Below are positions 1 to 64,000 of a stretch of 64,000 nucleotides of DNA, piece by piece; the first letter of the stretch is position 1; the number at the start of each line of letters is the position of its first letter. The DNA is taken from positions 41,915 to 105,914 of the forward strand of contig JAKAFN010000002.1 of assembly GCA_021825945.1 (NCBI GenBank). The letters are read 5' to 3'. Below the pieces are notes generated by a model. It was not told the DNA's origin and ran no database searches. It saw only the letters and a list, made by a program, of their open reading frames with translations. A program made the translations under genes and the position numbers. Origin of the DNA: Pseudomonadota bacterium (lineage in GTDB: Bacteria; Pseudomonadota; Gammaproteobacteria; Burkholderiales; Burkholderiaceae_F).

Positions 1-405
1 GTCGCGCATGGGGCACTGCGCTACATGCCGACCTATCAGGGCGCGCCCTTCTGGGATCTGTCGTCGCTGGGCGGCGATCGCAGCGTCATCGGCGAAATGC
101 AGCCCCTGCGCGGCTATGGCTATGACCGATTCGTCGGCCGCAACAGCATGGCAGCAAGTATCGAATTGCGCGACCGGGTGGCCGACCTGCACATGATGGA
201 TTCCAACATTCAGTTCGAACTCGCGCCCTTCCTGGACACCGGCAAGGTATTCTCTGCCATGGCCGGTGACCCCTTTGCCCACGTCCACGCCGCAGGCGGA
301 ATGGGCTTCCGGCTCATCGCGCCGCCGTTCATCGTCGGCTATGTGGATGTCGGCGTGGGTAGCGAGGGCCCCGCCGTCTTCACCGGAATCAACTATCCGT
401 TCTGA
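1..405 (+). CDS. BamA/TamA (Omp85) family outer-membrane beta-barrel, C-terminal fragment (5' part outside window)
   Basis: Frame open from base 1. Contains LRGYGYDRF (Omp85 RGY/RGF-like loop motif) and amphipathic strands, and ends GINYPF with a terminal Phe. Confidence 0.7.
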   Translation, partial: VAHGALRYMPTYQGAPFWDLSSLGGDRSVIGEMQPLRGYGYDRFVGRNSMAASIELRDRVADLHMMDSNIQFELAPFLDTGKVFSAMAGDPFAHVHAAGGMGFRLIAPPFIVGYVDVGVGSEGPAVFTGINYPF

Positions 406-417
406 AACGACCCGGCC

Positions 418-1650
418 ATGGAACCCACCGCGACCATTTTCGTCCTGGTCTACGCCGGCATGCTGGCGGGCGGCCTGCCTTTCCTGCAACTCGACCGCGC
501 CGGCATCGCCCTGCTCGGGGCGATCGGCCTGCTGGCATCCGGCACCATTTCCCTCGATCAGGCGATGCACGCAATCCACGTTCCGACGCTGCTGTTGCTT
601 TTTTCCTTCATGGTCATTGCGGCGCAATTGCGGCTGGGCGGGTTCTACGCGTGGATCGCCGACCGGATCGGCGCCATGAATGTCGGTCCGCACGCCCTGC
701 TGGCTGCGCTGGTCGTCGCGGTAGCGGGACTCGCGGCGGTATTCAGCAACGACGTCGTCTGTCTCGCCGTGGCGCCGGTATGGATCGAGATCTGCGAGCG
801 ACGACGCCTCGATCCCGTACCCTTCCTGCTGGCGCTCGCCTGCGCCGCCAATATCGGCTCGGCAGCGACCCTGATCGGCAATCCACAGAACATGCTCCTC
901 GGGGGCGCGCTGGGTCTGTCTTTTTCCGGTTACCTGAAAACCGCGGCGATTCCGGTGCTGGCCGGAATCGGCGTGACATGGCTGGTGATTGCGCGAATCT
1001 GGCGGAAACGCTGGGGCCTGCCCGCGACCGGGGCAGACGCCACCGTCGACCGACATCGCGAAGGCGGAGATGGATTCCTCGATCCCTGGCAGGCGGCCAA
1101 GGGGCTCGTCGTCGCCGCGACGCTCTTCGGACTTTTTCTCGCGTCCGATCGGCCACGGGAAATCCTCGCCCTCGGCGGCGCCGGGATCCTGTTGCTTTCG
1201 CGCAAGTTGCACTCGCGCGACATGCTCGGGCAGGTCGACTGGCAGGTTCTGGTGTTGTTCATCGGCCTGTTCATCGTCAACGGCGCGCTCGAACGAACCG
1301 GGCTGCCGCGAGAGGCGGTTTCCGCCTTGGCGGCACACGGCGTGGACCTGCGGCATCCGGCGGTACTCTACGGCGTCACGTTCCTGCTCAGCAACCTCGT
1401 CTCCAACGTGCCGGCGATCATGCTGCTGCTCCCCGCGGCTTCCCATCGGGACGGAGCCCTGCTGGCCCTGGCGAGCACCTTCGCCGGAAACCTGCTGGTG
1501 GTCGGCAGCATCGCCAACATGATCGTGCTCGACGCGGCGGCGCAACGGGGAATCCGGATTTCCTGGAAACAACATGCGATGGTCGGCATTCCGGTTACCG
1601 CAATCACCCTCGGCGTCGCGGCGGCGACACTGCTTCCCGGAATGGGCTGA
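418..1650 (+). CDS. Anion permease, ArsB/NhaD/SLC13 (ion transporter superfamily)
   Basis: 410 aa, highly hydrophobic. Motifs LDRAGIALLGA, FSNDVVCL, AANIGSAATLIGNPQN, LSNLVSNVPA, GNLLVVGSIAN. Confidence 0.85.
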   Translation: MEPTATIFVLVYAGMLAGGLPFLQLDRAGIALLGAIGLLASGTISLDQAMHAIHVPTLLLLFSFMVIAAQLRLGGFYAWIADRIGAMNVGPHALLAALVVAVAGLAAVFSNDVVCLAVAPVWIEICERRRLDPVPFLLALACAANIGSAATLIGNPQNMLLGGALGLSFSGYLKTAAIPVLAGIGVTWLVIARIWRKRWGLPATGADATVDRHREGGDGFLDPWQAAKGLVVAATLFGLFLASDRPREILALGGAGILLLSRKLHSRDMLGQVDWQVLVLFIGLFIVNGALERTGLPREAVSALAAHGVDLRHPAVLYGVTFLLSNLVSNVPAIMLLLPAASHRDGALLALASTFAGNLLVVGSIANMIVLDAAAQRGIRISWKQHAMVGIPVTAITLGVAAATLLPGMG

Positions 1651-1867
1651 GCACCGCGTCCGCGACGAGAACCGCTCCGGCAACCCAGGAGAAGTGCGCG
1701 AACTTCCCCGCGGACCCGGATCGGCATACCGATCGAGCGGTTCCATCGCCGCCCCCCACGATGCGTTCCGTAACCATGAGTTCGATTTCATGCACGACAC
1801 GCCGGATCTCGCCCAACACCATCACGTCATGATATATTTGGGCGGCTCCGCGTTTGTGTAGAAGCGT

Positions 1868-3460
1868 GTGATTCGCTTGATCAACTGGCACCGTTATTCC
1901 AAAAAGCTACCGGCCTCGCAATTCCTCCTCCTGAACGTGGCCTTGGGTATCGGGCACGTCATCGTGGTGCTGGGCGCCGGCGCCTTTCTGCCCATCCTGC
2001 CGAACGTCGCGGCGAGCCTGGGCCGGGGCATGCCCTACGCCGTGTGGGGGCAGAGCGACTACGTGGCCGCGATGGCCGCGGCATTCTTGATCGCGCGGCC
2101 GCTCATGCGCCGCTACGGTGCCCGGCACGTCGCGCTGGGCGCCTACATGCTGTTTTCGGCAGCCGGACTTGCGGTCGTCGCATCGCTGCAGGTCTACCCC
2201 TTGTTTACGGCGGCACGCACCGTGCAGGGGTTCGCCGCCGGTGTGAGCATCGCCCCGTCGCTCGCGCTCCTGCTCGAACAATACAAATCGCACCATCACC
2301 GCACCGCCACGTCGATCTGGACGCTGGCGATGTTCATGCCCTTTTCGGTCGGACCCGCATTGGGTGGCTACTTCGGCTATGTCCTGGGCGACTGGCGCTG
2401 GATGTTCGCGGTGTTTTCCGCGGTGACGCTGATCGTGGCGGGAGTCGCCTGGGCATTGACCGGCAATTCGACGCGTGATCCTGACGCGCCGCTCGCTCCG
2501 TTTCTCGGGCTGTTCGCGCTTTTTTCGGCGGCGGCCCTGGCGATCCAGGAACTCTACAACGTCGCCATCCTGAGCGACATGACGACCCACACGCTGTCGT
2601 CGTGGTGGATCGTGCTCGCATTCCTGCTGCTTGCGGGGCTCTTCTGGGTCACCAATACGGAGAGCGAGACTCCGCTGATCCGCTTCGCCCTCTTCCGCTA
2701 CCGCAACTACGCATTCGGGCTTGCGATGCTTTGCATTGCCTTCACGGGCATCCAAGGGTCCCTGGTGCAGTATGTCCTGCGCATTCAGAGCATCGAGGGC
2801 TATACCGCCTGGCATGCCGGTCTGCTGTTCCTGCCGATCTTCGTCCTTTCCAAGCCGATGAGTCTGCGCGCCCACTACTGGATTCACCACGGCTACGACC
2901 CTCGGCTGCTGGCCTGCGCCGGGGCGGTGGGCTTCGCCGGGAGCTTCTGGTGGATGGGCGAAACCATGCGCCCCACGACCTGGGAGACGCTGTTGTGGCC
3001 GCAACTGCTCGAGGGCGCCGCACTCGGCGTGTTCATCACCGCGATGAACGCCATCATCCTCACCAACGTCCCGCCAGCGGAACAGATTCACGCCGTCGAT
3101 GTCATCAACACCGCGCGCACGATCAGCGCGGCCTGGATCATCGCCATGTCCGATGTCTTCTGGGATCGCTACGCTGCCTCGGCACGCAGCCATCTGACCT
3201 CGCCGGACATCGGCGACACCGGGCGCTGGATCGCCGGGCGCTACCCGGAGTCGGTCGCACCCGGAACCGCTTCGTTCCACGAACTCGGAATCCGCGTCGC
3301 ACAGCAGGCGGGCTGGGTCACGTTCAACGCCATGTTCCATACCCTGGCCGTCTGTTTTGCGGCATTCGCCGCGCTCATCTGGCTGGCAAGCGCCCGCCAC
3401 ATCTCGCATCGGGTGGATGACCTGGAACGCGTCGTCGAATCCTTGGGAGAGGACCTGTGA
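1868..3460 (+). CDS. MFS efflux transporter, DHA2 (EmrB/QacA-like)
   Basis: 530 aa with about 14 hydrophobic segments. ARTVQGFAAG and GPALGGY motifs; adjacent to OMF and MFP genes. GTG start is uncertain. Confidence 0.8.
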   Translation: MIRLINWHRYSKKLPASQFLLLNVALGIGHVIVVLGAGAFLPILPNVAASLGRGMPYAVWGQSDYVAAMAAAFLIARPLMRRYGARHVALGAYMLFSAAGLAVVASLQVYPLFTAARTVQGFAAGVSIAPSLALLLEQYKSHHHRTATSIWTLAMFMPFSVGPALGGYFGYVLGDWRWMFAVFSAVTLIVAGVAWALTGNSTRDPDAPLAPFLGLFALFSAAALAIQELYNVAILSDMTTHTLSSWWIVLAFLLLAGLFWVTNTESETPLIRFALFRYRNYAFGLAMLCIAFTGIQGSLVQYVLRIQSIEGYTAWHAGLLFLPIFVLSKPMSLRAHYWIHHGYDPRLLACAGAVGFAGSFWWMGETMRPTTWETLLWPQLLEGAALGVFITAMNAIILTNVPPAEQIHAVDVINTARTISAAWIIAMSDVFWDRYAASARSHLTSPDIGDTGRWIAGRYPESVAPGTASFHELGIRVAQQAGWVTFNAMFHTLAVCFAAFAALIWLASARHISHRVDDLERVVESLGEDL

Positions 3461-4887
3461 AGCATTTCCGCATTGCCTGCGGGCTCCTCGCCGCCGGCGC
3501 ACTGTCGACCGCCTGCGTGGCCCCCATTCCCAAGTCGCCCCGGCCCATCACCGCCTTGCATGTTGCCACGACGGGCGGAAGCGACCGCCCCATCACGCCC
3601 GATTGGTGGCGGCAGTTTGCCGACCCGCAGCTCGACCGCCTGGTGGCGGTCGCGCTGGCCGACAGTCCCGGACTGGCGGAATCTCGGGCCCGTGTGATGG
3701 CCGCCAACGCCGACGTCTCGCGCGTCGATGCGCTGCTGTACCCGCATGCGCAGGCAGGTGCCACGGTGATCCATGGCCACAATTCGTACAACGGCAATCT
3801 GTATATCTACAACGGCAAAACCTACTCGCTGGGCGTCATCGACCCGCTGCAGGTCGATTACCACCTCGACATCTGGGGAGAAGATCGCGAGCGGGTGGCC
3901 GTCGCAGAGGCCGACGCGCGGGTCACCCAGGCCTGGCAGGCGCAGACCGAACTCCAGCTGACCGCTGCGGTGATCAAGACGTACTTTGCATGGCAGACGG
4001 CAAACCACTTGGTGGCAGAACAGGAAGCGCTGGTCGAACTCGCCGATGAAGCCCGCCGCATCATCGCCGCCGCCGTGCGCGCCGGTGTGCAACCGCCTTC
4101 GGTGGAGGTTACGCAGCGCGCGGCATGGGATCGCGCGCGCGCCCGGCTCACCGAACTGACGCAGCGCCGCGCCGCGCTGCGCTATGCGCTGCTGGCGCTC
4201 CTGGGGAAGGACTCCTCGGCGGCCGTCCTGCTCGACACGCGCGCCGATCTACCCGCGCCGAAGCGCTTCCCCCTGCCCGCAACGATCGACCTCGATACCC
4301 TTGCAGCCCGTCCTGACATCCAGATCGCGCTATGGCGGGCGCAGGCGGCCCGCCACCGCAAGAAACTGGCGAAGATCGCCTATTACCCGGACATTCATTT
4401 GACCGCATTCGCCGGCCTGACCAGCCTCGGGCTTGCCAAGATGTTCTATTCCAACAGCGAAGGGTTTGCCGTCGCTCCGGCGATCCGCCTGCCGTTGTTC
4501 GAGGGCGGAGCGCTCGACGCCAATCTGCATGCGCGCGCCGCCGCCTATGACGCCACGATCTACGCCTACGACAAGACGGTCCTCGATGCGGCGGCGCAAG
4601 TCGCGACCGACCTCGCCGAACTCGACAACAGCAAGCGGAACTTCGCCGATGACGCCGATGTCCGCGAGGAAGCCGACCGTCTGGCGGCAATCGCCGACAC
4701 GGCGTACCGCAGCGGCGTCCTCCCACGCCTCGTGCGCGTACGCGCACGGATCCGGCAGCGCAGCGCCGACATGGCCATCCAAAACGGAACGCTGCGCTGG
4801 CTCACCGCAATCACCGATACCGCGACCGATCTGGGCGGCGGTGCCCACCAGCCCTCATCAGCCCAATCCCTGTCGGACCTACGATGA
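3457..4887 (+). CDS. Efflux outer-membrane lipoprotein (NodT/OprM/TolC family)
   Basis: Lipobox LSTAC; DWWRQFADPQLDRLV, RPDI and LPLFEGG motifs. GTGA overlap with the MFS stop. Confidence 0.87.
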   Translation: MKHFRIACGLLAAGALSTACVAPIPKSPRPITALHVATTGGSDRPITPDWWRQFADPQLDRLVAVALADSPGLAESRARVMAANADVSRVDALLYPHAQAGATVIHGHNSYNGNLYIYNGKTYSLGVIDPLQVDYHLDIWGEDRERVAVAEADARVTQAWQAQTELQLTAAVIKTYFAWQTANHLVAEQEALVELADEARRIIAAAVRAGVQPPSVEVTQRAAWDRARARLTELTQRRAALRYALLALLGKDSSAAVLLDTRADLPAPKRFPLPATIDLDTLAARPDIQIALWRAQAARHRKKLAKIAYYPDIHLTAFAGLTSLGLAKMFYSNSEGFAVAPAIRLPLFEGGALDANLHARAAAYDATIYAYDKTVLDAAAQVATDLAELDNSKRNFADDADVREEADRLAAIADTAYRSGVLPRLVRVRARIRQRSADMAIQNGTLRWLTAITDTATDLGGGAHQPSSAQSLSDLR

Positions 4888-6035
4888 ATACCACTCCGAA
4901 GACCAAGACCCGCTATCGACGCCTGCGAGCCGTCGCCGTGCTCGCCGTTGCTGCGGCGCTGATGGCATATGCCTATTGGGATCTCTTCCTGAGCACCACG
5001 ATCCGCAGCGATGACGCCTATGTGGCCGGCAACATCATCCCGGTGCAAGCGCTCGTCCCCGGTGTCGTATGGAGGGTCGAAGCCGACAACAGCATGATGG
5101 TGCGGGCAGGACAACCGCTGGTCGAGCAGGATCCGAACCTGCTGCGCGCGCGGATGGAGAACAGCGCCGCGGCGCTCGCCGAAGCGGTACGACGGATCCG
5201 AAGCGAAATCGCCGAGGCGTCCCAATCGGACCACCAGCTCGCCGCATTGCGCCTGCAACGCCAGAAGGTCGCCGACGATCTGCAACGCTATGCGCTCGCC
5301 GAGGCCGGAGGCGCGGTCTCGCACCAGAAAGTCGCCGACACCCGCGCCGACTTGGCGATCCTCGACCGGCGAATCGCCGCGGCCCAGGGAAACTACGCCA
5401 AGGCGCAAGCGCTCGTGGCCAACACCGATACGCGGAACAACCCGCTGGTGCTACAGAAGCGCGCCGATTTCCTCTCGCGCTACATCGAACTCCGCCGCAG
5501 CCGTGTGATGGCGCCGATCGATGGATTCGTCGCCAACCGGCGGGCCGAGGCAGGCCAACGCGTGGCTGCCGGCCAACTGCTGATGAACATCGTCTCGCTG
5601 AAGGACCTCTGGGTGACTGCGAACATCAAAGAGACCGAGATGGCCGGCATCCGGCCGGGGCAGTCGGTACGCATCACCAGCCATCGATACGGAGCTCCCG
5701 CCACCTATCACGGAACCGTCCTGGGCGTCGAGCCGGCTGGCGGCAGCACCTTCAGCCTGTTCCCCCCCGACAACGCCACCGGAAACTACATCCACATCAT
5801 CGAGCGTGTCCCGGTGCGCATCGGTATCGACCCGAAGGATCTCGCCAGCAATCCGTTGCGTCCCGGAATGTCGGTACACGTGGCCATCGACACCACGCAC
5901 GGCGGCGCGTCGGCGCCGGATTCGGTTCTCCGTTCCGACGTGACTGCGGCCGGCAACAGCTACGCCACCCGCATCTATCAAGCGGAAATGGCCGTCGCCG
6001 AAGCGGCGGCAGACCGCATCATCCGCTCGAACTGA
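4884..6035 (+). CDS. HlyD/EmrA family membrane fusion protein
   Basis: N-terminal TM anchor, SDDAYVAGN, APIDGFV, PPDNATGNYIHIIERVPVRI, LRPGMSV. ATGA overlap with the upstream gene. Confidence 0.88.
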   Translation: MNTTPKTKTRYRRLRAVAVLAVAAALMAYAYWDLFLSTTIRSDDAYVAGNIIPVQALVPGVVWRVEADNSMMVRAGQPLVEQDPNLLRARMENSAAALAEAVRRIRSEIAEASQSDHQLAALRLQRQKVADDLQRYALAEAGGAVSHQKVADTRADLAILDRRIAAAQGNYAKAQALVANTDTRNNPLVLQKRADFLSRYIELRRSRVMAPIDGFVANRRAEAGQRVAAGQLLMNIVSLKDLWVTANIKETEMAGIRPGQSVRITSHRYGAPATYHGTVLGVEPAGGSTFSLFPPDNATGNYIHIIERVPVRIGIDPKDLASNPLRPGMSVHVAIDTTHGGASAPDSVLRSDVTAAGNSYATRIYQAEMAVAEAAADRIIRSN

Positions 6036-6075
6036 CCCGGACGAACGCTGCTTCGCGCCCGCCGGCAGGGACCGC

Positions 6076-7128
6076 TCACACCGCCGTCGTCATTCGCCAA
6101 CGACAGACGTCGCGTCCCAGCGCGGAAAACTCCTGATCTCCGGCCATCACCGGGGGAATTTCGTCGGGCGTGCCCCGCACCAGGCGCACCGTTCCCGGGT
6201 TGCGCGGCAGGCCGTAGAAATCCGGCCCGAATTCGGAAGAAAATGCCTCCAACCGGTCCAGGGCTCCGGCCTGCTCGAACACCGTGGCATAAAGCGGCAA
6301 CGCGAACGGCGCGGTGAAGCAGCCTGCGCAGCCGCATGCCGACTCCTTGTCCCGTCTTGGATGCGGCGCACTGTCCGTCCCCAGGAAGAAGCGCGGGTTG
6401 CCACTCACGGCCGCGGCCACCAGCGCGCGACGATGGTCTTCGCGCTTGAGCACCGGCAGGCAGTAGTAGTGCGGGCGCATGCCGGCGGAACCATCCGCAC
6501 CCACGAACATCGCATTGCGGTTGTATGCCAGATGGTGCGCGGTGATCGTTGCCGCGATGCGCCCCGGCGCCTCGCGCACATACTCGACGGCCTCCCGGGT
6601 CGTGATGTGCTCGAGCACCACGCGCAGCGCCGGAAAGTCGCGCCGGAGAGGAATCAGCACCTCGTCCAGAAAAATCCGCTCCCGGTCGAATACGTCGGCA
6701 TCGGGCCGCGCCACCTCGCCGTGAACCAGCAAGGGCAGATCGGCACGCTGCATGGTTTCGAGCGCCGCCGTGCAATCGGCGATCGACCGCACGCCGAACT
6801 GGGAATTGGTCGTTGCCCGCGCCGGGTAGAGCTTGACGCCATGGACGAACCCGCTTTCACGAGCACGGACGATTTCCTCCGCCGACGTCGCCCCCGTCAG
6901 GTACAGCGTCATGAGCGGTTCGAATCGCATGTCCGCGGGCAGCGCCCCAAGGATGCGCGCACGATAGGAGCGCGCCTGCTCCACCGTCGTCACCGGGGTA
7001 CGCAGATTGGGCATGACGATCGCGCGGGCGAATGTCCGGGCAGTCCAGGGCAGCACGGCCGTCATCACGGCATCGTCGCGCAAGTGCAGGTGCCAGTCGT
7101 CGGGCTGGCGAATCGTGATCGGTTCCAT
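6076..7128 (-). CDS. pyrC: Dihydroorotase (type II, homodimeric)
   Basis: PDDWHLHLRD, VMPNL, KLYPARATTNS, LVHGE, EHITT, FLGTDSAPH, CGCAG motifs. Confidence 0.97.
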   Translation of the reverse strand: MEPITIRQPDDWHLHLRDDAVMTAVLPWTARTFARAIVMPNLRTPVTTVEQARSYRARILGALPADMRFEPLMTLYLTGATSAEEIVRARESGFVHGVKLYPARATTNSQFGVRSIADCTAALETMQRADLPLLVHGEVARPDADVFDRERIFLDEVLIPLRRDFPALRVVLEHITTREAVEYVREAPGRIAATITAHHLAYNRNAMFVGADGSAGMRPHYYCLPVLKREDHRRALVAAAVSGNPRFFLGTDSAPHPRRDKESACGCAGCFTAPFALPLYATVFEQAGALDRLEAFSSEFGPDFYGLPRNPGTVRLVRGTPDEIPPVMAGDQEFSALGRDVCRWRMTTAV

Positions 7129-7158
7129 GATGGTCCTTCGGAACCGGCCCGAGGATCG

Positions 7159-7878
7159 TCACGGGAAGGTTCCACAAAAATGGTCGCTGTCGATATATAC
7201 AACATCCGGGGCGGATACCGCCTGCACCGGCCGGTCGGCGACCCAACTCACCGCCCCGCAAGCACCCTCGCCCAGGAGGAACGGATGCCAATGTACGCCA
7301 GGCCGCGCCGGCCCCGCTTCCCGGAACCGGATCCGCATCGTCGACGCATCGAGACCGATGCCGAGCGCCTTGCCGATCGCTTCGAGTTCACACCAGTGGG
7401 CGATCGCGTCGACGTCACGCCACCCGAAAGCCCCCTCGCGCCAGGGCCGCAGGAATGCACGTACCGCCTCGGCTGCGCCAAGTCGCACACACTCGACGTC
7501 GATGCCGACGCGTGACTGCGCACTGAACACCGCCGCGAAATGCGTCCCGCAATGCGACAAGGAGCAAAACACCGGTTCTCCGGCAATGCATAGCGTTACC
7601 GGACCCGGACCCGCGGACGCCTCGACGCGCGGCGGCGGCACCCCGAACCAGCGCGCCGCCAGGAGCCGCAGGACGATCCGCCCGTAAACGTAATCGAGTT
7701 TGCGTTGCGCGCGAAGGATCCCACGGGCACGTGCGATCTCGGCCGCAGTCAGCAAACCGACCCACTGCCGTACCACGCGCATGCGATGCCCCGATCGATT
7801 TGCAACGACATACGCGGCCGGCGCCGGGATCGACGTCGATACCGGTCCGTACCTTCCTTGGACGGTACCCATCGGCAC
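7159..7878 (-). CDS. 4'-phosphopantetheinyl transferase (Sfp-like); start uncertain
   Basis: SLSHC, VGIDVE and WCELEAIGKALGIGL match PPTase motifs. Last gene of an ACP-containing operon. Confidence 0.8.
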   Translation of the reverse strand: MPMGTVQGRYGPVSTSIPAPAAYVVANRSGHRMRVVRQWVGLLTAAEIARARGILRAQRKLDYVYGRIVLRLLAARWFGVPPPRVEASAGPGPVTLCIAGEPVFCSLSHCGTHFAAVFSAQSRVGIDVECVRLGAAEAVRAFLRPWREGAFGWRDVDAIAHWCELEAIGKALGIGLDASTMRIRFREAGPARPGVHWHPFLLGEGACGAVSWVADRPVQAVSAPDVVYIDSDHFCGTFP

Positions 7879-7882
7879 GGCG

Positions 7883-9160
7883 TCAGAAGAAGTACCGCGC
7901 GCCGAGCGTCACCCGATTTCCCAGGAGACTGGTGCCGAACTCCGATCCGACGGGACCGGCGGTATGCGTGATCGCCAGCCGGAAATCGGTGTGTTCGGTG
8001 ATGGACTTGATGAGTTCGAACTCCGTCAACGTACTGCCGTCCAACCCCGACAGCACGTTGATCGACGCCTGCCCGCCGTTGGCAAAAACATATTCGACGT
8101 GACAGAAAAGATTGCTCGCCCATGGCAGTTCCAGTGCCTGCGCATCGAGCGCAAGCGCGTCGGCGGCAAGCGCAGGGTTGGCGATCGCGCGATCCGCCTG
8201 CAAGGCCAGATCCCAGTTCCGCTGTTCGGCCTTCGTCATGCCGGAATCGTTACGCTGGAACTCCATGCGCACGCCGATCCCCGGGGAGACGTTCCATTGC
8301 ATCCCCAGCATTGCACGACGATAGAACGCCGGCGACGATCGGCGATCGACGAACACGCTCCCCGTTGGATCCGGCCCGTAGAGTGCCGTCGACAGCATGG
8401 GGAAACGGCTTCCGCGCTGCAAGAAAACCGCGGAATAGACCGAACCTTGCGCCGCCAGCAGGCAGCTTCCGCTGGCGCCGCCACCGAGCGCCATGTCACT
8501 CGGCTTCTGCAACAGACCCAAGGCATGGCAAGCGTCTCCGGTGAATCGCCCCGCGATCAGTCCCTGTTTGATCCCCCGATTGAATCCGGGATTGAGCGCA
8601 TTGAAGGCATACCCCGTGCTGTCGGGCCGATCATCGCTGTAGATCGCCTCCAGCGTATGGTGGGCGTCCCCTACCGAGTAGCGCAACGCCGGGAAGCCGT
8701 TCGACCGGTACGAATAGTCGAAAAAATCGGTCGATGCGATGTTGTCGGTGAGGAAATCCAGCACATGCGCATAAAACCCGTCGTCGAAGGATTCGGTGTA
8801 CTTGCCGATCGTCCACCGGCCTCCCAGGAAGTCGCCGCCGGCCGACAGCATCAGCAGCGATGTCCGCCGAGTCACGGTCGAAAACGCCGTCCCATCCACC
8901 CCTCCGCGATCGACCCCATAATCGCTCTTGATGCGAAACGACATGCCATCGATGGAACCGTCGACGACCACGGCAGCGGCACCTCCCGTCGTCGGAAACC
9001 CGGTCAGCGCCCCCGGATCCGCCACCCGGCGCACTGCGGTGTAACTCCCTTTGGTGACCACGGTCTCGGCGAGGGAAACATCACCGGCGCATACCGCGGT
9101 CGGAACGACGGGCAACAATAGCGACGCCGCGATGACGGCCAGCCTGCCGCATTTGCTCAC
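7883..9160 (-). CDS. Putative outer-membrane beta-barrel protein of the biosynthetic cluster
   Basis: GTG start at 9160 overlaps the upstream TGA (GTGA). Signal-peptide-like N-terminus (LAVIAASLLLPVVPTAVCA), aromatic/Gly-rich strands, C-terminus RVTLGARYFF. Confidence 0.65.
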   Translation of the reverse strand: MSKCGRLAVIAASLLLPVVPTAVCAGDVSLAETVVTKGSYTAVRRVADPGALTGFPTTGGAAAVVVDGSIDGMSFRIKSDYGVDRGGVDGTAFSTVTRRTSLLMLSAGGDFLGGRWTIGKYTESFDDGFYAHVLDFLTDNIASTDFFDYSYRSNGFPALRYSVGDAHHTLEAIYSDDRPDSTGYAFNALNPGFNRGIKQGLIAGRFTGDACHALGLLQKPSDMALGGGASGSCLLAAQGSVYSAVFLQRGSRFPMLSTALYGPDPTGSVFVDRRSSPAFYRRAMLGMQWNVSPGIGVRMEFQRNDSGMTKAEQRNWDLALQADRAIANPALAADALALDAQALELPWASNLFCHVEYVFANGGQASINVLSGLDGSTLTEFELIKSITEHTDFRLAITHTAGPVGSEFGTSLLGNRVTLGARYFF

Positions 9161-9909
9161 TCCGCAAAACCATCTACCGTGAAACGACCCGCGGGGCAAA
9201 TCCCCGGGTCGACCCGGCGGATTTCCAATAGCGTGACCGCGCCGGGATCTGCAGGGTCCATGAACCAGGTTTTGACGATCAGGCGCCGGCCGCCGAGGAC
9301 GGTCGGTCGACCATAGCGGGCGATCTTGAACAGTTTCCCGCTGCCGAGGAAAAAGCGTGCGGCGATCGGCCAGCCGGTCTTGTGATCGACCGTGACCGCG
9401 ATGCGCTGGTATGCACGATGCGTCGTCGTCGCGTGCAGATCGATCACCATTGCGTCGGCGCCGGCAGCCGCCGCTCCGCCTTGCCCTTGCGCTGCGACCG
9501 GCGCCCACGACGCCGTATACCTGCCGACCCAATGCGACCGGGCAAGATCGCCATAACTTGCCTGCCCCAGGATGCGCTCGATCGGCGTGATCGCGATCGT
9601 CCTGCTGCTATGCGGCATGCGTACCCAGACGTTCTGCCCCTGCATCAGGACGCGCTCCGACGCATAGCGCCCGCTCAGGACGTCGATTTCCGCGGCATCC
9701 CGTCCGATGCAGACGCGCATGTCTTCCACACCCCATTTCGCACTGGTCAGGCGGATGCGTAGCTGCCCCTCGGCATTGCCGACTCGAACCCGATCGATCG
9801 CGGCCAGCACGGCGGCGGGATCGGGGGAAGGGATGCCGGCGCCGTGCGCCGGCGGACCCCCGGCAATCAGCGCCGCCGTGACGATCCGGGAAATACGGCG
9901 GTGAGTCAT
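9157..9909 (-). CDS. LolA-like outer-membrane lipoprotein-sorting family protein
   Basis: Signal peptide, VLMQGQNVWVRMP, RILGQASYGDL, YQRIAVTVD, FFLGSGKLFK. Lies next to a LolCDE-type ABC. Start moved to the ATG just after the permease stop. Confidence 0.7.
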   Translation of the reverse strand: MTHRRISRIVTAALIAGGPPAHGAGIPSPDPAAVLAAIDRVRVGNAEGQLRIRLTSAKWGVEDMRVCIGRDAAEIDVLSGRYASERVLMQGQNVWVRMPHSSRTIAITPIERILGQASYGDLARSHWVGRYTASWAPVAAQGQGGAAAAGADAMVIDLHATTTHRAYQRIAVTVDHKTGWPIAARFFLGSGKLFKIARYGRPTVLGGRRLIVKTWFMDPADPGAVTLLEIRRVDPGICPAGRFTVDGFAE

Positions 9910-9910
9910 G

Positions 9911-11101
9911 TCATGTATGCCCGAGTTGATCAATGATGCTCATGCGCCGAACCACGCGCCCCGGAATGCAAGCGATCAGACCGCCGAGCGCGACGAATCC
10001 GAGAAACACCAGCAGCGCCGCCACGGGCGAGAAGACGATCTGCAACGGGTACCCGAGCGAGCGACCCGGAGGAGGCGGCATCGAAATGGCGGCGATGCTC
10101 ACCGCGACGGACAGGATCGCGGCCACCGCAATGCCGATCATCGATCCGACCCCCATCACCATCGCCCCCTCCATCGCCAAACTCGCCTGAATCGATCGCA
10201 TGGGAAACCCGATCGCCCGCAGCACGCCGATCTCGCGGATCCGCTCCATCACGCTCATCAGCAAGGCATTGGAAATCGAGAGCAGCACGACCACGATGAG
10301 GATCAGACCGAACACGGAAAAGATCACCCGGTAGATCGATACGACCTGACCGTAGAACGGATCGACTGCAAACCAGGGCTGCACCGCGAGGTCCGGAAAG
10401 GCGCGCCGCAAATCGCGCTCCATGGCGACGAGCCGATCGCCGTGCGTCAACACCACGACGACTCGGGAAGCACCATCGAGGGCCAGCAACGATCGCGCGG
10501 CCACCAGCGGAATCGTCACTCCGCGCCGATCCAGCGCAGGGATGCCGGTTCGATAGGTTCCGCGAACCGAAAAATCCATGGCATTCAGGACACCATCGCG
10601 ATTCGTCACCAGAACGGTGACCAGGTCGCCGGGATGGATGCGCAATGCCCTGGCGAGGTCCGCGGCCACGGTGATTCCGTTTTTGTCGCCATCGCCGAGG
10701 CCGGTGCCGGAAACCACCGGCAGGAACCCGGCATTCAGACGTGACTCTTTTTCGACATCGACGCCGCGCCCGACGAACGACCCCGTGCGATTCCCCGTCG
10801 CGAGCAGGCCCTCGAAATGGATGCGTTCCATGGCGAACCGGACGTCGGGGTCCTTCCGCAGGAATTCCGATATCCGGGCAGCCTGCGTTCCGGTCAGATC
10901 GCGGTCGGGCGCGGGAGATCGAATCTGCAGGTCGCCGGTTTCACCGTCGATGATCGACTGGCGCAACCCCGCGAAGGATGCCAGGACGAAACCGACGCTC
11001 AGCAGGATCGCTGCGACACCTCCCGCGACGACGGATATCGCGAGGAAGGATCGTCGCCGGTTGCGCAGCGTACTCCGGGCGGCATAGCGCATCACGTTCA
11101 T
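9911..11101 (-). CDS. ABC transporter permease, MacB/FtsX/LolE type
   Basis: RNRRRSFLAI N-terminus, one TM plus a large periplasmic loop, then SVMERIREIGVLRAIGF and three C-terminal TMs. ATGA overlap with the ATPase stop. Confidence 0.87.
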   Translation of the reverse strand: MNVMRYAARSTLRNRRRSFLAISVVAGGVAAILLSVGFVLASFAGLRQSIIDGETGDLQIRSPAPDRDLTGTQAARISEFLRKDPDVRFAMERIHFEGLLATGNRTGSFVGRGVDVEKESRLNAGFLPVVSGTGLGDGDKNGITVAADLARALRIHPGDLVTVLVTNRDGVLNAMDFSVRGTYRTGIPALDRRGVTIPLVAARSLLALDGASRVVVVLTHGDRLVAMERDLRRAFPDLAVQPWFAVDPFYGQVVSIYRVIFSVFGLILIVVVLLSISNALLMSVMERIREIGVLRAIGFPMRSIQASLAMEGAMVMGVGSMIGIAVAAILSVAVSIAAISMPPPPGRSLGYPLQIVFSPVAALLVFLGFVALGGLIACIPGRVVRRMSIIDQLGHT

Positions 11102-11814
11102 TCGTCCAGGACTCCGTCGTGTACATGACAGCAACGGTCGACACGCTCGGTCACGCGCACATCGTGCGTGGCGATCAGAAATGCCGTGCGGGTTCCCTGC
11201 TGCAATGTCGCGAAGCAATCGAGCAGACCGGCTGCCGCAGCCGTATCGAGGCTCGCCGTCGGTTCGTCGGCCAGAACGATGGCCGGTTCGGCGACGAGCG
11301 CGCGCGCGGCGGCAACCCGTTGCTGCTCGCCGCCCGACAATCCGGACGGGCGATGACGCTCACGATGGGAAAGGCCGACCCGCGCCAGGGCGAAACGTGC
11401 TCGTTCCCGGCGCTGCGCGCCGGATAGCGCAGAGTGCAACAGCGGGATTTCGACGTTTTCGAGTGCGTTCAGAACCGGAACCAGATTGCCGCTCTGGAAG
11501 ATGAACCCGATCCGCGTCCGGCGGAAGGTGTCGGCGGCACGCCCGCCAGGCGGAGGCGCGTCGACACCGTCGTAGACGACCTTTCCGGAAGTCGGCGCAT
11601 CGAGCAATCCAAGAATGTGGAGCAGCGTGCTCTTCCCGCTTCCCGACGGGCCGAGCAACGCACACATCTGGCCCGGAAACAAAGACAGCGAAGCGCGCTT
11701 CAAGGCGATCACTTCGTCCACCCGCCGGCGATAGATTTTCGATACGCCGACGGCCGCGACGCAGGGGAGAACTCCGCGGGCCGTGCCGCAGGTTTCCGGA
11801 AGGTCTGCGCTCAC
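11098..11814 (-). CDS. ABC transporter ATP-binding protein (LolD/MacB-like)
   Basis: Walker A GPSGSGKS, signature LSGGEQQRVA, Walker B VLADEPT, ATHD. GTG start at 11814 overlaps the upstream TGA. Confidence 0.92.
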   Translation of the reverse strand: MSADLPETCGTARGVLPCVAAVGVSKIYRRRVDEVIALKRASLSLFPGQMCALLGPSGSGKSTLLHILGLLDAPTSGKVVYDGVDAPPPGGRAADTFRRTRIGFIFQSGNLVPVLNALENVEIPLLHSALSGAQRRERARFALARVGLSHRERHRPSGLSGGEQQRVAAARALVAEPAIVLADEPTASLDTAAAAGLLDCFATLQQGTRTAFLIATHDVRVTERVDRCCHVHDGVLDE

Positions 11815-12437
11815 CGTCCGCTCCAGATCGCATCGGCGACGCCGAACGACGCCGCCCGAGCTGCGTGGAGATATCGCGCGCTTGCCGATGGGTCGCCGGC
11901 GCGACGGGCAAGCACGGCAAGCCACGCCAGCGCAGTCGCCCGGTCGCCCGCGCTCATCGTCGAAAATCCGGGATCGGCATAGGCATGGACGAGGTCCCCG
12001 CGGGCGACCGATTCCTGACCAAAGATCGTGGGAATCTGTGCGCAGGTGATGCCCCGGACCATCTCCACTTCCAGGCGCTGCGTGGCGGGAGTGCCGGCCT
12101 TGGCGACGATATCGGTGGCCTCCCCCATCAAATCGAGCGCCAGATGGAGATTGGCCAAGCGACGCCACGGCAACCATCCGTCGCGCGCCTTCAGCGCAGC
12201 GAGACTTCCTTCATAAACCAGCGGGATCGGGTCCGCGGGACGGGTTGCGGCCACATTGCGGGCGAAGTCGAACGCGGCATCGACGGTCGTCGGGTCCGTC
12301 TTCGCCTCATCGAAGCGCGCGATCATCTCGCGGATCGCCGGATCGGCATGGACGCCATAGCAGGACCCCGGTGCCGGTCCGACGACCGCGACGACCAGCA
12401 CGAAAAACCGCGCGAACACCGTTCCCGGTGTGTCCAT
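11811..12437 (-). CDS. Secreted/periplasmic helical (TPR-like) protein of unknown function
   Basis: GGAGG RBS 7 nt before ATG at 12437. Hydrophobic N-terminal signal and Ala-rich helical body. Stop overlaps the ABC ATPase start. Confidence 0.6.
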   Translation of the reverse strand: MDTPGTVFARFFVLVVAVVGPAPGSCYGVHADPAIREMIARFDEAKTDPTTVDAAFDFARNVAATRPADPIPLVYEGSLAALKARDGWLPWRRLANLHLALDLMGEATDIVAKAGTPATQRLEVEMVRGITCAQIPTIFGQESVARGDLVHAYADPGFSTMSAGDRATALAWLAVLARRAGDPSASARYLHAARAASFGVADAIWSGR

Positions 12438-12471
12438 GAAGAACCTCCGCTGCACTGGAAACATCGGGACC

Positions 12472-14766
12472 CTATGCCGCCTCGACGACGGCGGCCGTCG
12501 CATCCCCGGCGGGAGAGACGTATGCGGCCAAGACGGCACCGCCCTGGCCTCGTTGGCGACGAACCGATCGCACGGCGGTGGCAATGACCGTGGGAAACGA
12601 AGCCGACTGGCCGTGCCCCACCACCGCGCCGATGTCGATCACCGGGATGGACGATCCCCGGAACAACCGGGCAACGACATCCCCGTATTGCCGACGCCAT
12701 AGCCGGGGGCCATGCATCACGGTCACGATCCCACGCAATCCCGCGGCGGCGACCCCCGCGTCCCGCATCGCCGCCGCGACGGCGACGTCGAGGGCACGAC
12801 CATTCGCGCCACCCCCTGCGGCGGCCGTCGCGGTGCTCCGGCCCAAACCACTCAACAGGGCCTGGGGCACGGCGGCGCGCCGCACCATCGCCTCGTGCGT
12901 CTCGAGGATCAAGGCGGTGGCGCCTTCGGAAATGGTGCCGATCGGCGCATCGACCCCGGTTGCGATCGGAACATATGCGGCCGACTGATCGGCGAGAAAT
13001 CGCTCGGACACCTCGTTGGCGCCGAAGACACATAAGCGCTCCTGGTGCCCCTGTCGAACGAAAAGAATGCCCGCGGCAAGGCCGGCATCCCCGCCGACCA
13101 GCGTGGTGTTGAACCCCTTCAGTCCATACGCGATCGAAACGGCCCCCGCAGCGGCGTTCAAGGTGGTGAGGGGAAACTGGGATGCGCTGGCGAACTGTGG
13201 GCCATCATCCATGACGCTGCGCAGGAATTTCTCGACCGCCGTGTGGGATCCGGCCGAAACGGCACCGATCACGCCACAAGGTCCGAGCAGATCGTCCCGA
13301 TCCACGACGATCCCGGAATCGGCGAAGGCGCGTCCCGCCGCGGCCAACGCGAACCGGATGAGGGGAGGGCTGCGTCGGAACGATCCCAGGCGACCTTCCA
13401 TCGACGGCAGCGCGCAGGGCATCGCAGTCGTACTTCCCGGCATCGCCGACACGAAGTCCCGGAGCCCGACCGTCTTGCAAGCGAGCCGTTCGGGATCCGC
13501 GGGAAGACAGTTGCCGACTCCGGTGACGAACGCCCGTCGGCGGATCGGCGCCCGCAGCGTCGGGGGGGCGCGCTTGGACAAAACGACGGAAGCGTTGTTT
13601 CCGCCGAACCCGTACTTGTTGCTGATGAAGGTCTCGTTGCGCGCCACCCCGGGTTCCGGGCCGACGACATTCGCGGGCGCACATCCGGCACGCAGTGAGG
13701 AAAACCTTGCCGTGGGTGCAACGAGTCCCCGTTCCGCGAGCGCGATCGAAACGGCGATCTCCATCGCCCCGCAAGCGCCGAGCGTATGCCCCAGGAATCC
13801 CTTGAGGGAACTGACCGGAACGGCACTTCCAAACACCCGAACCGTCGCAATCGATTCGGGGATGTCGTTGGTATCGGTGCCGGTGCCATGGGCGGAGACG
13901 TAATCCACGTCTTGCGCGACGATGCCGGCATCGCGCAAGGCACCACGCATTGCCGCCTCCAGACCGTCTCCGCTCGCGTCGACCGCGGTTTCATGGAATG
14001 CATCTCCCGAGAGCGCGTAGCCGCGCACGAACCATGCTGCGCGCGCCATGCGGGCCCGCGCGTGACGAGCCGACTCCAGCAACAGTGCGCCGGCACCTTC
14101 GCCAAGCGTGATCCCGGATGGCCGGGAAAATGGCGCGGCGCCGACCGGGCTGACCGCGCGAAGGCTGTTGAATCCCGCCAGGATCGACAGAGAGACCGTA
14201 TCGGTTCCGACGATCAACGCGACCGGGGCCATCCCCGACCGAATGAGGTCGGCACCGATGCCCACTGCGGCATTGCTCGACGCGCATGCGGAAGACACGG
14301 TAAGACGCGGTCCGACGGACCCCAGAACCGTCGTCAGCACGACGGCCGGGTGATCCGTCAGCGAAGCCGCGAAACGGGCCGACCGGGCGGTATCACCTCC
14401 GCGCGAACCCACCGACGAATACATCCGCTCGAGAGAGTGGATGCCGCTATGCGAACTGCCGACCACGATGGCGGCGCCGGCATGCGCAAACGCCGCCGCC
14501 GTCATGGCGCCGTTGCGCAAGGCGCCGAGGGCGGCATGAACGGCATAGCGCGCGCCCGGGTCGCACACGGAAAGATCGACGTCACCGGTCGCAAAGTCGA
14601 AATCCGGCGGAAACTCGACGACGCGATCGCTCGCCAGTCTTGCGCCGTCGAATGTCCGCGCCGATCGGACTCCGTCGCACCGAGCCAGCAGCGAAGAGAC
14701 CAGATCGTCGATCGATCCTCCGAGCGGATGGCAGACCGACATTCCGGTGATCACGACATCGTCCAT
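12472..14766 (-). CDS. Beta-ketoacyl synthase didomain: active FabF-like KS fused to a catalytically degenerate CLF-like KS
   Basis: Domain 1 has VSSACASS (Cys), SAHGTGT (His), SLKGFLGHTLGA (Lys/His) and YGFGGNNAS. Domain 2 starts RRAFVTGVG and has FPLTTLNAAAG but no Cys/His motifs. GGAGG RBS. Confidence 0.88.
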   Translation of the reverse strand: MDDVVITGMSVCHPLGGSIDDLVSSLLARCDGVRSARTFDGARLASDRVVEFPPDFDFATGDVDLSVCDPGARYAVHAALGALRNGAMTAAAFAHAGAAIVVGSSHSGIHSLERMYSSVGSRGGDTARSARFAASLTDHPAVVLTTVLGSVGPRLTVSSACASSNAAVGIGADLIRSGMAPVALIVGTDTVSLSILAGFNSLRAVSPVGAAPFSRPSGITLGEGAGALLLESARHARARMARAAWFVRGYALSGDAFHETAVDASGDGLEAAMRGALRDAGIVAQDVDYVSAHGTGTDTNDIPESIATVRVFGSAVPVSSLKGFLGHTLGACGAMEIAVSIALAERGLVAPTARFSSLRAGCAPANVVGPEPGVARNETFISNKYGFGGNNASVVLSKRAPPTLRAPIRRRAFVTGVGNCLPADPERLACKTVGLRDFVSAMPGSTTAMPCALPSMEGRLGSFRRSPPLIRFALAAAGRAFADSGIVVDRDDLLGPCGVIGAVSAGSHTAVEKFLRSVMDDGPQFASASQFPLTTLNAAAGAVSIAYGLKGFNTTLVGGDAGLAAGILFVRQGHQERLCVFGANEVSERFLADQSAAYVPIATGVDAPIGTISEGATALILETHEAMVRRAAVPQALLSGLGRSTATAAAGGGANGRALDVAVAAAMRDAGVAAAGLRGIVTVMHGPRLWRRQYGDVVARLFRGSSIPVIDIGAVVGHGQSASFPTVIATAVRSVRRQRGQGGAVLAAYVSPAGDATAAVVEAA

Positions 14767-14821
14767 ACGGAAAACACCTCCCCGAATCCGGGTCGAATGA
14801 CGTGTGAACGGCCGGCGATTC

Positions 14822-15562
14822 CTAGCGTTTGAAGCCGCCGTCCACCTTGATCGTCGTCCCGTTCACGTACCGCGCCGCCAGCAGGAACGTCACGGCATCG
14901 GCGACGTCCCCCGGATCGCCGATGCGGTGCAACGACGTGCCATGGACGATGTGCCGAACCATGCCGTCGTCGAGCCGCTCCGTCATCTCGGTCGCGATGA
15001 ACCCGGGCGCGACGGCATTCGCGCGAACGCCGGTCCGACTGGTCTTGCGCGCCAGGAGCTTCGTGAACCCGATCAGCCCGCCCTTGCTGGCCGCGTACGA
15101 AACCTGTCCTTCCTTGCCCACGACTCCCGCCAGCGATGCGATATTGACGATCGATGCGTCGGAACCGGCTCGAAACAGCGGCAGCAGGGCCCAGGTCAGC
15201 CGGATCGTTCCAAACAGGTTTGCTTCCAGCAACGCGGCAATCCGCCCCGTCTCCATCGAAAGAAATGCACCGTCGTCGGTGGTTCCGGCGTTGTTGACGA
15301 TCGCATCCAGCCGTCCCGTGTGCGCGGCGATCGCATCCGCCGCCGCATCGACCGAACGGTCCGAGCGGAGATCCATCCGGACAAAACCGATCGCCGGCAC
15401 CGCGTCGACATTCCCGGCATGGGGCCGATTCCGGTCGACTTCCCCGTGATCGCGGCAGTAGGTGCCGATCACACGCCAGCCGGCGTGCGCCAGCCGGTCG
15501 GCAATCGCCCTACCGATTCCCCTCGTGGCGCCGGTCACCACGACCGTCTTCGGGGTGCTCAT
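14822..15562 (-). CDS. 3-oxoacyl-ACP reductase (FabG-like SDR)
   Basis: TGATRGIG, NNAG, catalytic S and YAASK, VNAV-like RANAVAPGFIATEM. ATGA overlap with the upstream gene. Confidence 0.9.
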   Translation of the reverse strand: MSTPKTVVVTGATRGIGRAIADRLAHAGWRVIGTYCRDHGEVDRNRPHAGNVDAVPAIGFVRMDLRSDRSVDAAADAIAAHTGRLDAIVNNAGTTDDGAFLSMETGRIAALLEANLFGTIRLTWALLPLFRAGSDASIVNIASLAGVVGKEGQVSYAASKGGLIGFTKLLARKTSRTGVRANAVAPGFIATEMTERLDDGMVRHIVHGTSLHRIGDPGDVADAVTFLLAARYVNGTTIKVDGGFKR

Positions 15563-16182
15563 AGATTTCCCTCCGGGAACCCGACGCCCATCGGGATCAC
15601 CAGCCCGGCAAAGCATCGGCAATCCATCTCGCAGAACGTAATGACGGCACACGCAACGGCCGTCGCCGTAACCGGATGAAACCGCAACGCATAGGCCTTG
15701 AGGTCGTCCCGTGCCCCGATCCAGGCGGATTCCGACGCCTGTTCGACAAACGACTGAATGTCGAGGACATTGATCTCCACGCCCATTCGGAACACTTCTT
15801 TCGCCAGGCTCTTGGCCGCGGCGATCCGTGCCCGACTTGCGATCGGCGACTGCGGCAACGTCAGGTAATAGCTGGCGCTGTCCTCCTGGGTCAGGACGAA
15901 TATCTTTCCGCCACCCCGACGAGCCAACACAATCGATGCGTTCCGGATTTCGGTCAGGAACCGCATCATGTCCTCATGGATGCGGTCGACGATTACGGAA
16001 AACTCGTCGTCGTCATCGAGCAGCACGGCCTCGTCGATTGACGGCAGGTCGAACACCACGCAATCGAAGTCGTCGGCGACGGGGATGTTTGCAACACAAT
16101 TCGCGCGCAATCCGCGGGCGGCAGCTTCTGCGAGGATGGCATCGACCAGGGTCGATCGATTTCCCAGGATGGCAAGGTTCAT
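15559..16182 (-). CDS. Degenerate SDR-fold protein (pseudo-ketoreductase)
   Basis: Keeps SDR scaffold remnants (GGGKIFVL, AAAKSLAKE, GVEINVL) but lacks TGxxxGxG and YxxxK. Translationally coupled to the FabG-like gene. Confidence 0.6.
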   Translation of the reverse strand: MNLAILGNRSTLVDAILAEAAARGLRANCVANIPVADDFDCVVFDLPSIDEAVLLDDDDEFSVIVDRIHEDMMRFLTEIRNASIVLARRGGGKIFVLTQEDSASYYLTLPQSPIASRARIAAAKSLAKEVFRMGVEINVLDIQSFVEQASESAWIGARDDLKAYALRFHPVTATAVACAVITFCEMDCRCFAGLVIPMGVGFPEGNL

Positions 16183-16198
16183 GATCGAATCCCCGATG

Positions 16199-17242
16199 CT
16201 AGGAAATCGTTGCGGTTGCATACATCCACGTTGCCGATTCGACGGCCAGGAAGCCGATGCATGCCCCCGGCAGACGGACGGCACCGCGTTCGATGGCAAT
16301 GTCGAGCGCACGGAAGATCGCCGCGGCAGGTGCATTTCCGGTTTCGTCTCCGATGTAAAACCGCTTGGCGTCGAAGACGTGTGTCGCATGGAGTCCCATC
16401 AACGCCGGATTCGCCTGCGGCAACACGACGAGGTCCATGCGATCGACTCCGCCGACCATCTCCAGAAGATCGGTTCGGGCGGCATCGATGACTTCCGGCA
16501 TGATCCGCCGGATCGCCCGATGGTCATGACGACATATGCCATTACACAGCGTGAACCCGGGTCTCCGGTCCGCATACCGTGAGGACACGTTGATCGGGCC
16601 AATCGCGGGGAACCGCGTGACCGTCTCGCCGTGAACCGGCCCGCGCCCGACGACCATCGCCCCCGCGCCATCGGCAAATCCGAGTGCGTTCAGGACATCT
16701 TCGGTCCGGAACGACTTTCGCCCCACCAATGGGGTATAGAACTTGTCGGAAATGAACTCGCTTCCGCAGACCAGAACGCAATCCGCCGCGCCCGAGGTGA
16801 CGCGGTCCCGCGCAATCTTGAGTGCCTGCAGACTCGATGCGCAGCCGCCGCGAACGTCGACGAGGTCGGCGCGACGGATTCCAAGTCGCTTCTGCAGTGC
16901 ATGGGGGAGCGGCGGCAGTTCGGAGTCCGGAGTCGACGTCGCGGTAACGATGAGATCGACATCGTTTGCCATGCATCGGGCCCGTTCCAACGCCCGTTCG
17001 GATGCGCGTGCGGCAAATTCCGTGTTGCAATAGGAGGGATCCCGGAGCCGTCCGGTGCGGGGGTCGACACCGAGGTAGCGGGTTCGTACGCCAAAGAACT
17101 CCATCACCGTTTGCGCCGGGATCGACAGGGCCGACTCGATCTCCGCATTGCCGACGGGCGTTCCGGGCGAATACGAGCCGATCCCGAGAACGACCGCGGG
17201 TACAACCGATTCCGAGGATGCATCGTGTGCAGACGAACCCAT
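16199..17242 (-). CDS. 3-oxoacyl-ACP synthase III (FabH-like), atypical active site
   Basis: GIGSYSPG, IVTATSTPD, GGCASSLQAL (Cys), FADGAGAMVV, GNAPAA (Asn). The HQAN motif is replaced by PQAN. Confidence 0.85.
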   Translation of the reverse strand: MGSSAHDASSESVVPAVVLGIGSYSPGTPVGNAEIESALSIPAQTVMEFFGVRTRYLGVDPRTGRLRDPSYCNTEFAARASERALERARCMANDVDLIVTATSTPDSELPPLPHALQKRLGIRRADLVDVRGGCASSLQALKIARDRVTSGAADCVLVCGSEFISDKFYTPLVGRKSFRTEDVLNALGFADGAGAMVVGRGPVHGETVTRFPAIGPINVSSRYADRRPGFTLCNGICRHDHRAIRRIMPEVIDAARTDLLEMVGGVDRMDLVVLPQANPALMGLHATHVFDAKRFYIGDETGNAPAAAIFRALDIAIERGAVRLPGACIGFLAVESATWMYATATIS

Positions 17243-17253
17243 GGCACCCCCGT

Positions 17254-17544
17254 TCAGGCCGTATCCCCCGCCCGCAGGCGGTGTACGTGTTCGCTGAAGT
17301 CGCGGACGGTGGTGCAGATTCGGGCGATGCGATCGCGGGAGATCTCCCCGAACTTGACCTGAAACAGCAATTCCGCGCCGACGACCAGATCGAGCGCGTC
17401 GACCGAATCCAGACCAAGTCCGCGCTCATCCAGCAAGGGTATGTCGTCGGATATCGACGCCTCGGTGAATCCCAACTCGCCAAGCTCCAGCCGTCCCAGG
17501 AGCAGATCGCTTTTTACCCGCCGCATGATCTCGTCAACACCCAT
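17254..17544 (-). CDS. Acyl carrier protein
   Basis: 96 aa, acidic, with GLGLDSVDALDL (phosphopantetheine Ser) and TVRD. GGAGAAGG RBS. Confidence 0.9.
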   Translation of the reverse strand: MGVDEIMRRVKSDLLLGRLELGELGFTEASISDDIPLLDERGLGLDSVDALDLVVGAELLFQVKFGEISRDRIARICTTVRDFSEHVHRLRAGDTA

Positions 17545-18037
17545 TGCCTTCTCCCCGTTCCGTGTTACTGCGAAAATCGCATGCCGGCGACCACGCCTCG
17601 TGAAGCCACAACTCGGCACGGGCGACTCGCTCTCGGCCGATGTGCGCGCCGCACTTGAATGCGTAGTATTGGGATGATTCCCCCGCCAGCCCCTGGTCGG
17701 TTCGTACCAACGTTGCGCGGAACTGCACGCACTCCCCGGGACGCACGATGCGGTGGAACGTGGCAGAGTCCACCTTCGCCAGGGTGCCGTGGCGGATGGT
17801 TCCATGGCGCGCATTGAGGTAGGCCCTCGACAATTGCGCCATCGCCTCCAGCAGCAAGACGCCGGGCACGATCGGGTCGCCTGGAAAATGCCCCGGAAAG
17901 TAAAATTCGTCGGCGTGGAACAAACGCCGGCCGATGATGCCGCCGGGGTCGTCCAACAGGCTCGCTTCGTCCAGAAAGCGGAACGGATGCGTCTGCCGCA
18001 GCAAGGGAAGTCGTGTCATGGCTCGTCCTGGAAACAT
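17534..18037 (-). CDS. 3-hydroxyacyl-ACP dehydratase (FabZ-like, hotdog fold)
   Basis: HPFRFLD and YFPGHFPGDPIVPGVLLLEAMAQ, with catalytic His and Glu intact. TGATG coupling with the upstream gene. Confidence 0.88.
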   Translation of the reverse strand: MFPGRAMTRLPLLRQTHPFRFLDEASLLDDPGGIIGRRLFHADEFYFPGHFPGDPIVPGVLLLEAMAQLSRAYLNARHGTIRHGTLAKVDSATFHRIVRPGECVQFRATLVRTDQGLAGESSQYYAFKCGAHIGRERVARAELWLHEAWSPACDFRSNTERGEGNGC

Positions 18038-18450
18038 CACGACTCCGCCCGCATGGTTTCCAGACGTGCTAGCGCGATCACCTTCCCGTCTTGGCGCGCA
18101 TGGCATTCGTAGGACGATGCGTTTCCGGTTTGACCCAACCAGCGCGCACAGACGACGACCCCAGGGGGGAAATAGCGTTGCACGAGGAATGCGCCGTCGG
18201 CGATGCGCGTCACATAACCGATTCCGCCGTCGCAGCGCAACGCACTGAGCGTTGCCGCGGCCTGGGCAAATGCTTCGAGCAGCAGAATGTTGGGAAACAG
18301 GTCGCCGACGATTTCCGCAGAACACCAGTCCCGGTTCAGATACATTTCCACGAAGTCCTCCGAGGGAAATCGCGATATGTCGCCGACGATTCGGAATGGT
18401 GGCTTCTGGCGGATCGCGGGGGCATCGATTCGAACCGGGCGGTACGTCAT
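18037..18450 (-). CDS. Degenerate FabZ-like hotdog protein (dehydratase partner)
   Basis: PPFRIVGD and PNILLLEAFAQ retained, GHFP His motif absent. ATGA overlap with the AsnB stop. Confidence 0.65.
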   Translation of the reverse strand: MTYRPVRIDAPAIRQKPPFRIVGDISRFPSEDFVEMYLNRDWCSAEIVGDLFPNILLLEAFAQAAATLSALRCDGGIGYVTRIADGAFLVQRYFPPGVVVCARWLGQTGNASSYECHARQDGKVIALARLETMRAES

Positions 18451-20444
18451 CGTGGTGTCCGCGCTCCAGAGGAGCGGCGCGAAAGACGGGGAATCGGCGT
18501 CACCGTCACGCTTGCCACCTGCGCTTCGATGGTCCGCCGGTGGTATTCGCCCTTTCGGGTCGCAAGGTCGCGCTCGAGCGCAAACGTCGATGACAGCAGC
18601 AACAGCGCCCGTGCGTGGGAATAGGGAAGGGTTGTGCCACCCCGCCCGGCCGTCTTCCGGCGCTCCAGCAGATATTCGCCATGCGGACGCGATGCCCATG
18701 GCAATTCTTCGTTGCCGAGCGAATCCGCGAACTCGTGGAACAAGGGATCGGCGTCGCGGCTTTGGACGAACGCGACATCCGGCGTCAGGTACGATTTCTT
18801 GGGACGATCCACCACGGTGGCCGGCAGGTGATCCCGGTACGCGTCGCGGAGGATTTTCTTTTCCGGACCTTCGCTCGGCAAAACCCACTCCTGCGGCAAC
18901 GATACCGCCAGGGAAACGACATCGGCATCCAGGAACGGGCATCGGTTTTCGATTCCCCAGGCCATGGTCATGCGATCGCCCTGAACCGAAAGCAGGTAAC
19001 CGGCAAGCCGTTTGGAAAGTTCCAGCGCGCGCGCACGCGAGACGGGATCGAATCCGGCGAGATCGGCATAGATCCGCTCCTCGCGTTCTCGGATCCGACG
19101 AAACGCAGCGCCCTGCGCCAGCGTCGATGCCGCAGGCTTGTTGTTGTAATACTGCGGCAGGTGGGAATACAGAAGGTCGTGTCGGTTCGAGAAGCGGCGC
19201 ATCACCAAGCGCATCGCGGCATCGGCGGACTCGCTCCATCCGGTATAGGCTGCCGTGAGATGTGCGGCGATGGCCGCCGCGCCGGGTTGATCGAACGTGG
19301 CGCTTCGAAGGAGCACCTCTTTGAATATCCCATATCCAAGGAAGATTTCGTCCGCGCCCTCACCGCTCAACGCGACGGCGTACCCGTCCGCGTGCAGTTG
19401 GCGCGCCAAGTGATACATGGGGACCGGCGCGACAGTGGGAATCGGTTGCTCGGCGTGATATATCGCATCGCGAAATCCGGCAGCGATCGTCGCCGATGTC
19501 GCCGCGATCCGCCGGTGCACAAGGCCCAGTCGTGCACACACCCTCTCCTGCGCACCGCTTTCATCGTATTCGGTATTCGGGAATGCAATGGAATACGCAG
19601 TGATGCGGCGGGATGAATCGGCGGCGAGTTCCATTGCGATGATCGACGAGTCGATCCCACCGCTCGCCAGCACAGTCACCGGGCGGTTCGCTTGTGCACG
19701 GCGGTGGACGCTCGCTGCGATTCGGTGTCGTACCTCGCGCACCGCATCGTCGCGTGAGCCCGAGTATCGCGGTACCGATCGGCGCCTGCCGGACATTCGG
19801 GATATTTTTCCATTTCGAATCCAGACGCTTTCGCCGGGGCAAACCTGATAGACATTTTGAAACACGGTCTCCGGCGCTGTAACCGCGGACGTCCAATACA
19901 GCGCGCCAAGCGCGTCCGCGTCGTATTGCAGGGAGAACCAAGGCAACGCGAGAAAGGCTTTGGCCTCGGACGCGAACGCCAGCACCGACCCGGACTGCGT
20001 GTAGTAAAGCGGGCGCTTGCCGAGCGGGTCGCGAGTGAGAAGAACGGCTGCGGTCGCGCGGTCGTAATACGCCAGCGCAAATCCGCCGTTGAATCGTTCG
20101 ACCGCACGATTTCCCCATTCGCGCAACGCCGTCAGAACGATTTCGGTATCGCATCGACGCGGAAACATATTGCCGAGTGATCTGAGCTCGCACTCGAGTT
20201 CCGGCCCGTTGTAGATTTCTCCGTTGTAGGAAATCCAGTGTTGACCGCTGTCATCGGACATCGGCTGGCGACTCGCGTCTCCGCCCGCGATCGCCAGGAG
20301 CGCATGGCCCAGGACGCACTGCTCATCATGGACGACCGCGTGCGCGTCCGGGCCGCGATGACCGATCCTCACAACCATTTCACAAACGATACGCACCGCC
20401 CCGGAAGGCAGGCGTGGCGAAACGATCCCGGCGATTCCACACAT
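18447..20444 (-). CDS. Asparagine synthase-like glutamine-dependent amidotransferase (AsnB family)
   Basis: N-terminal MCGIAG (Ntn Cys), HRGPD, NGEIYN, RDPLGKRPLYY, SGGIDSS, SGEGADE, DRMTMAWGIENRCPFLD. Confidence 0.92.
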   Translation of the reverse strand: MCGIAGIVSPRLPSGAVRIVCEMVVRIGHRGPDAHAVVHDEQCVLGHALLAIAGGDASRQPMSDDSGQHWISYNGEIYNGPELECELRSLGNMFPRRCDTEIVLTALREWGNRAVERFNGGFALAYYDRATAAVLLTRDPLGKRPLYYTQSGSVLAFASEAKAFLALPWFSLQYDADALGALYWTSAVTAPETVFQNVYQVCPGESVWIRNGKISRMSGRRRSVPRYSGSRDDAVREVRHRIAASVHRRAQANRPVTVLASGGIDSSIIAMELAADSSRRITAYSIAFPNTEYDESGAQERVCARLGLVHRRIAATSATIAAGFRDAIYHAEQPIPTVAPVPMYHLARQLHADGYAVALSGEGADEIFLGYGIFKEVLLRSATFDQPGAAAIAAHLTAAYTGWSESADAAMRLVMRRFSNRHDLLYSHLPQYYNNKPAASTLAQGAAFRRIREREERIYADLAGFDPVSRARALELSKRLAGYLLSVQGDRMTMAWGIENRCPFLDADVVSLAVSLPQEWVLPSEGPEKKILRDAYRDHLPATVVDRPKKSYLTPDVAFVQSRDADPLFHEFADSLGNEELPWASRPHGEYLLERRKTAGRGGTTLPYSHARALLLLSSTFALERDLATRKGEYHRRTIEAQVASVTVTPIPRLSRRSSGARTPR

Positions 20445-20657
20445 GATCGAACCCTTGATCTCATTGTCCTGTAGCGGCTTGCATCGTCCCGCTCTGCAAT
20501 AGGAGACCGAGACGACGCACCCCGCTGCCCGACGAACGGATGCTCACCAAGTCGATACGGCTTGGGAGCTGCTGCGGTAATCGGTAAAACCGGTGAAACT
20601 GCTGCGGGAGATGATTCGTGCGGATCGCGCGAATCTGTTCTTCTCATTGTTTGCAAG

Positions 20658-20686
20658 ATCGTAGGGATCGCCTATCACTCTGTCAA
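20658..20686 (-). promoter_or_regulatory. Sigma70-type promoter of the biosynthetic operon
   Basis: Minus strand reads TTGACA (20686-20681), 17 nt, TACGAT (20663-20658) in an AT-rich intergenic region, about 205 nt upstream of the AsnB ATG. Confidence 0.7.
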
Positions 20687-20704
20687 TGAATTTGGCGATC
20701 CCTA
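20662..20704. promoter_or_regulatory. 11-bp perfect inverted repeat overlapping the promoter (candidate operator)
   Basis: TAGGGATCGCC (20662-20672), 21 nt, GGCGATCCCTA (20694-20704). The arms bracket the -35 and one arm overlaps the spacer/-10. Confidence 0.6.
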
Positions 20705-20875
20705 ACAAGATTTTGTGATGGATGTCGCAGAGATTCAGGTTGTTGAATTTCGATCCGGGAAAATCAACCCGAAATCGATCTCAACATCGAGGAAATACCC
20801 GATTCCACAGCGCCGAGAGCGGGGTACGGGATTCGCAGCGACGATCCCGGCCGGCATCTCGCGGCGCAGGATCGA

Positions 20876-22732
20876 TCACGCAACGGCCAGACCGGATTCC
20901 GGCATTCCTCGATCGGTTTCGTCATGCTGCTGCAACTCCCACATCCGCGCATACACGCCGCCGCGGGCGAGCAACGAAGCGTGATCGCCGGACTCGACGA
21001 TGCGTCCGCGGTCCATCACCAGGATCTGATCGGCCTTGACCACGGTGGAGAGACGGTGCGCGATCACCAGCGTCGTGCGACTCGCGCTTGCCGCCTCGAT
21101 CTCGGTCTGGATCGCGCGTTCCGTGCGCGAATCGAGCGCAGATGTGGCTTCGTCGAAGATCATCAACGGCGGATCCTTGAGCAGCGTACGCGCGATCGCG
21201 ACCCGCTGCTTTTCCCCTCCCGAGAGCTTAAGACCACGCTCGCCGACGATGGTGCGATAACCGTCGGGCAAGGTTTCGATGAAATCGTGGATGTGCGCGG
21301 CGCGCGCCGCCGCGACGACCTCGTCACGACGGGCACCGGGACGCCCGTAGGCGATGTTGTATTCGATCGACTCATTGAACAGCACGGTATCCTGCGGCAC
21401 GATTCCAATGGCGGCCCGCAACGACGTTTGCGTGCAATCGCGAATGTCCTGGCCGCCGATCAATACTGCACCACCCTGCACGTCGTAGAAGCGGAAGAGC
21501 AGGCGGGCGAGCGTCGATTTTCCGGAGCCGGTTGCGCCGACCACCGCACAGGTCGTGCGCGCGGGGATCGTGAAATGGACATCGTGCAGCACTTGCCTGC
21601 GCGGGTCATAGCCGAATGACACGTGCACGAACCGCACCTCCGGAGATCGATCCGGGCCCAGCGCAAGGGGGCGCGCATCGGGCCGGTCCGCCACTTCCCG
21701 ATTCTGCTGCAGCAGCCGGAACATCCGGTCCATGTCGGTCAGCGCCTGCCGTACTTCGCGGTAAATGACGCCGAGGAAGTTGAGTGGCGCATAGAGCTGC
21801 AGCATGAAAGCATTGACGAGCACGAGATCGCCGATCGACAGCGCGCCGGAACGCACGCCGAGCGCAGCGCGCCACAGCAGCAGTGTCAGGCCCACCGCAA
21901 TGATCGCCTGCTGGCCTCCGTTCAACAAGTTCAGCGACTGCTGCACCCGCAAGGCGGCCCGCTCCTGCAAGGCGAGCGTCGCGTCGTAGCGCTGCGCCTC
22001 GTACTCCTCGTTGTTGAAGTACTTCACCGTCTCGTAGTTCAGCAGCGCATCGACGGCATTCGACGACGCCTTGGCATCCAGTTCATTGACCTCCCGGCGG
22101 ATGCGCGTGCGATAGTTGGTGACCAGCAGCGTGTAGGCGACGTAGGCCGCGAGACTCGCCGCGACGATGACCGCAAACCAGATCTCGTAGTGCAGCAGGA
22201 GGTAGCCGAACACCACCGCGATCTCGAAGAGCGTCGGCAGGATGGAATAGAGCGTGAAGCTCACGAGCGAGGAAATGCCGCGGATGCCGTGATCGATCTC
22301 GCGCGTCACCGCCCCGGTGCGCCGCTCGAGGTGGAAGCGCAACGACAGTTCGTGCAGATGGCGGAACGTCTTGAGCGCCAGCTTGCGCACCGTCGCCTGC
22401 GTGACCTTGGCGAAGAAGAATTCGCGCAACTCGGAAAACAGGGATGTCCCCAGGCGCAGAACGCCGTAGGCGACCACCAGCGCGACCGGAACCAGAGCCG
22501 CATCGGCGGCGGGAGGGACGGCGAGCGTGTTGACGATGCGCTTCAGCAGAATCGGCACGCCGATCAGTGCGAGCTTGCCGAGCACCATGCAGGTCACCGC
22601 CAGGGCGACACGGACCTTGTATTCCCACAGGTACGGCAGGAGAAAGCGCAAGGTCTGCCAATCCCGGCGAGGTTCATCCGGGTTGGCCTGGCTCGCTGCG
22701 CCATGGGTCGGCATGGGTCGAATTCCGCGCAT
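20876..22732 (-). CDS. ABC transporter, fused permease/ATPase, Atm1/ABCB7/Hmt1 family; start uncertain
   Basis: LSLRFHLERRTGAV, DALLNYETVKYFNNE, GATGSGKS, GIVPQDTVLFN, LSGGEKQRVAIAR, FDEATSALD. Confidence 0.92.
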   Translation of the reverse strand: MRGIRPMPTHGAASQANPDEPRRDWQTLRFLLPYLWEYKVRVALAVTCMVLGKLALIGVPILLKRIVNTLAVPPAADAALVPVALVVAYGVLRLGTSLFSELREFFFAKVTQATVRKLALKTFRHLHELSLRFHLERRTGAVTREIDHGIRGISSLVSFTLYSILPTLFEIAVVFGYLLLHYEIWFAVIVAASLAAYVAYTLLVTNYRTRIRREVNELDAKASSNAVDALLNYETVKYFNNEEYEAQRYDATLALQERAALRVQQSLNLLNGGQQAIIAVGLTLLLWRAALGVRSGALSIGDLVLVNAFMLQLYAPLNFLGVIYREVRQALTDMDRMFRLLQQNREVADRPDARPLALGPDRSPEVRFVHVSFGYDPRRQVLHDVHFTIPARTTCAVVGATGSGKSTLARLLFRFYDVQGGAVLIGGQDIRDCTQTSLRAAIGIVPQDTVLFNESIEYNIAYGRPGARRDEVVAAARAAHIHDFIETLPDGYRTIVGERGLKLSGGEKQRVAIARTLLKDPPLMIFDEATSALDSRTERAIQTEIEAASASRTTLVIAHRLSTVVKADQILVMDRGRIVESGDHASLLARGGVYARMWELQQHDETDRGMPESGLAVA

Positions 22733-22900
22733 CGCGTCGTTTCCATGGAAGCTGGACACCCGCACCTTGCGCGCCGCCCCCGCAACCAGGGGAATGGAAG
22801 CGGATTGGCCGGCAACCGGTTCGCCGAACGCGCGACAGGTCGGAAACAGTATGATTTCGGCGATTATCGCGCGTTATCCTTCCTCGCCATCGGAGAGACC

Positions 22901-23287
22901 ATGACGACCATCACCCTACCCGAGGAAGACCCGATGCTGCGCGTCGTGCCCCTGCCCGCCGACGCCAACATGTACGGCGACGTGTTCGGCGGCTGGATCA
23001 TGTCGCAGGCGGACATCGCCGGTGCCATCGCGGCGTCGCGTCGTGCCCGCGGCCGGGTTGCCACGGTGGCGGTGACTAGTTTCGTTTTTCATGAGCCCGT
23101 ATTCGTCGGCGATCTGCTGTCGTTCTATGCGCGCCTCCAACGTGTCGGGCGCACGTCGGTGACGGTCGACATCGCGGTATTCACGGAACGCGGCAATGGA
23201 ACGGGCGAAATCATCCGTGTGACGGAAGCGACGTTGGTATATGTGCACATCGGCCCCGATCGGCGGCCGCGGCCGGTTCCGGAATGA
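22901..23287 (+). CDS. Acyl-CoA thioesterase (YciA-like hotdog)
   Basis: GGAGAG RBS; PADANMYGDVFGGWIMSQAD, ATVAV, VGRTSVTV. Confidence 0.88.
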   Translation: MTTITLPEEDPMLRVVPLPADANMYGDVFGGWIMSQADIAGAIAASRRARGRVATVAVTSFVFHEPVFVGDLLSFYARLQRVGRTSVTVDIAVFTERGNGTGEIIRVTEATLVYVHIGPDRRPRPVPE

Positions 23288-24591
23288 CGTCGTCCCCACC
23301 ACGCGAACTCCTGCGCGCGATCTTCGACGCCGCCGTCGCATCCGCGCAGCCGGAGCGCTGCATCGGCCCGCACCTGCCGCGCCCCGGGCGGGGGCGTACC
23401 ATCGTGATCGGTGCCGGCAAGGCCGCCGCCGCGATGGCCCGCGCGGTCGAAGCGCAATTTCCTGGCCCGCTCGCGGGGCTCGTCGTCACCCGCTACGGCC
23501 ACGCGGTCGCCTGTGATCGGATCGAAATCGTCGAGGCCGGCCATCCGGTTCCCGACGGCGCCGGTCTTGCGGCCGCCGAACGCATGCTCCGGCTGGTGCG
23601 GGGCCTACGAGCGGACGATCTGGTGCTATGCCTGCTTTCGGGCGGCGGCTCGGCGCTGCTCCCACTTCCGGCGCCCGGCCTCACGCTCGCACACAAGCAG
23701 GCCCTGTATCGGGCGCTGCTCGCGTCCGGCGCAAGCATTCGCGAAATGAATTGCGTCCGTCGCCACTGTTCGGCAATCAAGGGCGGCCGACTGGCGGCTG
23801 CCTGTCATCCCGCACGGGTCGTGACGCTGGCGATTTCCGACGTGCCCGGAGACGATCCGCTCGACATCGCGTCCGGGCCGACGGTGGCGGATCCAACGAC
23901 CTGCGGAGACGCCCTTGCGGTGTTGCGACGCCACCGGATACCGATCGCGCCGGAAGTCGCCGGGGTGCTGGAACGCGGAACCGGGGAGTCGATCAAGCCC
24001 GGCGATCCCCGGCTGGCCGCGACCGAGTACCACCTGATCGCCACGCCCCAGGCCGCACTGGACGCAGCGGCCCGCGCGGCGCACGCACGGGGCATGCCCG
24101 CCCACATCCTGGGCAACGCAATCGAAGGCGAGGCGCGCGAACTCGGCACCGCGATGGCCGGCATCGCGCTGCAGGTCGCCCGGCGCCGACAGCCGTTTCC
24201 GCCTCCGTGCGTCCTGCTGTCCGGGGGAGAAACCACCGTCACCGCACCGGGACCCGGACGAGGGGGGCGCAACGTCGAATTCCTGCTCGCGCTCGGCATC
24301 GCGTTGCGGGAGCACCCGGGCATCGTCGCGATTGCCGGCGACACGGACGGCGTCGACGGCACGGAGCCGATTGCCGGCGCCTATCTGGATCCATCCAGCC
24401 TGGCGCGGGCCCGTGCACTCGGGCGCATGCCGCACGACGACCTCGCACGGCATGACGCCCACACATTCTTCGCGGCGCTGGGCGATTCGCTCATCACCGG
24501 GCCGACTCATACGAATGTGAATGATTTTCGTGCCATTCTTGTCCTCGACGAATCGCACGATTTCGCGATGTCACTTGCGCAGCAGGCGTAA
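23284..24591 (+). CDS. Glycerate 2-kinase / MOFRL family (TtuD-like)
   Basis: IGAGKAA, LLSGGGSALL, SAIKGGRLA, SDVPGD, SGGETTV, GGRNVE, DTDGVDG, TNVNDFR. Confidence 0.92.
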   Translation: MTSSPPRELLRAIFDAAVASAQPERCIGPHLPRPGRGRTIVIGAGKAAAAMARAVEAQFPGPLAGLVVTRYGHAVACDRIEIVEAGHPVPDGAGLAAAERMLRLVRGLRADDLVLCLLSGGGSALLPLPAPGLTLAHKQALYRALLASGASIREMNCVRRHCSAIKGGRLAAACHPARVVTLAISDVPGDDPLDIASGPTVADPTTCGDALAVLRRHRIPIAPEVAGVLERGTGESIKPGDPRLAATEYHLIATPQAALDAAARAAHARGMPAHILGNAIEGEARELGTAMAGIALQVARRRQPFPPPCVLLSGGETTVTAPGPGRGGRNVEFLLALGIALREHPGIVAIAGDTDGVDGTEPIAGAYLDPSSLARARALGRMPHDDLARHDAHTFFAALGDSLITGPTHTNVNDFRAILVLDESHDFAMSLAQQA

Positions 24592-24640
24592 GTCGTGCCT
24601 TACAATCGGCGGCAAAGGACGGCTCGAAAACATCAGCGAG

Positions 24641-25903
24641 ATGGCCACTTCACGGACGCGCGGACAACCGGTGCTGATCCTCGGCGCCGGCCGCGGCGGC
24701 ACCGCCATGCTCGAGATGTTTCTCGAGGATGAACTGGTGCGCGTGGTCGGCATCGCCGACAGGAACGCAGGCGCGCCGGCATTCGAGTTGGCCCGCGAAC
24801 ACGGGATCCCCGTCTACCTCGACCCCGAAGAGGCCTTGCGCGCCTGCCGGAAATTCGAGCACTGCATCGTCTACAACCTCACCCATGACGACTCCCTGAC
24901 CGCGATCACCCACCAGGTTCTCGGGTATGCGGCGGCGACGGCCGGCCGGGAAGCCAAGCTCATCTGGCAGATGGTGACGAATCTGAAGCGCGTCAAGACC
25001 GAACTCGAATCGAGCCAGCGCCAACTCAAGGCGATTTTCGACCACGCGATGGACGGCATCATCATGGTCGACGAATCCGGCGCGATCCAGGGTTTCAATC
25101 CGGCGGCGGAGAGCATCTTCGGATATGCCCAGGCGGACGTGCTGCGCAAGCCGCTCGATCTGCTGCTGCCGGCGGCGATTCAGGCCGACGGCACCGCCCC
25201 GATGCAGCGCTTTATCGCGCTCGAGGAACCGGCGGACGCGCGGGCGGCGCAACTGCTTGCGGTGCGCAAGAGCGGCGAAACCTTTCCGATCGAACTGTCG
25301 GCATCGGAAATGGCGTTCGATAGCAAGCGGTATTTCATCGCGATCGCGCGCGACATCACCGAGCGCAAGCAGACCGAAGAACGCATCGAGCGCATGGCGC
25401 ACCATGACTTTCTCACCGGCCTCGCCAATCGCGCGCTGTTTCGCGACCGGCTGGAGCATGCGATCGCCCAGGCCGCGCGACAGGGAACCCGTCTCGCGGT
25501 CTTGTTTCTCGACCTCGACGGTTTCAAGAGCGTCAACGACGCCGTCGGCCACGAGGCGGGTGACAAGCTTTTGTGCGACGTCGCCGCGCGCCTCCGAAAA
25601 ATCGTGCGGGCGGCAGATTCGGTCGCACGCATCGGCGGCGACGAGTTCACGTTCATCCTCGGCAACCTGCGCGAGCGGACCGACGCCGAACGCGTGGCAC
25701 GCAAGATCGTCCAGGCGATTGCCGAACCGTTTGAAATCGGCAACAAGTTCTGGTCGGTCGGTGCCAGCATCGGGATCGCGATCTACCCCGATGACGCGCA
25801 GGACTACGAAAGCCTGGTGAAGGCGGCCGACGCGGCGATGTACCAGTCCAAGCGCAGCGGCAAAAGCACGTATAGCTTTTTCGACGCGCAGACACGCGAA
25901 TAG
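24641..25903 (+). CDS. Diguanylate cyclase with N-terminal Rossmann-like domain, PAS and GGDEF
   Basis: ILGAGRGG, PAS (FNPAAESIFGY, RKSGETFPIELS), HDFLTGLANR, DLDGFKSVND, RAADSVARIGGDEF (RxxD I-site). Start moved to ATG 24641. Confidence 0.9.
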   Translation: MATSRTRGQPVLILGAGRGGTAMLEMFLEDELVRVVGIADRNAGAPAFELAREHGIPVYLDPEEALRACRKFEHCIVYNLTHDDSLTAITHQVLGYAAATAGREAKLIWQMVTNLKRVKTELESSQRQLKAIFDHAMDGIIMVDESGAIQGFNPAAESIFGYAQADVLRKPLDLLLPAAIQADGTAPMQRFIALEEPADARAAQLLAVRKSGETFPIELSASEMAFDSKRYFIAIARDITERKQTEERIERMAHHDFLTGLANRALFRDRLEHAIAQAARQGTRLAVLFLDLDGFKSVNDAVGHEAGDKLLCDVAARLRKIVRAADSVARIGGDEFTFILGNLRERTDAERVARKIVQAIAEPFEIGNKFWSVGASIGIAIYPDDAQDYESLVKAADAAMYQSKRSGKSTYSFFDAQTRE

Positions 25904-25908
25904 CGCGG

Positions 25909-26964
25909 CTATACCACCTGCAGCACGATCTTCCCCATGTGCTCGCCGCGCTCCATCGCCGCGTGCGCCTGCCCGGCCTGTTCGAGCGGAAATGTGCGAT
26001 CAACCACCGGCCGGATCGCTTGCGACCCGACCAGCGGCCAGATGCGATCGTGGAGCGCGCGCGCGATTGCCGCCTTCACGGCGACGGGGCGCGCGCGCAA
26101 GGTCGAACCCGTGATGGTCAGGCGCTTGATCATCACGTCGAGCAGGTCCAGCGTCGCCTTGGCTCCCCCCATGGCATTGATCAGCACCAAGCGGCCGTCC
26201 TCGGCAAGAACGGCCGTCTCGCGGGGAAGGTAGTCGCCGCCCACCATGTCCAGGATCACATCGACGCCGCGACCCGCCGTACGCTCGCGCACGACGGCAG
26301 CGAAGTCCTCGCGGCGGTAGTCGATCGCACGCTCCGCGCCCAAGCGCTCGCAGGCTGCGCATTTCTCCGCGGTTCCCGCGGTTGTGAACACCCGGCATCC
26401 GAACGCCGTCGCGAACTGGATCGCCGCCACGCCGATCCCGCTTGCGCCGCCTTGCACCAGGATGCTTTCCCCGGGTTGCAGGCGGCCACGATCGAACACG
26501 TTGCTCCAGACCGTGAAATACGTTTCGGGCAGCGAGGCCGCTTCGATGTCCGTCAGCCCGGCCGGCACCGGCAGGCACTGCAACGCCGGCGCGACGCAGT
26601 ATTCGGCGTAGCCGCCGCCCGACACCAGCGCACAGACACGATCGCCGAGCGCCGGCGTCCATGCCGTCTCCCGGCCCGGGTCGTCGCGTTCGATATCCGG
26701 GAGATGGCGCGTCGCCCCGCCCTCCCGCACGGCGCCGGCCGCCGGGCCGATCTCGACGACCCGGCCGGCAATCTCCAGCCCCGGAATGTCGGTCACGCCC
26801 GGCGGCGGCGGATACCGCCCCTGTCGCTGAAGGAGGTCGGGGCGGTTCACGCCCGCTGCGGCGACCCGAATCAGCACCTCGCCGAGGCCCGGACGGGGAC
26901 GACGCCGTTCGGCAAGCCGCAGAACCTCGGGGCCGCCGGGGGCGGAGATTTCGATTGCGCGCAT
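25909..26964 (-). CDS. NAD(P)H-quinone oxidoreductase, PIG3/zeta-crystallin family
   Basis: MRAIEISAPGGPEVL, AAGVNRPD, GGYAEY, GGASGIG, HMGKIVL. Alternative GTG start at 26991. Confidence 0.92.
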   Translation of the reverse strand: MRAIEISAPGGPEVLRLAERRRPRPGLGEVLIRVAAAGVNRPDLLQRQGRYPPPPGVTDIPGLEIAGRVVEIGPAAGAVREGGATRHLPDIERDDPGRETAWTPALGDRVCALVSGGGYAEYCVAPALQCLPVPAGLTDIEAASLPETYFTVWSNVFDRGRLQPGESILVQGGASGIGVAAIQFATAFGCRVFTTAGTAEKCAACERLGAERAIDYRREDFAAVVRERTAGRGVDVILDMVGGDYLPRETAVLAEDGRLVLINAMGGAKATLDLLDVMIKRLTITGSTLRARPVAVKAAIARALHDRIWPLVGSQAIRPVVDRTFPLEQAGQAHAAMERGEHMGKIVLQVV

Positions 26965-26987
26965 CGCCTCGTCTCCGCCCATATCGA

Positions 26988-29849
26988 TCACCCGGTGTTG
27001 CGCAACCCTGCGGCCACACCATTGATCGAGATATGGATGGCGCGGCGGGCACGCTCATCCAGATCACTGCCGTCGGCACGATGTCGCCGGATGAGTTCGA
27101 CCTGCAGGTGATTGAGCGGATCGATGTAGGGGAAGCGTGCGCGGATCGAGTTGGCGAGCATCGGGTTGTCCTGCAGATTCGAGGAGTACCCCAGGATGCC
27201 CAGCACGTGCTGCGCCGTCCGCGCATGCTCGGCTTCGATCGCCCCGAACACCGACTTGCGCAGCGCTTCGTCGGCGACGAGCCCGGCATATCGCGATCCG
27301 ACGCCAACGTCCATCTTCGCCAAAACCATGTCCATGTTCGACAGCAGCGTCGCAAAAAACGGCCATTCGCGCGCCATCCGCTGCAACAACGCCCAACGCT
27401 CCGCACGGGACTCCGCGCGCTCATCGATCCATTCCTCGACCGCCGAGCCGAAACCGTACCAGCCGGGAATCATCAGGCGACACTGCCCCCAGGAAAACCC
27501 CCACGGAATCGCCCGCAGATCCTCGATCCGATTGGCCGCCTTATCGATCCTCGGTCGGCTTGCCGGGCGGCTACCGATATTGAGCTCGGCGATCTCGGCG
27601 ATCGGCGTCGACGCAAAAAAGTATTCGGCGAATCCCGGCGTCTCGTACACCAGCGCGCGATATGCCTTGTAGGCCCGCGCACTCAAGGCCTCCATCGTCG
27701 CTTCAAAGCGCCGCAACCGTTCCGCGTCCTTGCCGTTGTGTTCCAGCACCGGCGCAAAGCTCGCCTCCAGCGTGGCGGCGACGAGGATTTCCAGATTGCG
27801 CCGGCCGGTCTGCCGGCTGGAAAACTTGTTGGCAATGATCTCGCCCTGTTCGGTGATGCGAATCTGGCCGTCCACCGTGCCCGGCGGTTGCGCGAGGATG
27901 GCATCGTAGGTCGGGCCGCCGCCGCGACCAACGGTGCCGCCACGGCCGTGGAACAGTCGCAAGGGAATCCCGGCGTCGCGGAACAGCGAGACGAGAGCGA
28001 TCTCCGCCTTGTACAGTTCCCAATTCGAGGTGAGAAAACCACCGTCCTTGTTGCTATCGGAATATCCGAGCATGATCTCCTGCGCGCAGTTTGCGCCCTG
28101 CGGATAGAACCGCAAGGTGGCACGCAGGTCGAGGGCAGCGCGCATGATGTCCGGCGCGTTCCGGAGATCGCCGATCGTTTCGAACAACGGGATGACGTGA
28201 AGGTCGACTTCCGCGGGCAGGCCACGGCCGGCGGAGCGCGCCAAGCCAGTCTCCTTGAGCAGGATGACGACCTCGAGCAGGTCGGAAAGCGTTTCGGTGT
28301 GCGAGATGATGGTGTTGCGCACCGCGCGCTCGCCGTAACGGCTGCGCACGGTGCGGGCCATATCGAACACCGCCAGTTCCTTGTGGGTTTCGTCGGAGTA
28401 TCGACTGTACGGGCTATGCAGCAGCCGCGGCTGACCGATCTCGGCAAGCAGCAGCGCAATCCGTTCCGGTTCGGCCAGCGCGCGGTAGTCCTCGCACACG
28501 CTCGCGCCGCGCAGCAGTTCCGCCACCGTCCGCTCATGGACATCGGAACTCTGGCGCAGATCGACCGCCGCGAGATGGAATCCGAACACATCGACGGCGC
28601 GCAACAGACCGCGCAACCGCGGCTTGATCAGCACGGAGCCCCGATGCCCGGCAAGGGAATCGGCGATGGTGGCGAGTTCAGCGGCAAACTCCTCCGCCGA
28701 CGCGTATGGTTGCTCATCGGCGACCTCCTCGCGCAGAACGGCCACCTGTCCCAGATTCCGCGCGGTCGCGGCCAATCGTGCATAGATGCCGGTCAGCGCG
28801 CGGCGGTACGGCTCACCGTGCCGATGCGGGGAAAGTTGCGGCGACCGTGCCGCCAAGGCCAACAGAGGCTCGCTCACCGGCGCCAGCACTGCGGAGATCG
28901 ACAACTCGTCGCCCAACGCATGCACTTCTTCGAGGTAGTGCTGCAGCGCCATCGCCGCCTGGCGGTCGAGCGCTCGCGCCAGCGTCGTCGCGTCGACGTT
29001 GGGATTGCCATCGCGATCACCGCCGATCCACGACCCCATTTGCAGGAACGGTGCGAACCGGGGGCCGACTTCGGCCGCCTCACCCCGTCCGACGCACAAA
29101 CGATCCTCCAGATCGCCATACAAGCGTGGGATCTCGCTCAAAAAAGTCAGCCGATAGTAGGACAACACCGTCTCGATCTCGTCGGCCACCGACAGCCGGG
29201 CATCACGCAGCATGCGGGTCTGCCAGAGAACGGTCACGCAGGCACGAATCCGCTCCTCGTTGACCGTGCGCTCCCGGGGCGTGAGCGGCCCACCCCGCTC
29301 GATCAAGAGGCGTTCGACTTCCCGTTCGGTATCCAGGATGCTCTTGCGCTGCACTTCCGTGGGATGGGCGGTCAGCACCGGCACGATCAGGGCACGATCG
29401 AAAAATTCCGCCACCGCCTCCTCGGACACCCCTGCAGCGTCGAGGCGCGACAGGGCGTAGTCGATGCTGCCCCGCTCGGCAGGCTCCTGCGCCAGTTCCC
29501 GCGCCCGCTGGGTGCGGATCGAGTGGAGATCTTCGGCGATGTTCGCGAGATGCGAGAAATAACTGAACGCACGCACCACCGAATTGGTCTGGATCGGGGT
29601 CAGCCGGTTGAGCAGGCGGCTCATCTGCGCGCCGGCGTCGGGGTCCGTGCCACGACGGAACTGCACGGCAAGCCGACGCACGGTCTCCACCAAGTCGAAA
29701 ATCTCCTGGCCCGCCTGCTCGCGGATCACGTCGCCGAGGATCCGGCCAAGGAACCGGATGTCCTCCCGCAACGGGTCAACCCCGGGGCCGGCGTCGGACC
29801 GAAATTCGGCCCCATCGGGCGCAGTCGTCATGAAGCCGGACTCTTTCAT
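26988..29849 (-). CDS. ppc: Phosphoenolpyruvate carboxylase; start uncertain (29849 or 29831)
   Basis: VLTAHPTE, GSWIGGDRDGNP, QEIMLGYSDSNKDGG, FHGRGGTVGRGGGP, LRAIPW, LRNTG. Confidence 0.97.
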   Translation of the reverse strand: MKESGFMTTAPDGAEFRSDAGPGVDPLREDIRFLGRILGDVIREQAGQEIFDLVETVRRLAVQFRRGTDPDAGAQMSRLLNRLTPIQTNSVVRAFSYFSHLANIAEDLHSIRTQRARELAQEPAERGSIDYALSRLDAAGVSEEAVAEFFDRALIVPVLTAHPTEVQRKSILDTEREVERLLIERGGPLTPRERTVNEERIRACVTVLWQTRMLRDARLSVADEIETVLSYYRLTFLSEIPRLYGDLEDRLCVGRGEAAEVGPRFAPFLQMGSWIGGDRDGNPNVDATTLARALDRQAAMALQHYLEEVHALGDELSISAVLAPVSEPLLALAARSPQLSPHRHGEPYRRALTGIYARLAATARNLGQVAVLREEVADEQPYASAEEFAAELATIADSLAGHRGSVLIKPRLRGLLRAVDVFGFHLAAVDLRQSSDVHERTVAELLRGASVCEDYRALAEPERIALLLAEIGQPRLLHSPYSRYSDETHKELAVFDMARTVRSRYGERAVRNTIISHTETLSDLLEVVILLKETGLARSAGRGLPAEVDLHVIPLFETIGDLRNAPDIMRAALDLRATLRFYPQGANCAQEIMLGYSDSNKDGGFLTSNWELYKAEIALVSLFRDAGIPLRLFHGRGGTVGRGGGPTYDAILAQPPGTVDGQIRITEQGEIIANKFSSRQTGRRNLEILVAATLEASFAPVLEHNGKDAERLRRFEATMEALSARAYKAYRALVYETPGFAEYFFASTPIAEIAELNIGSRPASRPRIDKAANRIEDLRAIPWGFSWGQCRLMIPGWYGFGSAVEEWIDERAESRAERWALLQRMAREWPFFATLLSNMDMVLAKMDVGVGSRYAGLVADEALRKSVFGAIEAEHARTAQHVLGILGYSSNLQDNPMLANSIRARFPYIDPLNHLQVELIRRHRADGSDLDERARRAIHISINGVAAGLRNTG

Positions 29850-29910
29850 TCGGGAGGTTCCGCAACGGAAAAAGGCAACCTTCGATTTTACAAGATGCTG
29901 CGCACTCCGG

Positions 29911-31107
29911 TCAGAGTCGCTCGAAAACTCCCGCCGCCCCCATCCCGGTGCCGACACACATCGTCACCATGCCGTAGCGCAGGTTCCGGCGACGCAAACC
30001 GTGCACCAGCGTGGCGGCGCGGATCGCCCCGGTCGCACCGAGCGGATGACCCAAGGCGATCGCCCCGCCCAGCGGGTTGACCCGCTCCGCATCCAGTTCG
30101 AGCGTCCGGATCACCGCGATCGACTGCGCGGCAAACGCTTCGTTGAGTTCGATCCATCCGAGTTCGTCCTGCCGCAGTCCTGCTGCGCGCAGGGCGGCGG
30201 GAACCGCCTCCACGGGACCGATGCCCATGATCTCCGGCGGCACGCCACGCACCGCGAAGGAAAGGAATCGCGCCAGCGGCGCGAGGTTGAAGCGGCGCAA
30301 CGCCGAATCGCTCGCCAGGATCAGTGCCGCCGCACCGTCGGACATCTGTGAACTGTTTCCCGCCGTCACGCTGCCTCGCGCGGCAAACGCCGGCTTCAGG
30401 CGGGCAAGTACCTCCAGACTGGTGTCGACGCGCGGGCCTTCATCCGTTTCCAGGCGGCGGTGACGCTGCGTCACCTCCCCGGTCGCGAGTTCGGGAACGC
30501 GATCGATCACGTCGAGCGGCGTGATCTCGTCCCGAAATTCGCCGCGCTGCTGCGCCATGACGGCGCGCTCATGCGAAGTCAGGGCGAAGCGATCCTGGGC
30601 CTCGCGGGGAACCTTCCACTGCGCGGCCACCCGCTCCGCGGTCAACCCCATGCCGAATGCGATACCGAGATTGTCGTCTTCGAACAGGCGTGGATTGTAG
30701 GAGGGCTTGTTGCCACCCATCGGCACCATGCTCATCGACTCGACTCCGCCCGCCAGGACGATGTCGGCTTCGCCCACCCGGATGCGATCCGCAGCCATCG
30801 CCACGGCATTGAGTCCCGAGGCGCAAAATCGGTTTACCGTACACCCCGCCGTGGACTTGGGCAGACCGGCATACAACACCGCGGCACGCGCCACGTTCAG
30901 TCCCTGCTCCGCCTCGGGCATGGCGCAACCGATCAGGGCGTCTTCGATGGCGGCGGGATCCAAGCCGGGAACGGCCGCAAGCGCTCCGCGGATCGCGGCG
31001 ACCAACAGATCATCGGGCCGCGTGTTGCGCAACAGCCCGCGCGGCGCCTTGCCGACAGGCGTGCGGGTCGCGGCGACGATGTAGGCATCCTGGACATACC
31101 GATTCAT
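29911..31107 (-). CDS. Acetyl-CoA C-acyltransferase (3-ketoacyl-CoA thiolase)
   Basis: VNRFCASGL (Cys), NEAFA, GGAIALGHPLGATG, MCVGTGMG. Confidence 0.94.
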   Translation of the reverse strand: MNRYVQDAYIVAATRTPVGKAPRGLLRNTRPDDLLVAAIRGALAAVPGLDPAAIEDALIGCAMPEAEQGLNVARAAVLYAGLPKSTAGCTVNRFCASGLNAVAMAADRIRVGEADIVLAGGVESMSMVPMGGNKPSYNPRLFEDDNLGIAFGMGLTAERVAAQWKVPREAQDRFALTSHERAVMAQQRGEFRDEITPLDVIDRVPELATGEVTQRHRRLETDEGPRVDTSLEVLARLKPAFAARGSVTAGNSSQMSDGAAALILASDSALRRFNLAPLARFLSFAVRGVPPEIMGIGPVEAVPAALRAAGLRQDELGWIELNEAFAAQSIAVIRTLELDAERVNPLGGAIALGHPLGATGAIRAATLVHGLRRRNLRYGMVTMCVGTGMGAAGVFERL

Positions 31108-31117
31108 CCCATCCCCC

Positions 31118-33541
31118 CTAATTCCGCACCGGCTTGCCGGTCTGCAGAAAACCCATCAACCGCTCCTGCGTCTTGGGATGCGCGAGGAGCGGAGTGAAGT
31201 GCCTGCGCTCCTGTTCGAGAAACCAGTCCTCGTCGACCAGGGCGCCGGCGTCGATGTCGCCGCCGCAGAGCACTTCCGCGATCTGCACGGCAAGGTGGTA
31301 GTCGTGTTCGCTGGCGAAACCACCCTCGCGCAGATTCGCCGCAAACGCCTTCAAGGTTGCCAGCGCCGAACGGCCTGCGGCCGCAAATCGCCGCCCGCGC
31401 AGCGGCGGCCGATACCCCGTGGCGTGCAAGGTAAACGCCTCGAAGATCGCCGTCCACAGCAACTCCTGCGGATGGAACACTACGGTATCCGACGGCAGGA
31501 GGTAGCCCATCCGGCGTGCCTCATAGGCGGACGTCGAAACCTTCGCCATCGCGGCATTCTCGAACCAGTGACGCAGAAACGGCAGCAGATCCGCGCTTCC
31601 CACCGCCGATGCCGCGGCAGCCGCGCGCATCGCCCCCTCCTTCAAGCCGCCGGCGCCCGGGACGAGTCCGACCCCGACCTCCACCAGGCCGACATACGAC
31701 TCCAGCGCGGCAACCCGCTTGGCGCAATGCAACTGCAGTTCGCAACCCCCGCCCAGCGCCATGCCGCGCACCGCCGCGATGACCGGCACTTGGGCATATT
31801 TCACACCCAGGAACGCATCCTGCATCTGCCGCTGCAATGCGCCGATCGCCGGCGGGCCACCACGCAAGAACGCCGGCAACATCCCCTGCAGGTCCGCCCC
31901 GGCGGAGAAGGGCTCATCCGGCGACCAGATCACCAGCCCGCGATAGCGCGCCTCGGCCAGCGCCACCGCCTTGGCCAGACCCGCGACGACGCCGGGGCCC
32001 ATCGCATGCACCTTGGTCTTGATCGAAAACACCAGGACTTCCGCGGGCATTCCCCCTTCGAGGTGCCAGATTCGGCAGGACTCGTCTTCGTACTCGGTGA
32101 TCCCGCTCGCCATCGGGGAGGGCGATCCGTCGCCCACCACCCTGGGGCGAAAAAGCTGCCGGCGGTGTACCGGAAGCTCGCCGCGGACGACGAACGCATC
32201 CTGCGCCGGGCTCCAGGAACCCTCGGGGGTATGCACCGCCTGCGCGTCGGCCACCGGACCCTCGAAAACCCACGCCGGCATGGGTGCATCGGACATCGCC
32301 TCGCCAGAATCGATATCCGCCCGGATCCACGCCGCGACGCGGGTCCAGCCCGCCTCCTGCCAGATCTCGAACGGCCCGAGATCCCACCCGAACCCCCAGC
32401 GCATCGCGAGATCCACTTCGCGCGCCGAGTCCGCGATCCGCTCGAGATGGATCGCGGCATAGTGGAAGACGTCGCGGAAGATCGCCCACAGGAAACGCGC
32501 CTGCGGATGATCCGTCTCACGCAGCAGGGCAAGGCGCTCCCCGAACGGCTTGCGACAGATGCGTCCGATCAGTTCATCGCCCTTGCGGCCGCCGTCCACA
32601 TAGTCGCCACGCAGCGGATCGAACACCCGGATCGCGCGACCGTCCTTCCGAAAAAAACCGGCGCCGCTCTTCTGCCCCAAGGCACCGCGGTCGATCAGCG
32701 TCTGTAAGACCGCCGGCACGGCGAAATGGGGCGCGAAGGGGTCGTCCGCGGAGCCCAGGTTGTCCCGCATGGTGCCGATGACGTGCGCCAGCGTATCGAG
32801 TCCGACGACGTCCGCAGTCCGGAATGTCGCGCTCTTGGCCCGCCCGATGCGCGTCCCGGTGAGATCGTCGACCACATCGAATGACAGCCCGGCCTTCCCA
32901 GCCTCATGTATCGTCGACAGCACACTGAATACGCCGATCCGATTGGCGACGAAATTGGGAGTATCGCGGGCGCGAACGACGCTCTTTCCAAGAACCGCGG
33001 TGAGAAATGTTTCGAGCCGGTCCAGTACTCCGGAATCCGTCGCGGCGCCGGGAATCAACTCGACCAGCTCCATGTAACGCGGCGGATTGAAGAAGTGCAC
33101 GCCGCAGAACCGGGCGCGCAGGTCGCCGTCCAATCCTTCGGACAATCGGGCGATCGAGAGTCCCGACGTATTGGATGCAAGGATCGCCTGCGGCGCCAGA
33201 TGGGGGGCAATTTTCTCGTACAGCGCGCGCTTCCAGTCCAGACGCTCGGCAATCGCCTCGATCACCAGGTCGCAGTCGCGCAGCGCGGAAAGATCCTCGG
33301 CGTAGTTGGCCGCCGCCAGGAACTGTGCGTCCTCGGGCACGCCCAGCGGCGCGGGACGGATCCGCGACAAGCCCTCGATCGCCCGCCGCGCCGATGCACT
33401 GCGGTCCCCGCCCTCGTCCTTGTCGTCCGGCAGATCGAAGAGCAGCGCCGGCACCCGAGCATTGACGCAGTGCGCGGCGATCTGCGCCCCCATGACCCCG
33501 GCACCGAGAACCGCCACCTTCCGAATTCGAATGTCTTCCAT
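31118..33541 (-). CDS. 3-hydroxyacyl-CoA dehydrogenase / enoyl-CoA hydratase fusion (FadN-like)
   Basis: VLGAGVMG, IEAIAE, SNTSGL, HFFNPP, NFVANRIG, C-terminal crotonase domain (FSAGADL, ALGGGCE). GAGGGGG RBS before ATG 33541. Confidence 0.92.
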   Translation of the reverse strand: MEDIRIRKVAVLGAGVMGAQIAAHCVNARVPALLFDLPDDKDEGGDRSASARRAIEGLSRIRPAPLGVPEDAQFLAAANYAEDLSALRDCDLVIEAIAERLDWKRALYEKIAPHLAPQAILASNTSGLSIARLSEGLDGDLRARFCGVHFFNPPRYMELVELIPGAATDSGVLDRLETFLTAVLGKSVVRARDTPNFVANRIGVFSVLSTIHEAGKAGLSFDVVDDLTGTRIGRAKSATFRTADVVGLDTLAHVIGTMRDNLGSADDPFAPHFAVPAVLQTLIDRGALGQKSGAGFFRKDGRAIRVFDPLRGDYVDGGRKGDELIGRICRKPFGERLALLRETDHPQARFLWAIFRDVFHYAAIHLERIADSAREVDLAMRWGFGWDLGPFEIWQEAGWTRVAAWIRADIDSGEAMSDAPMPAWVFEGPVADAQAVHTPEGSWSPAQDAFVVRGELPVHRRQLFRPRVVGDGSPSPMASGITEYEDESCRIWHLEGGMPAEVLVFSIKTKVHAMGPGVVAGLAKAVALAEARYRGLVIWSPDEPFSAGADLQGMLPAFLRGGPPAIGALQRQMQDAFLGVKYAQVPVIAAVRGMALGGGCELQLHCAKRVAALESYVGLVEVGVGLVPGAGGLKEGAMRAAAAASAVGSADLLPFLRHWFENAAMAKVSTSAYEARRMGYLLPSDTVVFHPQELLWTAIFEAFTLHATGYRPPLRGRRFAAAGRSALATLKAFAANLREGGFASEHDYHLAVQIAEVLCGGDIDAGALVDEDWFLEQERRHFTPLLAHPKTQERLMGFLQTGKPVRN

Positions 33542-33623
33542 TGCCCCCTCATCAACGGTCATGGCAATACACGCCGCTCGGAATGACGACATCCGCCTGC
33601 CGGATGCGCGACGATCCGTCTCA

Positions 33624-35435
33624 TCAGAACCAGTCCGATGCAAAATCCATCAGGTTGCCGGCGCCCGAGCGCGCCGCGCGGATGTGGAACGCGGTCTCGG
33701 GGAGCAGACGCTGGAAATAGAACCGCGCCGTCGCGAGCTTCGCCGGATAGAAGGGGTCGACGCGAACGCCGTCCGACCGGATGCGAGCGAGTGCCCGCTC
33801 CGCCATCCGCGCCCAAAAGTACGCAAACACGAGGTGACCGACCACGCGCAGGGTGTCGACGGCCGCAGCCCCCATCTCTTCCTTGTTGCCCGCCGTCTTC
33901 AGTCCGATTTCCAGCAACAATTTCTCCACCTTGTCCGCGATGTCCGCCAGGGGTGTGACGAACTCGTTCATCTCCGTGGATGTGCCATGCTCCTCGACGA
34001 ACTGCCGGACCAAACTGCCGAACGCGCGCAACCGGGCGCCACCGTCGAGCAGCACCTTGCGACCGAGCAGATCGAGCGCCTGGATGGTGTTGGTGCCCTC
34101 GTAAATCATGTTGATGCGTGCGTCCCGCAGGGTCTGCTCGATACCCCATTCGCGGATGTAGCCATGGCCGCCAAACACCTGCATACACTCGGAGGCGCAG
34201 GCGAACCCGTTGTCGGTGAGGAACGCTTTGACGATCGGGGTCATGAGCGCCGTCATGTCGGCGCCGAATCGGCGTTCCGCGGCATCGGAATGGTGATGCT
34301 GCGCGTCGGCCATGAGCGCGACCCAGTATGCCAGCGCCCGGCCTCCTTCCGCGTAGGCGCGCGCGGTGAGGAGCATGCGCCGCACGTCCGGGTGCACCAC
34401 GATCGGATCGGCTGGACGATCCGGCGCCTTGGGACCGGAAAGGGATCGTCCCTGGAGCCGGTCCTTGGCATATGCTGCGGCATTCTGATATGCGAATTCC
34501 GTAAGTCCCAACCCCTGGATACCGACGTACAGACGCGCGCCATTCATCATCACGAACATGGCGGCAAGCCCCTTGTTCGCTTCGCCCAGCAACCAGCCTT
34601 TCGCGTCTTCGAGTCGCATCTGGCAGGTGGCGTTGCCGTGAATCCCCATCTTGTGTTCCAGTCCCCCGCAGGACACGCCGTTGCGGGCACCGCAACGCGC
34701 GTCGGCGCCGGTTCCCTCCGGCAGAAACTTGGGAACGATGAACAGCGAGATGCCATGCGTGCCGGCTGGTGCGTCCGGCAGGCGCGCGAGCACGAGATGT
34801 ACGATGTTCTCGGCGAGATCGTGCTCGCCACAGGAAATGAAGATCTTCTCGCCGGTGATCCGAAAGCCGCCTTCGGCATCGGGCACCGCCTTGGTTCGCA
34901 ACAACCCGAGATCCGTTCCACAGTGGGGTTCGGTGAGGCACATCGTTCCCGTCCACCGAGCCGACGCCAACTTCGGCAAATACAGGTCCTTCTGCGCAAT
35001 GTCGCCGTTGCGCAGAATGCACTCGTAGGCACCCATGGTGAGCCCCGAGTACATCGCCCACGATTGATTGGCTGCGCAGCGCGTTTCATCGAACGCGATC
35101 TGGAGCAATTGCGGCAGCCCCTGCCCGCCGTATTCCGCATCGGCGGTGAGCCCCTGCCACCCGGCATCGCGAAACTGCGCGAACGCCGCCGCGAAACCGT
35201 CCGGCGTGCGCACGGCGCGTGTCGACGGATCGTAGATGCACCCCTGCTCATCGCCCTTGCGATTCAAGGGAAGCAGCACCTCCTCCGAAAATCGTCCTCC
35301 CTCTTCGAGGATCTGGTCGACCGTCGCGGCGTCCAGTTCGGCATACCGCGGCATCGCGCGCAGCGCGTCGACCGCGCCGAGCAGTTCGTGGATGACGAAG
35401 CGCTGGTCGCGAATGGGCGATTGGTACAAAGGCAT
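33624..35435 (-). CDS. Acyl-CoA dehydrogenase (long, ~600 aa type)
   Basis: MCLTEPHCGTDL, GEKIFISCGEHDL, EHKMGIHG, QVFGGHGYIREWG, IYEGTN. GGAGGA RBS before ATG 35435. Confidence 0.93.
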   Translation of the reverse strand: MPLYQSPIRDQRFVIHELLGAVDALRAMPRYAELDAATVDQILEEGGRFSEEVLLPLNRKGDEQGCIYDPSTRAVRTPDGFAAAFAQFRDAGWQGLTADAEYGGQGLPQLLQIAFDETRCAANQSWAMYSGLTMGAYECILRNGDIAQKDLYLPKLASARWTGTMCLTEPHCGTDLGLLRTKAVPDAEGGFRITGEKIFISCGEHDLAENIVHLVLARLPDAPAGTHGISLFIVPKFLPEGTGADARCGARNGVSCGGLEHKMGIHGNATCQMRLEDAKGWLLGEANKGLAAMFVMMNGARLYVGIQGLGLTEFAYQNAAAYAKDRLQGRSLSGPKAPDRPADPIVVHPDVRRMLLTARAYAEGGRALAYWVALMADAQHHHSDAAERRFGADMTALMTPIVKAFLTDNGFACASECMQVFGGHGYIREWGIEQTLRDARINMIYEGTNTIQALDLLGRKVLLDGGARLRAFGSLVRQFVEEHGTSTEMNEFVTPLADIADKVEKLLLEIGLKTAGNKEEMGAAAVDTLRVVGHLVFAYFWARMAERALARIRSDGVRVDPFYPAKLATARFYFQRLLPETAFHIRAARSGAGNLMDFASDWF

Positions 35436-35497
35436 GATCGTTCCTCCGGCGCGCGGTCGAGGATTCCGGTTGACCGCCGTATCACGGCGGCAGTATT

Positions 35498-37114
35498 TCA
35501 CGAACGCGGGCCGATCGGCGGATCGGAAAGCCGCCGCAACCAATGCGCGGCCTGTCTCGTCGCGTCGCGTCGCCGCGTCCGCCCCCACTTCCGGGCTTGC
35601 GTCCGCACGGCCGCCGAGCGCGTGAGCCGCGCGACGACATCCCGCGCCACCGTCACATCGACGTCCCGTCCCGCCGCGTCCTGGAACCGTTCCAGGGCGT
35701 GCATCGTATCGCGCACGGCATTTTTCGGAAATGCGGCATGCGCCGCTTCCAGCGCATAGCGCAGGTGCTTGGCCGCGATCCGCAACTTGTGCCGCTCCCC
35801 ATCGGACAAGCGGGCGAACCGTCCGCCCCGTCGGACGAACCGACGCAGCAATCGGCCGACCGCCGCGGGGGCAACCATCTGCAACGGCGCCGAATCGCGC
35901 GGTGGTGCCGCGATCCAGTGCAGCAGTTCCAAGGCCCACTGCGCGAACGCCGGGCCGGCGATCTGCGCACGCAACCGGTCCCTCGCGGCTTCGCATTTGC
36001 CGCGCGCACGGCGGATCAGGCCCGGCCATGGACCGGACGTCCCGGCTTCGGCGATGCCGACAGTTGTACCGGCTGCGGCGTCGCGACCGTATGTGCACAG
36101 ATCCGGCAGGGTTTCGGAACAGAAGACATCCCAATCCCGTGCGGCGCCGAAGCGCCGCGCCCAACGGCGCATCTCCCGCACTTGGCTCCGGGAAAGTCCC
36201 TGCTCCGCCGGCCGCCCGGCCGATGTATCGGCCAGGATTTCGACCGCCGCGCGCATCCGACGCAGCGCCACCCGGGCTTGATGGACGTATTCGGGATCAT
36301 CCGACACCGATGCTCCTTCCGCGTCCGCCAACACGACGCCGAGCGCGGCACCAACCAGTTTCCGGCACACCGCATCGACACCGTCCCGGCTGTGGATGCG
36401 CCCGGCATCCGAGATCGCCCGGCTCGCCGGGATGGGGGCCGCCGTCATGCCCATCGCCAGTCGATACCCTCGGGCGGCCTTGGAGTCGCCATAGGGCATC
36501 AGCCGCAAGTCGGCCCTTTTCCTGCGGCGCGTCGCGCCCGCCAGATCGAGCGCCAGCGCCGTCAATGCGGCCGGCGACCCGGACCGCAACTCCAACTCGG
36601 CCTCCAGAATGGGCGCGCGTCGGCTTCCGGCGCGGATTTCTCCGATGTCCAATGCGACCTCGATGTGTGCGCCGTATGCGGAAACATCCCAGATCGTGCG
36701 GACGAATACCGTGCGGAACATCGCGCGCAGACCTTCCGCCGCCGCATCCGCCCCGAATATGCGCGACAGCGGCGCGCCGGCGAACCGCGACAGGTCGAGC
36801 GCAGCGCCGGGCAACGCCGCTTCCCACTCGCCCCGTGTCGACAACGCCGAGTCGCCGCCCTCCCCCTCGGTCTTGATCGTCTGCACCCAGTGCACCCGCG
36901 CTCCGGTTCCGATCCGGCGCAGCCGCAATGCCGCGCGCGCCCGAGCCAACCGCAGATCCGGCGTGTCGTAGTACGTGCTGTCGATCCGGTCCCGGCGCGA
37001 GGTTGCCAGCCGGTCGAGCCGGGTACGAAGCGGCTCCACGTCCTCGGCGCGCAGGCCTAGCTTGAGTTCGGTCTCCCGGGCATCGTTGCCCGCCTGTTGC
37101 TCGTCGTTGGCCAT
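35498..37114 (-). CDS. CYTH + CHAD domain protein (inorganic triphosphatase YgiF-like)
   Basis: ETELKL (ExExK), YYDTPD, LRLR, QTIK, VALDIG, EAELEL; CHAD motifs VHQARVALRRMR and RHKLRIAAKHLRY. Confidence 0.87.
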   Translation of the reverse strand: MANDEQQAGNDARETELKLGLRAEDVEPLRTRLDRLATSRRDRIDSTYYDTPDLRLARARAALRLRRIGTGARVHWVQTIKTEGEGGDSALSTRGEWEAALPGAALDLSRFAGAPLSRIFGADAAAEGLRAMFRTVFVRTIWDVSAYGAHIEVALDIGEIRAGSRRAPILEAELELRSGSPAALTALALDLAGATRRRKRADLRLMPYGDSKAARGYRLAMGMTAAPIPASRAISDAGRIHSRDGVDAVCRKLVGAALGVVLADAEGASVSDDPEYVHQARVALRRMRAAVEILADTSAGRPAEQGLSRSQVREMRRWARRFGAARDWDVFCSETLPDLCTYGRDAAAGTTVGIAEAGTSGPWPGLIRRARGKCEAARDRLRAQIAGPAFAQWALELLHWIAAPPRDSAPLQMVAPAAVGRLLRRFVRRGGRFARLSDGERHKLRIAAKHLRYALEAAHAAFPKNAVRDTMHALERFQDAAGRDVDVTVARDVVARLTRSAAVRTQARKWGRTRRRDATRQAAHWLRRLSDPPIGPRS

Positions 37115-37158
37115 CCGCTTCCGTTCCCAACCCTGTCGCAAAGTGGCACACTGGGGGC

Positions 37159-37740
37159 ATGCGCGGATTCGAGACCGGCCCCCGCATCCTGATCGTCGAC
37201 TCCCACGGACAACCAGTACGATGGGCAGAGCTCCCTCGCGCCGCTCGATACTACGCCTCCGGGAAAGTGGTGAACGACTTGGGCGACGCTGTGTTCGCCA
37301 TGAACGGCGGGATCCAGAAATCCCTCGGAACGCCGTCCACCCTCCACGCCAGTTCGATCGTCATGATCCGCGGCCGCTGCCGCAGCCCGGCCGGCGGCTA
37401 CCGGGTCGCCCTGAGCAAGCACCGGCTGTTCGCACGCGACCGCCATGTCTGCGCATACTGCGGCGCCACATTTCCGGACGGCGAACTCACCGTGGAGCAC
37501 ATCGTCCCCCTTTCGCGCGGGGGCCGGAACGATTGGACCAACGTCGTGACCGCCTGCCGCCCGTGCAACACGCGCAAAGGAAACCGTGCTCCGGAAGAAG
37601 CGAACATGCCGCTGCTCTACGTACCGTACGCCGTCAGCCGCAACGAGGGGTTCATCCTGAGCAACCGGCGCATCCTCGCCGACCAGATGGCCTTCCTGCA
37701 GGCGTCCTTGCCCCGGCATTCGCGGTGGGCGCAGAGTTGA
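37159..37740 (+). CDS. HNH endonuclease
   Basis: RDRHVCAYCG, TVEHIVPLSRGG, NVVTACRPCNTRKGN. Confidence 0.88.
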   Translation: MRGFETGPRILIVDSHGQPVRWAELPRAARYYASGKVVNDLGDAVFAMNGGIQKSLGTPSTLHASSIVMIRGRCRSPAGGYRVALSKHRLFARDRHVCAYCGATFPDGELTVEHIVPLSRGGRNDWTNVVTACRPCNTRKGNRAPEEANMPLLYVPYAVSRNEGFILSNRRILADQMAFLQASLPRHSRWAQS

Positions 37741-37824
37741 ACCGAGAATCGTGCGACGCGGGCGGATGCCCCGCAAAGAAGGAGGGGGCGAAGCCTGCGT
37801 ACCCCACGCGCAAGGAACCCCGAC

Positions 37825-37855
37825 GGCCCCTCCCCCGCGGCGCGGGAGAGGGGCC
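37825..37855. terminator. GC-rich hairpin between convergent HNH and SWIB genes
   Basis: GGCCCCTC-C-CCCGC / GCGGG-A-GAGGGGCC stem, 5 nt from the SWIB stop. No clear U-tract. Confidence 0.45.
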
Positions 37856-37860
37856 CGCGC

Positions 37861-38262
37861 TTACTTCAGGTTCTTGCTGACGTATTTCGTCAACTCGAAC
37901 ATCGAAACCTGCGACTTGCCGCCGAACAACGCGCGCAACTTGTCATCGGCGTTGATATTGCGGCGGTTGACCGTGTCCTGCAACTTGTTCTTCTTGATGT
38001 AGACCCAGACCTTGCTGGTGACCTCGGTGCGAGGCATCGGGGTACTACCGATCACCGCCGCCAGCGGGCCGACCGGCGTCAACGGCTTCATGAATGCCGC
38101 ATTCGGCGTGCGCACCGCCTTCTTCGCCGCGACTTTCTTGGCCGGAGCCTTTTTCACGGCCGCAGTTTTCGCTGGTGCCTTCTTCGCCGCGACTTTCTTG
38201 GCCGGAGCCTTGCTCACGGCTTTCTTCACAGCTTTTTTCGCGGCTTTCTTGGCAGTAGCCAT
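37861..38262 (-). CDS. SWIB/MDM2-domain protein with histone-H1-like Lys/Ala/Pro-rich N-terminus
   Basis: MATAKKAAKK...APAKKVAAKK repeats, then LAAVIG, PRTEVTSKVWVYIKKNKLQD, INADDKL, VSMFEL. Confidence 0.87.
   Translation of the reverse strand: MATAKKAAKKAVKKAVSKAPAKKVAAKKAPAKTAAVKKAPAKKVAAKKAVRTPNAAFMKPLTPVGPLAAVIGSTPMPRTEVTSKVWVYIKKNKLQDTVNRRNINADDKLRALFGGKSQVSMFELTKYVSKNLK
38117..38211. repeat. 35-bp perfect direct repeat with 60-bp period inside the SWIB gene
   Basis: GCCTTCTTCGCCGCGACTTTCTTGGCCGGAGCCTT at 38117-38151 and 38177-38211; encodes KAPAKKVAAKK twice. Confidence 0.85.
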
Positions 38263-38584
38263 CGACGATCTCCTATAGATTTTCCAAAAGCGTTCGGGGC
38301 GGCGGCGCAGACGGCAATCACGTCCCGCCACAACTGCGGGGCCGCAAAGAACGAGCCCCGTTACGTGCCCGCAATACTATGCGAATCGCCGAGAGACGCA
38401 AGCGTTTTCCGAAGGGAAAGTATGTTTCGCGCGACCATTTTGCCCAGTGGTGCGATGATGTGGCCGCGCAGGCCGGAAACGGCCGCAATAGCCCGCCCAC
38501 AACTTGTGGGCCGTTTTCGGATCAAGATACAAGATCATGTGGGGATCCCGAGAACCGTGGACGGACGATAGAATCGCCGCGCCG

Positions 38585-39394
38585 ATGCCGTTCACTCCTC
38601 CCCACCCCGATCTTCGTGCCCCCGCCCTGGTCGCGGCGTTTGCCGCGCTCAGCGCGCTGGCTGCGCTCGCGCTGGCGGACGGCGGCCTCGACCATCCGCT
38701 CTTTGCTGCGATCAACGGGTTCGCCGCCCGCGATCTCCCGCGAGGACTGCCCAGTGACCTGACCATTCTCGGCCATGGGTTGGTTGCCATGATGCTGCTG
38801 GCCCCGTTCCTGGCGTCAAACCCGCGGGTGCTCGCCGCGGGAATTTTTGCCGCACCCGTGGCCGGCCTGCTCTCCTGGGCCGGCAAAACCGCCTTGGGTC
38901 GCCCGCGGCCCGCCGCCGCCCTCGGCGCGAACCACCTCTACATCGAGGGGCAGACCCTGGCGGGCCACAATTCCTTTCCTTCCGGGCACGCGATCACGAT
39001 CTTCCTCGTCGCGACCGTGCTGATCCTGACATGCCGGCCCATCCGGAATCGCCCCATCCTCGCCGGCGCCGCGCTCGGTGCGGCGCTGGTTGCCGCATCG
39101 TCACGCGTCCTGGTCGGGGCCCACTGGCCCTCCGATGTCCTGGGCGGCGCGACGCTCGGGATCATTTCCGGCGGGTTCGGAGCATGGGTATCGATGCGAC
39201 TACCGACCCATTCCCGCCGGGCCCGGGGCGTGCTCGGCGTCGTGGTGCTGGCATGCTCGGCAGCGCTTGCGATCACGAATACCGGATACCCGCTGGCCCA
39301 GCCCCTGCAGTGGATCGCTGCCGCGGTCGGGGGCGTGATGGGCCTGTGGGCGATCGTGCGTTCGGCGTGCCCGGGGAACGCCCAGTGGGGATGA
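38585..39394 (+). CDS. PAP2 family membrane phosphatase
   Basis: KTALGRPRP, SFPSGH, SRVLVGAHWPSDV. Start moved to ATG 38585. Confidence 0.87.
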   Translation: MPFTPPHPDLRAPALVAAFAALSALAALALADGGLDHPLFAAINGFAARDLPRGLPSDLTILGHGLVAMMLLAPFLASNPRVLAAGIFAAPVAGLLSWAGKTALGRPRPAAALGANHLYIEGQTLAGHNSFPSGHAITIFLVATVLILTCRPIRNRPILAGAALGAALVAASSRVLVGAHWPSDVLGGATLGIISGGFGAWVSMRLPTHSRRARGVLGVVVLACSAALAITNTGYPLAQPLQWIAAAVGGVMGLWAIVRSACPGNAQWG

Positions 39395-40971
39395 GCCTCG
39401 CGCCAGGATGGTTGGCACGCAACGACAAAGCCCCGCCGCCGACCCTCGCCGCAGCGCTCTTTCTTGCGGTATGCGCGCTGCTGCTGCTGCCGACCCTGGG
39501 GCGCTACCCGCTCTTCGACATCGACGAAGGCGCCTTCTCCGAGGCGACGCGAGAGATCCTACGCAGCGGCGACTGGATCTCGACTACTCTGAACGGCCTC
39601 CCGCGCTACGACAAGCCGATCCTGATCTATTGGCTGCAGGCGGTGAGCGTGAAGGCATTCGGCCTGAACGAATTTGCCTTGCGCCTGCCGTCGGGCCTCG
39701 CAGGGCTGGCGTGGGTCGCCGCGATCCTCCGCTTCAGCGCACCCCGCCTGGGAATCCGCAGCGCGTTCGCCGCCGCGACGATCGCGTTCACCAGCCTCGG
39801 GGTGACCGCGATGGCCCATGCCGCCACCGCGGATGCCCTGCTCAACGCACTGCTTGCCGCCACGATGTTCGACCTGTGGCGCACCCTGGAAGGGCAAGGC
39901 CGCGCAGCGCTGCTGCGCTGTTATGCCTGGATCGCCCTCGGCTTGCTGACCAAAGGCCCGATCGCCATCTTGATTCCGGTCGCAGTGGGAATCCTGTATT
40001 GCGCCGTCGCCAAACGATGGCGCGACGCCCTGCGCGTGGCCGTCGATCCGATCGGCTGGATGATCCTGATCGCGATCGCGGCCCCGTGGTATGCCGCGCA
40101 GCTCGTCATCCATGGATGGGATTTCATCCAAGGATTCCTGATCCACCACAATCTGCAGCGCTTCGGCGGAACGCTCGAGGGCCACGCCGGGAGCCCGTTC
40201 TATTACCTCATCGTCCTGCCGCTGCTGCTTGCCCCCTGGAGCGGACTGCTCTGGCGCACGGTGCGCCCGCTACGGCAGGACTGGCACGGCGCTCTGCCAC
40301 GATTCCTCTGGCTGTGGTTCGGATTCGTCCTCGTCTTCTTTTCTCTTTCCGGAACCAAGCTGCCGCACTATCTGCTCTACGGCATGACGCCGATATTCCT
40401 GCTTGCCGCGCGGCGCATCGAAGTGCGCGGCACCGCGGGGCTGCTGTTGCTGCCGGGCGCGCTGTTGCTGTTGCTGCCGGCGGCGCCCGCGATCACGCAG
40501 TGGTTCGCCGACGCGCGCATACATGCCGATCCGGACTTTTGGGCCGCGCAGACCCGGCGTGCCCTGGCGACCGCAACCGGAACCTATTACGAGATGAGCG
40601 GATCCGCCGCCGTCGCGGGCATCCTGCTTGCGACGCGGCGCGCCATCGCGCCTGCCTGGCGGGCCGCCGGGATGTGCTTCCTCCTCACGGCGTCGGTGGG
40701 ATTCGCGTTTCTTCCATGGCTCGGCAACCTGTTGAGCGGCCCGACCAAACGCGCCGGGGAAATCGCCGCCACCCTGCCGGGACCGGTCGTGCAATGGAAC
40801 ATCACCGTCCCCAGTTTCAGCGTCTACCGCCGGCACAGGACGCCATCGCGTCCGCCGGAACCCGGCGAATATGCGATCACCCGGACCGATCGCCCGGTGC
40901 CGGACGTACCGGTGAAGGTGCTGTTCCGGGAGGGCGGCGTCGAACTGGTACAGCGACTCCCGTCCCGCTGA
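39391..40971 (+). CDS. ArnT/GT39 family glycosyltransferase
   Basis: DIDEGAF, YDKPILIYW, GLNEFALRLPS, GLLTKGP, GTKLPHY. ATGA overlap with the PAP2 stop. Confidence 0.86.
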   Translation: MSLAPGWLARNDKAPPPTLAAALFLAVCALLLLPTLGRYPLFDIDEGAFSEATREILRSGDWISTTLNGLPRYDKPILIYWLQAVSVKAFGLNEFALRLPSGLAGLAWVAAILRFSAPRLGIRSAFAAATIAFTSLGVTAMAHAATADALLNALLAATMFDLWRTLEGQGRAALLRCYAWIALGLLTKGPIAILIPVAVGILYCAVAKRWRDALRVAVDPIGWMILIAIAAPWYAAQLVIHGWDFIQGFLIHHNLQRFGGTLEGHAGSPFYYLIVLPLLLAPWSGLLWRTVRPLRQDWHGALPRFLWLWFGFVLVFFSLSGTKLPHYLLYGMTPIFLLAARRIEVRGTAGLLLLPGALLLLLPAAPAITQWFADARIHADPDFWAAQTRRALATATGTYYEMSGSAAVAGILLATRRAIAPAWRAAGMCFLLTASVGFAFLPWLGNLLSGPTKRAGEIAATLPGPVVQWNITVPSFSVYRRHRTPSRPPEPGEYAITRTDRPVPDVPVKVLFREGGVELVQRLPSR

Positions 40972-40998
40972 AGAAGCCGATTCCGCGGGCGGGATCGG

Positions 40999-41397
40999 CT
41001 ATCCGCCCGCGGCGCTCCGCCCGCCCCCGCCCACCGCCGCCACCGCCGTGGCCACCCAGCCCGACAGGAAGCAGAGCCCTCCGAACGGCGTGGCAAACCC
41101 GACGCCACGGGGAGCCCCCAGTGCCAGGGCATAGAGGCTGCCGCTGAACAGCAGGATGCCGCCAACGAAACAGCCGGCCGCGATCCGCGCCGCACGTCCG
41201 GCCCAGCGCTGCTGGGCCGAAGAAACGAACAGCAACGCGAGCGCATGGATCATCTGATAGTGCGCCGCGGTCTGGTATACCGCCATCAGGTCCGGCGTCA
41301 GCCGGGCACGCAGGGCATGCGCACCGATCGCGCCGGCGGCAACGCCCACGAATCCAAAAACGGCACCCGCCAGTGCGGAAAAACGGGAAGAATCCAT
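40999..41397 (-). CDS. DUF423 (YgdD/TMEM256) small membrane protein
   Basis: GVAAGAIGAH, QTAAHYQMIHAL, LFSGSLY, ATPFGG. Confidence 0.87.
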   Translation of the reverse strand: MDSSRFSALAGAVFGFVGVAAGAIGAHALRARLTPDLMAVYQTAAHYQMIHALALLFVSSAQQRWAGRAARIAAGCFVGGILLFSGSLYALALGAPRGVGFATPFGGLCFLSGWVATAVAAVGGGGRSAAGG

Positions 41398-41639
41398 GCC
41401 CCAGTCCAGTCGCATCGGAATGATCCCGGCATTTTCTCCCAACTCGACCGCGGTCGGCGCACCCGGGTCCGGACACCGCCCCCGCATCGGCAGCCTCGCA
41501 ACGTCCTCGGCAAGAATCATCGAGGATCCCGTGCCGAAACCCGCCACCTCGTCATGCGTGTCGCACATCAGCGGGATCGATTGGGCCGCACAACACCATG
41601 GGGAGCACCCGGCGCTCAGGTCGCGCAGCGCAACCATGG

Positions 41640-41690
41640 AAAAAAGAGCGGTCCCAGGCCCGAACTTTGGAGGGGATCGGCCCCGGGACC
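41640..41690 (-). terminator. Intrinsic terminator-like hairpin with U-tract
   Basis: Minus strand GGTCCCGGGGCCGA, 13-nt loop TCCCCTCCAAAGT, TCGGGCCTGGGACC, then GCTCTTTTTT. Confidence 0.62.
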
Positions 41691-41745
41691 ACGACGACCC
41701 CAGGTGGTGAGGGTCATGCGTCGCCCGCAACAAACAAGCAAACTA
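41640..41745 (-). ncRNA. Candidate ~100-nt small RNA or attenuated leader divergent from nsrR
   Basis: Bounded by a predicted promoter and terminator. Has a U-rich 5' end, two hairpins and a C-rich loop. No convincing RBS or ORF. Confidence 0.4.
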
Positions 41746-41817
41746 GATGTATCTTATATGAAATCTCCGGCATTCGCAAATGCAAATACCAATCATAAGA
41801 AATCTATGCATTACATC
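41746..41817. promoter_or_regulatory. Two NsrR-like boxes
   Basis: GATGTAT-CTTAT-ATGAAAT (41746-41764) and GAAATCT-ATGCA-TTACATC (41799-41817) versus consensus GATGYAT-N5-ATRCATC. Each has one near-perfect and one weak half. Located directly upstream of nsrR. Confidence 0.5.
41751..41779 (-). promoter_or_regulatory. Sigma70-type promoter, minus strand
   Basis: TTGCGA (41779-41774), 17 nt, TAAGAT (41756-41751) in an AT-rich stretch. Confidence 0.55.
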
Positions 41818-41901
41818 TTTTTGGGAAAGCCGGAACTCGACTCCAACGACCGCCCCATCGGAAGGAGCGGCAAACCGGGGAAATCCTGCTAGGCTGCTCG
41901 C

Positions 41902-42399
41902 ATGCAACTTACGAGATTCACGGACTATTCTCTTCGCGTACTGGTCTACCTGGGCGCCCACCCCGAGCGGCTGTGCACGATCTCGGAAATCGCAGAGAGC
42001 TACGGCATCTCGGAAAACCACCTGATGAAGGTCGTCAACCGCCTGTCCACGGCGGGATACATCGAGACCCTGCGCGGAAAGGGCGGCGGGATGCACCTGT
42101 CGCGCGCACCCAAGCTGATCAACATCGGCGACGTCGTGCGGCACATGGAAGATCGCCTCGACATCGTCGAATGCTTCAACGCCGAGCACCAGGACTGTCC
42201 GCTGCTCCCCGCCTGCACGCTGAAGTCCGTGCTGTCCGACGCGCGACGCAACTTCATGGCGACGCTCGACCGACACACCCTGCAGGACGTCCTCGGCAGC
42301 GGCATGAGCGGCGTATTCGCCGTCGCACGGACGACACGGATCTCCCCCCAGATTCCGGTCCGCCAAAAGAAACGGGCCGAGAATCCGCTGGCGGATTGA
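41902..42399 (+). CDS. nsrR: Rrf2 family regulator, NsrR-type (NO-sensing Fe-S repressor)
   Basis: MQLTRFTDYSLRVLVYL, NHLMKVV, RGKGGG, three Cys ligands (ECF...DCPL..AC). Confidence 0.82.
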   Translation: MQLTRFTDYSLRVLVYLGAHPERLCTISEIAESYGISENHLMKVVNRLSTAGYIETLRGKGGGMHLSRAPKLINIGDVVRHMEDRLDIVECFNAEHQDCPLLPACTLKSVLSDARRNFMATLDRHTLQDVLGSGMSGVFAVARTTRISPQIPVRQKKRAENPLAD

Positions 42400-42434
42400 C
42401 GGCCCGTTCCGGCATACGCCTTCCCGGCTCTGCA

Positions 42435-42470
42435 ACCGCCCCTCTTCCGCCGCGGCGGAAGAGGGGCGGT
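42435..42470. terminator. 36-bp perfect palindrome between convergent nsrR and amtB
   Basis: ACCGCCCCTCTTCCGCCGCGGCGGAAGAGGGGCGGT is its own reverse complement; 7 nt from the amtB stop. Confidence 0.75.
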
Positions 42471-42477
42471 CCTCAGA

Positions 42478-43983
42478 TTAGTAGTGATAGGCGGTCTCGC
42501 CGTGGTACGAGGTGTCGAGACCTTCGCGCTCCTCCTCTTCCTTGACGCGGATGCCCACGAGCATGTCGGCAACCTTGAACGAGATGAACGACACCGTCGC
42601 AGTCCACACCACCGTCAGGCCGACGGCCTTGGCCTGGATCAGCAGCTGGGCCAGGATGCCGGGATAGCCGGTCTTCATGGTGACCCAATCCTGCACGGAG
42701 CCCGGACCGCCCAGGCTGGGGTCGTTGAAGATGCCGGTGAGCAGCGCGCCGGCGATCCCGCCCAGCGCATGGACCCCGAACACGTCGAGTGCATCGTCGA
42801 CGCCGATCATCCGCTTGAGGCCGGTAACGCCCCAGAAGCACAGGGGGCCGACGAGCAGGCCGATGACGAACGCGCCGGCGATGCCGACGTTGCCGGCGGC
42901 GGGGGTGATCGCGACGAGGCCCGCCACGGCGCCCGACGCGGCACCGAGCATCGACGGCTTGCCCTTGACCATCCACTCGACGAACATCCACGACAGCACT
43001 GCCATGGCCGTCGCCAGGTAAGTGTTCATGAAGGCCAGCGCGGCAGAGCCGTTGGCTTCCAGCGCCGAGCCGGCATTGAACCCGAACCATCCGAACCACA
43101 GCAGCGAAGCCCCGATCATCGTCATGGTCAGACTATGGGGCGCCATCGATTCCTTGCCCAGACCGATCCGTTTGCCCAGCAGGATCGCGGCGACGAGCCC
43201 GGCAACCCCGGAGTTGATGTGCACCACGGTACCGCCCGCGAAGTCCAGGGCCCCCCATTGCCAGAGCAGACCGGCCTTGGCATTCATGGCATCGGCCACC
43301 TTGGCGCTCGTATAGGCGTCCGGCCCCTCGAAGAACCACACCATGTGTGCAATCGGCAGGTAGCTCAGCGTGAACCAGATCGTGATCGCGATCAGCACGG
43401 CGGAAAACTTGATCCGCTCGACGATCGCCCCCAACAACAGGCAACCCGTGATCGCCGCGAACGTGGCCTGGAACCCGACATAGACCAACTCCGGCAGCGG
43501 GGTGGCCTTGTCGAAGGTCGACGCCATCGAGAAGTTCCCCGTTGCCGGATCGAACGTGCCGTTCAGGAACAGGCGGCTGAACCCGCCGATGAACGGCGCA
43601 AGGCTGCCACTTCCTTCCGTAAACGCGAGACTGTAGCCGTACACGCACCAGAGAACCGTGATGAGGGAGAAGACCACCAGCACCTGCATCAGGACCGACA
43701 GCATGTTCTTGGTCCGCACCAGACCACCATAGAACAGCGCCAGGCCCGGAACGGACATCAGCAGCACCAGCGCGGTCGAGGTCAGCATCCAAGCCACGTC
43801 GCCCTTGTTCGGCGTCGGCGCCGGCGCTGCAGCGGGGGCTGCCGCCGGCGCAGGTGCGGCAACGGCAGCGGCTGCCACCGGCGCCGAGGAAGGCCCGTTG
43901 TCCGCCCAGGCCGGAGCCAAGCCGGCCACTCCCAGCACGGTCGCCGCCGCGACCCATGCAAGCCATTTCTTCAATCGTTTCAT
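42478..43983 (-). CDS. amtB: Ammonium transporter AmtB
   Basis: PGLALFYGGLVR, FQATFAAIT, LDFAGGTVVHINSG, WFGWFGFNAGS, GAVAGLVAITP, DDALDVFGVH; signal-like N-terminal extension. Confidence 0.97.
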   Translation of the reverse strand: MKRLKKWLAWVAAATVLGVAGLAPAWADNGPSSAPVAAAAVAAPAPAAAPAAAPAPTPNKGDVAWMLTSTALVLLMSVPGLALFYGGLVRTKNMLSVLMQVLVVFSLITVLWCVYGYSLAFTEGSGSLAPFIGGFSRLFLNGTFDPATGNFSMASTFDKATPLPELVYVGFQATFAAITGCLLLGAIVERIKFSAVLIAITIWFTLSYLPIAHMVWFFEGPDAYTSAKVADAMNAKAGLLWQWGALDFAGGTVVHINSGVAGLVAAILLGKRIGLGKESMAPHSLTMTMIGASLLWFGWFGFNAGSALEANGSAALAFMNTYLATAMAVLSWMFVEWMVKGKPSMLGAASGAVAGLVAITPAAGNVGIAGAFVIGLLVGPLCFWGVTGLKRMIGVDDALDVFGVHALGGIAGALLTGIFNDPSLGGPGSVQDWVTMKTGYPGILAQLLIQAKAVGLTVVWTATVSFISFKVADMLVGIRVKEEEEREGLDTSYHGETAYHY

Positions 43984-44007
43984 TTTCGTCGATTCCTTGT
44001 CCGGGGG

Positions 44008-44634
<627 letters not shown>

Positions 44635-44666
44635 CTATTCGGCATCCACCTGAACCCGATCCCGGC

Positions 44667-44897
44667 ATGGATACTCCCTCATTCCTGGAAGATCTGCAGC
44701 AGCGTCTGTCCGCGCTATTCGCCGCCACGCCGGCTGCCGACATTCAGCAAAACTTGAAGGCACTGCTCGTCCAGCAGTTCACCAAACTCGACCTCGTCAC
44801 GCGCGAGGAGTTCGACGTGCAACGCGCCGTGCTGGAGAAGGCAACGGAACGCATCGACGCCCTGGAGGCGCGCGTGGCCGAACTCGAAAAGCGCTGA
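44667..44897 (+). CDS. ubiK: Ubiquinone biosynthesis accessory factor UbiK (YqiC)
   Basis: 76 aa; KLDLVTREEFDVQRAVL and a coiled-coil tail. Typical position divergent from glnK. Confidence 0.87.
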   Translation: MDTPSFLEDLQQRLSALFAATPAADIQQNLKALLVQQFTKLDLVTREEFDVQRAVLEKATERIDALEARVAELEKR

Positions 44898-44969
44898 GCG
44901 GGCATGCCGTTCGGCGGCACGACCGGTCCTGAGTTCGGTCGCGTACCGCGGCCCGCAACCGACCAACCT

Positions 44970-45048
44970 CGTCATCGCGAAGCCCCACCGACCGTGTGGT
45001 GATCCAGGGAACGCCTGGATTGCTTCCGGCTGCGCCCTCGCAATGACG
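44970..45048. repeat. Short nested-palindromic intergenic element (REP/RIME-like), single copy in window
   Basis: Outer arms CGTCATCGCGA / TCGCAATGACG, inner arms ATCCAGG / CCTGGAT and GAAGC / GCTTC. Resembles the proteobacterial GTCATTGCGA...TGGATTGCTTC...CTCGCAATGAC repeat. Confidence 0.6.
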
Positions 45049-45208
45049 GTGGTTTGCCGTTGACGGCCGCCGGCACGTTCTCCGGGGGCATGCGAGAGCG
45101 CTACCGCGCCCGGTCAGGTACATTTGGGGTTTTGGGTCGATACTCCGGCCCTCCATCCTCCTCGCCCAACCGATCCGACGGCGCTCATCGCCCACGATTT
45201 CGCCTTTC

Positions 45209-46738
45209 ATGACGCTTGCAGTCGTCCGCAGTCGCGCCCTCTCCGGCATGCTCGCGCCGGAAGTGACGATCGAGGTCCATCTGGCAAACGGTCTGCCAGC
45301 ATTTTCCCTGGTTGGACTGCCCGATGCGGAAGTACGGGAAGCGCGGGAGCGCGTGCGGGCGGCGCTACTCAATTGCAAGTTCGATTTCCCGGCCCGCCGC
45401 ATCACGGTGAACATGGCACCCGCCGGACTCCCGAAGGAATCCACGCGCTTCGACCTGCCGATCGCCATCGGCATCCTCGCCGCCAGCGGACAACTGCCGA
45501 CGCGTGCATTGGACCAGTTCGAGTTCGTGGGGGAACTGTCATTGTCCGGCGAGCTGCGCCCCATCACCGGCACGGTCGCGATGGCGTATGCCGTTTCCCG
45601 CAGCGTCCAGAAGCGCGCGCCGCGCGGCTTCATCCTGCCGCGGGAGAACGCCGACGAAGCCGCCCTCGTCGGCGACGTCACGGTATACCCCGCGAAGGAT
45701 CTTCGACAAGTGGTTTCGCATCTGCATCACGCGGCGGGCGACACCGAGGCGGGAAAGCTCGCCATACATTTTGCGCAGGTACGGCTCACCCCGCCGATCT
45801 ACCCGGATTTCGCGGACGTGAAAGGGCAGGCCGCGGCCAAGCGTGCACTGGAAATCGCCGCTGCCGGCGGCCATAGCGTGATCCTGGTCGGGCCGCCGGG
45901 CACCGGAAAATCGATGCTCGCGCAGCGCCTCCCGGGCATTCTTCCGCCCATGGACGTGGACGAGGCGCTCGAATCAGCGGCTGCATTGAGTCTCGTCGGA
46001 AAATTCGCGCCGCAGCGTTGGGCGACCCGCATGTTCCGCGCCCCGCATCACAGCGCCAGTGCCGCCGCGCTGGTCGGCGGCGGCGCCCAAGCGCTGCCGG
46101 GCGAAATCTCCCTCGCCCACCATGGCGTACTGTTCCTCGACGAACTGCCGGAGTTCGACCGCCGGGTGCTGGAATCCCTGCGCGAACCGCTGGAGACCGG
46201 CAGGATCACCATCGCCCGGGCGCAGCGCCACGTCGAGTACCCGGCCCGATTTCAGCTGATTGCCGCCATGAATCCCTGTCCCTGCGGCTACCACGGTCAT
46301 CCACAGATTCCTTGCAGTTGCACGCCGGAGATGGTTTCGCGCTACCAGGACCGCATCAGCGGCCCCCTGCTCGACCGAATCGACATGCGGGTCGACGTGC
46401 CGGCACTCACGCCGGATGAACTGACCAGCCTGCCCGACGGCGAATCGACGCAACGCATGGCGCGCCGTGTGGCCATCGCCCGCACGGTGGCGATGCAGCG
46501 CCAAGGAAAGAGCAACGACGCCTTGACCTCATCGGAGGTCGAACGCGTCTGCCGCCCCGAAGGCGCCGTGAAACAGTTGCTGCACGCCGCGACCACCCGG
46601 CTCGGGTGGTCGGCACGGGCATACAACCGCGTACTGAAGGTGGCGCGGACAATCGCGGATCTGGAAGACGCCGAAACGATCAACGCGAAACATATCGCGG
46701 AAGCAATCCAGTATCGCCGATCGCTGCGGGAAACGTAG
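45209..46738 (+). CDS. comM: YifB/ComM Mg-chelatase-related AAA+ ATPase
   Basis: EVHLANGLP, VGLPD, RITVNMAPA, GPPGTGKS, FRAPHHS, GVLFLDE, AMNPCPCG, ISGPLLDRID. Confidence 0.92.
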   Translation: MTLAVVRSRALSGMLAPEVTIEVHLANGLPAFSLVGLPDAEVREARERVRAALLNCKFDFPARRITVNMAPAGLPKESTRFDLPIAIGILAASGQLPTRALDQFEFVGELSLSGELRPITGTVAMAYAVSRSVQKRAPRGFILPRENADEAALVGDVTVYPAKDLRQVVSHLHHAAGDTEAGKLAIHFAQVRLTPPIYPDFADVKGQAAAKRALEIAAAGGHSVILVGPPGTGKSMLAQRLPGILPPMDVDEALESAAALSLVGKFAPQRWATRMFRAPHHSASAAALVGGGAQALPGEISLAHHGVLFLDELPEFDRRVLESLREPLETGRITIARAQRHVEYPARFQLIAAMNPCPCGYHGHPQIPCSCTPEMVSRYQDRISGPLLDRIDMRVDVPALTPDELTSLPDGESTQRMARRVAIARTVAMQRQGKSNDALTSSEVERVCRPEGAVKQLLHAATTRLGWSARAYNRVLKVARTIADLEDAETINAKHIAEAIQYRRSLRET

Positions 46739-46776
46739 GCGAAACGGTGTGCGGCAGATCGATGCCGCCGGCCTCC

Positions 46777-48228
46777 TCAGCCGAGCTTCCGACGCAGGAT
46801 CTCGTTGACATGCTGCGGGTTGGCCTTGCCGCGCGTGGCTTTCATCGCCTGCCCGACCAGAGCTTGGAAAGCTTTCTGCTTACCCGCGCGGTATTCCTCG
46901 ACGGCAACCGGATGGGCCGCGAGCACCGCATCGACGATGGCTTCGATCGCTCCGGAGTCGGAGATCTGCTTGAGTCCCTTCGCCTCGATGACGGCGTCGG
47001 CCGAGACGCCCTCGCCCGCCCAGAGCAGCGCGAACACGTCCTTGGCTGTCTTCAGGTTGACGGTGCCATCGGCCACGCGCGCGATCAGCGCGGCGACCTC
47101 GGTTGCCGGCACGGGACATCGGTCGATCCCGACCTCGGCCGCATTCAACGCGGCGCACACTTCGCCCATCACCCAGTTCGCAGCAGCCTTCCGGTCGGCA
47201 ACCACAGCGGCCACCTCCTCGAAGTACGCCGCCAGTTCGCGGCTCGCCGTCAGCACCAGCGCGTCCTGTGCCGACAGGCCGTAATCGCGCACGAAACGCT
47301 CGCGCATCGCCCCCGGCAATTCGGGAAGCTGCGCCCGCACGGTTTCCACCCAACCGGCGGCGATCTCCAACGGCAGCAGATCCGGGTCGGGGAAGTAGCG
47401 ATAGTCCATCGCATCCTCCTTCGACCGCATCGCCCGAGTCTCGTCGCGATCGGGATCATAGAGGCGCGTTTCCTGCACCACCGTGCCGCCGTCTTCGATC
47501 CGTTCGATCTGGCGACGCGCTTCGTGGTCGATCGCCTGCTGCAGGAAGCGGAAGCTATTGAGGTTCTTGATTTCGACACGAGTGCCAAAGGTCTCCGAAC
47601 CTGCCGGACGGACCGAGACGTTGGCATCGCAGCGAAAGCTGCCTTCCTGCATGTTTCCGTCGCAGACGCCCAGCCACACCACCAACGCATGCAGCGCCCG
47701 CGCATACGCGACCGCTTCGGCGCTGGAGCGCATCTGCGGTTCGCTCACGATTTCCAACAGCGGTGTGCCGGCGCGGTTGAGATCGATCCCCGACATGCCT
47801 CGGTAGTCCTCGTGCAGCGACTTGCCAGCGTCCTCTTCGAGGTGGGCACGGGTCAGTTGCACGGTCTTCCAATACGGCTCGCCGGTGCGCGGTGTCACCG
47901 AGAACTGCAGCGTCCCGCCCTGCACGACCGGGAGTTCATACTGGCTGATCTGGTAGCCCTTCGGCAGATCGGGGTAGAAATAATTCTTACGCGCGAAGAT
48001 CGAGCGCGGTGCGATGGCTGCCTCGACCGCGATGCCGAAACGGATCGCGCATTCGACCGCGCCGCGATTGAGCACCGGCAGCGTGCCCGGCAGCGCAAGA
48101 TCGATCACGCTCGCCTGCGTGTTGGGCGCGGCGCCGAACGCCGTCGATGCACCGGAAAAGATCTTCGATGCCGTGCGCAGCTGCACATGCGTTTCGAGGC
48201 CGATGACGATTTCCCAGGACGTCGGCAT
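46777..48228 (-). CDS. gatB: Asp/Glu-tRNA amidotransferase subunit B
   Basis: [49 protein letters not shown]. Confidence 0.98.
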
Positions 48229-48229
48229 G

Positions 48230-49686
48230 TCAGACCCCCGCAGGCACGCGCGCGTGCCAATCCGTCACCTGCTGATAGCGGTGCGCCACGCCCAGCATTC
48301 GCGCTTCGTCGAAATGGTTCGCCATCAATTGCAGGCCGATGGGCCGGCCGGCGCGGCCGAAACCGCAAGGCACGCTCATCGCGGGAATGCCGGCCAGACT
48401 GCCGGGAACGGTGTAGAGGTCGGACAGATACATGGCGACCGGATCGGCGGACTTTTCGCCGAAACCGAAAGCCACGCCCCCGGTGACCGGGCCGGCGATC
48501 ACGTCGCAGGCCGCGAACGCCTGACGGAATTCCTCGGCGATGATGCGTCGGACCTTGGAGGCCTGAAGAAAATAAGCGTCGTAATAGCCATGGGAAAGAA
48601 CGTAGGTGCCCACCAAGATCCGGCGCTTGACCTCGGCGCCGAAGCCTTGTGCGCGGGTTTTGCGCATCATGTCGACCAGATCGCCATATGCTTCCGCGCG
48701 CCGGCCATAGCGCACGCCGTCGTAGCGCGAGAGATTGCTCGACGCCTCGGCCGACGCGACGACGTAGTACACCGGGATACCCAGTGCGGCGCTGGGCAGG
48801 CTCACCTCGACGAGCTGCGCCCCCTGTTGCGCCAGTTCGCCGAGTGCCGTGCGTACGGCCGTCTCGACCTCCGGCTCCAGTCCGTCGGCGAAGAACTCCT
48901 TGGGCACACCGATGCGCAGTCCATCGAGCCCGGTGTGCAGGAAGCGCGTATAGTCCTCCGGCGGTCGATCGATGCTGGTCGAATCCTTGGGGTCGAACAC
49001 CAGCATGGCGTTGAACACCCGTGCGCAGTCTTCGGCCGTCTGGGTCAGCAGCCCTGCCGTATCCAGACTGGAAGCGAACGCGATCATGCCCCAACGCGAC
49101 GGACGTCCGTAGGTTGGCTTGGTGCCGGTGACGCCCGCGAAGGCGGCGGGTTCGCGGATCGACCCGCCCGTATCAGTCGCCGTCGCCACCGGGGTCAGGC
49201 GCGCCGCCACGGCGGCCGAGGATCCACCGGACGATCCGCCCGGAACGGCATCGTGATCCCAGGGATTGCGGACCGGGCCGTAGGCGCTGTTCTCGTTGCT
49301 CGACCCCATCGCAAACTCGTCGCAGTTGAGCTTGCCCAGGGATACCATACCGGCCTGGGCCAGCGCATCGACGACCGTTGCATCGAAAGGGCTGCGATAC
49401 CCCTCCAGCATCCGGCTCGCCGCAGTGGTATTCCAGTCGCGGGTCACGAACACGTCCTTGTGCGCGATCGGGACGCCCAGCAGGGCACCGCGCTCGCCGC
49501 GCGCACGGCGTTCATCGGCGGCGCGCGCCTGCGCCAGGGTGATCTCCGGCCGGACGTCGAGAAAGGCATTCAGCGCACGGTGGCGTTCGATCCGGTCCAG
49601 ATAGCACCGGGCGAGATCGACGGCGGAAATCTCCCGGCGGTCGAGGAGATCCCCCAAATGCGCGAGCGTGAAGTGGGCCAGTTCGG

Positions 49687-49690
<4 letters not shown>
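48230..49690 (-). CDS. gatA: Asp/Glu-tRNA amidotransferase subunit A
   Basis: [53 protein letters not shown]. Confidence 0.98.
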
Positions 49691-51104
<1,414 letters not shown>

Positions 51105-51153
51105 GTCCGGTACCGACTCCGGCAGGAACGCGGCCCCGGCACCGCGAGCGACC

Positions 51154-52128
51154 ATGGAATACGGGCCTCCGCCACTATTCAACCAGGGCATCTCGGCGCG
51201 CGCCCGCCTCGCCTTCTTCTCCCTGCTGTCGATTCTGTTGATCGTCATCGACGCGCGCGTGAAGGTGCTGGATACGATCCGCGACGGACTCGAAACCGTG
51301 CTGTACCCGGTGGAACGGATTCTCCTCTGGCCGCGCGACCGGATCGAAGCGATCGGCAGCGATTTCACGACGATCGACCGGCTGGAAACGGAGAACGCCC
51401 AGTTGCGCGCCGAGGCGACCCAGGAAGCGCTGCAACTCCAGGAAACCGCGCGACTGCGGGCGGAAAATGTCCAGTTGCGCGCATTCGCCGGCCTGCGCAA
51501 AAGCCTGCCGGTGCCGACCCGCCTAGTTACCGTGCTGTATTCGCTGCGGGACCCGTTCTCGCGCAAGGTCATCATCGATGCCGGCGTCCGTGACGGAATC
51601 CACACCGGTGACCCGGTTTTGGACGATACCGGTGTCGTCGGGCAGGTCACGCGCGCCTACCCCATGGCTTCCGAAGTAACTCTGGCCACCGACAAGAACC
51701 AAGCGACCCCGGTCCAGGTGGCGCGCAACGGTCTGCCTGCGGTGGCCTTCGGATCCGCCGAACCGGCGCGGCTCGAATTGCGTTTCCTTCCCGCCAACGC
51801 CGACGTGCGCATCGGCGATCAAGTCGTCACTTCCGGCCTCGGCGGCCTATATCCGAGCGGATTGCCGGTCGGTACGGTCATCCGGGTCGAACACGATGCC
51901 AAGAACGAGTTCGCGCGGATCACGATGACGCCGGCCGCCGGCAAGACGGTGAGCCGCCTGCTGCTCGTGCTGACCGTCCCGCCGCCCCCCCCCTTGCCCA
52001 GCGGCCTCGATCTTCCGGACTCCACGGCCAAGAGCAAGAAGTCGGGCGCCGATCGCCGGCACCATCCCAGACGAAAATCGGGGCACCCCATCGTGCGCCG
52101 ACAGACCACTCGGCAGGAAATGCGATGA
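51154..52128 (+). CDS. mreC: Rod shape-determining protein MreC
   Basis: PPLFNQG, TM helix, coiled coil, GVVGQV, TSGLGGLYPSGLPVG, Pro-rich tail. Confidence 0.95.
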   Translation: MEYGPPPLFNQGISARARLAFFSLLSILLIVIDARVKVLDTIRDGLETVLYPVERILLWPRDRIEAIGSDFTTIDRLETENAQLRAEATQEALQLQETARLRAENVQLRAFAGLRKSLPVPTRLVTVLYSLRDPFSRKVIIDAGVRDGIHTGDPVLDDTGVVGQVTRAYPMASEVTLATDKNQATPVQVARNGLPAVAFGSAEPARLELRFLPANADVRIGDQVVTSGLGGLYPSGLPVGTVIRVEHDAKNEFARITMTPAAGKTVSRLLLVLTVPPPPPLPSGLDLPDSTAKSKKSGADRRHHPRRKSGHPIVRRQTTRQEMR

Positions 52129-52730
52129 AGCGGCGGCGGCTGCAATTCCTGCCGTCATCCGCCCCCTCGCCGCTCGCTCGCGGGGAACGTGTCTCGGCGA
52201 CCACCCTGCGCGGCGCCGCGCGCCGGGAACAAGTGCTGCGGCCGGTACACGCGCCCTTCATCTGGGGAACGCTCGGCGCCGCGTTCCTGCTCGACCTGCT
52301 GCCCTGGGGAAGGGCACTCTGGGTTCCGGATTTCCTCGCACTTGCCCTCGTCTTCTGGAACGTCCATCAACCGCGACGGGTCGGCATGGCCGCCGCCTTC
52401 GCGTTCGGCCTGCTGATGGATGTCCATGACGGCGCGCTGCTGGGTGAGCATGCGCTCGCCTACACGCTGCTCTCCTACGGTGCGATCACGTTCCACCGGA
52501 GAATCCGCTGGTTTTCGGTGATCAACCAATGCGTCTACGTGCTGGGCCTGCTGCTGGTTGCCCAGCTGGCCTCGCTGGCGGTGCGCGTTTGGGTGGGAGG
52601 CGTATCCCGGGACTGGTGGATTTCCCTGTCGGCCAGTCTGTTCGGGGCGGCCCTCTGGCCGCTGGCAACCAAATTCCTGCTCGCCCCGCAACGGCGCCCA
52701 GGAAAACGCGACGACACCCGCCCGTTATAG
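52125..52730 (+). CDS. mreD: Rod shape-determining protein MreD
   Basis: VPDFLALALVFW, GLLMDVH, GEHALAY, APQRRP tail. ATGA overlap with mreC. Confidence 0.93.
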   Translation: MKRRRLQFLPSSAPSPLARGERVSATTLRGAARREQVLRPVHAPFIWGTLGAAFLLDLLPWGRALWVPDFLALALVFWNVHQPRRVGMAAAFAFGLLMDVHDGALLGEHALAYTLLSYGAITFHRRIRWFSVINQCVYVLGLLLVAQLASLAVRVWVGGVSRDWWISLSASLFGAALWPLATKFLLAPQRRPGKRDDTRPL

Positions 52731-52767
52731 CCGGACGCCTGGGTCGGCACCGCGTCGAACCTCGGCA

Positions 52768-53994
52768 TCAGAACTTGTAGAGCCCCTCCAGTGCGAACGA
52801 CACCATGGTGTTATTGCGCGTTCCCGACGACTCCAGGAACACGGCATTGCTGGCATGGTCGCCGCGCACTTCGGCACGCAGTTCGACGTGCTCCGTCTTC
52901 AACCAAGACAGCGTGGCGGTGAACTCGCGGTAGGTCGTCGACTGGCCGGCGTAAGGTTGGGCCGGATCGATACAAGCCCCACCGGACGCACAGCCGGCCG
53001 TGCCCAGGAAATGGAAGCCGTTGCGGTCCTCGAAGTTCTCGCCCCGCAACGCCAATCGCCACTGCGGCGTGAACAGATAGGTGGCATACAGTGCAAAACC
53101 GTCGTACCGCGCCAAGACGGGGGTCGCTCCGGTATAGGCCTGATAATTGTCCTGGCTGACATTCAAATATTCGGCGCCGAAACTCAGCGGATCACTGACG
53201 GTGTAGGTCACCACGGCATCGAAGCTGTTGCGCTCACCATAGGGCCCCTTGGCGTCGGCCTCGGCAGGCGTCGGAACGGCGTTGGCCGTGGACAGCGCCT
53301 GTCCGTTGAGATCGGATAGCGTGATGCTCAACGCCTTCGTCGGCGTGATCACCGTCCCGAACTCGATCGTTTTCGCAGGAGTCGTGGCCGAGACCTGATC
53401 CCAGCCGTTGTTGACGCCGCCGATCCAGGTGATCTCGTCATTTTCGACGTAGGTAAGGCGAACGCCGGTATGGGTGAACGGCACCGCGCCGAAAAGGATC
53501 GAGCGCGACGTATTGTTGTTGGCCGGCGCCCAGATCACCTCGTAGCTTTGCAAGGTGGTGAACTTTCCGGCGATCACCGTGAACGGGCCCGAGGCGTACT
53601 GCCCGTAGGCCTGCGTCACGTCGAACTGATTATTACTTGGGCCGGTGTTGTAGGGGTAGGACGAGAAGATCGACGAATCGGAACCGGCCATCACGTTGAT
53701 CAGGCCACCGAAACCCTCTTTCGGCTGCTTCGCGATCTGTAGCGCCGCCTGGTTCAACGTGAAGGAATTCTGTTGCGTGGTGAATACCCGAACGGCGGAA
53801 GGATTCGTGCGGTCGATATATTTGTACGAACCGTCCAGATAACCGCTGACGGCGATCCCGGACGCACTCAGGATCTTGTCTATCGTTGCCGGGACATCCG
53901 TAGTGGTTGGTCCCGTCTGGTCCTCCGCAAACACCAAGCCCGGCGTGAGCAGCGCAAGCGCCACACTCGCAGCCCGCAGCGTGCGATCAAGCAT
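52768..53994 (-). CDS. Outer-membrane beta-barrel porin (putative BBP2/OmpL-like family), paralog A
   Basis: Signal peptide, AKQPKEGFG, QAYGQY, AGKFTT, THTGVR, NNGWD, C-terminal EGLYKF. Confidence 0.8.
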   Translation of the reverse strand: MLDRTLRAASVALALLTPGLVFAEDQTGPTTTDVPATIDKILSASGIAVSGYLDGSYKYIDRTNPSAVRVFTTQQNSFTLNQAALQIAKQPKEGFGGLINVMAGSDSSIFSSYPYNTGPSNNQFDVTQAYGQYASGPFTVIAGKFTTLQSYEVIWAPANNNTSRSILFGAVPFTHTGVRLTYVENDEITWIGGVNNGWDQVSATTPAKTIEFGTVITPTKALSITLSDLNGQALSTANAVPTPAEADAKGPYGERNSFDAVVTYTVSDPLSFGAEYLNVSQDNYQAYTGATPVLARYDGFALYATYLFTPQWRLALRGENFEDRNGFHFLGTAGCASGGACIDPAQPYAGQSTTYREFTATLSWLKTEHVELRAEVRGDHASNAVFLESSGTRNNTMVSFALEGLYKF

Positions 53995-54221
53995 GTCCCC
54001 TCCATCCCTTTACGTCGATGGTATGCACCCTGGACGTCAACCGCGGGCGCCCATTGCGGCACCAACATGCACTGCGGTGGGAATCGCCGTGTACGACGTC
54101 GCGCCGGAGAAATAGTTATGTGATGTTTCCGGCGGAGGAAATATATACGGGCTTCCCGTAGAAATGGGAGGGGTTGGGAATGAAAAGCGCGCGTCGTTGC
54201 GAAAAAGTTACATTCACGGCA

Positions 54222-54252
54222 ACCGCCCCTTCCGCATGACGGAAAGGGCGGT
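54222..54252 (-). terminator. Hairpin immediately after porin B stop
   Basis: ACCGCCCCTTCCG-CATGA-CGGAAAGGGCGGT, a 13-bp stem with one non-Watson-Crick position. Related in sequence to the 42435 palindrome. Confidence 0.6.
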
Positions 54253-54258
54253 CCAGGT

Positions 54259-55491
54259 TTAGAACTTGTACAGTCCCTCGACGGCGTACGTGGTCAGGGT
54301 CTTGCTGAATCCTCCGGACGCAACCGTGAAGACGGGGTTGGTGGCATGGTCGCCGCGGATTTCGCCGCGCAGCTCGAAGCTGTCGGACTCCAGCCAGGAC
54401 AGCGTCGCCGTGGCTTCCTTGTAGGTGGTATCGGGGGTGCCGAAGTGGAATCCGCTCTGGTCGTTGAAGTTTTCCGCGCGCAGCGCCAAGCGCCATTTCG
54501 GCGTGAACATGTACGTCGCATACAAAGCAAAGCCGTTGTACTTCGCCGTGATCAGATTGTTGCTATAGAGCGGATTCAGATCGGTCGAGCCCGGCATCAA
54601 CTGCGCAAAGTTGCGCTGGTTCACGTTCACGTAGTCCAGGCCCAGGGTCAGCGGGTCGATCGGCGTGTAGTTCACCACCAAGTTGAGGAGGTTGCGATCC
54701 CCGGTCTGCACGACATTGGTCGGACCGTTGAGCATCGTGATGCTCGTGCCCGCCCCACCGCCGACGGCGGAGTTCAGCTTGCCGTTGTAATCCGAAATCG
54801 TGAAGTTCACGGACTTGAGCGGCGCAACGGTGGCCGCCACCTCGACGGTCTTGCCGCCATTGACGCCGCCCGAAACCTGATCCCATCCATTGATGACCCC
54901 ACCGATCAGGGTAACGGCGTCGTTCAACGCATAATTCACACGCACCCCGGTTTCCGTAAACGGCTCGGACGTATAGAGGATCGAGCGGCTGGTGTTGAAG
55001 TTCGATGGCTGCCAGATCACCTCCATTCCGGGGATCGAGGTGAATTTCCCCGCCATCACCGTCACCGGGCCGTGCGCATACTGACCGTATGCCTGCGTGA
55101 GATCGACCTGCTGATAACCGCTACCGGTGGTGTTGAACGGATACGATTCAAAAGCCTTGGCATCGAGACCGGCAGTGACGTTGACCAACCACCCGAAGCC
55201 CTCCTTCGGCTGCTTGGCCACCTGCAGGCCGAACTGATGCAGCGCGAGATTGCTGTTCTGACAGTCCGCCACGCGATCGCAAAAGCCGTTTTGCAGATCG
55301 CGATTGGCGTGGTTGTAGACGACGTCGAAGTAACCGCTGGTCGTGATTCCCGATGCATTCAGAATCTGCGCCATCGTCGGCACCGCCGGCGACGATGATG
55401 ACGACGACGACGTCGCTGTATCCGCCGATGCCATGCCGGGAACCGCAAACACGGCCGCTACGCTCGCCGCAAGCAGCATGCGATGAAACAT
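54259..55491 (-). CDS. Outer-membrane beta-barrel porin (putative BBP2/OmpL-like family), paralog B
   Basis: GGAGG RBS before ATG 55491; signal peptide ending ASA; same conserved blocks as paralog A; ends EGLYKF. Confidence 0.82.
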   Translation of the reverse strand: MFHRMLLAASVAAVFAVPGMASADTATSSSSSSSPAVPTMAQILNASGITTSGYFDVVYNHANRDLQNGFCDRVADCQNSNLALHQFGLQVAKQPKEGFGWLVNVTAGLDAKAFESYPFNTTGSGYQQVDLTQAYGQYAHGPVTVMAGKFTSIPGMEVIWQPSNFNTSRSILYTSEPFTETGVRVNYALNDAVTLIGGVINGWDQVSGGVNGGKTVEVAATVAPLKSVNFTISDYNGKLNSAVGGGAGTSITMLNGPTNVVQTGDRNLLNLVVNYTPIDPLTLGLDYVNVNQRNFAQLMPGSTDLNPLYSNNLITAKYNGFALYATYMFTPKWRLALRAENFNDQSGFHFGTPDTTYKEATATLSWLESDSFELRGEIRGDHATNPVFTVASGGFSKTLTTYAVEGLYKF

Positions 55492-55546
55492 ACACCCCTC
55501 CTTCTGTTCGATAAACGCGGGTTGCAAGAAACACGGACAACCCTTA

Positions 55547-55562
55547 CGCAAGGCTCGTGCCA
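55547..55562 (-). promoter_or_regulatory. Sigma54 (-24/-12) promoter of porin B
   Basis: Minus strand TGGCACGAGCCTTGCG matches TGGCAC-N5-TTGC, about 55 nt upstream of the ATG. Confidence 0.85.
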
Positions 55563-55672
55563 ATCCGATGCGAGCCGAACGAAGCGCGAGGAGGCGTGCC
55601 ACTGGGACACCCTGAACACGGAACCGAAATGAAGGGAAACCGAAAAAGAACGGTCCCACAAAAAACGCACGC

Positions 55673-55723
55673 CGCACCGTCACGGTGCAGCAAAGGAATC
55701 CGTACGTGCCCTACACTAGTGCC
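55673..55723. promoter_or_regulatory. Tandem NtrC-like boxes upstream of the porin B sigma54 promoter
   Basis: CGCACCGTCACGGTGCA (55673-55689, GCAC-N7-GTGC) and weaker TGCCCTACACTAGTGCC (55707-55723). Centres are 34 bp apart, 110-160 bp upstream of -24. Confidence 0.68.
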
Positions 55724-55738
55724 CTGTGACGCCCCTGG

Positions 55739-56065
55739 TCAGCGGACGACCGGCTCGTCATCGCAGGCTTCCTGCCCCGATCTGCCACAAGCCGTATAGC
55801 AGAACCCGGCATCTTCCTTGCACCATTCCGCGTTGTACAACTGGTGCTGCATCACGACATGCCGATGCGGAAGCGTGCTCCGAACGCCGGTACCGCAGCG
55901 CGCGCCGCCGTCGACTCGGACTGCGCCGTTTTCCCCGTTCGGACCCTGCTGCGCGGCGATGGCGACAGGATGCGGCGCACTTGCACAACCGGTCTGCATG
56001 GTCGCGAACATCAGGATCGCGGCGAACTGGCCCATCAATTTTGCTTTACCGCCCACAGCGAACAC
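55739..56065 (-). CDS. Small Cys-rich putative lipoprotein, unknown function
   Basis: AGGAG RBS 6 nt before the GTG. Basic then hydrophobic N-terminus ending MQTGC (weak lipobox, Cys27), with 5 further Cys. 108 aa. Confidence 0.5.
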   Translation of the reverse strand: MFAVGGKAKLMGQFAAILMFATMQTGCASAPHPVAIAAQQGPNGENGAVRVDGGARCGTGVRSTLPHRHVVMQHQLYNAEWCKEDAGFCYTACGRSGQEACDDEPVVR

Positions 56066-56166
56066 GAGACACTCCTATTTGATCGAGACTTGCCTCGCAT
56101 CGAACCCGTTCGGCGTACGCGGAACGAGCATGTTCGCCCGCACGCCGCCCCCGGGCCGACACGAGG

Positions 56167-56192
56167 AAGAAAAACGGCGCAACCCGCGCCGT
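56167..56192 (-). terminator. Intrinsic terminator downstream of the DUF1801 gene
   Basis: Minus strand ACGGCGC-GGGTT-GCGCCGT followed by TTTTCTT. Confidence 0.65.
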
Positions 56193-56331
56193 CTCGATCT
56201 CGAGAACGAAGCGCACCCCGAATCGGTTGACCGCGCCATGGATTTCCTGCCGTCATCACGACGCCGGCAGGGCGCGGAATGGATGACCCGCGAATATGGG
56301 GTCGAGCCCGGATGGAACGGAAACGGCCGCC

Positions 56332-57048
56332 CTACTTTCGGGCGCCGCCGCGTTTCGCGGCAGGACTGCGTTTGGCAGCCGCAGGCCTCTTTTCCGGCCC
56401 GCGCGCCGTGGAATCGGGATCCATCATCGACGATGCCGCGGCCGATTTCGCCGGGGTTTTCGCCAGGGGCTTTTTCACCGTCTTGGCCGTCTTGTCGACC
56501 GGAACCGGAGTCCCGGACTCCGCCGCCGACTTCCGGGACGGCGGCGTGGCGACCGGTCGCACGGTGGTTGCAACCTGCGCGGCCTCTTCCTTGATGGCCC
56601 AGAGCTTGAGCAGGTCGGCCTGGGTCGGCACCGCGCCCTGCTGCACGCGGGTACGTCGGGCCGCCACCGAATCACGGACGATCTTTTCCACCACATCGAG
56701 CGGAAGCCGATTCAAGTCGGAAAACTTCACGAAGCTGCGCACCGTATTGACGCCCGGAAGCGCCTCCTTGTGCTTGACGACGACTTCCCGCTCGGCGATA
56801 TACAGCGACATATGCCGCCGCCCGGACTCCAGCGCAAACAAGGGTCCGTCCAGTTCGTAAAACGCCAGCCCATAGCGCATGCTTTCCCGTACGCCTCGCG
56901 CGGAACGGCGGATCATGCTGCAGACGCGTGCCATGGCCACCCTCCGATCCGGCGGAAGATCGCGTAAGTAGGTGCCCACCGTCATGGCCGGACCGGCCGT
57001 CGCCGCAGTGGATGCTACAGTGGGTGTCGCGTTGGCGGTCGAACTCAT
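56332..57048 (-). CDS. DUF1801 (YdhG-like) domain protein with Lys/Ala/Pro-rich tail
   Basis: TVGTYLRDLP, ESMRYG, HMSLY, VKFSDLNRLPLDVVEKIV; low-complexity AKP C-terminus. Confidence 0.75.
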   Translation of the reverse strand: MSSTANATPTVASTAATAGPAMTVGTYLRDLPPDRRVAMARVCSMIRRSARGVRESMRYGLAFYELDGPLFALESGRRHMSLYIAEREVVVKHKEALPGVNTVRSFVKFSDLNRLPLDVVEKIVRDSVAARRTRVQQGAVPTQADLLKLWAIKEEAAQVATTVRPVATPPSRKSAAESGTPVPVDKTAKTVKKPLAKTPAKSAAASSMMDPDSTARGPEKRPAAAKRSPAAKRGGARK

Positions 57049-57324
57049 GCCTTGCCCCCAGGGTCTCGATCGGAACTCAACTCGCTATTTTAGCGGAGAG
57101 TGCCCGCACGCTTCGTGGAAACCGCCCCGAAACCGGTGCCGAACCGCCGCACATGACCGATCGCACCATAAAGACGGGGGATCATGCCATCGTCCTGCGA
57201 TTTGCAACGCAGGGAAAGTTGATATATTGATCCTCCTGCCCCGATCCTCGGACAACCGGCGATCGGGATCCCGATCCCGTCTTACCGGGATGCGGGAAAT
57301 ATCGACGAATTCCCGAGGCGTTGC

Positions 57325-58917
57325 GTGGTCTTTTCGTTCTTCAAGAAAGACGGCAAGGAAAGCGGCGGCCGATCGCCAGCGGCGAACACCTCGTTCCGCA
57401 CCACGCGCACGGACGCGTCCCGGCCGACCACGGGCCGGACGGCCTCGGCCGACCGCATCGGAAGCGGATTGGCGGAAGCCAGGACCACCCGTCCCGGATT
57501 CGCCACCCCCGGCAACCCGCTGCCGGACCATCACGCGGCAAAATCCGTCGCCCTGGCAACGGCAGCCAAGATCGATGCCATCGAGTCTGAAATGGCGCGC
57601 GATTTCCTGCGGGCGCGCACCGCCCTGCCACCGGAAGCGCCGCCCGCCGACGCATCGGCGGCGGCCGTCCCCTCGAGCGACGGCAGCATGCCAACCGACC
57701 TGCAGGCCTATGCCGCCGGCCTGACCTCCGACACCACCCAGCCCATGGTTCCCGCCGAAACGGACGACGACCAGGATCCCGATGCCACGCTCATAGGCAG
57801 CGTGAATGCGATCGAAGTGGGCAGCAACTCCTCTTCGTTGCTTGACGAAACGGCGATCCTGTTTGCCAACGGACAGTCCGATTCCGCCGAACGAGGGCTC
57901 CACGGGGCGCTTACGTCCGACAGCCTCGGCGCCGCGACCGAACGGGGCTGGCGCATGCTGCTGGAACTCCAGAATCAGCGCGGGTCGCATGCAGTGTTCG
58001 CGGAAACCGCGGCGCGTTTCACGCGGCAGCACCGGATTTCGGCTCCCGCTTGGTTCGACTATGCGGCCGCCGGGAGGCCCCTTGCAACCGCACCCGACAC
58101 AGCCGCTGCGCAACCACCGGCGGACGGCCAGGGCGTCAATCCCGCCGCGCGCGCCGCGGCGGAAGCCATACCCATCGTCGTGCTGCCGCCGACGATCGAC
58201 GCCGGCATCGTCAAGCCGCTCGAGGAGCTCAAATCCCTCGCGACCAGCCATCCCAGGCTGCTGCTCGACGTCGGCGCCACGCGATCGGTCAACATGGTCG
58301 GCGCCGAGCTACTGCTGCGCGTCTTCAACGCCTTCCGGCGTGCGCCGCACGAGCTGCAATTCGCGGGCATCGATGCCCTGCAGACGGCGCTGCGCCGCGC
58401 CATCGAGCCCGGCCGCAGAGATCCATCCGACGCGGCCTGGATGCTGCTGATGGAAGTGCAGCGCCTGCAGAACCGGCAGGCCGATTTCGAGGAAACCGGC
58501 ATCCAATACTGCATCACCTACGAAGTTTCGCCGCCATCCTGGGAACCGCCGCCGCCCAACATCCGGCTCTGCCAGCGCCCCCCGTCGCCGCTCCGTCCGG
58601 CGGCGCCGCCGCCCACATCACCCATGACGATTGCGCCCGACGGCGCGTTGGAATGGCGCGGCGAAATCCTGGCCGAGGACGATCCCCAAATCAACCGCCT
58701 GATCCTTGCCGCGCGCGACCGCAAGCCGGTGACCGTCGACTGCAGCGGGCTCCGCCGGATGGCGTTTTCCCCTGCGTCGGCCCTGCTCGGCCATCTTTGC
58801 AAACTGCAGCAGGGAGGGGTTGCCGTCGAGTTCCGCAACGTCAATGCGCTGGTGGCGGCACTCTGGCAACTGCTCGGCATCCCCTCGGTTGCCCAAGTCG
58901 GGATGCGCCTCGAATAA
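57325..58917 (+). CDS. Conserved protein with helical/TPR-like region and STAS-like domains
   Basis: MVFSFFKK start, LDETAILFANGQ, ITYEVSPPSWE, C-terminal VDCSGLRRMAFSPAS and FRNVNALVAALWQLLG (STAS-like). Located upstream of hslV. Confidence 0.68.
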   Translation: MVFSFFKKDGKESGGRSPAANTSFRTTRTDASRPTTGRTASADRIGSGLAEARTTRPGFATPGNPLPDHHAAKSVALATAAKIDAIESEMARDFLRARTALPPEAPPADASAAAVPSSDGSMPTDLQAYAAGLTSDTTQPMVPAETDDDQDPDATLIGSVNAIEVGSNSSSLLDETAILFANGQSDSAERGLHGALTSDSLGAATERGWRMLLELQNQRGSHAVFAETAARFTRQHRISAPAWFDYAAAGRPLATAPDTAAAQPPADGQGVNPAARAAAEAIPIVVLPPTIDAGIVKPLEELKSLATSHPRLLLDVGATRSVNMVGAELLLRVFNAFRRAPHELQFAGIDALQTALRRAIEPGRRDPSDAAWMLLMEVQRLQNRQADFEETGIQYCITYEVSPPSWEPPPPNIRLCQRPPSPLRPAAPPPTSPMTIAPDGALEWRGEILAEDDPQINRLILAARDRKPVTVDCSGLRRMAFSPASALLGHLCKLQQGGVAVEFRNVNALVAALWQLLGIPSVAQVGMRLE

Positions 58918-58956
58918 ACGCTGCCGCGACCGGTTCCTCCACGTAGAATCGCGGGC

Positions 58957-59493
58957 ATGGAACCTTTCCACGGCACGACGATCGTTTCCGTCCGGCGCGG
59001 CACCTCCGTCGCGATGGGTGGTGATGGGCAAGTCACGCTGGGGGCGGTCGTGATCAAGCAGACCGCGCGCAAGGTTCGGCGACTCTATCAGGATCGCATC
59101 CTCGCCGGATTCGCCGGCGCTACCGCCGACGCCTTCACCCTCTTCGAACGCTTCGAGGCAAAGCTCGAAAAGCATCAGGGGAATCTCGTCCGCTCGGCCG
59201 TCGAACTCGCCAAGGACTGGCGGACCGACCGCATGCTGCGCCGTCTCGAGGCGATGCTGGCCGTCGCCGACCGCGAATCGTCCCTCATCCTGACCGGAAA
59301 CGGCGACGTCCTGGAACCCGAGCACGGCCTGATCGCCATCGGATCGGGCGGTGCGTACGCCCAGGCTGCAGCGCGCGCCCTACTCGACGAAACCGCGCTC
59401 CCCCCGGAGGCGATCGTTCGCAAGTCGCTTGCCATCGCAGGGGACATCTGCATCTACACGAACCAGAACGTCACGGTGGAAGCAATCGAATAG
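58957..59493 (+). CDS. hslV: ATP-dependent protease subunit HslV
   Basis: [10 protein letters not shown] (Thr nucleophile), [30 protein letters not shown]. Confidence 0.98.
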
Positions 59494-59502
59494 CGTGCGG
59501 CC

Positions 59503-60828
59503 ATGATGATGACGCCGAAAGAGATCGTCCATGAACTTGGCAAACATATCGTCGGCCAAGAGCGCGCCAAGCGCGCCGTGGCGATTGCGCTGCGCAATCG
59601 CTGGCGGAGACAGCAGATCGCACGCCCGCTACGCGATGAGATCTCGCCCAAGAACATTTTGATGATCGGGCCTACCGGCGTCGGCAAGACCGAGATCGCC
59701 CGACGCTTGGCCCGGCTCGCGGATGCGCCGTTCATCAAGGTCGAAGCGACCAAGTTCACCGAGGTGGGTTACGTCGGCCGCGACGTCGACTCCATCATCC
59801 GCGACCTGGTGGACATCTCGGTGAAACAGACCCGCGAAGCGGCGGCGCTCGCCGTTCGCGCCGCCGCCGACGATGCCGCGGAAGAACGCCTGCTCGACCT
59901 GCTGCTGCCGACCGCGCGCGAATCCGGCATGCACGAGCCCGACGACTCCTCCGGTTCGACCCGCCAGCGCCTGCGCAAGAAACTGCGCGAAGGACAATTG
60001 GACGACAAGGAGGTCGAGATCGAAATCGCCGCGTCTGCTCCGCAGATGGAGGTGCTCGCGCCGCCCGGAATGCAGGAGATTTCTCAACAGATCCAGGGGT
60101 TGTTCCAAAACATCGGGTCGATGCGCCGACATCTGCGCAAGATGAAGATCCGCGACGCCCTCAAGGCGCTCGCCGACGAGGAAGCCGGCAAGCTGCTCAA
60201 CGAGGAGGAGATTCGCAGCAAGGCCGTGGAGGCGGCGCAGACCAACGGGATCGTATTCATCGACGAGATCGACAAGATCGCCAGCCGGTCCGAGGCCGGC
60301 GGTGCCGACGTCTCGCGCCAGGGCGTACAGCGCGACCTTCTGCCGCTGGTCGAAGGCACGGCCGTCAACACGAAGTACGGGATGGTGCACACCGACCACA
60401 TCCTGTTCATTGCCAGCGGCGCCTTTCACTTCGCTCGACCATCGGACCTCATGCCGGAACTACAGGGGCGCTTTCCCATCCGCGTGGAGCTCGATTCGCT
60501 GAGTCCGGACGATTTCGAGCGCATCCTCACCCGCACCGATGCCTGCCTGACGCAGCAGTACCAGGCGCTGCTCGCCACGGAAGACGTTCCGCTCGAATTC
60601 ACGGAAGACGGCGTGCGGCGCATCGCGCACATCGCGTACACGGTCAACGAGCGCACCGAGAACATCGGGGCGCGGCGACTGCACACGGTGATGGAAAAAC
60701 TGCTCGAGGACGTCTCCTTCGAAGCAGGAACGAAGATCAGCGAGCGCGTGGTCATCGACGCTGCCTATGTGGATTCGCGACTGGGCGAGTTGTCCACCGA
60801 CACCGAACTCGCCCGGTATGTCCTCTGA
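59503..60828 (+). CDS. hslU: ATP-dependent protease ATPase subunit HslU
   Basis: [61 protein letters not shown]. Confidence 0.98.
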
Positions 60829-61810
60829 GGGGCCGTCGCCGTTGCGCCGCTGGCTTTCCGGACTCTGTCCGGCGCGGCCGCTGCGTCAACGACTCCAGCA
60901 GGCGATCGCGGAACAGCATGCCATGCAGGCCATTCTCGACAACATTCCCGCGCCGATCTTCGCCAAGGATGCGCAGGGCCTGTACACCCACTGCAACCAG
61001 GCCTTCCTGGAATATCTCGGCCTGCCCCGCGAAAAAGTGATCGGGAAGACCGTCCACGACGTCGCCCCGCCGGAGCTGGCCTGCATTTACGCCGATGCCG
61101 ACCGGCGACTGCTGGCGGCGGGCGGGCGCCAGATCTACGATGCCCAGGTGCGATGGGCCGATGGCGACATCCGCGACGTCACATTCTACAAGGCGGTCTG
61201 GTATGGCCAGGCAGGACAGCCAGCGGGTCAGGCCGGGGCAATCTTCGACATCACCGAACGCCGCCGGCTCGAGAAGGAATTGCGCCTACTCGCGGATACC
61301 GACGACCTCACCGGCCGCCTCAACCGCCGCAGTTTCCTGCAACAGGCCGAACGGATGTTCCTGCGGGCGCGGGAACATGGCACAAACGTCGCGCTCCTAC
61401 TGTTCGACCTCGACCACTTCAAGGAACTCAACGATGCCTTCGGGCATGCGACGGGCGATGCGGTGCTGTGCCACGTCTGCGAGCTGGTCGGTCGGCAACT
61501 GCGCGAAGAAGACCTGTTCGGTCGCATCGGAGGGGACGAATTCGCGATCGCCGCCTACGGCACCGCGCAGGCACGCACCGTCGCCGATCGATTGCCCGAG
61601 TTGCTCGATCAGTCGCCGTTCCTCGTCGGCGAACGATTCCTGCCGATCGGCATCAGCGTGGGCGGGGCCATCGTCGATCCAGCGGAAACCCGCCTTGACG
61701 ACGCGATCGCTCGTGCCGACCGCGCGCTCTACGAGGCGAAGCGCCAAGGACGCCAGCGGGCCGTGATTCTCGAACGGCCGGGGCCCGGTTCCGCCAACGA
61801 CCTACGGTAG
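60818..61810 (+). CDS. PAS-GGDEF diguanylate cyclase
   Basis: PAS ([13 protein letters not shown]), [35 protein letters not shown] (RxxD), ALYEAK. ATG 60818 overlaps the hslU 3' end. Confidence 0.9.
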
Positions 61811-61819
61811 TATTGCGCG

Positions 61820-62722
61820 ATGACTTCGACCACCCCCGCGACGTCTCCTGTCGCTCCGCAGACCAAGGCCGAGACGCTTTCTGAGGCACTGCCCTACATC
61901 CAGCGCTTCCATGGCCGCACCATCGTCATCAAGTACGGCGGCAACGCCATGACCGACGCGAAGCTCAAGGAGAGTTTCGCGCGCGACGTCGTACTGCTCA
62001 AGCTCGTCGGCATGAAACCGGTGGTCATCCACGGCGGCGGACCCCAGATCGACGAAGTGCTCGATATCGTCGGCAAGAAATCCGAATTCGTACATGGCCT
62101 GCGCGTAACCGACGCGGAGACGATGAAGATCGTCGAATGGGTGCTGGCCGGTCAGGTTCAGCAGGAACTCGTGATGCTCATCAACCGCTTCGGTGGACAG
62201 GCCGTGGGCCTCACCGGCAAGGATGGGAACCTGTTGCGGGCGCGGCGCATGCAGGTCTCCGATCCGCGCGCGCCGGAGACGGTGCACGACATCGGTCAGG
62301 TCGGCGAGATCGACTCGGTGGACCCCGCGGTCGTCCGATCGCTGCAGGACGACGCGTTCATTCCCGTCATCTCGCCGATCGGCGTCGGCGCCGACGGCCT
62401 CTCCTACAATATCAATGCCGACATCGTCGCGGGCAAGATCGCCGAGGTACTGCATGCCGAAAAGCTCGTCCTGCTGACCAACACCCCCGGCGTGCTCGAC
62501 AAGGACGGCAAGCTGATCACCGGCCTCACCGCGCAGCGGATCGATGAGCTATTCGCCGACGGCACGATCTCCGGCGGCATGCTGCCCAAGATCGCCTCGG
62601 CGCTCGATGCCGCGCGCAAGGGCGTGCATTCGGTGCACATCATCGATGGCCGGGTCGACCACTGCCTGCTGCTGGAAATCCTCACGAACGACGGCGTGGG
62701 GACGATGATCCGGAGTCATTGA
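61820..62722 (+). CDS. argB: Acetylglutamate kinase
   Basis: [48 protein letters not shown]. Confidence 0.97.
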
Positions 62723-62879
62723 CTGGCGTTTTTGCACTACGCGGGACAGCGGTTTCGACATCGAAGTTGCTGGCAAAGGAAACCCGGGAGGATCCGCCGC
62801 GAAGGGAAATCCCCCTTCGCCCGTCCCCGTAGCCTTGACAACCGTTCCTCGACCGAGAGCCCAAGGGCGATAGCTGACC

Positions 62880-64000
62880 ATGCGTGAACGCCTTTTCCGA
62901 ATCCTGCGCGCCGTCTGGCGCGCAGTCGATGTATCCCGGCGCGTTGCCATCAACGTATTGTTCCTGGTGCTGATCGCCGTGTCGGCGGCAGCATGGATTG
63001 CGGGTTCGGCACGGCCGAAGATCGCGCCGGACACGGCGCTCGTGCTCGACCTGCGGGGCAATCTCGTCGAGCAATACACCGGCAGCGCGCGCGAAGCCGA
63101 ACTCGAACAAACGTTGGGCGGCCAGGTTCGCGAAACCCAGTTGCGCGATGTCACCGCCGTGCTCGACGCCGCCGCCAAGGACCCGCGCATTCCTCGCGCC
63201 GTCCTCGTCCTCGAAGACATGGGCGACGCGGGACTGGCCAAGCTGCATGAAATCGCCGCCGCAATGACCCGGTTCCAAGCCCACGGCAAGAAGATCATCG
63301 CGTGGTCGACCTCGATGGATCAACGACAGTATCTGCTCGCCATGCATGCCGACGAGGTCTACCTCGACCCGTTCGGCGCACTGGAGCTGCACGGCTTCGG
63401 CGGATACCGGAACTACTACCATCAAGCGCTCGACCGGCTTGGCGTCCACATCAACGTCTTCCGCGTCGGCAAGTACAAGAGCTTCGTCGAGCCGTTCACC
63501 CGTGACGGACCTTCCCCGGACGCCGACAAGGCAGACGCCTCCTGGCTCGGCGATGCCTGGGCCGGAACCGTGGACGAGATCGAGGCCGCACGCCACCTGC
63601 CGCCTGGAACCGTGGCGGACTTCATCGACCACGCGCCGGAGCGCCTGCAGGCCGCGCAGGGAAGCCCGGCACGGATGGCGCTCGCCGCCAAACTGGTGGA
63701 CGGCCTCAAGACCCGAGAGCAACTGCGCGCGATGCTCATCGCGCGCGGCAAACCCGACCCGGAGCAGCACAGCTTTCGCCAGATCTCGATGCAGGACTAT
63801 GAAAACGTGATCCCCGACACGGGAAGCGATGCCCAGCAGGTCGGCATCATCGTCGCAGAAGGGACGATCACCGATGGCGATGAACCGCAGGGTTCGATCG
63901 GCGGCCGCTCCACCGCCGAACTGATCCGCAAGGCGCGTGAAGACAAATCGATCAAGGCAATCGTACTGCGGGTGGACTCTGGCGGCGGCAGCGCGTTCGG
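62880..64000 (+). CDS. sppA: Signal peptide peptidase SppA (protease IV, 67K type), truncated by window end
   Basis: Read manually from ATG 62880 (absent from the ORF track): TM segment, ALVLDLRG, AKDPRI, YLLAMHADEVYLDP, FRVGKYKSFVEPF, IKAIVLRVDSGGGSAF. Confidence 0.93.
   Translation, partial: MRERLFRILRAVWRAVDVSRRVAINVLFLVLIAVSAAAWIAGSARPKIAPDTALVLDLRGNLVEQYTGSAREAELEQTLGGQVRETQLRDVTAVLDAAAKDPRIPRAVLVLEDMGDAGLAKLHEIAAAMTRFQAHGKKIIAWSTSMDQRQYLLAMHADEVYLDPFGALELHGFGGYRNYYHQALDRLGVHINVFRVGKYKSFVEPFTRDGPSPDADKADASWLGDAWAGTVDEIEAARHLPPGTVADFIDHAPERLQAAQGSPARMALAAKLVDGLKTREQLRAMLIARGKPDPEQHSFRQISMQDYENVIPDTGSDAQQVGIIVAEGTITDGDEPQGSIGGRSTAELIRKAREDKSIKAIVLRVDSGGGSAF

Follow-up and report, generated by a model that had tools for sequence, protein, structure and literature searches.

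A predicted lipid synthesis and export operon with reducing type II polyketide synthase logic and an AsnB-type amidotransferase in an uncultured Burkholderiales bacterium

Aryl-polyene (APE) clusters, described in E. coli (apeA-R) and Xenorhabdus, combine a ketosynthase (KS) and a chain-length factor (CLF) with a FabG-type ketoreductase (KR), the hotdog proteins ApeI and ApeP and an acyl carrier protein (ACP); they have no enoyl reductase, and a LolA-like protein serves outer-membrane delivery (PMC8253772; PMC8358021). A CLF partner and a dehydratase (DH) pair with one catalytic and one dead member are hallmarks of reducing type II polyketide synthases (PKSs) such as APE (PMC8253772; PMC8358021). 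The APE gene table lists in addition ApeH, the methyltransferase ApeB, the LPLAT ApeD, the glycosyltransferase ApeJ and ApeL/M/N (PMC8253772). Homologues of asparagine synthetase B (AsnB) have been shown to amidate malonyl- or succinyl-ACP starters, as in GbnC and the glutarimide PKSs, where the AsnB homologue lies beside an ACP and a loading enzyme and acts on the carboxylate of the malonyl- or succinyl-thioester (bioRxiv 10.64898/2026.04.24.720606).

We analysed a 64,000-nucleotide window of DNA from an uncultured acid-mine-drainage Burkholderiales bacterium, in which a 14-gene operon (g01 to g14) occupies positions 7159-20690; all features given below lie on the minus strand. A GC3 frame plot and the ORF junctions placed the genes from 20444 down to 7159 in a single unbroken, co-directional run (n = 14), with ATGA/GTGA overlaps at six junctions (AsnB/psDH, psDH/DH, psKR/KR, TPR/ABC ATPase, ATPase/permease and LolA/barrel, ps marking a catalytically dead homologue), an ACP start 11 nt within the 3' end of the DH gene, and gaps of 1-55 nt elsewhere. 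Pfam and NCBIfam searches confirmed Asn_synthase plus GATase, FabA/FabZ, PP-binding, ACP_syn_III, adh_short/KR and ketoacyl-synt N and C domains, as well as ABC_tran, FtsX plus MacB_PCD and LolA_like domains at the export and phosphopantetheinyl transferase (PPTase) end, where the ACPS and 4PPT_N matches were weak. These results bear out the mostly overlapping 14-gene run described in an earlier note made from the sequence alone. The same searches detected no acyl-CoA ligase, glycosyltransferase, methyltransferase, enoyl reductase or thioesterase domain in the 14 genes, and the first three of these absences had been noted before. All 14 ORFs were intact, with no stops, and dN/dS against a relative at dS 0.3-0.9 ranged from 0.08 to 0.28, indicating purifying selection on every gene, both 'pseudo' enzymes included. 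A putative sigma-70-like promoter (TTGACA-17-TACGAT; 20658..20686) was recognised by its match to the consensus; read from 20686 to 20658, it was the sole promoter-like match in 6000-23500, and both hexamers are kept in an 80%-identical relative (L084), consistent with the single promoter proposed earlier. It is followed by a structured 5' leader of about 210 nt ahead of the AsnB gene (20445..20655), which was conserved in L084 and folded more stably than any of 200 shuffles (0/200 as stable; z = -3.3), and for which no Rfam family match was found.

Domain and motif calls upheld the view that the core holds the gene set of a highly reducing type II PKS, namely KS-CLF, KR, DH and ACP with no cluster-encoded enoyl reductase. 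The fused KS and CLF-like protein g08 (764 aa; 12472..14766) carries the KS triad in its N-terminal half (C161, H293 and H327, invariant across the family), and its C-terminal half has a KS fold that lacks the active-site Cys, in line with the fusion that had been proposed. Its PDB scores were about equal for FabF (169 bits), Iga11 (163) and ApeO (160), and Iga11 and Iga12 were among the top PDB matches to its two halves. The FabG-type 3-ketoacyl-ACP reductase g07 (246 aa; 14822..15562; adh_short_C2 at 5e-53) retains the motifs TGATRGIG, NNAG and YAASK. Its neighbour g06 (207 aa; 15559..16182) is an SDR-like protein with no Pfam match, weakly similar in its C-terminal part to the SDR 7b73; it lacks the GxxxGxG Gly-rich motif and the Tyr/Lys pair, and is still kept in 28 orthologues (dN/dS 0.25). 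Likewise, the FabZ-type 3-hydroxyacyl-ACP dehydratase g03 (168 aa; 17534..18040; PF07977 at 6e-18) has both the His and the Glu in its motif GHFPGDPIVPGVLLLEAMAQ, and the FabZ-like hotdog g02 (137 aa; 18037..18450; weak FabZ matches; dN/dS 0.23) is missing the catalytic His of the HFP motif ('DLFPNILLLEAFAQ'), so that both enzymes earlier called 'pseudo' deserved the name. The two halves of g08, g07 with g06, and g03 with g02 thus present the KS, KR and DH activities as pairs of catalytic and non-catalytic paralogues. The orthologues of g03 matched the ApeI-like family PF22818 and an orthologue of g02 gave a weak ApeP-like Pfam match, which supports a polyene-type logic. The ACP g04 (96 aa; 17254..17544; PP-binding, motif LGLDSVDAL) shared 95% identity with the relative, at a dN/dS of 0.09.

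The gene g05 (347 aa; 16199..17242; dN/dS 0.08) had been called a KS III, and this label stood in part: ACP_syn_III was detected and the Cys and Asn are retained, but alignment to FabH 4dfe placed Pro at the position of the catalytic H244, so that the Cys-His-Asn triad of FabH-type KAS III is incomplete. The motif '(V/L/G)PQ(A/V)N' was kept in 17/17 orthologues, with Pro for the catalytic His in all of them. From these residues we infer that g05 is probably a priming acyltransferase and not a decarboxylating condensing enzyme; close to the active site lies a conserved 'HDH' motif that might stand in for the absent His. A starter-loading role also fits the alternation of KSIII-like genes with AMP-ligase genes among sub-types of the family.

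At the head of the operon, g01 (665 aa; 18447..20444; GATase_6/7 plus Asn_synthase) encodes an AsnB-type glutamine-dependent amidotransferase with the N-terminal Cys2 (MCGIAG), the PP-loop SGGIDSS and SGEGADE. It scored 399.9 against TIGR01536, above the NCBI asparagine-synthase equivalog cut-off of 267.1, and so falls within asparagine synthetase B and the class II amidotransferases, but its genomic context makes us doubt that aspartate is the substrate. Its best PDB matches were the hydroxyamidotransferase 7ylz and E. coli AsnB 1ct9, no match to solved AsnB structures was found for its C-terminal third, and its nearest non-orthologous relatives were generic long AsnB proteins. With a dN/dS of 0.17, it has evolved at an accessory-gene rate (76% identity to the relative, the housekeeping genes on either side having 93-97%). 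In Undibacterium, AsnB genes are linked to the same PKS core, as they are in the locus L083, where the gene belongs to a separate AsnB clade and sits at a different position; judged by these two positions and two clades, AsnB has been recruited to the core at least twice. Many family members lack AsnB, and by the same comparison both AsnB and the PPTase count as accessory genes, confined to some members.

The remaining genes confirmed the dedicated envelope-export cassette that had been claimed, with an ABC ATPase, an FtsX/MacB permease, a LolA_like protein, a TPR protein and a barrel. The protein formerly described only as secreted, g09 (208 aa; 11811..12437; alternative start 12464), has a signal peptide and a TPR-repeat profile: its family profile matched consensus TPR proteins at 1e-5, Pfam TPR was detected in 9/19 family members, some orthologues have a lipobox, and the family is linked to the ABC cassette in 53 ORFs. 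The LolD/MacB-type ATPase g10 (238 aa; 11098..11814; ABC_tran, PF00005) had LolD as its top NCBIfam match at 204 bits, under the 308 cut-off, and the MacB/LolCE-type permease g11 (396 aa; 9911..11101; FtsX, PF02687, and MacB_PCD, PF12704) matched the lolCE model weakly, below the equivalog cut-off, so that the two are paralogues and not the housekeeping Lol system. Together with the LolA-like carrier g12 (250 aa; 9157..9909; signal peptide; PF17131 LolA_like at 60.9 bits, cut-off 30), predicted to be periplasmic, they supply the LolD-like ATPase, the FtsX permease with a MacB periplasmic core and the LolA-fold carrier of a Lol/MacB type VII ABC system. For g13 (425 aa; 7883..9160), no PDB or Pfam match was found at the sequence level; its AlphaFold2 model (pLDDT 84.2, pTM 0.81) matched OccAB3, OccD2 and AlgE in Foldseek (E ~1e-11, TM ~0.5, probability 1.00), supporting the earlier prediction of an outer-membrane barrel, here one similar in fold to the 18-strand barrels of the Occ/OprD and AlgE kind. 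The protein has a signal peptide and a C-terminal YFF and belongs to a small family, with 34 representatives among 1.84 billion; the genes that occupy its position in L083 (99.9%) and in E. coli (96%) are homologous to it. The last gene, g14 (239 aa; 7159..7878), is an Sfp-type PPTase by weak ACPS, 4PPT_N and HetI matches and the motifs GIDVE and WCELEAIGK; its orthologues are also the last gene of the Undibacterium and L083 clusters.

The earlier note had regarded the architecture as orphan, and this did not hold. The core (psDH-DH-ACP-(KSIII)-psKR-KR-KS-CLF) and the TPR/ABC/LolA/barrel cassette recur across Proteobacteria and beyond, with their gene order kept in distant genomes. The cultured Burkholderiales bacterium GJ-E10 has an identical gene order, with the barrel gene interrupted by an IS110 element, and a distant variant was present in 383 of 5,426 complete E. 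coli genomes, O157:H7 and O55:H7 included. Counting remote variants, a protein search returned at least 1,197 relatives of the fused KS-CLF, and species-representative genomes held at least 269 loci of this family. By gene content and order, the cluster is therefore a member of a widespread family; the literature searched yielded no characterised product for any member, in keeping with the earlier failure to match a described cluster. The lineage of the window lacks the thioesterase that the family usually carries, and it has no acyltransferase for release. Extra genes mark some variants: a CrtI-like FAD oxidase and an ABA4-like protein in Rhizobiales and an acyl-CoA dehydrogenase in Pseudomonas, all of which point to unsaturation chemistry, and an N-acyl amino acid synthase (FeeM) in related variants.

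We propose that the operon directs the synthesis and export of a specialised acyl or polyketide-like lipid, a scheme that we put at about even as a whole. In this scheme g14 would activate the dedicated ACP g04, g05 would load a starter from CoA, and g08 would extend the chain iteratively with malonyl-ACP supplied by housekeeping FabD; each round would pass through the KR with its dead SDR partner (g07/g06) and then through the FabZ-type DH with its His-less hotdog (g03/g02). As in the aryl-polyene and ishigamide synthases, no enoyl reductase is encoded in the cluster, so that an unsaturated chain or a conjugated polyene is probable. A polyene product is nevertheless unproven, as housekeeping FabI could reduce enoyl intermediates in trans and give a saturated chain. 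Using glutamine and ATP, g01 would form a primary amide. It could amidate the free carboxylate of an ACP-bound starter of the malonyl or succinyl type, or it could act on the acid after release, in the manner of the hydroxyamidotransferase 7ylz, and we consider the two routes equally possible; the ATGA overlap of AsnB with the next gene, its intact catalytic motifs and its twofold recruitment to the core support the amide. The MacB/Lol-type pump g10/g11 would then extract the product from the inner membrane and pass it to g12, and g09 and g13 would insert or release it at the outer membrane. For a pump of the MacB type the substrate must first have reached the periplasmic face, and the proposed route assigns no flippase. 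The product is most likely an acyl chain, unsaturated or a polyene, that carries a primary amide and is exported through a Lol-like route; both the amide and the polyene are read from the gene content.

The same core genes could instead form a secondary type II fatty acid synthase, making with housekeeping FabI an unusual but mostly saturated or hydroxylated chain, and no conjugated polyene, for an envelope lipid that the cassette moves to the outer membrane. The KS of g08 is as near FabF as it is to polyene KSs, the KR and DH are FabG- and FabZ-like, FabD and possibly FabI come from primary metabolism in any case, and FeeM in related variants points to lipoamino acids. However, the CLF partner and the catalytic/dead DH pair are typical of reducing type II PKSs such as APE (PMC8253772; PMC8358021), and the ApeI-like and ApeP-like matches in orthologues and the CrtI-like desaturase/isomerase genes in variants also speak for the polyene-type synthase, leaving the fatty acid synthase possible but doubtful. 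It is most improbable that the locus is a divergent APE cluster: a KS with CLF, a KR, a DH pair, an ACP and a LolA-like protein in a Gram-negative host would suit one, but gene content contradicts it, with no ApeH-type acyl-ACP synthetase, methyltransferase, LPLAT, glycosyltransferase, RND transporter or DUF3261 protein in the operon, a fused KS-CLF, and an extra dead SDR, KSIII-like protein, ABC pump, TPR protein and barrel.

An ordinary asparagine synthetase placed by chance at the operon head, with a product that carries no amide, would account for the TIGR01536 score of g01, its full set of glutaminase and adenylation motifs and its absence from many family members. We find this improbable given the overlap of its stop with the psDH start, its divergence relative to the flanking genes, its linkage to the core in Undibacterium and, independently, in L083, and its C-terminal third unmatched in solved AsnB structures. 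As to whether any product is made in this organism, three small metatranscriptomes from the same study contained contigs on both flanking genes and none on the cluster, which is weak evidence against a product-making operon because the data consist of contigs only. Along with the IS110 element in the GJ-E10 barrel gene and the absence of the family's usual thioesterase, it would accord with a silent or decaying cluster; with 14/14 ORFs intact and under selection (dN/dS 0.08-0.28), a conserved promoter and leader, and RNA sets that are small, we hold this to be very improbable.

If the proposed reading is right, the operon offers a handle on a large lipid or polyketide cluster family of Gram-negative bacteria with its own outer-membrane route. 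The E. coli O157:H7/O55:H7 relative is genetically tractable, GJ-E10 and the Undibacterium isolates are closer relatives, and the three catalytic/dead enzyme pairs and the His-less KSIII-like primer constitute testable enzymology; the AsnB step, if true, would bring amidation, of the starter or terminal, into reducing type II systems. More tentatively, the family may make a widespread and previously undescribed class of exported envelope lipid, with paired KS, KR and DH, a His-less primer, five-part export and lineage-specific head groups (a primary amide via AsnB here, aminomethyltransferase- or FeeM-type groups elsewhere, E. coli O157:H7 included). We think this broader reading rather unlikely, but were it true, one solved member would assign function to hundreds of clusters, one of them in a major pathogen. 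It is speculation that an exported unsaturated lipid bears on envelope stability or oxidative stress in the acid-mine-drainage host.

The window shares with APE clusters a KS and CLF, a FabG-type KR, a hotdog DH pair, an ACP and a LolA-like protein, and neither has an enoyl reductase. The APE heterodimer ApeO/ApeC is represented by the single polypeptide g08, and the ApeI/ApeP pair by the active FabZ-type g03 and the His-less g02. In place of the 4-HBA starter and ApeH there is a KSIII-like protein, with no AMP-binding domain in the 14 genes; domains of the ApeD, ApeJ and ApeB types are absent from 7159-20690, and whereas APE export combines a LolA-like protein with RND and DUF3261 proteins (ApeL/M/N), the window has LolA_like, an ABC/FtsX pump, a TPR protein and a barrel. 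Its extras relative to APE are the dead SDR, the KSIII-like primer, AsnB, the PPTase, the MacB-type ABC pump, the TPR protein and the predicted 18-strand barrel. The ishigamide PKS (Iga10-13, Iga16; structure 6kxd) has a similar gene logic, in that KS-CLF, KR, DH and ACP iterate to a polyene, and its final product is an amide; it is, however, actinobacterial with separate KS and CLF, g08 is no more similar to it than to FabF, and it is not known to carry a Lol-like export cassette, a dead partner for its KR or DH, or AsnB. Starter amidation by an AsnB homologue also occurs in oxytetracycline biosynthesis (OxyD). The likeness to the OxyD/GbnC type lies in precedent and in the company that AsnB keeps here, an ACP and a putative loading enzyme in one operon; the nearest relatives of g01 are generic, and systems of the OxyD/GbnC type are either aromatic type II PKSs or modular trans-AT PKSs, unlike the reducing type II genes of the window. 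The E. coli O157:H7/O55:H7 fatty acid synthase-like island, which is probably O-island 47 and for which the literature found reports no product, has a fused KS-CLF with 29% identity over 96% of g08 and shares an SDR, FabZ, ACP, acpS-type PPTase, ABC ATPase, g09-like protein, FtsX permease, LolA-like protein and g13-homologous barrel. It lacks AsnB, the KSIII-like protein and the dead SDR, and has an aminomethyltransferase, a second KS, an 'ATP-binding protein' and FabD. On the export side, the window lacks the LolB, MacA or TolC partner of Lol/MacB systems, and its cargo is presumably a small lipid and not a lipoprotein or polysaccharide, but it resembles them in its LolD-like ATPase, FtsX/MacB_PCD permease and LolA-fold carrier, and it resembles AlgK-AlgE secretion modules in its TPR protein beside a predicted AlgE/Occ-like 18-strand barrel.

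The cluster consists of 14 consecutive genes on the minus strand, running from 20444 to 7159, as delimited by a GC3 frame plot and inspection of the ORF junctions. Six junctions carry an ATGA or GTGA overlap, the remaining gaps are 1-55 nt, and the ACP gene (g04) starts 11 nt inside the dehydratase gene (g03). Domain searches assigned the synthase genes to an AsnB-type amidotransferase with Cys2, PP-loop and SGEGADE motif present (g01), a FabZ-like hotdog protein in which the catalytic His is absent (psDH, g02), a FabZ-type dehydratase with His and Glu (g03), the ACP, a KSIII-like protein (g05), an SDR-like protein without cofactor motif, Tyr or Lys (psKR, g06), a FabG-type ketoreductase (KR, g07), a Cys-His-His ketosynthase fused to a Cys-less half of the KS fold (KS-CLF, g08) and a Sfp-type PPTase (g14), for which the domain matches were weak but consistent. 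No ligase, glycosyltransferase, methyltransferase, enoyl reductase or thioesterase is encoded among the 14 genes, and no evidence was found for g06 as a cryptic enoyl reductase. The gene content and order proposed in the earlier note, including its missing ligase, glycosyltransferase and methyltransferase, were thus described correctly, since the domain assignments agree and none of those three domains is encoded.

The operon is preceded by a 430-nt intergenic region with a G+C content below that of its surroundings (window G+C ~65%). On the minus strand this region contains a sigma-70-like promoter match (20686-20658), the only one in the 17.5 kb scanned, and a structured leader of ~210 nt (20445-20655; z = -3.3) that extends from the promoter-like site to the AsnB start codon and includes a hairpin at 20613-20635. 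Conservation of both elements extends to L084, a relative of 80% identity. The leader matched no Rfam family and could be a cis-regulatory RNA. The upstream MsbA/ATM1-like ABC gene (20876-22765), which may have a flippase role, was rejected as a cluster member because the 430 nt and the promoter lie between, it is 97% conserved, and it is absent from other family members. A YciA-like hotdog thioesterase gene (22901-23287, plus strand) was likewise rejected, as it lies in a divergent operon with a glycerate kinase gene and is not of the YbgC/FadM type found in related clusters. This two-gene operon (22901-24591, plus strand), encoding the acyl-CoA thioesterase and glycerate 2-kinase, is syntenic in relatives and probably unrelated to the cluster. 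GC3 was 0.70-0.78 in the cluster genes versus about 0.79-0.86 in the flanking genes, and the cluster diverges faster, with identities of 71-95% versus 93-97% for flanking genes; both features are typical of accessory genes. Neither a tRNA gene nor flanking direct repeats, which would mark an insertion, were found around the cluster.

The earlier note had called the cluster an orphan, a claim that did not survive comparison with other genomes. A protein search returned at least 1,197 relatives of the fused KS-CLF, the best 120 being nearly all fusions of 750-880 aa, and, with one genome scanned per species, at least 269 loci contained a KS-CLF relative. Using tblastn and ORF clustering of 31 loci plus the window, we identified a conserved core of psDH-DH-ACP-(KSIII)-psKR-KR-KS-CLF. 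In the type to which the window belongs, also seen in loci L090 and L083, Sulfitobacter (L008) and a Planctomycetales MAG, this core is usually followed by a YbgC/FadM-type thioesterase, TPR protein, ABC ATPase, permease, LolA-like protein and barrel. A second type, from Pseudomonas, Rheinheimera and Cellvibrionaceae, has the export cassette upstream together with an ornithine decarboxylase, an acyl-CoA dehydrogenase and an AMP-ligase. Tailoring genes differ in the sister types: the Rhizobiales type encodes a CrtI-like FAD oxidase (amine-oxidase flavoprotein) and an ABA4-like membrane protein (L012, 2866-5317) along with a two-component regulator, and another an aminomethyltransferase and a FeeM N-acyl amino acid synthase (L086, 13903-16207) along with extra KSs. 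The fifth, a remote enterobacterial variant, reads acpS-SDR-FabZ-ACP-aminomethyltransferase-KS-CLF-KS-ATP-binding protein-ABC ATPase-TPR-like-permease-LolA-like-barrel-FabD, and 383 of the 5,426 complete E. coli genomes, many of serotype O157:H7 or O55:H7, carry its KS-CLF gene in near-identical form. In E. coli 06-00048 (L087, NZ_CP015229.1, 1286516-1301309), this remote relative adjoins filamentous-haemagglutinin/ShlB genes, ycdU and tRNA-Ser, with gene names that are all generic; this island is probably O-island 47. A tblastn search of plasmids yielded only remote KS-CLF-like genes, generically named, and PGAP names for family members were also only generic. In line with the earlier note, which could not match the architecture to a characterised cluster, our literature search found no characterised match, no paper on this gene arrangement and no product for the family. 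The cluster is a variant within this widespread family.

Near-identical sequence (99% of sampled words) was present in four mine-drainage metagenome runs, with an assembler word depth of about 150-210 across the window in the one run examined. The closest genomes were uncultured 'Proteobacteria' MAGs (cluster proteins 75-95% identical), and the closest cultured genome was that of the acid-river isolate Burkholderiales bacterium GJ-E10 (77-94%). In all of these the cluster lies upstream of the PPTase/dihydroorotase genes, at an unchanged chromosomal site, which indicates vertical inheritance in this lineage. At the two MAG loci the MsbA/ATM1-like ABC gene also precedes the cluster; the sequence of the GJ-E10 locus begins inside AsnB and does not extend to that side. 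The PPTase and dihydroorotase (pyrC) genes share one reading frame, separated in the window by a TGA (7159-7161) that is replaced by CGG in the relative L085 (about 17570-17580) and in GJ-E10 (L088, about 13440-13450), giving a PPTase-PyrC fused ORF of 595-598 aa; the window, L085 and GJ-E10 all retain the internal RBS and ATG of pyrC.

The additions in the window's lineage are a 5'-terminal AsnB gene and a 3'-terminal PPTase gene; the thioesterase is missing. The best PDB matches of g01, the polyketide-acid hydroxyamidotransferase 7ylz and E. coli AsnB, stop at about residue 377 of the 665 in g01. Undibacterium, too, has AsnB linked to the core, and its AsnB and that of the window are sisters; beyond these, the closest relatives of g01 are long AsnB proteins of generic type (35-41% identity). 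The cultured Undibacterium sp. Ji67W carries AsnB with the core and lacks the export cassette. In the metagenomic locus L083, AsnB comes from another clade and lies at the opposite operon end. These differences in clade and position indicate at least two separate recruitments of AsnB, an argument for its acting on the pathway product.

Aligned to Burkholderia FabH (4dfe), the KSIII-like protein g05 (16199-17242) which the earlier note called a KS III, retains the Cys and Asn of the triad but has Pro at the His244 position, within a '(V/L/G)PQ(A/V)N' motif conserved in 17 of 17 orthologues. FabH His244 is required for malonyl decarboxylation but is dispensable for transacylation, and g05 is therefore probably a priming acyltransferase. 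Close to the pantetheine tunnel, where FabH has M-x-G, the family has a conserved 'H(D/N)H' motif of its own, which could make up for the missing His. The best PDB match of g05, 5BY7, likewise lacks the catalytic His; that of the KS was 9S5H, and nothing useful was found in the literature on either entry. Sub-types without the KSIII-like gene have an AMP-ligase or extra KS genes in its place, a distribution that fits a priming role.

The export cassette encodes a secreted TPR-repeat protein (g09), a LolD-like ATPase (g10), an FtsX/MacB_PCD permease (g11), a LolA_like carrier (g12) and g13, which had no match by sequence in Pfam or PDB. An AlphaFold model of g13 from four near-identical sequences gave a pLDDT of 32.6, and the deeper 35-sequence alignment was needed to obtain a model (pLDDT 84) that resembles the 18-strand barrels OccAB3, OccD2 and AlgE. 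Positional homologues were missed by jackhmmer against the fetched loci, and a four-sequence profile matched the L083 protein with 6.5% probability; the deeper profile showed the barrel family to be homologous across cluster types (hhalign 99.9% and 96%). In GJ-E10 (AP014683.1; L088, 10001-12727), the g13 homologue is interrupted by an IS110-family transposase, which leaves pieces of 274 and 271 aa, and the export route is probably broken in this isolate. The barrel gene of L084, a metagenome assembly, is two ORFs of 119 and 293 aa (15592-16866), and is a single 424-aa gene in an NCBI MAG whose KS-CLF protein is identical; the two-ORF form reflects either strain variation or a frameshift introduced by assembly.

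We considered whether the cluster is silent or decaying. In contigs of three small metatranscriptomes of the mine-drainage study, compared over 5500-23500, both flanking genes were represented and the cluster was not. The contigs of RNA run X6, from a strain 95-99% identical, aligned to segments of pyrC (6520-6715) and of the MsbA-like ABC gene (21780-22760), with none on the 14 genes. These data weakly suggest low cluster expression in the three samples. However, all 14 genes are full length and stop-free relative to L085 (dS 0.28-0.93), with dN/dS of 0.08-0.28, making silence or decay very unlikely. The dN/dS values of g02 and g06 (0.23 and 0.25) indicate that these 'pseudo-enzymes' are being maintained as proteins, which speaks against their being remnants of decay.

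Five steps make up the best-supported reading, with chemistry that we infer from the observed anatomy and conservation. The KSIII-like protein would prime, KS-CLF would extend the chain iteratively, and KR/psKR and DH/psDH heteromers would process the β-keto group, giving, as the cluster has no enoyl reductase of its own, a chain that is unsaturated or a polyene; less probably, the product would be a special fatty acid that is largely saturated. AsnB would then form an amide, on an ACP-bound dicarboxylate-type starter or on the released acid; AsnB homologues are known to amidate malonyl- or succinyl-ACP starters (bioRxiv 10.64898/2026.04.24.720606), and with its repeated recruitment AsnB is unlikely to be a bystander. 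Finally, a MacB/Lol-type pump would extract the product and pass it to the LolA-like carrier, and the TPR protein with the barrel would either let it through or insert it.

The cluster is real, intact and testable, and is linked to an E. coli O157:H7 island, but it has counterparts elsewhere and the chemistry proposed for it is conjectural. That it is a divergent aryl polyene (APE) cluster is most improbable, as the starter ligase, attachment enzymes and RND export of the APE gene set (PMC8253772) are missing from it. These differences aside, the cluster appears to work most like the reducing type II systems for APE and ishigamide.

What the first reader, a model, noticed from the sequence alone, without database searches (positions are those of the whole stretch)
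14822..18450. Every elongation enzyme has a degenerate twin: KR + pseudo-KR and DH + pseudo-DH, in addition to KS + CLF
Seen: 15559-16182 keeps SDR scaffold motifs but lacks the NAD(P)H-binding TGxxxGxG and YxxxK, and is coupled to an intact FabG. 18037-18450 keeps the FabZ LLLEAxAQ Glu but lacks the GHFP His, and is coupled to an intact FabZ. Established: FabZ active sites use His and Glu from opposite subunits, and aryl polyene synthesis uses a heterodimeric dehydratase (ApeI/ApeP). Inference: all three steps may run as asymmetric hetero-oligomers. A pseudo-KR partner is the least expected part and may be a specificity or scaffold subunit.
Basis: partly seen in the sequence, partly recalled or inferred. 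Interest (0 to 1): 0.72.

Follow-up and report, generated by a model that had tools for sequence, protein, structure and literature searches.

The report
Dead partner subunits in a polyketide-like synthase
A rare lipid or polyene gene cluster from an uncultured mine-drainage bacterium pairs its working reductase and dehydratase each with a conserved, catalytically dead relative; the dead dehydratase is a known kind of partner, while the dead reductase belongs to a small protein family that has not been described.

Summary
On the minus strand lie, tightly packed: AsnB-like, pseudo-DH, FabZ-type DH, ACP, KAS III-like, pseudo-KR, FabG-type KR and a fused KS-CLF, followed by Lol-like export genes.

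The pseudo-DH has a FabZ fold, lacks the catalytic His and keeps the Glu. In related clusters the DH His and the pseudo-DH Glu are both always kept. One relative's DH has lost its own Glu, and another fuses pseudo-DH, DH and ACP into one protein. This matches the known ApeI/ApeP type of heterodimer with a single composite active site.

The pseudo-KR has a FabG/SDR fold without the Gly-rich motif, NNAG, the catalytic Ser or Tyr, and with Lys changed to Arg. It has no Pfam or NCBIfam hit. About 45 clusters exist among 1.84 billion representative proteins. Its dN/dS equals that of the active enzymes. Down to 25% identity it sits just upstream of a dedicated KR clade and the KS-CLF.

KR/pseudo-KR binding is inferred, not shown. 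Two relatives (DH-ACP-pseudoSDR) have no KR within 10 kb. The two proteins are not recent twins (16% identity). The closest analogy is the psiKR-KR pair of type I synthases.

The parts
18447..20444 (-). AsnB-like amidotransferase (665 aa), first gene of the core operon
   Evidence: Asn_synthase E=8e-66, GATase_7 E=3e-34, TIGR01536 E=2e-119. Present in L003, L006, L008 and L019 clusters.
18037..18450 (-). Pseudo-DH (137 aa): FabZ hot-dog fold, catalytic His absent (Glu46 in that column), Glu59 kept
   Evidence: (1u1z E=4e-12; 6qsr_B E=1.7e-4). dN/dS 0.17-0.23. ATGA overlap with the AsnB stop codon.
17534..18040 (-). Intact FabZ-type dehydratase (161-168 aa; start at GTG 18040, ATG 18037 or ATG 18019), with GHFPG His and LLLEAMAQ Glu
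   Evidence: FabA E=6e-18. FabZ structures E=5e-13. His conserved in 15 of 15 homologues.
17254..17544 (-). Acyl carrier protein (96 aa), LGLDSVD Ser motif
   Evidence: PP-binding E=5e-4, NF006617 E=4e-6. 92-93% identical in L006 and L008, dN/dS 0.09-0.13. An ACP lies upstream of the pseudo-SDR wherever the upstream flank is held; L017, L021 and L023 are too short to tell.
16199..17242 (-). KAS III-like protein (347 aa) with Cys kept, FabH His244 replaced by Pro (PQAN), Asn kept
   Evidence: ACP_syn_III E=1e-10. Alignments to 4dfe and 5by7.
15559..16182 (-). Pseudo-KR (207 aa): FabG/SDR fold without the Gly-rich motif, NNAG, catalytic Ser or Tyr; Lys changed to Arg117; about 28 residues of the N-terminal Rossmann half are deleted relative to more distant homologues
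   Evidence: (no family hit). dN/dS 0.16-0.25.
14822..15562 (-). Intact FabG-type ketoreductase (246 aa); its start overlaps the pseudo-KR stop codon (ATGA)
   Evidence: adh_short E=1e-50, TIGR01830 E=2e-61. Belongs to a KR clade marked by GKEGQ and a DGGF(K/Q)R C-terminus.
12472..14766 (-). Fused KS-CLF (764 aa): N-terminal half has Cys-His-His, C-terminal half lacks the Cys
   Evidence: ketoacyl-synt plus Ketoacyl-synt_C, fabF E=1e-79. Split alignment across 8 clusters.
11811..12464 (-). Conserved protein of about 208-217 aa of unknown function with an N-terminal hydrophobic segment
   Evidence: No Pfam hit. Homologue in the same position in L001, L002, L003 and L006; a called gene of about 200 aa in the same position in L019 and L020.
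7883..11790 (-). Export module: ABC ATPase (11098-11790), MacB/FtsX permease (9911-11101), LolA-like protein (9157-9933), 412-aa protein with a signal-like N-terminus (7883-9121)
   Evidence: Pfam hits. Same order in L001-L003, L006, L019 and L020.

Best explanation
The region is the core of a rare type II (dissociated) PKS/FAS-like cluster with no enoyl reductase gene. It probably makes an unsaturated or polyene-type acyl chain that is exported by a Lol-like system. The product and its export are inferences.

In this cluster each reductive or dehydrating catalyst works with a non-catalytic paralogue.

(1) DH and pseudo-DH form an ApeI/ApeP-like FabZ heterodimer with one composite active site, built from the His of DH and Glu59 of pseudo-DH. 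The second site is dead.

(2) KS and CLF are fused into one chain.

(3) The pseudo-KR is an SDR-fold protein that I infer has lost NADPH binding and lacks the catalytic residues. It most likely takes the place of FabG subunits in the usual SDR oligomer and pairs with the adjacent dedicated KR through the alpha-E/alpha-F helices, which are its best-conserved parts. This would be a stand-alone counterpart of the psiKR structural subdomain of type I PKS/FAS/PUFA synthases. It would stabilise the KR and possibly shape ACP docking or the substrate channel.

Shown here: folds, loss of motifs, conservation, synteny and purifying selection. Inferred: the physical complexes and the product.
For: Fold and motif loss.

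Selection: dN/dS for pseudo-KR is 0.16-0.25 and for pseudo-DH 0.17-0.23, against 0.21-0.23 for KR, 0.16-0.27 for DH and 0.18-0.24 for KS-CLF.

Synteny: the order pseudo-KR, KR, KS-CLF holds in the window, L001, L002, L003, L006/L009, L008, L019 (25% identity), L020, L022 and a JGI contig; L017 holds pseudo-KR then KR. ATGA-type overlaps occur in the window, L006, L008 and L009 (one clade), L019 and L022.

Dedicated partner: the partner KRs are 39-63% identical to each other but 29-37% identical to other SDRs, and share GKEGQ. In L012-15 this same KR clade lies 7 kb away in the same cluster.

DH pair: DH His is kept in 15 of 15 and pseudo-DH Glu in 9 of 9. L019's DH has lost its Glu. L022 fuses pseudo-DH, DH and ACP. 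DHs that have no pseudo-DH partner all keep both residues.

The ApeI/ApeP heterodimer with a single active site is established (PMC8041823; 6qsr).

Across the wider pseudo-SDR family only scaffold positions are conserved (E129, N138, G193, G199, G201, L76), not an active site.
Against: No direct evidence of KR/pseudo-KR contact exists.

L010 and L011 carry DH-ACP-pseudoSDR with no KR within 10 kb.

The neighbour seen wherever the upstream flank is held is an ACP, not the KR.

In the closer subfamily several polar residues are invariant (S102, R88, Q143, W154, N206). These could mark a binding or catalytic site rather than a plain scaffold.

ApeQ, the KR of the best-studied related system, is a homotetramer and needs no partner (PMC8041823).

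No transcripts were found in three small metatranscriptomes.
Confidence: 0.6

Rival explanations
1. The pseudo-SDR is not a KR partner. It is an ACP- or DH-associated factor, for example an acyl-ACP holder or gatekeeper or a chain-length or selectivity subunit, and it works independently of the KR.
For: An ACP gene lies just upstream (directly, or with KAS III between) wherever the upstream flank is held. A DH-ACP-pseudoSDR cassette occurs in L010, L011, L012-16 and L018 without an adjacent KR. L020 moved the DH pair away but kept ACP-KASIII-pseudoKR.
Against: The cassette-type proteins form a derived subclade nearest to P0010, which comes from a standard cluster. L012-15 still encode the cognate KR clade in the same cluster. 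L016 and L018 are contigs too short to judge. In every deep branch sampled (P0042, P0045, P0048, P0052) the KR is the immediate downstream gene.
Confidence: 0.2
2. The pseudo-SDR is a cofactor-independent enzyme that uses the SDR fold for new chemistry on ACP-bound intermediates (for example isomerisation, cyclisation or elimination), in the way halohydrin dehalogenases reuse the fold with a Ser-Tyr-Arg triad.
For: The catalytic Lys is replaced by Arg, as in halohydrin dehalogenases (their Ser-Tyr-Arg triad is my own knowledge). The family profile and the model also hit halohydrin dehalogenases (7wkq E=5e-4; 8xxb at rank 6). The QEDS..YY..SRAR block is invariant within the closer family.
Against: There is no Tyr at the catalytic position. 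The QEDS/YY block is not conserved across the wider family (for example CDDF, VDDV, VNPS), where only scaffold residues are invariant.
Confidence: 0.12
3. The degenerate genes are decaying remnants of duplicated KR and DH genes and have no function.
For: Catalytic motifs are lost. The window's clade has an additional deletion of about 28 residues in the pseudo-KR N-terminal half.
Against: Both have intact ORFs in every cluster examined. dN/dS is 0.16-0.25, the same as the active enzymes. They are conserved down to 25-30% identity in the same position. KR and pseudo-KR are only 16% identical, so this is not a recent duplication. Pseudo-DH Glu is invariant.
Confidence: 0.02

Closest known systems
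ApeI/ApeP heterodimeric dehydratase of aryl polyene clusters (PDB 6qsr)
   Same: Two FabZ-fold proteins are encoded in one type II PKS-like cluster, one of them catalytically incomplete, giving a single composite active site. DH homologues hit Pfam ApeI-like and pseudo-DH homologues hit ApeP-like weakly. The pseudo-DH profile and model match 6qsr_B.
   Different: Sequence similarity is low. The window proteins themselves gave no ApeI-like or ApeP-like hit at E<=0.1. The genes are adjacent and translationally coupled here, whereas they are far apart in the E. coli ape cluster. The cluster has a different make-up: no ApeH-type loader or ApeB methyltransferase was found among the genes scanned, and it has AsnB, KAS III-like and fused KS-CLF.
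psiKR (structural) plus catalytic KR subdomains of type I PKS, animal FAS and PUFA synthases
   Same: An SDR-like half that has lost nucleotide binding sits directly N-terminal (here, directly upstream) of a catalytic KR and is thought to substitute for the second subunit of an SDR dimer. The same megasynthases also have KS-CLF didomains (PfaC, PMC9702510) and pseudo-dimeric double hot-dog DHs. The description of psiKR rests on my own knowledge of the field.
   Different: Here it is a separate polypeptide in a dissociated system. Its profile is closest to bacterial FabG/MabA, not to type I KR domains. No homology to psiKR was shown.
Human mitochondrial KAR, the HSD17B8/CBR4 alpha2beta2 heterotetramer (PDB 4cql), and petunia benzaldehyde synthase alpha2beta2 (PMC13418739)
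   Same: These are hetero-oligomers built from two different SDR subunits. 4cql chains are among the top structural matches of the pseudo-KR model (ranks 9 and 46).
   Different: In KAR both subunits bind a nicotinamide cofactor (my own knowledge). The pseudo-KR here lacks the Gly-rich motif and part of the Rossmann half.
Actinorhodin-type KS/CLF and PfaC KS-CLF
   Same: An active KS is paired with a Cys-less KS paralogue.
   Different: It is fused in one 764-aa chain, as in PfaC, yet it sits in an otherwise dissociated cluster.

Membership tests
Classical SDR / FabG ketoreductase (for pseudo-KR) | Rossmann-type SDR fold | tested here: met
   Family profile against PDB: 5ovj E=8.8e-9 over the full length. 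Foldseek top hits are all FabG-type structures, probability 1.0.
Classical SDR / FabG ketoreductase (for pseudo-KR) | TGxxxGxG nucleotide-binding motif and NNAG | tested here: not met
   These are aligned to LGNRSTLV and FDLP. Both are absent in all of about 55 family representatives.
Classical SDR / FabG ketoreductase (for pseudo-KR) | Catalytic Ser...YxxxK | tested here: not met
   Ser is aligned to Glu100 or falls in a gap. Tyr is aligned to Ser/Pro112-113. Lys is aligned to Arg117. hhalign alternatively pairs Tyr with Y105, but then 6-7 extra residues precede R117, so the YxxxK spacing is lost either way.
ApeI/ApeP-type heterodimeric dehydratase | Two FabZ-fold subunits encoded together, one lacking the catalytic His | tested here: met
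ApeI/ApeP-type heterodimeric dehydratase | Match to Pfam ApeI-like (PF22818) and ApeP-like (PF22817) | tested here: inconclusive
   Homologues in L001, L002, L003, L006, L019 and L020 carry precomputed ApeI-like hits, and the pseudo-DHs of L001, L002 and L019 carry weak ApeP-like hits. The window's own two proteins gave no such hit at E<=0.1.
ApeI/ApeP-type heterodimeric dehydratase | Physical 1:1 complex with one active site | not testable with these tools
   Indirect support only: the L022 pseudo-DH-DH-ACP fusion, and L019 DH lacking Glu while its pseudo-DH keeps it.
psiKR-KR pseudo-dimer of type I synthases | Non-NADPH-binding SDR-like module immediately preceding a catalytic KR | tested here: met
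   Gene order pseudo-KR then KR in about 10 independent clusters.
psiKR-KR pseudo-dimer of type I synthases | Covalent fusion within one polypeptide | tested here: not met
   They are separate ORFs in different frames with an ATGA overlap. No fused form is seen among the 96 family hits.
psiKR-KR pseudo-dimer of type I synthases | Direct packing of the two halves | not testable with these tools
Aryl polyene (ape) gene cluster | ApeH-type aryl loader, ApeB methyltransferase, separate ApeO/ApeC, RND exporter ApeM | tested here: not met
   The cluster instead has AsnB-like, KAS III-like, fused KS-CLF and a MacB/FtsX ABC transporter with a LolA-like protein. The gene list of the ape cluster was taken from PMC8253772.

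The most novel reading that the evidence does not exclude
The pseudo-SDR family is a cofactor-less SDR that has gained a function of its own on ACP-tethered intermediates. Candidates are an acyl-ACP gate, a chain-length gate, or a non-redox catalyst using the conserved QEDS/YY/SRAR surface. It would act with DH and ACP rather than with the KR. This would explain the DH-ACP-pseudoSDR cassettes in the AurF-like and haem-oxygenase-like diiron clusters L010 and L011, which have no KR nearby.
Probability: 0.15. Interest if true: 0.8.

Novelty: new variant of a known kind. Interest (0 to 1): 0.58.

Why it matters
Pseudo-subunits (CLF, ApeP, HadA/C, psiKR) decide chain length and selectivity in fatty-acid and polyketide synthases.

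I found no described stand-alone pseudo-KR encoded beside a dedicated KR in a dissociated system, either in the literature searched or in Pfam or NCBIfam.

If it forms an alpha2beta2 complex with the KR, three things follow:
- It would be the type II counterpart of the psiKR-KR didomain of megasynthases.
- It would give a simple two-protein system for studying why KRs need a dead partner.
- It would be a marker gene for mining a rare, uncharacterised class of clusters from uncultured Proteobacteria.

The DH and KS parts are ordinary for this kind of cluster.

Tried and rejected
- **Broad family scan.** The 48-sequence family alignment A2 was too diverse for the search for related loci. The narrower A3 gave only 7 metagenome loci.
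- **Third homologue search.** Run with A2, it was capped at 8000 candidates. It added two family members already known (P0045, P0048) and two ordinary SDRs.
- **Short contigs.** Look-ups of P0017 and P0072 returned contigs too short for context.
- **Literature.** A search for 'DX-7F-24', the eDNA clone carrying a pseudo-DH homologue, found nothing. Searches for a stand-alone pseudo-KR, or for an inactive KR partner in type II systems, found none.
- **Transcription.** Three metatranscriptomes from the same study hold no contig of the biosynthetic genes. One 122-base RNA contig, 10 letters different, lies on the 412-aa export gene. This is uninformative because the runs are small.
- **Rejected: pseudogene decay**, on the dN/dS and synteny data.
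- **Rejected: recent tandem duplication ('twins')**, because KR and pseudo-KR share only 16% identity.
- **Rejected: membership of the canonical ape cluster**, because the gene content differs.


Full report
**What is there**

The window has 65% G+C, dipping to about 62% between 16 and 22 kb. Its sequence is held almost completely (0.99 of sampled words) by four mine-drainage metagenome runs, at about 155x depth in the run that was laid on it.

On the minus strand, ORF reading, codon-position G+C and profile searches give one tightly packed operon:
- AsnB-like amidotransferase, 18447-20444
- pseudo-DH, 18037-18450
- FabZ-type DH, 17534-18019 or 18040
- ACP, 17254-17544
- KAS III-like, 16199-17242
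- pseudo-KR, 15559-16182
- FabG-type KR, 14822-15562
- fused KS-CLF, 12472-14766
- a conserved unknown protein of about 210 aa, 11811-12464
- ABC ATPase, 11098-11790
- MacB/FtsX permease, 9911-11101
- LolA-like protein, 9157-9933
- a 412-aa protein with a signal-like N-terminus, 7883-9121

The start codons of pseudo-DH and KR overlap the preceding stop codon (ATGA). The DH start may do the same (GTGA). No enoyl reductase gene is present.

**Checking the observation: KR and pseudo-KR**

The KR is an ordinary FabG: adh_short E=1e-50, TIGR01830 E=2e-61, with TGATRGIG, NNAG and YAASK.

The 207-aa pseudo-KR has no Pfam or NCBIfam hit at E<=0.1. A profile built from its 10 closest relatives (A1) aligns end to end with MabA/FabG structures (5ovj, E=8.8e-9). 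An AlphaFold model (pLDDT 76, pTM 0.79) matches FabG and acetoacetyl-CoA reductase structures with Foldseek probability 1.0.

The alignments place LGNRSTLV against TGxxxGxG and FDLP against NNAG. The catalytic Ser falls on Glu100 or in a gap, and the catalytic Lys falls on Arg117. By HMMER and by the model, no Tyr stands at the start of helix alpha-F. hhalign alternatively pairs the KR Tyr with Y105, but then 6-7 extra residues precede Arg117, so the YxxxK spacing is lost either way.

The window's clade also lacks about 28 residues of the N-terminal Rossmann half that more distant homologues still have.

**Checking the observation: DH, pseudo-DH and KS-CLF**

The DH has GHFPG and LLLEAMAQ and matches FabZ structures.

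The pseudo-DH profile hits P. aeruginosa FabZ 1u1z at E=4e-12 and chain B of the ApeI:P heterocomplex 6qsr at E=1.7e-4. Its model has a FabZ hot-dog fold. The His column holds Glu46, and Glu59 is invariant.

The C-terminal half of the KS-CLF protein lacks the active-site Cys in all eight clusters examined.

**Is it functional?**

I compared the window with L008 (80% identity in pseudo-KR) and L006 (75%). NG86 dN/dS values are:

| Gene | dN/dS |
|---|---|
| pseudo-KR | 0.16-0.25 |
| pseudo-DH | 0.17-0.23 |
| KR | 0.21-0.23 |
| DH | 0.16-0.27 |
| KS-CLF | 0.18-0.24 |
| AsnB-like | 0.17 |

Both degenerate genes are under the same purifying selection as the active enzymes.

**How widespread, and with what neighbours?**

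The pseudo-KR family is rare:
- 10 clusters in the word-indexed search of 5.8 billion proteins.
- 45 representatives at E<1e-10 and 96 at E<1e-3 among 1.84 billion in the full HMMER scan.
- 4 of 185,579 GTDB species by pattern scan, which is a lower bound. All four are MAGs: two 'Proteobacteria bacterium', one Arenibaculum and one Steroidobacteraceae.

All of the roughly 55 full-length representatives that were aligned lack the Gly-rich motif and YxxxK. Across 48 of them only scaffold positions are conserved or nearly so (E129, G193, L76, N138, G199, G201).

Genomic contexts show the block pseudo-KR, KR, fused KS-CLF (often followed by a 4HBT thioesterase) in the window, L001, L002, L003, L006/L009, L008, L019, L020, L022 and a JGI contig. 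L017 holds pseudo-KR then KR on a short contig.
- L019 carries P0048, which is 25% identical to the window protein.
- L020 carries P0045. There the DH pair has moved to the end of the cluster.
- L022 carries P0052 and has no KAS III.
- The JGI contig carries P0042.
- A remote clade (L023, P0072) has the reverse order, KR then SDR-like, again with a 4-nt overlap.

The partner KRs form their own clade. They are 39-63% identical to each other but 29-37% identical to other SDRs, and they share a GKEGQ motif and a DGGF(K/Q)R C-terminus.

**A second context**

Loci L010-L016 and L018 carry a DH-ACP-pseudoSDR cassette with no pseudo-DH, no KAS III and no adjacent KR. In L010-L015 it lies in clusters with AurF-like and/or haem-oxygenase-like diiron enzymes; L016 and L018 are too short to show this.

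These proteins are nearest to P0010, which comes from a standard cluster, so this context looks derived. In L012-15 a KR of the same GKEGQ clade lies 7 kb away in the cluster. L016 and L018 are too short to judge.

That leaves L010 and L011 as the only cases with no KR within 10 kb. Wherever the upstream flank is held, an ACP gene lies just upstream of the pseudo-SDR.

**The DH pair**

Across 15 DHs the His is always present. Across 9 pseudo-DHs the Glu is always present, and the His is absent in 8.
- In L019 the DH has lost its own Glu (LLLGMLTA), while its pseudo-DH keeps Glu.
- In L022, pseudo-DH, DH and ACP are fused into one 384-aa protein.
- DHs that occur without a pseudo-DH (L010-L018) all keep both residues.

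The pattern is therefore what a heterodimer with a single composite site predicts, with His from DH and Glu from pseudo-DH. ApeI/ApeP is exactly such an enzyme (PMC8041823; 6qsr).

**Mechanism proposed**

DH/pseudo-DH is an ApeI/ApeP-like heterodimer with one active site (confidence about 0.85).

The pseudo-KR most likely replaces FabG subunits in the SDR oligomer and pairs with the dedicated KR through the alpha-E/alpha-F helices, which are its most conserved segments (FLxEIQ...LAR and SRARIAAxKSLAKE). In this role it would act like the psiKR structural subdomain of type I PKS/FAS/PUFA synthases (confidence about 0.55).

Rivals:
- An ACP- or DH-associated factor independent of the KR (0.2).
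- A new non-redox enzyme on the SDR fold (0.12). Halohydrin dehalogenases also have Lys replaced by Arg and appear among the hits. However, the putative site is not conserved family-wide.
- Gene decay (refuted).

**Comparison with what is known**

The DH pair and the KS-CLF are known kinds. The cluster is not a canonical ape cluster, because its gene content differs (PMC8253772 compared).

ApeQ, the aryl-polyene KR, is a homotetramer with no partner (PMC8041823). Searches of the paper library found no stand-alone pseudo-KR in a type II system.

Known analogies for SDR hetero-oligomers:
- psiKR-KR didomains of type I synthases.
- Human KAR, HSD17B8/CBR4 (4cql).
- Petunia benzaldehyde synthase (PMC13418739).

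'Twin' is not apt. KR and pseudo-KR are only 16% identical (hhalign probability 89%).

**Verdict**

The new element is an uncharacterised, rare pseudo-SDR family that co-evolves with a dedicated KR clade and a fused KS-CLF. It is a new variant of a known principle. It is moderately interesting and can be tested directly with two-protein biochemistry.

Noticed in passing
window 16199-17242 (-): The KAS III-like protein keeps the active-site Cys and Asn, but the FabH His244 position is Pro (VVLPQANP instead of HQAN). Its best structural relative, 5by7, also has Pro-Pro-Gln there. It may be an acyltransferase or primer-loading enzyme rather than a condensing enzyme.
   Followed up: partly
L022 4387-5541: A single 384-aa protein fuses a His-less hot-dog, a His-bearing hot-dog (with Asp in the Glu position) and an ACP. 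It is a natural fusion of the pseudo-DH/DH pair with its carrier.
   Followed up: partly
L019 3393-4213: The DH has the His but has lost the Glu (LLLGMLTA). The partner pseudo-DH keeps the Glu and also has a His at the canonical 14-residue spacing, without the GHFP context.
   Followed up: partly
L010 1-10500; L011 1400-10460; L012 6700-19700: A DH-ACP-pseudoSDR cassette lies in a different kind of cluster. It sits with AurF-like diiron oxygenase, haem-oxygenase-like diiron enzyme (fused to a cupin in L011), class II aldolase, an MFS-ACP fusion, a KS, an alpha/beta hydrolase and Liv-type ABC transporter genes. The product is unknown.
   Followed up: partly
window 15559-16182 (-), residues about 26-30: The window's pseudo-KR clade (P0001-P0003) lacks about 28 residues (beta-B/alpha-C region) that are present in the homologues at 43-48% identity. 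This is a further erosion of the former nucleotide-binding half.
   Followed up: partly
window 17335-17494 (ACP gene): In DNA run X1 a second contig variant with 15 substitutions covers this stretch at about one third of the depth (74 of 234). This suggests a co-occurring strain or a second copy of the ACP region.
   Followed up: no
window 12330-12624, 12365-12458 and 9279-19739: Low-depth contigs in run X1 skip 293, 92 and 10,459 bases. These may be assembly artefacts or rare deletion variants around the junction of KS-CLF and the unknown gene, and across the whole cluster.
   Followed up: no
window 20876-22765 (-): A 629-aa ABC exporter (ABC_membrane plus ABC_tran) lies directly upstream of the AsnB-like gene. 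A homologue is in the same place in L006, so it may belong to the cluster.
   Followed up: no
window 16000-22000: G+C drops to 0.62 here, against 0.65-0.68 in the flanks, and GC3 of the cluster genes (0.70-0.75) is lower than that of neighbouring genes (about 0.8). This hints at horizontal acquisition.
   Followed up: no

What the first reader, a model, noticed from the sequence alone, without database searches (positions are those of the whole stretch)
18447..20444. Complete Gln-dependent AsnB amidotransferase heads the operon
Seen: intact N-terminal Cys glutaminase domain and ATP-binding SGGIDS motif, so it is not a Cys-less lactam synthetase or typical lasso cyclase. It is coupled to the dehydratase genes. 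Established: AsnB homologues OxyD (tetracycline) and ChxD (cycloheximide) supply malonamoyl starter units. Inference: it either primes with malonamate, giving an omega-carboxamide chain, or amidates the final carboxylate.
Basis: partly seen in the sequence, partly recalled or inferred. Interest (0 to 1): 0.62.

Follow-up and report, generated by a model that had tools for sequence, protein, structure and literature searches.

The report
Carrier-linked amide synthetase heading lipid operon
The first gene of a fatty-acid/polyketide-like operon in a mine-drainage bacterium looks like asparagine synthetase, but its nearest relatives put an amide on a carrier-bound malonyl or succinyl starter unit, so it most likely gives the lipid chain an amide end; its glutamine pocket is oddly altered.

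Summary
The ORF is real: 18447-20444, minus strand, 665 aa, with an N-terminal Cys, an SGGIDS PP-loop and SGEGADE. It overlaps the next gene (a His-less dehydratase-like protein) by ATGA and is the first operon gene in every relative.

It is not a housekeeping asparagine synthetase. The genome has GatCAB and no AsnRS. The orthologue occurs only in the 4 of 14 congeners that carry the KS-CLF fusion.

In trees it falls, with P0006 and P0124, inside or beside a clade whose examined members nearly all sit next to an ACP, usually with an acyltransferase. These are the glutarimide/gladiolin-type (MgsD/ChxD/GbnC) starter-unit amide synthetases. E. coli AsnB, the XrtA type and TsnB9 lie outside. P0006 heads the same AsnB, pseudo-DH, DH arrangement on a distant wastewater contig.

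Caveats:
- The operon's ACP is not the cassette type.
- The operon has no acyltransferase.
- An AU test does not reject a sister position.
- The glutaminase domain is not fully intact. The glutamine-anchoring Arg49 is Leu in all five clade members, under strong purifying selection.

Verdict: new variant of a known kind.

The parts
20658..20686 (-). sigma-70-like promoter candidate (TTGACA-17-TACGAT), about 215 nt upstream of the AsnB start
   Evidence: Consensus scan: 1 site found against 0.4 expected. The sequence was read. This is a consensus match only.
18447..20444 (-). AsnB-family amide synthetase, 665 aa (P0001). It has an Ntn glutaminase-type N-domain with Cys1 but Leu in place of Arg49, a PP-loop synthetase domain, and a C-terminal extension typical of the ~650-aa MgsD/GbnC-like family.
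   Evidence: AF2 gives pLDDT 86.6 and pTM 0.89. Foldseek: 7YLZ TM 0.72/0.82 and 1CT9 TM 0.61/0.80.
18037..18450 (-). 137-aa FabZ-like protein without the HFPG histidine (pseudo-DH). Its start overlaps the AsnB stop by ATGA.
   Evidence: One search gives the sequence (LLLEAFAQ is kept, there is no GHFPG) and the overlap. No Pfam hit. The same gene follows AsnB in L001-L005 and L100.
17534..18019 (-). 161-aa FabZ/ApeI-like dehydratase with GHFPG...LLLEAMAQ
   Evidence: Pfam FabA. PF22818 ApeI-like in relatives. 47% identity to the L100 DH. Alignment A4.
17254..17544 (-). 96-aa acyl carrier protein (LGLDSVDAL). It is the only ACP in the operon and is not of the MgsC/GbnA cassette type.
   Evidence: PP-binding match. 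No second ACP in the window.
16199..17242 (-). KAS III-like protein with Cys and Asn kept and the catalytic His replaced by Pro. It is inferred to be an acyl-transfer (loading) enzyme rather than a condensing one.
   Evidence: Pfam and NCBIfam. Alignment with E. coli FabH: C112 kept, H244 is Pro, N274 kept, in the window and in L001 and L002.
15559..16182 (-).
   Evidence: Gene call from relatives. Start checked. No Pfam or NCBIfam hit.
14822..15562 (-). FabG-type ketoreductase, 246 aa
12472..14766 (-). KS-CLF fusion, 764 aa. The KS half has the active Cys (VSSACASS). The CLF half has Gly at that position, and no Gln.
   Evidence: In the genus it is full-length only in G000, G001, G004 and G010.
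7159..12437 (-). Rest of the operon: a 208-aa protein, an ABC ATPase, a MacB/FtsX permease, a LolA-like protein, one or more ORFs without a family match (the 7883-9532 frame), and a PPTase.
   Evidence: Pfam and NCBIfam. Same order in L001.
46777..49977 (-). gatB-gatA-gatC (context only). This is the tRNA-dependent route to Asn-tRNA. It makes a housekeeping role for the operon's AsnB unnecessary.
   Evidence: TIGR00132 at 556 bits, NF004014 at 782 bits and TIGR00135 at 93 bits. It is the only Amidase-family hit in the genome. No AsnRS scores over its cut-off.

Best explanation
The gene encodes a divergent member of the MgsD/ChxD/GbnC family of asparagine-synthetase-like amide synthetases. Here it has been recruited to a discrete (type II) KS-CLF/KR/DH system.

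Proposed mechanism:
1. A dicarboxylic unit is placed on the operon's ACP. Malonyl is the most likely unit and succinyl is possible. The loader would be the cell's FabD or the His-less KAS III-like protein.
2. The synthetase domain adenylates the free distal carboxylate, using the SGGIDS PP-loop and the conserved Glu, Asp and Lys.
3. Ammonia delivered from the N-domain converts the carboxylate to the carboxamide.
4. The resulting malonamoyl-ACP cannot decarboxylate, so it serves as the starter.
5. The KS-CLF fusion, FabG and the DH pair extend it to an omega-carbamoyl unsaturated acyl chain.
6. The MacB/LolA-like cassette handles the product.

Shown here: gene integrity, operon coupling, exclusive co-occurrence with the KS-CLF fusion, the non-housekeeping status, family affinity, and the altered glutamine pocket. 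Inferred: the substrate, the timing (starter rather than end product), the loader and the nitrogen donor.
For: (1) Family affinity.
- After four 75-79% orthologues, the next hits are P0124 (40%, 461 bits), P0006 (39%, 414 bits) and then about 370 bits.
- FastTree (202 rows) and IQ-TREE C20 (68-69 rows) place ours plus P0006 inside a 99-100* clade.
- Nine examined members of that clade have an ACP, usually with an AT, beside the AsnB. L014 has AT-ACP-AsnB next to a 7357-aa trans-AT PKS. L013 has ACP-AsnB-PKS. L012 resembles the sesbanimide cluster. L015 and L016 have AT and ACP. L095, L096, L098 and L099 have ACP, an ASS-like protein, AT and AsnB. One further member, L017, has only a distant ACP hit.
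- E. coli AsnB, the genome's own XrtA-type paralogue and TsnB9 fall outside.

(2) Literature.
- GbnC amidates succinyl-GbnA using glutamine. MgsD-type enzymes are proposed to amidate malonyl-ACP (10.64898/2026.04.24.720606).
- OxyD/OxyP supply the malonamate starter to a type II PKS (PMC7749508).

(3) Operon coupling is old. L100 (P0006) carries AsnB, then a His-less DH-like gene, then a DH 47% identical to the window's.

(4) Co-occurrence. The orthologue is present in exactly the 4 of 14 congeneric genomes that have the KS-CLF fusion. It lies 4-6 kb away on the same strand.

(5) Chemistry (my reasoning from AsnB chemistry, not a tool result). AsnB chemistry needs a free carboxylate. On ACP-bound species only malonyl or succinyl offer one. 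No thioesterase is seen in the mobile unit.

(6) Need for an external starter. The CLF half has Gly, not Gln, at the active-site position. The KAS III-like protein lacks the decarboxylation His. Both are consistent with a separately made starter.

(7) Purifying selection acts on all three parts of the protein. dN/dS is 0.08-0.28.
Against: - The operon's only ACP (LGLDSVDAL) is not of the cassette ACP family (G-x-x-DSFG). No AT gene is in the operon.
- One ACP would have to carry both starter and extender units.
- The clade sits on a long stem of about 1.1-1.2 substitutions per site. The AU test does not reject a tree in which it lies outside the cassette clade (lnL difference 22, p 0.22).
- The family's 99%-conserved 'FR' in the substrate loop is PT here and HC in P0006.
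- The glutamine-anchoring Arg49 is lost, so glutamine use is uncertain.
- OxyD was not available for comparison.
- No expression or product data exist.
Confidence: 0.5

Rival explanations
1. Terminal tailoring. The chain is finished and released as a free (poly)unsaturated acid. The enzyme then adenylates that C1 carboxylate and converts it to a primary amide, as SoaC does with sorbic acid and as TsnB9 does, with hydroxylamine, on trichostatic acid.
For: - SoaC is an AsnB homologue that amidates free sorbic acid with Gln and ATP and does not make Asn (PMC13284220).
- TsnB9 (7YLZ) is the best solved-structure match by sequence (E 1.3e-42) and by fold (TM 0.72/0.82).
- The cassette-type ACP and the AT are missing here.
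- The substrate loop has diverged.
- The AU test leaves room for a position outside the cassette clade.
Against: - TsnB9 falls on the far side of starred branches from our clade. It tops the PDB list only because no MgsD-type structure exists.
- No thioesterase or hydrolase gene is in the mobile unit. The 4HBT gene upstream is absent from the L002 flank.
- The gene sits first in the operon, next to the ACP and the KAS III-like gene, rather than among late genes.
Confidence: 0.2
2. Carboxylate-amine ligase or altered-donor enzyme. The glutamine pocket is remodelled. The enzyme may therefore no longer use free L-glutamine. It might couple its adenylated substrate to free ammonia, to another amide or hydroxylamine/hydrazine carrier, or to an amine. 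PdmN- and FdmV-type AsnB homologues of type II PKS pathways act this way (recalled from memory, not checked here).
For: - Arg49 is Leu, with D54G and G58S, in 5 of 5 clade members. Among about 340 homologues only Cys-less proteins otherwise lack the Arg.
- Human Arg48 is the residue positioned to contact glutamine (PMC6748925).
- AF2 confidence drops to about 56 for residues 51-60.
- Further family-conserved arginines of the N-domain are lost: R68Q, R84E/Q and R140P/E.
Against: - Cys1, Asn74-Gly75-Glu76 and Asp98 are all kept.
- The N-domain is the most constrained part of the protein, with dN/dS 0.08-0.14. This fits a working hydrolytic site.
- The nearest lineage (P0006, P0124) has the canonical Arg with the same operon head.
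Confidence: 0.12
3. It amidates an envelope carboxylate unrelated to the fatty chain, such as a peptidoglycan or exopolysaccharide residue, as other large AsnB paralogues do. On this view it is only co-located with the lipid genes.
For: - Many ~650-aa AsnB paralogues lie in glycan loci (L095, L096).
- The genome's own XrtA/PEP-CTERM amidotransferase is such a case.
Against: - ATGA coupling to the DH-like gene.
- The same operon head on a distant contig.
- Strict co-occurrence with the KS-CLF fusion within the genus.
- Even the glycan-locus relatives carry their own ACP and AT.
Confidence: 0.05
4. Housekeeping glutamine-dependent asparagine synthetase (Asp to Asn).
For: TIGR01536 scores above its cut-off, so automatic annotation would name it this way. 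The Glu-Asp-Glu cluster of the synthetase site is kept.
Against: - It scores below the AsnB equivalog cut-off: NF006949, 257 bits against 499.
- The equivalent of E. coli Asp384 (human Asp400 of the amino-group pocket) is not conserved.
- No AsnRS scores over its cut-off, and GatCAB is present.
- It is absent from 10 of 14 congeners.
- It is far from E. coli AsnB in every tree.
Confidence: 0.02

Closest known systems
MgsD / ChxD / SbnJ-or-K-type and GbnC / EtnC / SorQ amide synthetases, which amidate the starter unit of trans-AT PKSs on a dedicated ACP
   Same: - Same ~650-aa AsnB architecture with N-terminal Cys, PP-loop and C-terminal extension.
- 35-41% identity.
- ML trees nest our clade among proteins found in AT-ACP-AsnB-PKS cassettes.
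- The chemistry (ATP plus an amide nitrogen acting on the free carboxylate of ACP-bound malonyl or succinyl) fits an operon with its own ACP.
   Different: - It is partnered with discrete type II enzymes (KS-CLF fusion, FabG, a FabZ-like pair) rather than a modular PKS.
- There is no cassette-type ACP (DSFG motif) and no AT.
- The family 'FR' loop is replaced.
- Arg49 is lost.
- No GbnM-like amidase is in the genome; the only Amidase-family hit is GatA.
- The named reference sequences themselves were not available. Membership is judged from context-defined homologues.
OxyD (with OxyP), the malonamate starter supply of the oxytetracycline type II PKS
   Same: An AsnB homologue encoded beside a discrete KS/CLF/ACP system. 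It makes an amide-bearing starter (PMC7749508).
   Different: The OxyD system builds aromatic, non-reduced polyketides in actinomycetes. This system is a reducing one with KR and DH, has an export cassette, and lies in a Gram-negative-type genome. The sequence relationship to OxyD was not tested because no OxyD sequence was at hand.
TsnB9 (PDB 7YLZ) and SoaC, AsnB homologues that act on free polyketide acids
   Same: TsnB9 is the best solved-structure match. In both cases the substrate is a polyketide-type carboxylate and not aspartate. SoaC makes a primary amide of a dienoic acid (PMC13284220).
   Different: TsnB9 lies outside the clade in the tree. These enzymes need a released acid, and no release enzyme is seen in this operon.
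E. coli AsnB / human ASNS
   Same: Same fold (TM to target 0.75-0.82). Shared Cys1, Asn74-Gly75-Glu76, Asp98, the PP-loop, Glu348/Asp351/Glu352 and Lys449.
   Different: 22-28% identity. Arg49 is Leu. Asp384 and Arg387 are not conserved. The protein carries extra insertions and a C-terminal extension. It is not needed for translation in this genome.

Membership tests
Class II (Ntn) glutamine-dependent asparagine synthetase, AsnB | N-terminal Cys nucleophile directly after the initiator Met | tested here: met
   The protein begins MCGIAG at the first start codon of the open frame.
Class II (Ntn) glutamine-dependent asparagine synthetase, AsnB | Complete glutamine-binding set (E. coli Arg49, Asn74, Gly75, Glu76, Asp98; human Arg48...Asp96) | tested here: not met
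   Arg49 is Leu, with D54G and G58S, in 5 of 5 clade members. The other residues of the set are kept. The role of the Arg is taken from PMC6748925.
Class II (Ntn) glutamine-dependent asparagine synthetase, AsnB | PP-loop SGGxDS and the catalytic Glu/Asp/Lys of the synthetase site | tested here: met
   SGGIDS at 261-266 and SGEGADE at 360-366. The Lys449 equivalent is an invariant column.
Class II (Ntn) glutamine-dependent asparagine synthetase, AsnB | Aspartate pocket (E. coli Asp384 / human Asp400) and an equivalog-level score | tested here: not met
   YDCAR aligns with LLS-VQ. NF006949 scores 256.8 bits against a cut-off of 499.
Class II (Ntn) glutamine-dependent asparagine synthetase, AsnB | Physiological need and distribution of a housekeeping enzyme | tested here: not met
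   No AsnRS, and GatCAB is present. The orthologue is in only 4 of 14 congeners, always together with the KS-CLF fusion.
MgsD/ChxD/GbnC-type ACP-dependent starter-unit amide synthetases | Phylogenetic placement with enzymes encoded in ACP(+AT)-AsnB cassettes | tested here: inconclusive
   It is nested with SH-aLRT 99-100 in three trees. The AU test does not reject exclusion from the cassette clade (p 0.22). The stem branch is long.
MgsD/ChxD/GbnC-type ACP-dependent starter-unit amide synthetases | Dedicated small ACP of the MgsC/GbnA type next to the gene | tested here: not met
   The only ACP lies two genes downstream and is closest to E. coli AcpP (24 bits, 22% identity), not to the cassette ACPs. 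No cassette-type ACP is in the window.
MgsD/ChxD/GbnC-type ACP-dependent starter-unit amide synthetases | Acyltransferase that loads the dicarboxylic unit | tested here: not met
   No Acyl_transf_1 gene was found among the operon's genes. A His-less KAS III-like protein is present instead. Its role as loader is inference.
MgsD/ChxD/GbnC-type ACP-dependent starter-unit amide synthetases | Amidation of malonyl- or succinyl-ACP with glutamine | not testable with these tools
   This needs an enzyme assay. Literature basis: 10.64898/2026.04.24.720606.
OxyD-type amidotransferases of type II PKS | Encoded with a discrete KS/CLF/ACP set | tested here: met
   The KS-CLF fusion, the ACP, KR and DH are in the same operon.
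OxyD-type amidotransferases of type II PKS | Sequence relationship to OxyD, DacD or SsfD | not tested
TsnB9/SoaC-type free-acid amido/hydroxyamido-transferases | Groups with TsnB9 and acts on a released acid | tested here: not met
   TsnB9 (a partial sequence taken) falls outside, across starred branches. No release enzyme is in the mobile unit. Activity was not testable.
Lasso-peptide cyclase / beta-lactam synthetase (Cys-less AsnB homologues) | Loss of the N-terminal Cys, plus family-level HMM scores | tested here: not met
   The Cys is present. NF033535 scores 164.6 against 525, and NF033561 scores 83 against 300.

The most novel reading that the evidence does not exclude
The N-domain has been re-tooled. 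It has lost the otherwise near-universal arginine that holds the alpha-carboxylate of glutamine, and it carries two further changes in the same loop. It keeps the catalytic Cys and is under the strongest purifying selection in the protein. It may therefore take nitrogen from a donor other than free L-glutamine, for example a glutaminyl or amide compound without a free alpha-carboxylate, or a hydroxylamine or hydrazine carrier. That would put an unusual nitrogen head group on a carrier-bound starter of a type II-made unsaturated lipid, which a private Lol/MacB-like route then exports.
Probability: 0.15. Interest if true: 0.75.

Novelty: new variant of a known kind. Interest (0 to 1): 0.5.

Why it matters
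Starter-unit amidation by AsnB homologues is known from aromatic type II PKS (OxyD) and from trans-AT PKS (glutarimides, gladiolin). If the reading holds, this operon extends that logic to a reducing, discrete KS-CLF/KR/DH lipid system with its own envelope-export genes, in an uncultured acid-mine-drainage bacterium.

It predicts a concrete and testable product class: omega-carbamoyl unsaturated acyl chains.

It also warns against the automatic name 'asparagine synthase'.

The lineage is very rare. In a library of 1.84 billion representatives at 50% identity, only one representative stands for this clade and one for its sister. It offers a natural variant of an Ntn amidotransferase that lacks the glutamine-anchoring arginine, which is useful for understanding donor recognition.

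Tried and rejected
- **Housekeeping Asn synthetase:** rejected.
- **Lasso cyclase or lactam synthetase:** rejected.
- **TsnB9-like placement:** tested with a partial 7YLZ sequence and not supported.
- **Cassette-type ACP or AT hidden in the window:** none found.
- **GbnM-like amidase for 'cryptic' amidation:** the only Amidase-family hit in the genome is GatA.
- **Metagenome scan with P0006:** no relatives found.
- **Metagenome scan with a DH alignment:** returned almost only loci with no other operon gene, probably housekeeping fabZ. It also returned one other polyene-type (APE/flexirubin-like) cluster, L118, without AsnB, which was uninformative.
- **Genome-collection scan with the family alignment:** The sample was used as tree background.
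- **Careful IQ-TREE run:** it did not finish, so quick-search trees are reported.
- **AU test:** it did not reject the alternative.
- **Literature search for AsnB in aryl-polyene or highly reducing type II clusters:** nothing relevant found.
- **OxyD, ChxD, MgsD and GbnC reference sequences:** they could not be fetched, so the family is represented by context-defined homologues.
Full report
**The gene.** The finding's coordinates hold one open frame on the minus strand, 18447-20444, of 665 aa.
- It starts MCGIAG at the first possible start codon, with an AAGGG box a few bases upstream.
- Pfam finds GATase_6/7 and Asn_synthase.
- NCBIfam's general model TIGR01536 scores 399.9 bits (cut-off 267). 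The E. coli-type AsnB equivalog scores 257 of 499, the XrtA-type 253 of 817, the lasso cyclase 165 of 525 and the macrolactam cyclase 83 of 300, so all of these fail.
- SGGIDS is at residues 261-266 and SGEGADE at 360-366.
- An AlphaFold2 model from a 32-row alignment is confident, with pLDDT 86.6 and pTM 0.89. It matches TsnB9 (7YLZ, TM 0.72/0.82) and E. coli AsnB (1CT9, TM 0.61/0.80).

**The operon.** The AsnB stop overlaps the start of the next gene by ATGA. Gene calls from relatives and my own checks give the order below.
1. AsnB.
2. A 137-aa FabZ-like protein without the catalytic His.
3. A 161-aa FabZ/ApeI-like dehydratase.
4. A 96-aa ACP.
5. A KAS III-like protein in which FabH His244 is Pro, while Cys112 and Asn274 are kept.
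6. A 207-aa protein with no family match.
7. FabG.
8. A 764-aa KS-CLF fusion. The KS half has the active Cys. The CLF half has Gly at that position and no Gln.
9. A 208-aa protein.
10. An ABC ATPase.
11. A MacB/FtsX permease.
12. A LolA-like protein.
13. One or more ORFs with no family match.
14. A PPTase.

Upstream of AsnB lies a 430-bp gap with a TTGACA-17-TACGAT site at 20686-20658. The same gene order follows the 75-79% orthologues in five metagenome contigs. One of these, L002, has an entirely different upstream flank, so the unit begins with AsnB. The first four genes have 62.5% G+C against 66.7% in the flank.

**Not a housekeeping enzyme.**
- The genome (2.5 Mb, 100% complete) has three AsnB-family genes. 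One is an XrtA/PEP-CTERM amidotransferase (1089 bits), one is a Cys-less paralogue 8 kb from it, and the third is this gene.
- No asparaginyl-tRNA synthetase reaches its cut-off.
- gatB, gatA and gatC lie in this very window at 46777-49977. Asn-tRNA can therefore be made on the tRNA.
- Among 14 species of the genus, a full-length KS-CLF fusion exists in four. The AsnB orthologue (76-79% identity) exists in exactly those four, 4-6 kb from the fusion on the same strand. The other ten have at most a ~30% hit, like the genome's own XrtA-type paralogue.

**Relatives and their contexts.** Identity falls from 75-79% straight to about 40%. An exhaustive HMMER pass over 1.84 billion representatives gives one representative for this clade. 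Next comes P0124 (40%, 461 bits; 60% identical to P0006), and then about 370 bits.

The ~40% relatives are not in amino-acid metabolism contexts:
- In Kitasatospora mediocidica the gene follows an AT and a 94-aa ACP and precedes a 7357-aa trans-AT PKS.
- In a Xenorhabdus it follows an ACP and precedes a PKS.
- In a Bacteroidota MAG it follows an ACP next to a trans-AT PKS with an HMG-CoA-synthase cassette, a P450 and a methyltransferase. [quoted passage not shown]
- A Streptomyces locus and a Polyangiaceae locus repeat the AT-ACP-AsnB arrangement.
- Four further members sit in a recurrent cassette of ACP, a ~337-aa argininosuccinate-synthase-like protein, AT and AsnB. Two of these lie in glycan loci and two beside other secondary-metabolite genes (NRPS/PKS; YcaO).

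These cassette ACPs form one recognisable family with a G-x-x-DS[FY]G motif.

**Trees.**
- I ran a FastTree of 202 sequences and IQ-TREE (LG+C20 PMSF, quick search) trees of 68 and 69 sequences. All put our five sequences plus P0006 together (99*). All place them inside a clade (99-100*) that contains every cassette-associated member.
- E. coli AsnB, the XrtA-type group and TsnB9 lie outside. TsnB9 was entered as a partial sequence taken from the alignment printed.
- The stem of our clade is long, at 1.1-1.2 substitutions per site.
- An AU test of the alternative 'ours plus P0006 lie outside the cassette clade' costs 22 log-likelihood units but is not rejected (p 0.22).
- The affinity to this family is therefore solid. 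Strict nesting is not.

**A distant copy of the operon head.** P0006 lies on a 2.9-kb wastewater contig. It is followed by a 139-aa His-less FabZ-like gene and then by a dehydratase 47% identical to the window's (E 4.5e-32). This is the same AsnB, pseudo-DH, DH order. The link between this AsnB lineage and the dehydratase pair is therefore much older than the mine-drainage genus.

**What is known about the family.**
- A 2026 preprint shows that GbnB loads succinyl onto the ACP GbnA, that GbnC amidates it with glutamine, and that an amidase later removes the amide.
- The same work summarises the proposal that MgsD-type enzymes amidate malonyl-ACP in glutarimide pathways. It extends the proposal to etnangien and sorangicin (10.64898/2026.04.24.720606).
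- OxyD and OxyP supply the malonamate starter of a type II PKS. Adding them to the chelocardin cluster gives the carboxamido analogue (PMC7749508).
- Free-acid amidation also exists. SoaC converts sorbic acid to sorbamide with Gln and ATP and does not make asparagine (PMC13284220).

**Where this enzyme departs from its family.**
- The only ACP in the operon (LGLDSVDAL) is closest to E. coli AcpP (24 bits, 22% identity), not to the cassette family. Neither a second ACP nor an AT is present in the operon.
- At positions conserved in at least 93% of 77 family members, the clade has its own residues.
- In the synthetase domain, the 99%-conserved Phe-Arg of the substrate loop is Pro-Thr here and His-Cys in P0006 and P0124. 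This loop aligns with E. coli Val320-Thr321 of the DVTTIR segment. I recall, without having checked here, that this segment is involved in aspartyl-AMP formation.
- In the N-domain the changes are R49L, D54G, G58S, G36A, R68Q, R84E/Q and R140P/E.
- Arg49 (human Arg48) belongs to the hydrogen-bond network that recognises glutamine. Among the residues mutated in human ASNS deficiency, it is the only N-domain one placed to touch the substrate (PMC6748925).
- All five clade members read GHALLAIAGG. About 340 other homologues keep the Arg, except two that have also lost the Cys, and possibly one further protein, P0253.
- The N-domain is nevertheless the best conserved part of the protein, at 84-92% identity and dN/dS 0.08-0.14. 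The synthetase domain has dN/dS 0.15-0.21 and the C-terminal part 0.16-0.28.
- The model's confidence falls to about 56 in residues 51-60.
- I cannot explain this. A different way of holding glutamine, ammonia dependence, and another donor all remain open.

**Mechanism proposed.** AsnB chemistry needs a free carboxylate, and I saw no release enzyme in the mobile unit. On that basis the most economical reading is as follows.
1. A malonyl (or succinyl) group is put on the operon's ACP.
2. The enzyme amidates it at the distal carboxylate.
3. The amidated unit cannot decarboxylate, so it becomes the starter.
4. The KS-CLF fusion, FabG and the dehydratase pair extend it.

Two observations fit a system that depends on a separately made starter. 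The CLF half has no priming Gln. The KAS III-like protein lacks the decarboxylation His. Assigning the latter as the loader or transfer enzyme is my inference. I give this explanation 0.5. I give terminal amidation of a released acid 0.2, an altered-donor or amine-ligase function 0.12, an unrelated envelope target 0.05 and housekeeping 0.02.

**Limits.**
- The reference enzymes OxyD, ChxD, MgsD and GbnC were not available as sequences. The family is represented by homologues defined by their gene context.
- The careful tree search did not finish.
- Two metagenome scans added nothing.

**Verdict.**
- The gene is a new, rare variant of a known kind of enzyme in a new kind of partner pathway.

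Noticed in passing
L095 5834-9998; L096 8001-12181; L098 7788-14204; L099 179-6746: A recurrent, apparently uncharacterised cassette: ACP (DSFG type), a ~337-aa argininosuccinate-synthase-like PP-loop protein, an acyltransferase and AsnB, followed by an acyl-CoA dehydrogenase in L098 and L099. It occurs in glycan loci and beside NRPS/PKS or YcaO genes. The PP-loop partner might process the new amide further, for example to a nitrile or amidine. That is speculation.
   Followed up: partly
window 46777-49977 (minus): gatB-gatA-gatC operon. The genome has no AsnRS over its cut-off, so Asn-tRNA is presumably made by transamidation.
   Followed up: yes
window 16199-17242 (minus): The KAS III-like protein keeps FabH Cys112 and Asn274 but has Pro in place of His244, in the window and in the two relatives aligned (L001, L002). 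This points to acyl transfer rather than decarboxylative condensation.
   Followed up: partly
window 12472-14766 (minus): In the KS-CLF fusion, the CLF half carries Gly where the KS half has the active Cys (TLVGGDAG against VSSACASS). It has no priming Gln.
   Followed up: partly
own genome contig C5, 76-86 kb (L006, L007): An XrtA/PEP-CTERM-type amidotransferase (TIGR03108, 1089 bits) and a Cys-less AsnB paralogue lie 8 kb apart. This is presumably an exopolysaccharide locus.
   Followed up: partly
L097 2468-8455: In the neighbouring AsnB clade: an AMP-ligase, a 277-aa protein, a PPTase, AsnB (P0055) and an NAD-synthase-like protein. This is another carrier-linked amidation set.
   Followed up: no
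window 7159-20444: The cluster has lower G+C (0.643, and 0.625 for the first four genes) than the flank (0.667). It is present in 4 of 14 species of the genus, and in L002 it lies in a different flank. It behaves as a mobile accessory unit.
   Followed up: partly
window 20876-23287: An MsbA-like ABC half-transporter lies directly upstream on the same strand, and a 4HBT thioesterase gene lies beyond it. Both are conserved in L001 and L003-L005 but absent from the L002 flank, so they are probably not part of the unit.
   Followed up: partly
L012 (Bacteroidota MAG JBLNBE010000014.1): A sesbanimide-like trans-AT PKS locus in a MAG labelled Bacteroidota. It contains ACP-AsnB, an HMGS cassette, a P450 and a methyltransferase.
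   Followed up: no

Follow-up and report, generated by a model that had tools for sequence, protein, structure and literature searches.

The DNA between nsrR and a DUF423 gene of an uncultured betaproteobacterium from acid-mine-drainage metagenomes contains a credible candidate for an unannotated RNA gene. The element was found in a 64,000-nucleotide stretch of DNA, referred to here as the window, and is known from five haplotypes of one uncultured species-level betaproteobacterial clade. Our preferred reading, to which we give an even chance, is a stand-alone NsrR-repressed small RNA (sRNA) with anti-Shine-Dalgarno loops that is divergent from nsrR. The element has the generic features of a terminator-ended sRNA: a promoter-like site of its own, an intrinsic terminator, no conserved open reading frame (ORF), and a conservation exceeding that of its flanks.

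The contig of the window is also present in the MAG GCA_027444425.1. The nsrR gene (41902–42399, plus strand) encodes a 165-residue NsrR-like repressor of the Rrf2 family. The protein matches the Pfam Rrf2 family at 2e-38, and its top NCBIfam match is the NsrR equivalog with 143 bits, which is below the model cutoff of 182 bits. Homologues of the protein carry the name NsrR in their sources, and transcripts of nsrR are present in metatranscriptomes at 8–47×. The genes amtB-glnK are convergent with nsrR, which is separated on its opposite side by 504 nt from the DUF423 gene (40999–41397, minus strand; Pfam DUF423, 2e-25). A perfect 16-bp G+C-rich hairpin, with a U tract on neither strand, is located between the convergent amtB and nsrR (42435–42468). 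The approximately 55 nt preceding the nsrR start codon (41847–41901, plus strand) are near-invariant in all haplotypes, with two to three differing positions that all adjoin the ATG, and may constitute a structured 5′ UTR of nsrR. This segment contains GGAAGGAG about 30 nt 5′ of the start, which is too distant to act as the Shine-Dalgarno (SD) sequence of nsrR, and an in-frame TAG, which rules out a longer NsrR.

Anatomy of the predicted RNA and its promoter

The predicted RNA is about 105 nt long and extends from a putative start site at 41744 (±2 nt) to 41640 on the minus strand. The GU-rich 5′ segment (41741–41721) forms a weak, invariant hairpin of eight pairs, four of which are G-U, with a mean unpaired probability of 0.43. 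Hairpin 1 (41717–41694, −10.4 kcal/mol) has seven pairs, all invariant, and carries the C-rich loop UCACCACCU at 41710–41701. The terminator hairpin T1 (41692–41648, −31.2 kcal/mol) is composed of a G+C-rich stem of 15 bp, divided into 11 and 4 bp by a 1×1 internal loop, and of the loop UCCCCUCCAAAGU at 41676–41664, within which CCCCTCC occupies 41675–41669. The U tract (41645–41640) consists of six residues in the window and of seven to eight in other haplotypes. Unpaired probabilities are 0.88 for the UCACCACCU loop and 0.94 for the UCCCCUCCAAAGU loop. T1 was overlooked by a terminator scanner because its loop is 13 nt long and the scanner accepts loops of up to 8 nt.

The minimum free energy of the 105-nt RNA is −50.7 kcal/mol, and that of the complementary strand is −36.2 kcal/mol. 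A 121-nt stretch has a folding z-score of −2.6, and none of 200 shuffled sequences was as stable. All three hairpins form on the minus strand only; the G-U pairs of the helices are A-C mismatches on the plus strand. The minus strand is therefore the functional one, since the helical G-U pairs and a U tract 3′ of the stem are found only there. A search of the window and of haplotypes L016 and L001 with Rfam 15 (cmscan, gathering thresholds) gave no relevant match, and relaxing the limit to E≤10 for positions 41400–41910 yielded only a chance snoRNA match.

The promoter-like site P1 on the minus strand is formed by the −35-like hexamer TTGCGA (41779–41774) and the −10-like hexamer TAAGAT (41756–41751), 17 nt apart. 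The TTGC core is kept in four haplotypes and TATAAGAT is invariant across haplotypes, while the spacer varies. P1 agrees with the consensus at 8 of 12 positions and was thus not listed by a promoter scanner with a threshold of 9 of 12. A sigma-54-like TGGTAT-N5-TTGCG in the window was dismissed, as it is missing from the other haplotypes.

Boxes of the form AAGATGyAT-N5-ATrCATCTT precede nsrR in about 60 other species, mostly 80–170 nt before the ATG. A PWM was trained on boxes located 5′ of nsrR in other genera, the training sites of which score 22.4–40.1 bits. The highest-scoring site in the 64 kb is box B (41733–41755; minus-strand reading AAGATACATCTAGTTTGCTTGTT), with 21.4 bits; its counterparts score 21.4 bits in L016 and 24.1 bits in L001. 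Box B takes in the greater part of the −10 and the predicted start site, and reaches ~11 nt into the RNA. It lies at −147 to −169 from the nsrR ATG, in agreement with box positions in related genera, at the place of the operator that relatives share with nirK or truncated-haemoglobin genes, and may be common to both divergent promoters. Box A (41797–41819; minus-strand reading AAGATGTAATGCATAGATTTCTT) lies some 94 nt 5′ of the nsrR ATG and scores 20.4 bits, compared with 12.5–13.6 bits in L001 and L016; the block is kept in the haplotype alignment. The next non-overlapping site in the 64 kb reaches 5.8 bits, the window background amounts to at most 8.2 bits, and shuffles of the A+T-rich region matched in composition have their 99th percentile at 14.4 bits. 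Both boxes score slightly under the weakest training site, each combining one near-perfect arm with one weak arm. Judged against background, shuffles, and training sites, boxes A and B are real outliers, yet not strong sites.

All features listed in the original prediction, which had been made from this DNA and described a non-coding, structured, terminator-ended unit divergent from nsrR, are present where it placed them. The fold, the strand, and the non-conservation of ORFs bear that description out, and the promoter TTGCGA-17-TAAGAT, the NsrR-like box over its −10, and the hairpin with a C-rich loop were recovered as described above. The DUF423 ORF, which had been placed ~245 nt beyond the terminator, lies 243 nt after the U tract. 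The 5′ stretch noted as U-rich corresponds to the GU-rich, weakly hairpin-forming segment. One detail needed revision: the terminator, correctly assigned a tract of six U residues, has a stem of 15 rather than 14 bp.

We hypothesize that P1, as a sigma-70-type promoter, starts transcription near 41744. Holo-NsrR is predicted to block RNA polymerase because the NsrR-type operator includes the greater part of the −10 as well as the predicted start site, and nitrosylation of the Fe-S cluster of NsrR by NO would release P1. The resulting transcript of ~105 nt would fold into the weak GU-rich 5′ hairpin, the second hairpin, and the strong intrinsic terminator with its tail of 6–8 U residues. The exposed loops UCACCACCU and UCCCCUCCAAAGU, which are similar to 16S rRNA at its anti-Shine-Dalgarno end, would then pair with ribosome-binding sites of the GGAGG type and lower translation during nitrosative stress.

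Distribution and sequence constraint

An NsrR-based scan of GTDB species representatives provided 80 nsrR loci, which were searched with blastn and with the covariance model R1. Only two of them, L001 and L016, at an NsrR identity of 97–98%, have the intergenic DNA in common, and neither method found the element in the other 78. R1 also matches L088 and L089, which are the window's own assemblies, L090 and L092, both of the L016 type, as well as L091 and L093. DNA contigs from four further studies are all of the L016 type. The pattern of the two loops with free stems was found at six loci of JGI metagenomes, none of which matches R1, so that we regard them as chance matches; blastn against a plasmid collection gave no match to the element.

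The next NsrR relatives are at most 83% identical, and the position of the element is occupied in them by a nirK-type multicopper gene with a cytochrome c gene, or by a truncated-haemoglobin gene with a reductase gene. Both nirK and truncated haemoglobin are classical NsrR targets. The intergenic DNA on the nirK side of these relatives has no detectable similarity to the element. Three loci with NsrR homologues of 80–83% identity were considered as more distant carriers and rejected: L093 belongs to the same clade and contains sequencing errors, and L094 and L095 possess nirK and match R1 through a generic terminator only. L090 combines an NsrR protein exactly that of the window with an RNA element of the L016 type, which indicates recombination between strains at the nsrR locus.

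Within the clade, the limits of the conserved block coincide exactly with the start site and the U tract in five haplotypes, and the promoter spacer and the DNA 3′ of the terminator have accumulated many substitutions and indels. A comparison of L016 with L091 gives 1 difference in 100 positions of the RNA body, against 40 in 300 four-fold sites (13%) of the adjacent gene (P=1e-5). Other pairs of haplotypes have 4–7 differences per 100 nt at a four-fold divergence of 0.10–0.17. The branch leading to the window carries three changes per 100 nt, which is indistinguishable from the neutral rate and gives no sign of constraint since the deletion described below. Seven of the eight variable columns are unpaired, and the eighth is a change from C-G to U-G within T1 that leaves the pair unbroken (P=0.005); 29 of the 30 base pairs never vary. 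Since no pair has undergone a compensatory double change among the haplotypes, the structure is supported by avoidance of paired positions and not by covariation. The haplotype comparison, with a near-invariant body between diverged flanks, shows that the RNA body is under purifying selection. The hairpin conservation that had been proposed as a check, pursued with the covariance model at nsrR loci, holds within the one species-level clade; it does not extend beyond it and is not accompanied by compensatory changes.

The PAS-GGDEF-EAL neighbour and alternative explanations

In L016, L001, and L091, the element is directly followed by a co-oriented gene for a PAS-GGDEF-EAL protein of c-di-GMP turnover; L092 is of the L016 type and L093 of the L091 type. 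The gene is intact in L091 (642–2750), where it encodes a PAS-PAS-GGDEF-EAL protein of 702 residues and is followed by DUF423. In L016 (764–2524), it encodes 587 residues after the in-frame loss of one PAS domain. The copy in L001 (796–2506) is split over three reading frames, and its sequence suggests either ongoing decay of the gene or MAG consensus errors. A search for orthologues of the GGDEF-EAL gene, aimed at its linkage with the element, found that identity falls from 92% directly to 57%, and intermediate relatives are therefore absent. In L016, the region 3′ of the gene (1–735) is unrelated to the other haplotypes and lacks DUF423. It contains a 34-nt inverted repeat (312–345 and 522–555), has no Rfam or tRNA match, and is covered in one metatranscriptome by contigs of 114–300× that differ at ~9% of positions.

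In the window, the homology to L016 and L091 detected by blastn and tblastn after T1 stops at 41571, and a deletion scar occupies 41571–41476 of the minus strand. Of the PAS-GGDEF-EAL gene that was lost, the final ~17 codons persist at 41526–41476. The deletion removed ~2.2 kb, and a second one removed ~0.46 kb before DUF423 (L091 496–2683 and 2731–3191, respectively). Exact DNA contigs from four runs span the junction at 45–143×, and the deleted form is thus real. The undeleted form coexists with it as a minor variant in two of the four runs (~5.5×, against ~94× for the deleted form). DUF423 was accordingly moved beside the RNA element by deletion, and the earlier idea of an attenuator for DUF423 loses its basis. 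Public gene calls stretch DUF423 to 212 residues across the scar. The accompanying remark that no such protein gene is present here is true of the window; four related haplotypes, however, have the PAS-GGDEF-EAL gene directly downstream. What endures of the first interpretation as an NsrR-repressed sRNA is the structured non-coding unit, the NsrR-type operator, the selection, and the C-rich unpaired loops, but neither the DUF423 option nor conservation outside the clade.

In L016, T1 is separated from the start codon of the GGDEF-EAL gene by two further elements, namely a second terminator-like hairpin with CUUUUUG (2642–2618) and P2, a promoter-like TTGACG-18-CATCAT (2599–2570). Both lie in blocks that are kept in L001 and L091. 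The minus-strand segment L016 2599–2559, likewise kept in L001 and L091, belongs to the 5′ region of the GGDEF-EAL gene; it comprises the block GTTTGACGTAATACAATC and, after it, the hairpin ACTCCG-N10-CGGAGT, and probably serves the gene as its promoter and UTR element. The SD region of the gene, UUGGAGG or UUGGGGG, is complementary over 7 bp to CCUCCAA of the terminator loop. By its sequence, this complementarity would fit either masking in cis or an adjacent target in trans.

Among assembled metatranscriptome contigs, one touches the element. It is 170 nt long, has a depth of 2.7, and matches L016 2610–2779 exactly, beginning in the T1 loop and extending 130 nt beyond the U tract to just past the second terminator; no assembled contig covers the 5′ half of the element. 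Such contigs are strandless and may include DNA carry-over, and small RNAs are lost in standard libraries, so that the 170-nt contig indicates at most some read-through of T1. A search of the start regions in the window with the loop seeds returned two candidates only, with chance-level weight. The BBP2 porin gene (52768–53994, minus strand) encodes an OmpL-like β-barrel protein of 408 residues, and its SD sequence TGGAGGGGA (54004–53996) is perfectly complementary to the terminator loop over 9 nt, which makes it a putative target with a lead of roughly chance-level weight. Whole-RNA duplex predictions against the start regions of the window were discarded, as their energies are meaningless for G+C-rich sequence. 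A point against the sRNA reading is that chance matches to an anti-SD loop are expected at many ribosome-binding sites.

In the main rival reading, the element is an attenuator or 5′ leader for the PAS-GGDEF-EAL gene, with P1 driving the gene and T1 acting as a regulated premature terminator, the loop of which might mask the SD of the gene in cis; the window copy would then be a relic of the deletion. We consider this rather unlikely. The leader would explain why the element is directly 5′ of the gene and in the same orientation in relatives, the contig that crosses T1 to about the second terminator, the 7-bp match between SD and loop, and a substitution rate on the window branch that is not below neutral. 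It is harder to reconcile with a terminator as stable as T1 (−31 kcal/mol, U6–8), for which an antiterminator search found the best alternative pairing to be ~20 kcal/mol weaker and no antiterminator to be conserved. A leader would also be separated from its gene by the second terminator-like hairpin and by a separate promoter-like site, and no riboswitch or leader family of Rfam, c-di-GMP-I and c-di-GMP-II included, matches even at E≤10. The element is independent of its neighbour: the gene has been shortened, frameshifted, or deleted among the haplotypes, and the element has stayed near-invariant. The strength of T1, the much weaker alternative fold, and the persistence of the element while the protein gene decays thus favour an independent RNA gene.

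Still less probable, and in our view improbable, is a functionless remnant consisting of the NsrR-controlled promoter of a lost nirK or haemoglobin gene and a terminator, with the similarity among haplotypes explained by a sweep or by recent recombination instead of selection. The near-invariance of exactly the transcribed interval in five haplotypes, between sides that have diverged with indels, and the avoidance of paired positions by substitutions (P=0.005) argue against a remnant, as does the lack of detectable similarity to nirK-side intergenic DNA of relatives. The restriction of the element to one clade, the missing covariation, the presence of nirK or truncated haemoglobin at the equivalent position in related genera, and the recombination at the locus in L090 would all be compatible with it. 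Finally, the window does contain ORFs that could be taken for a small protein gene, namely minus-strand ORFs of 33 and 41 codons from 41717 and 41741, respectively, and a plus-strand ORF after GGTGAGG; the minus-strand ORF was even called by a gene caller in L093. The 33-codon ORF had been noticed before, together with the missing ribosome-binding site, and indeed no SD precedes the minus-strand ATG. Each of the six substitutions in the minus-strand frame alters the encoded residue, the different tract lengths T6, T7, and T8 lead to different frames and C-termini, and the similarity of the plus-strand ORF ends after ~10 codons in L016. The element has no coding potential that is conserved among haplotypes, and we regard the small-protein explanation as extremely improbable.

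Comparison with known systems

The preferred reading, a stand-alone NsrR-repressed sRNA, has a close functional parallel in RoxS/RsaE, an NO-induced sRNA that uses unpaired C-rich regions to bind Shine-Dalgarno sequences and so prevents the initiation of translation (PMC4409812). The element resembles this RNA of Bacillus and Staphylococcus in its unpaired C-rich loops, similar size, and terminator end, and induction by NO is predicted for it as well. It differs in having no sequence or structure homology in Rfam, even at E≤10. RoxS is activated by the two-component system ResDE/SrrAB in Firmicutes, whereas the betaproteobacterial element has an NsrR-type box on its promoter. The cuckoo/CcsR/alpha-r14 (NfeR1) RNAs are stress-responsive sRNAs composed of two to four adjacent hairpins, each with the anti-Shine-Dalgarno loop CCUCCUCCC (PMC4615179). 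Adjacent hairpins with anti-Shine-Dalgarno loops are shared with our element, but CCUCCUCCC is in neither of its loops, a DUF1127 context is missing, and the RNA has no Rfam match.

In E. coli, NsrR reportedly affects sigma-E-dependent sRNAs through an NsrR-RpoE interaction and without robust promoter binding (PMC12249550). Both cases link NsrR to sRNA; the present element, unlike those of E. coli, has an operator-like box over its promoter. The back-to-back arrangement of an sRNA gene and the gene of a signal-sensing regulator, with shared operator DNA, is familiar from oxyS/oxyR, gcvB/gcvA, and sgrS/sgrR of enterobacteria. However, NsrR is a repressor, unlike the activators OxyR, GcvA, and SgrR; the RNAs themselves are not related, and the regulation described here is predicted.

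To our knowledge, the NsrR regulons described to date consist of protein genes, and our literature search found no description of an sRNA whose promoter bears an NsrR operator. We tentatively propose, at somewhat less than even probability, that the element is the first sRNA to be repressed directly by NsrR at its promoter, that it replaces a gene for an NO-detoxifying protein, and that its two anti-Shine-Dalgarno loops silence selected mRNAs under nitrosative stress, with the c-di-GMP enzyme and the BBP2 porin as candidate targets. The scope of such a finding would be narrow, as the element belongs to one uncultured clade and the mechanism of sRNAs with anti-SD loops is familiar. If the proposal is true, the RNA would extend the NsrR response to the post-transcriptional level. 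The canonical NsrR targets beside nsrR, which are nirK, truncated haemoglobin, and hmp, occupy the same position and have the same type of operator as the element, whose unit is without a protein; the divergent partner gene of the regulator would thus have been exchanged for an RNA gene.
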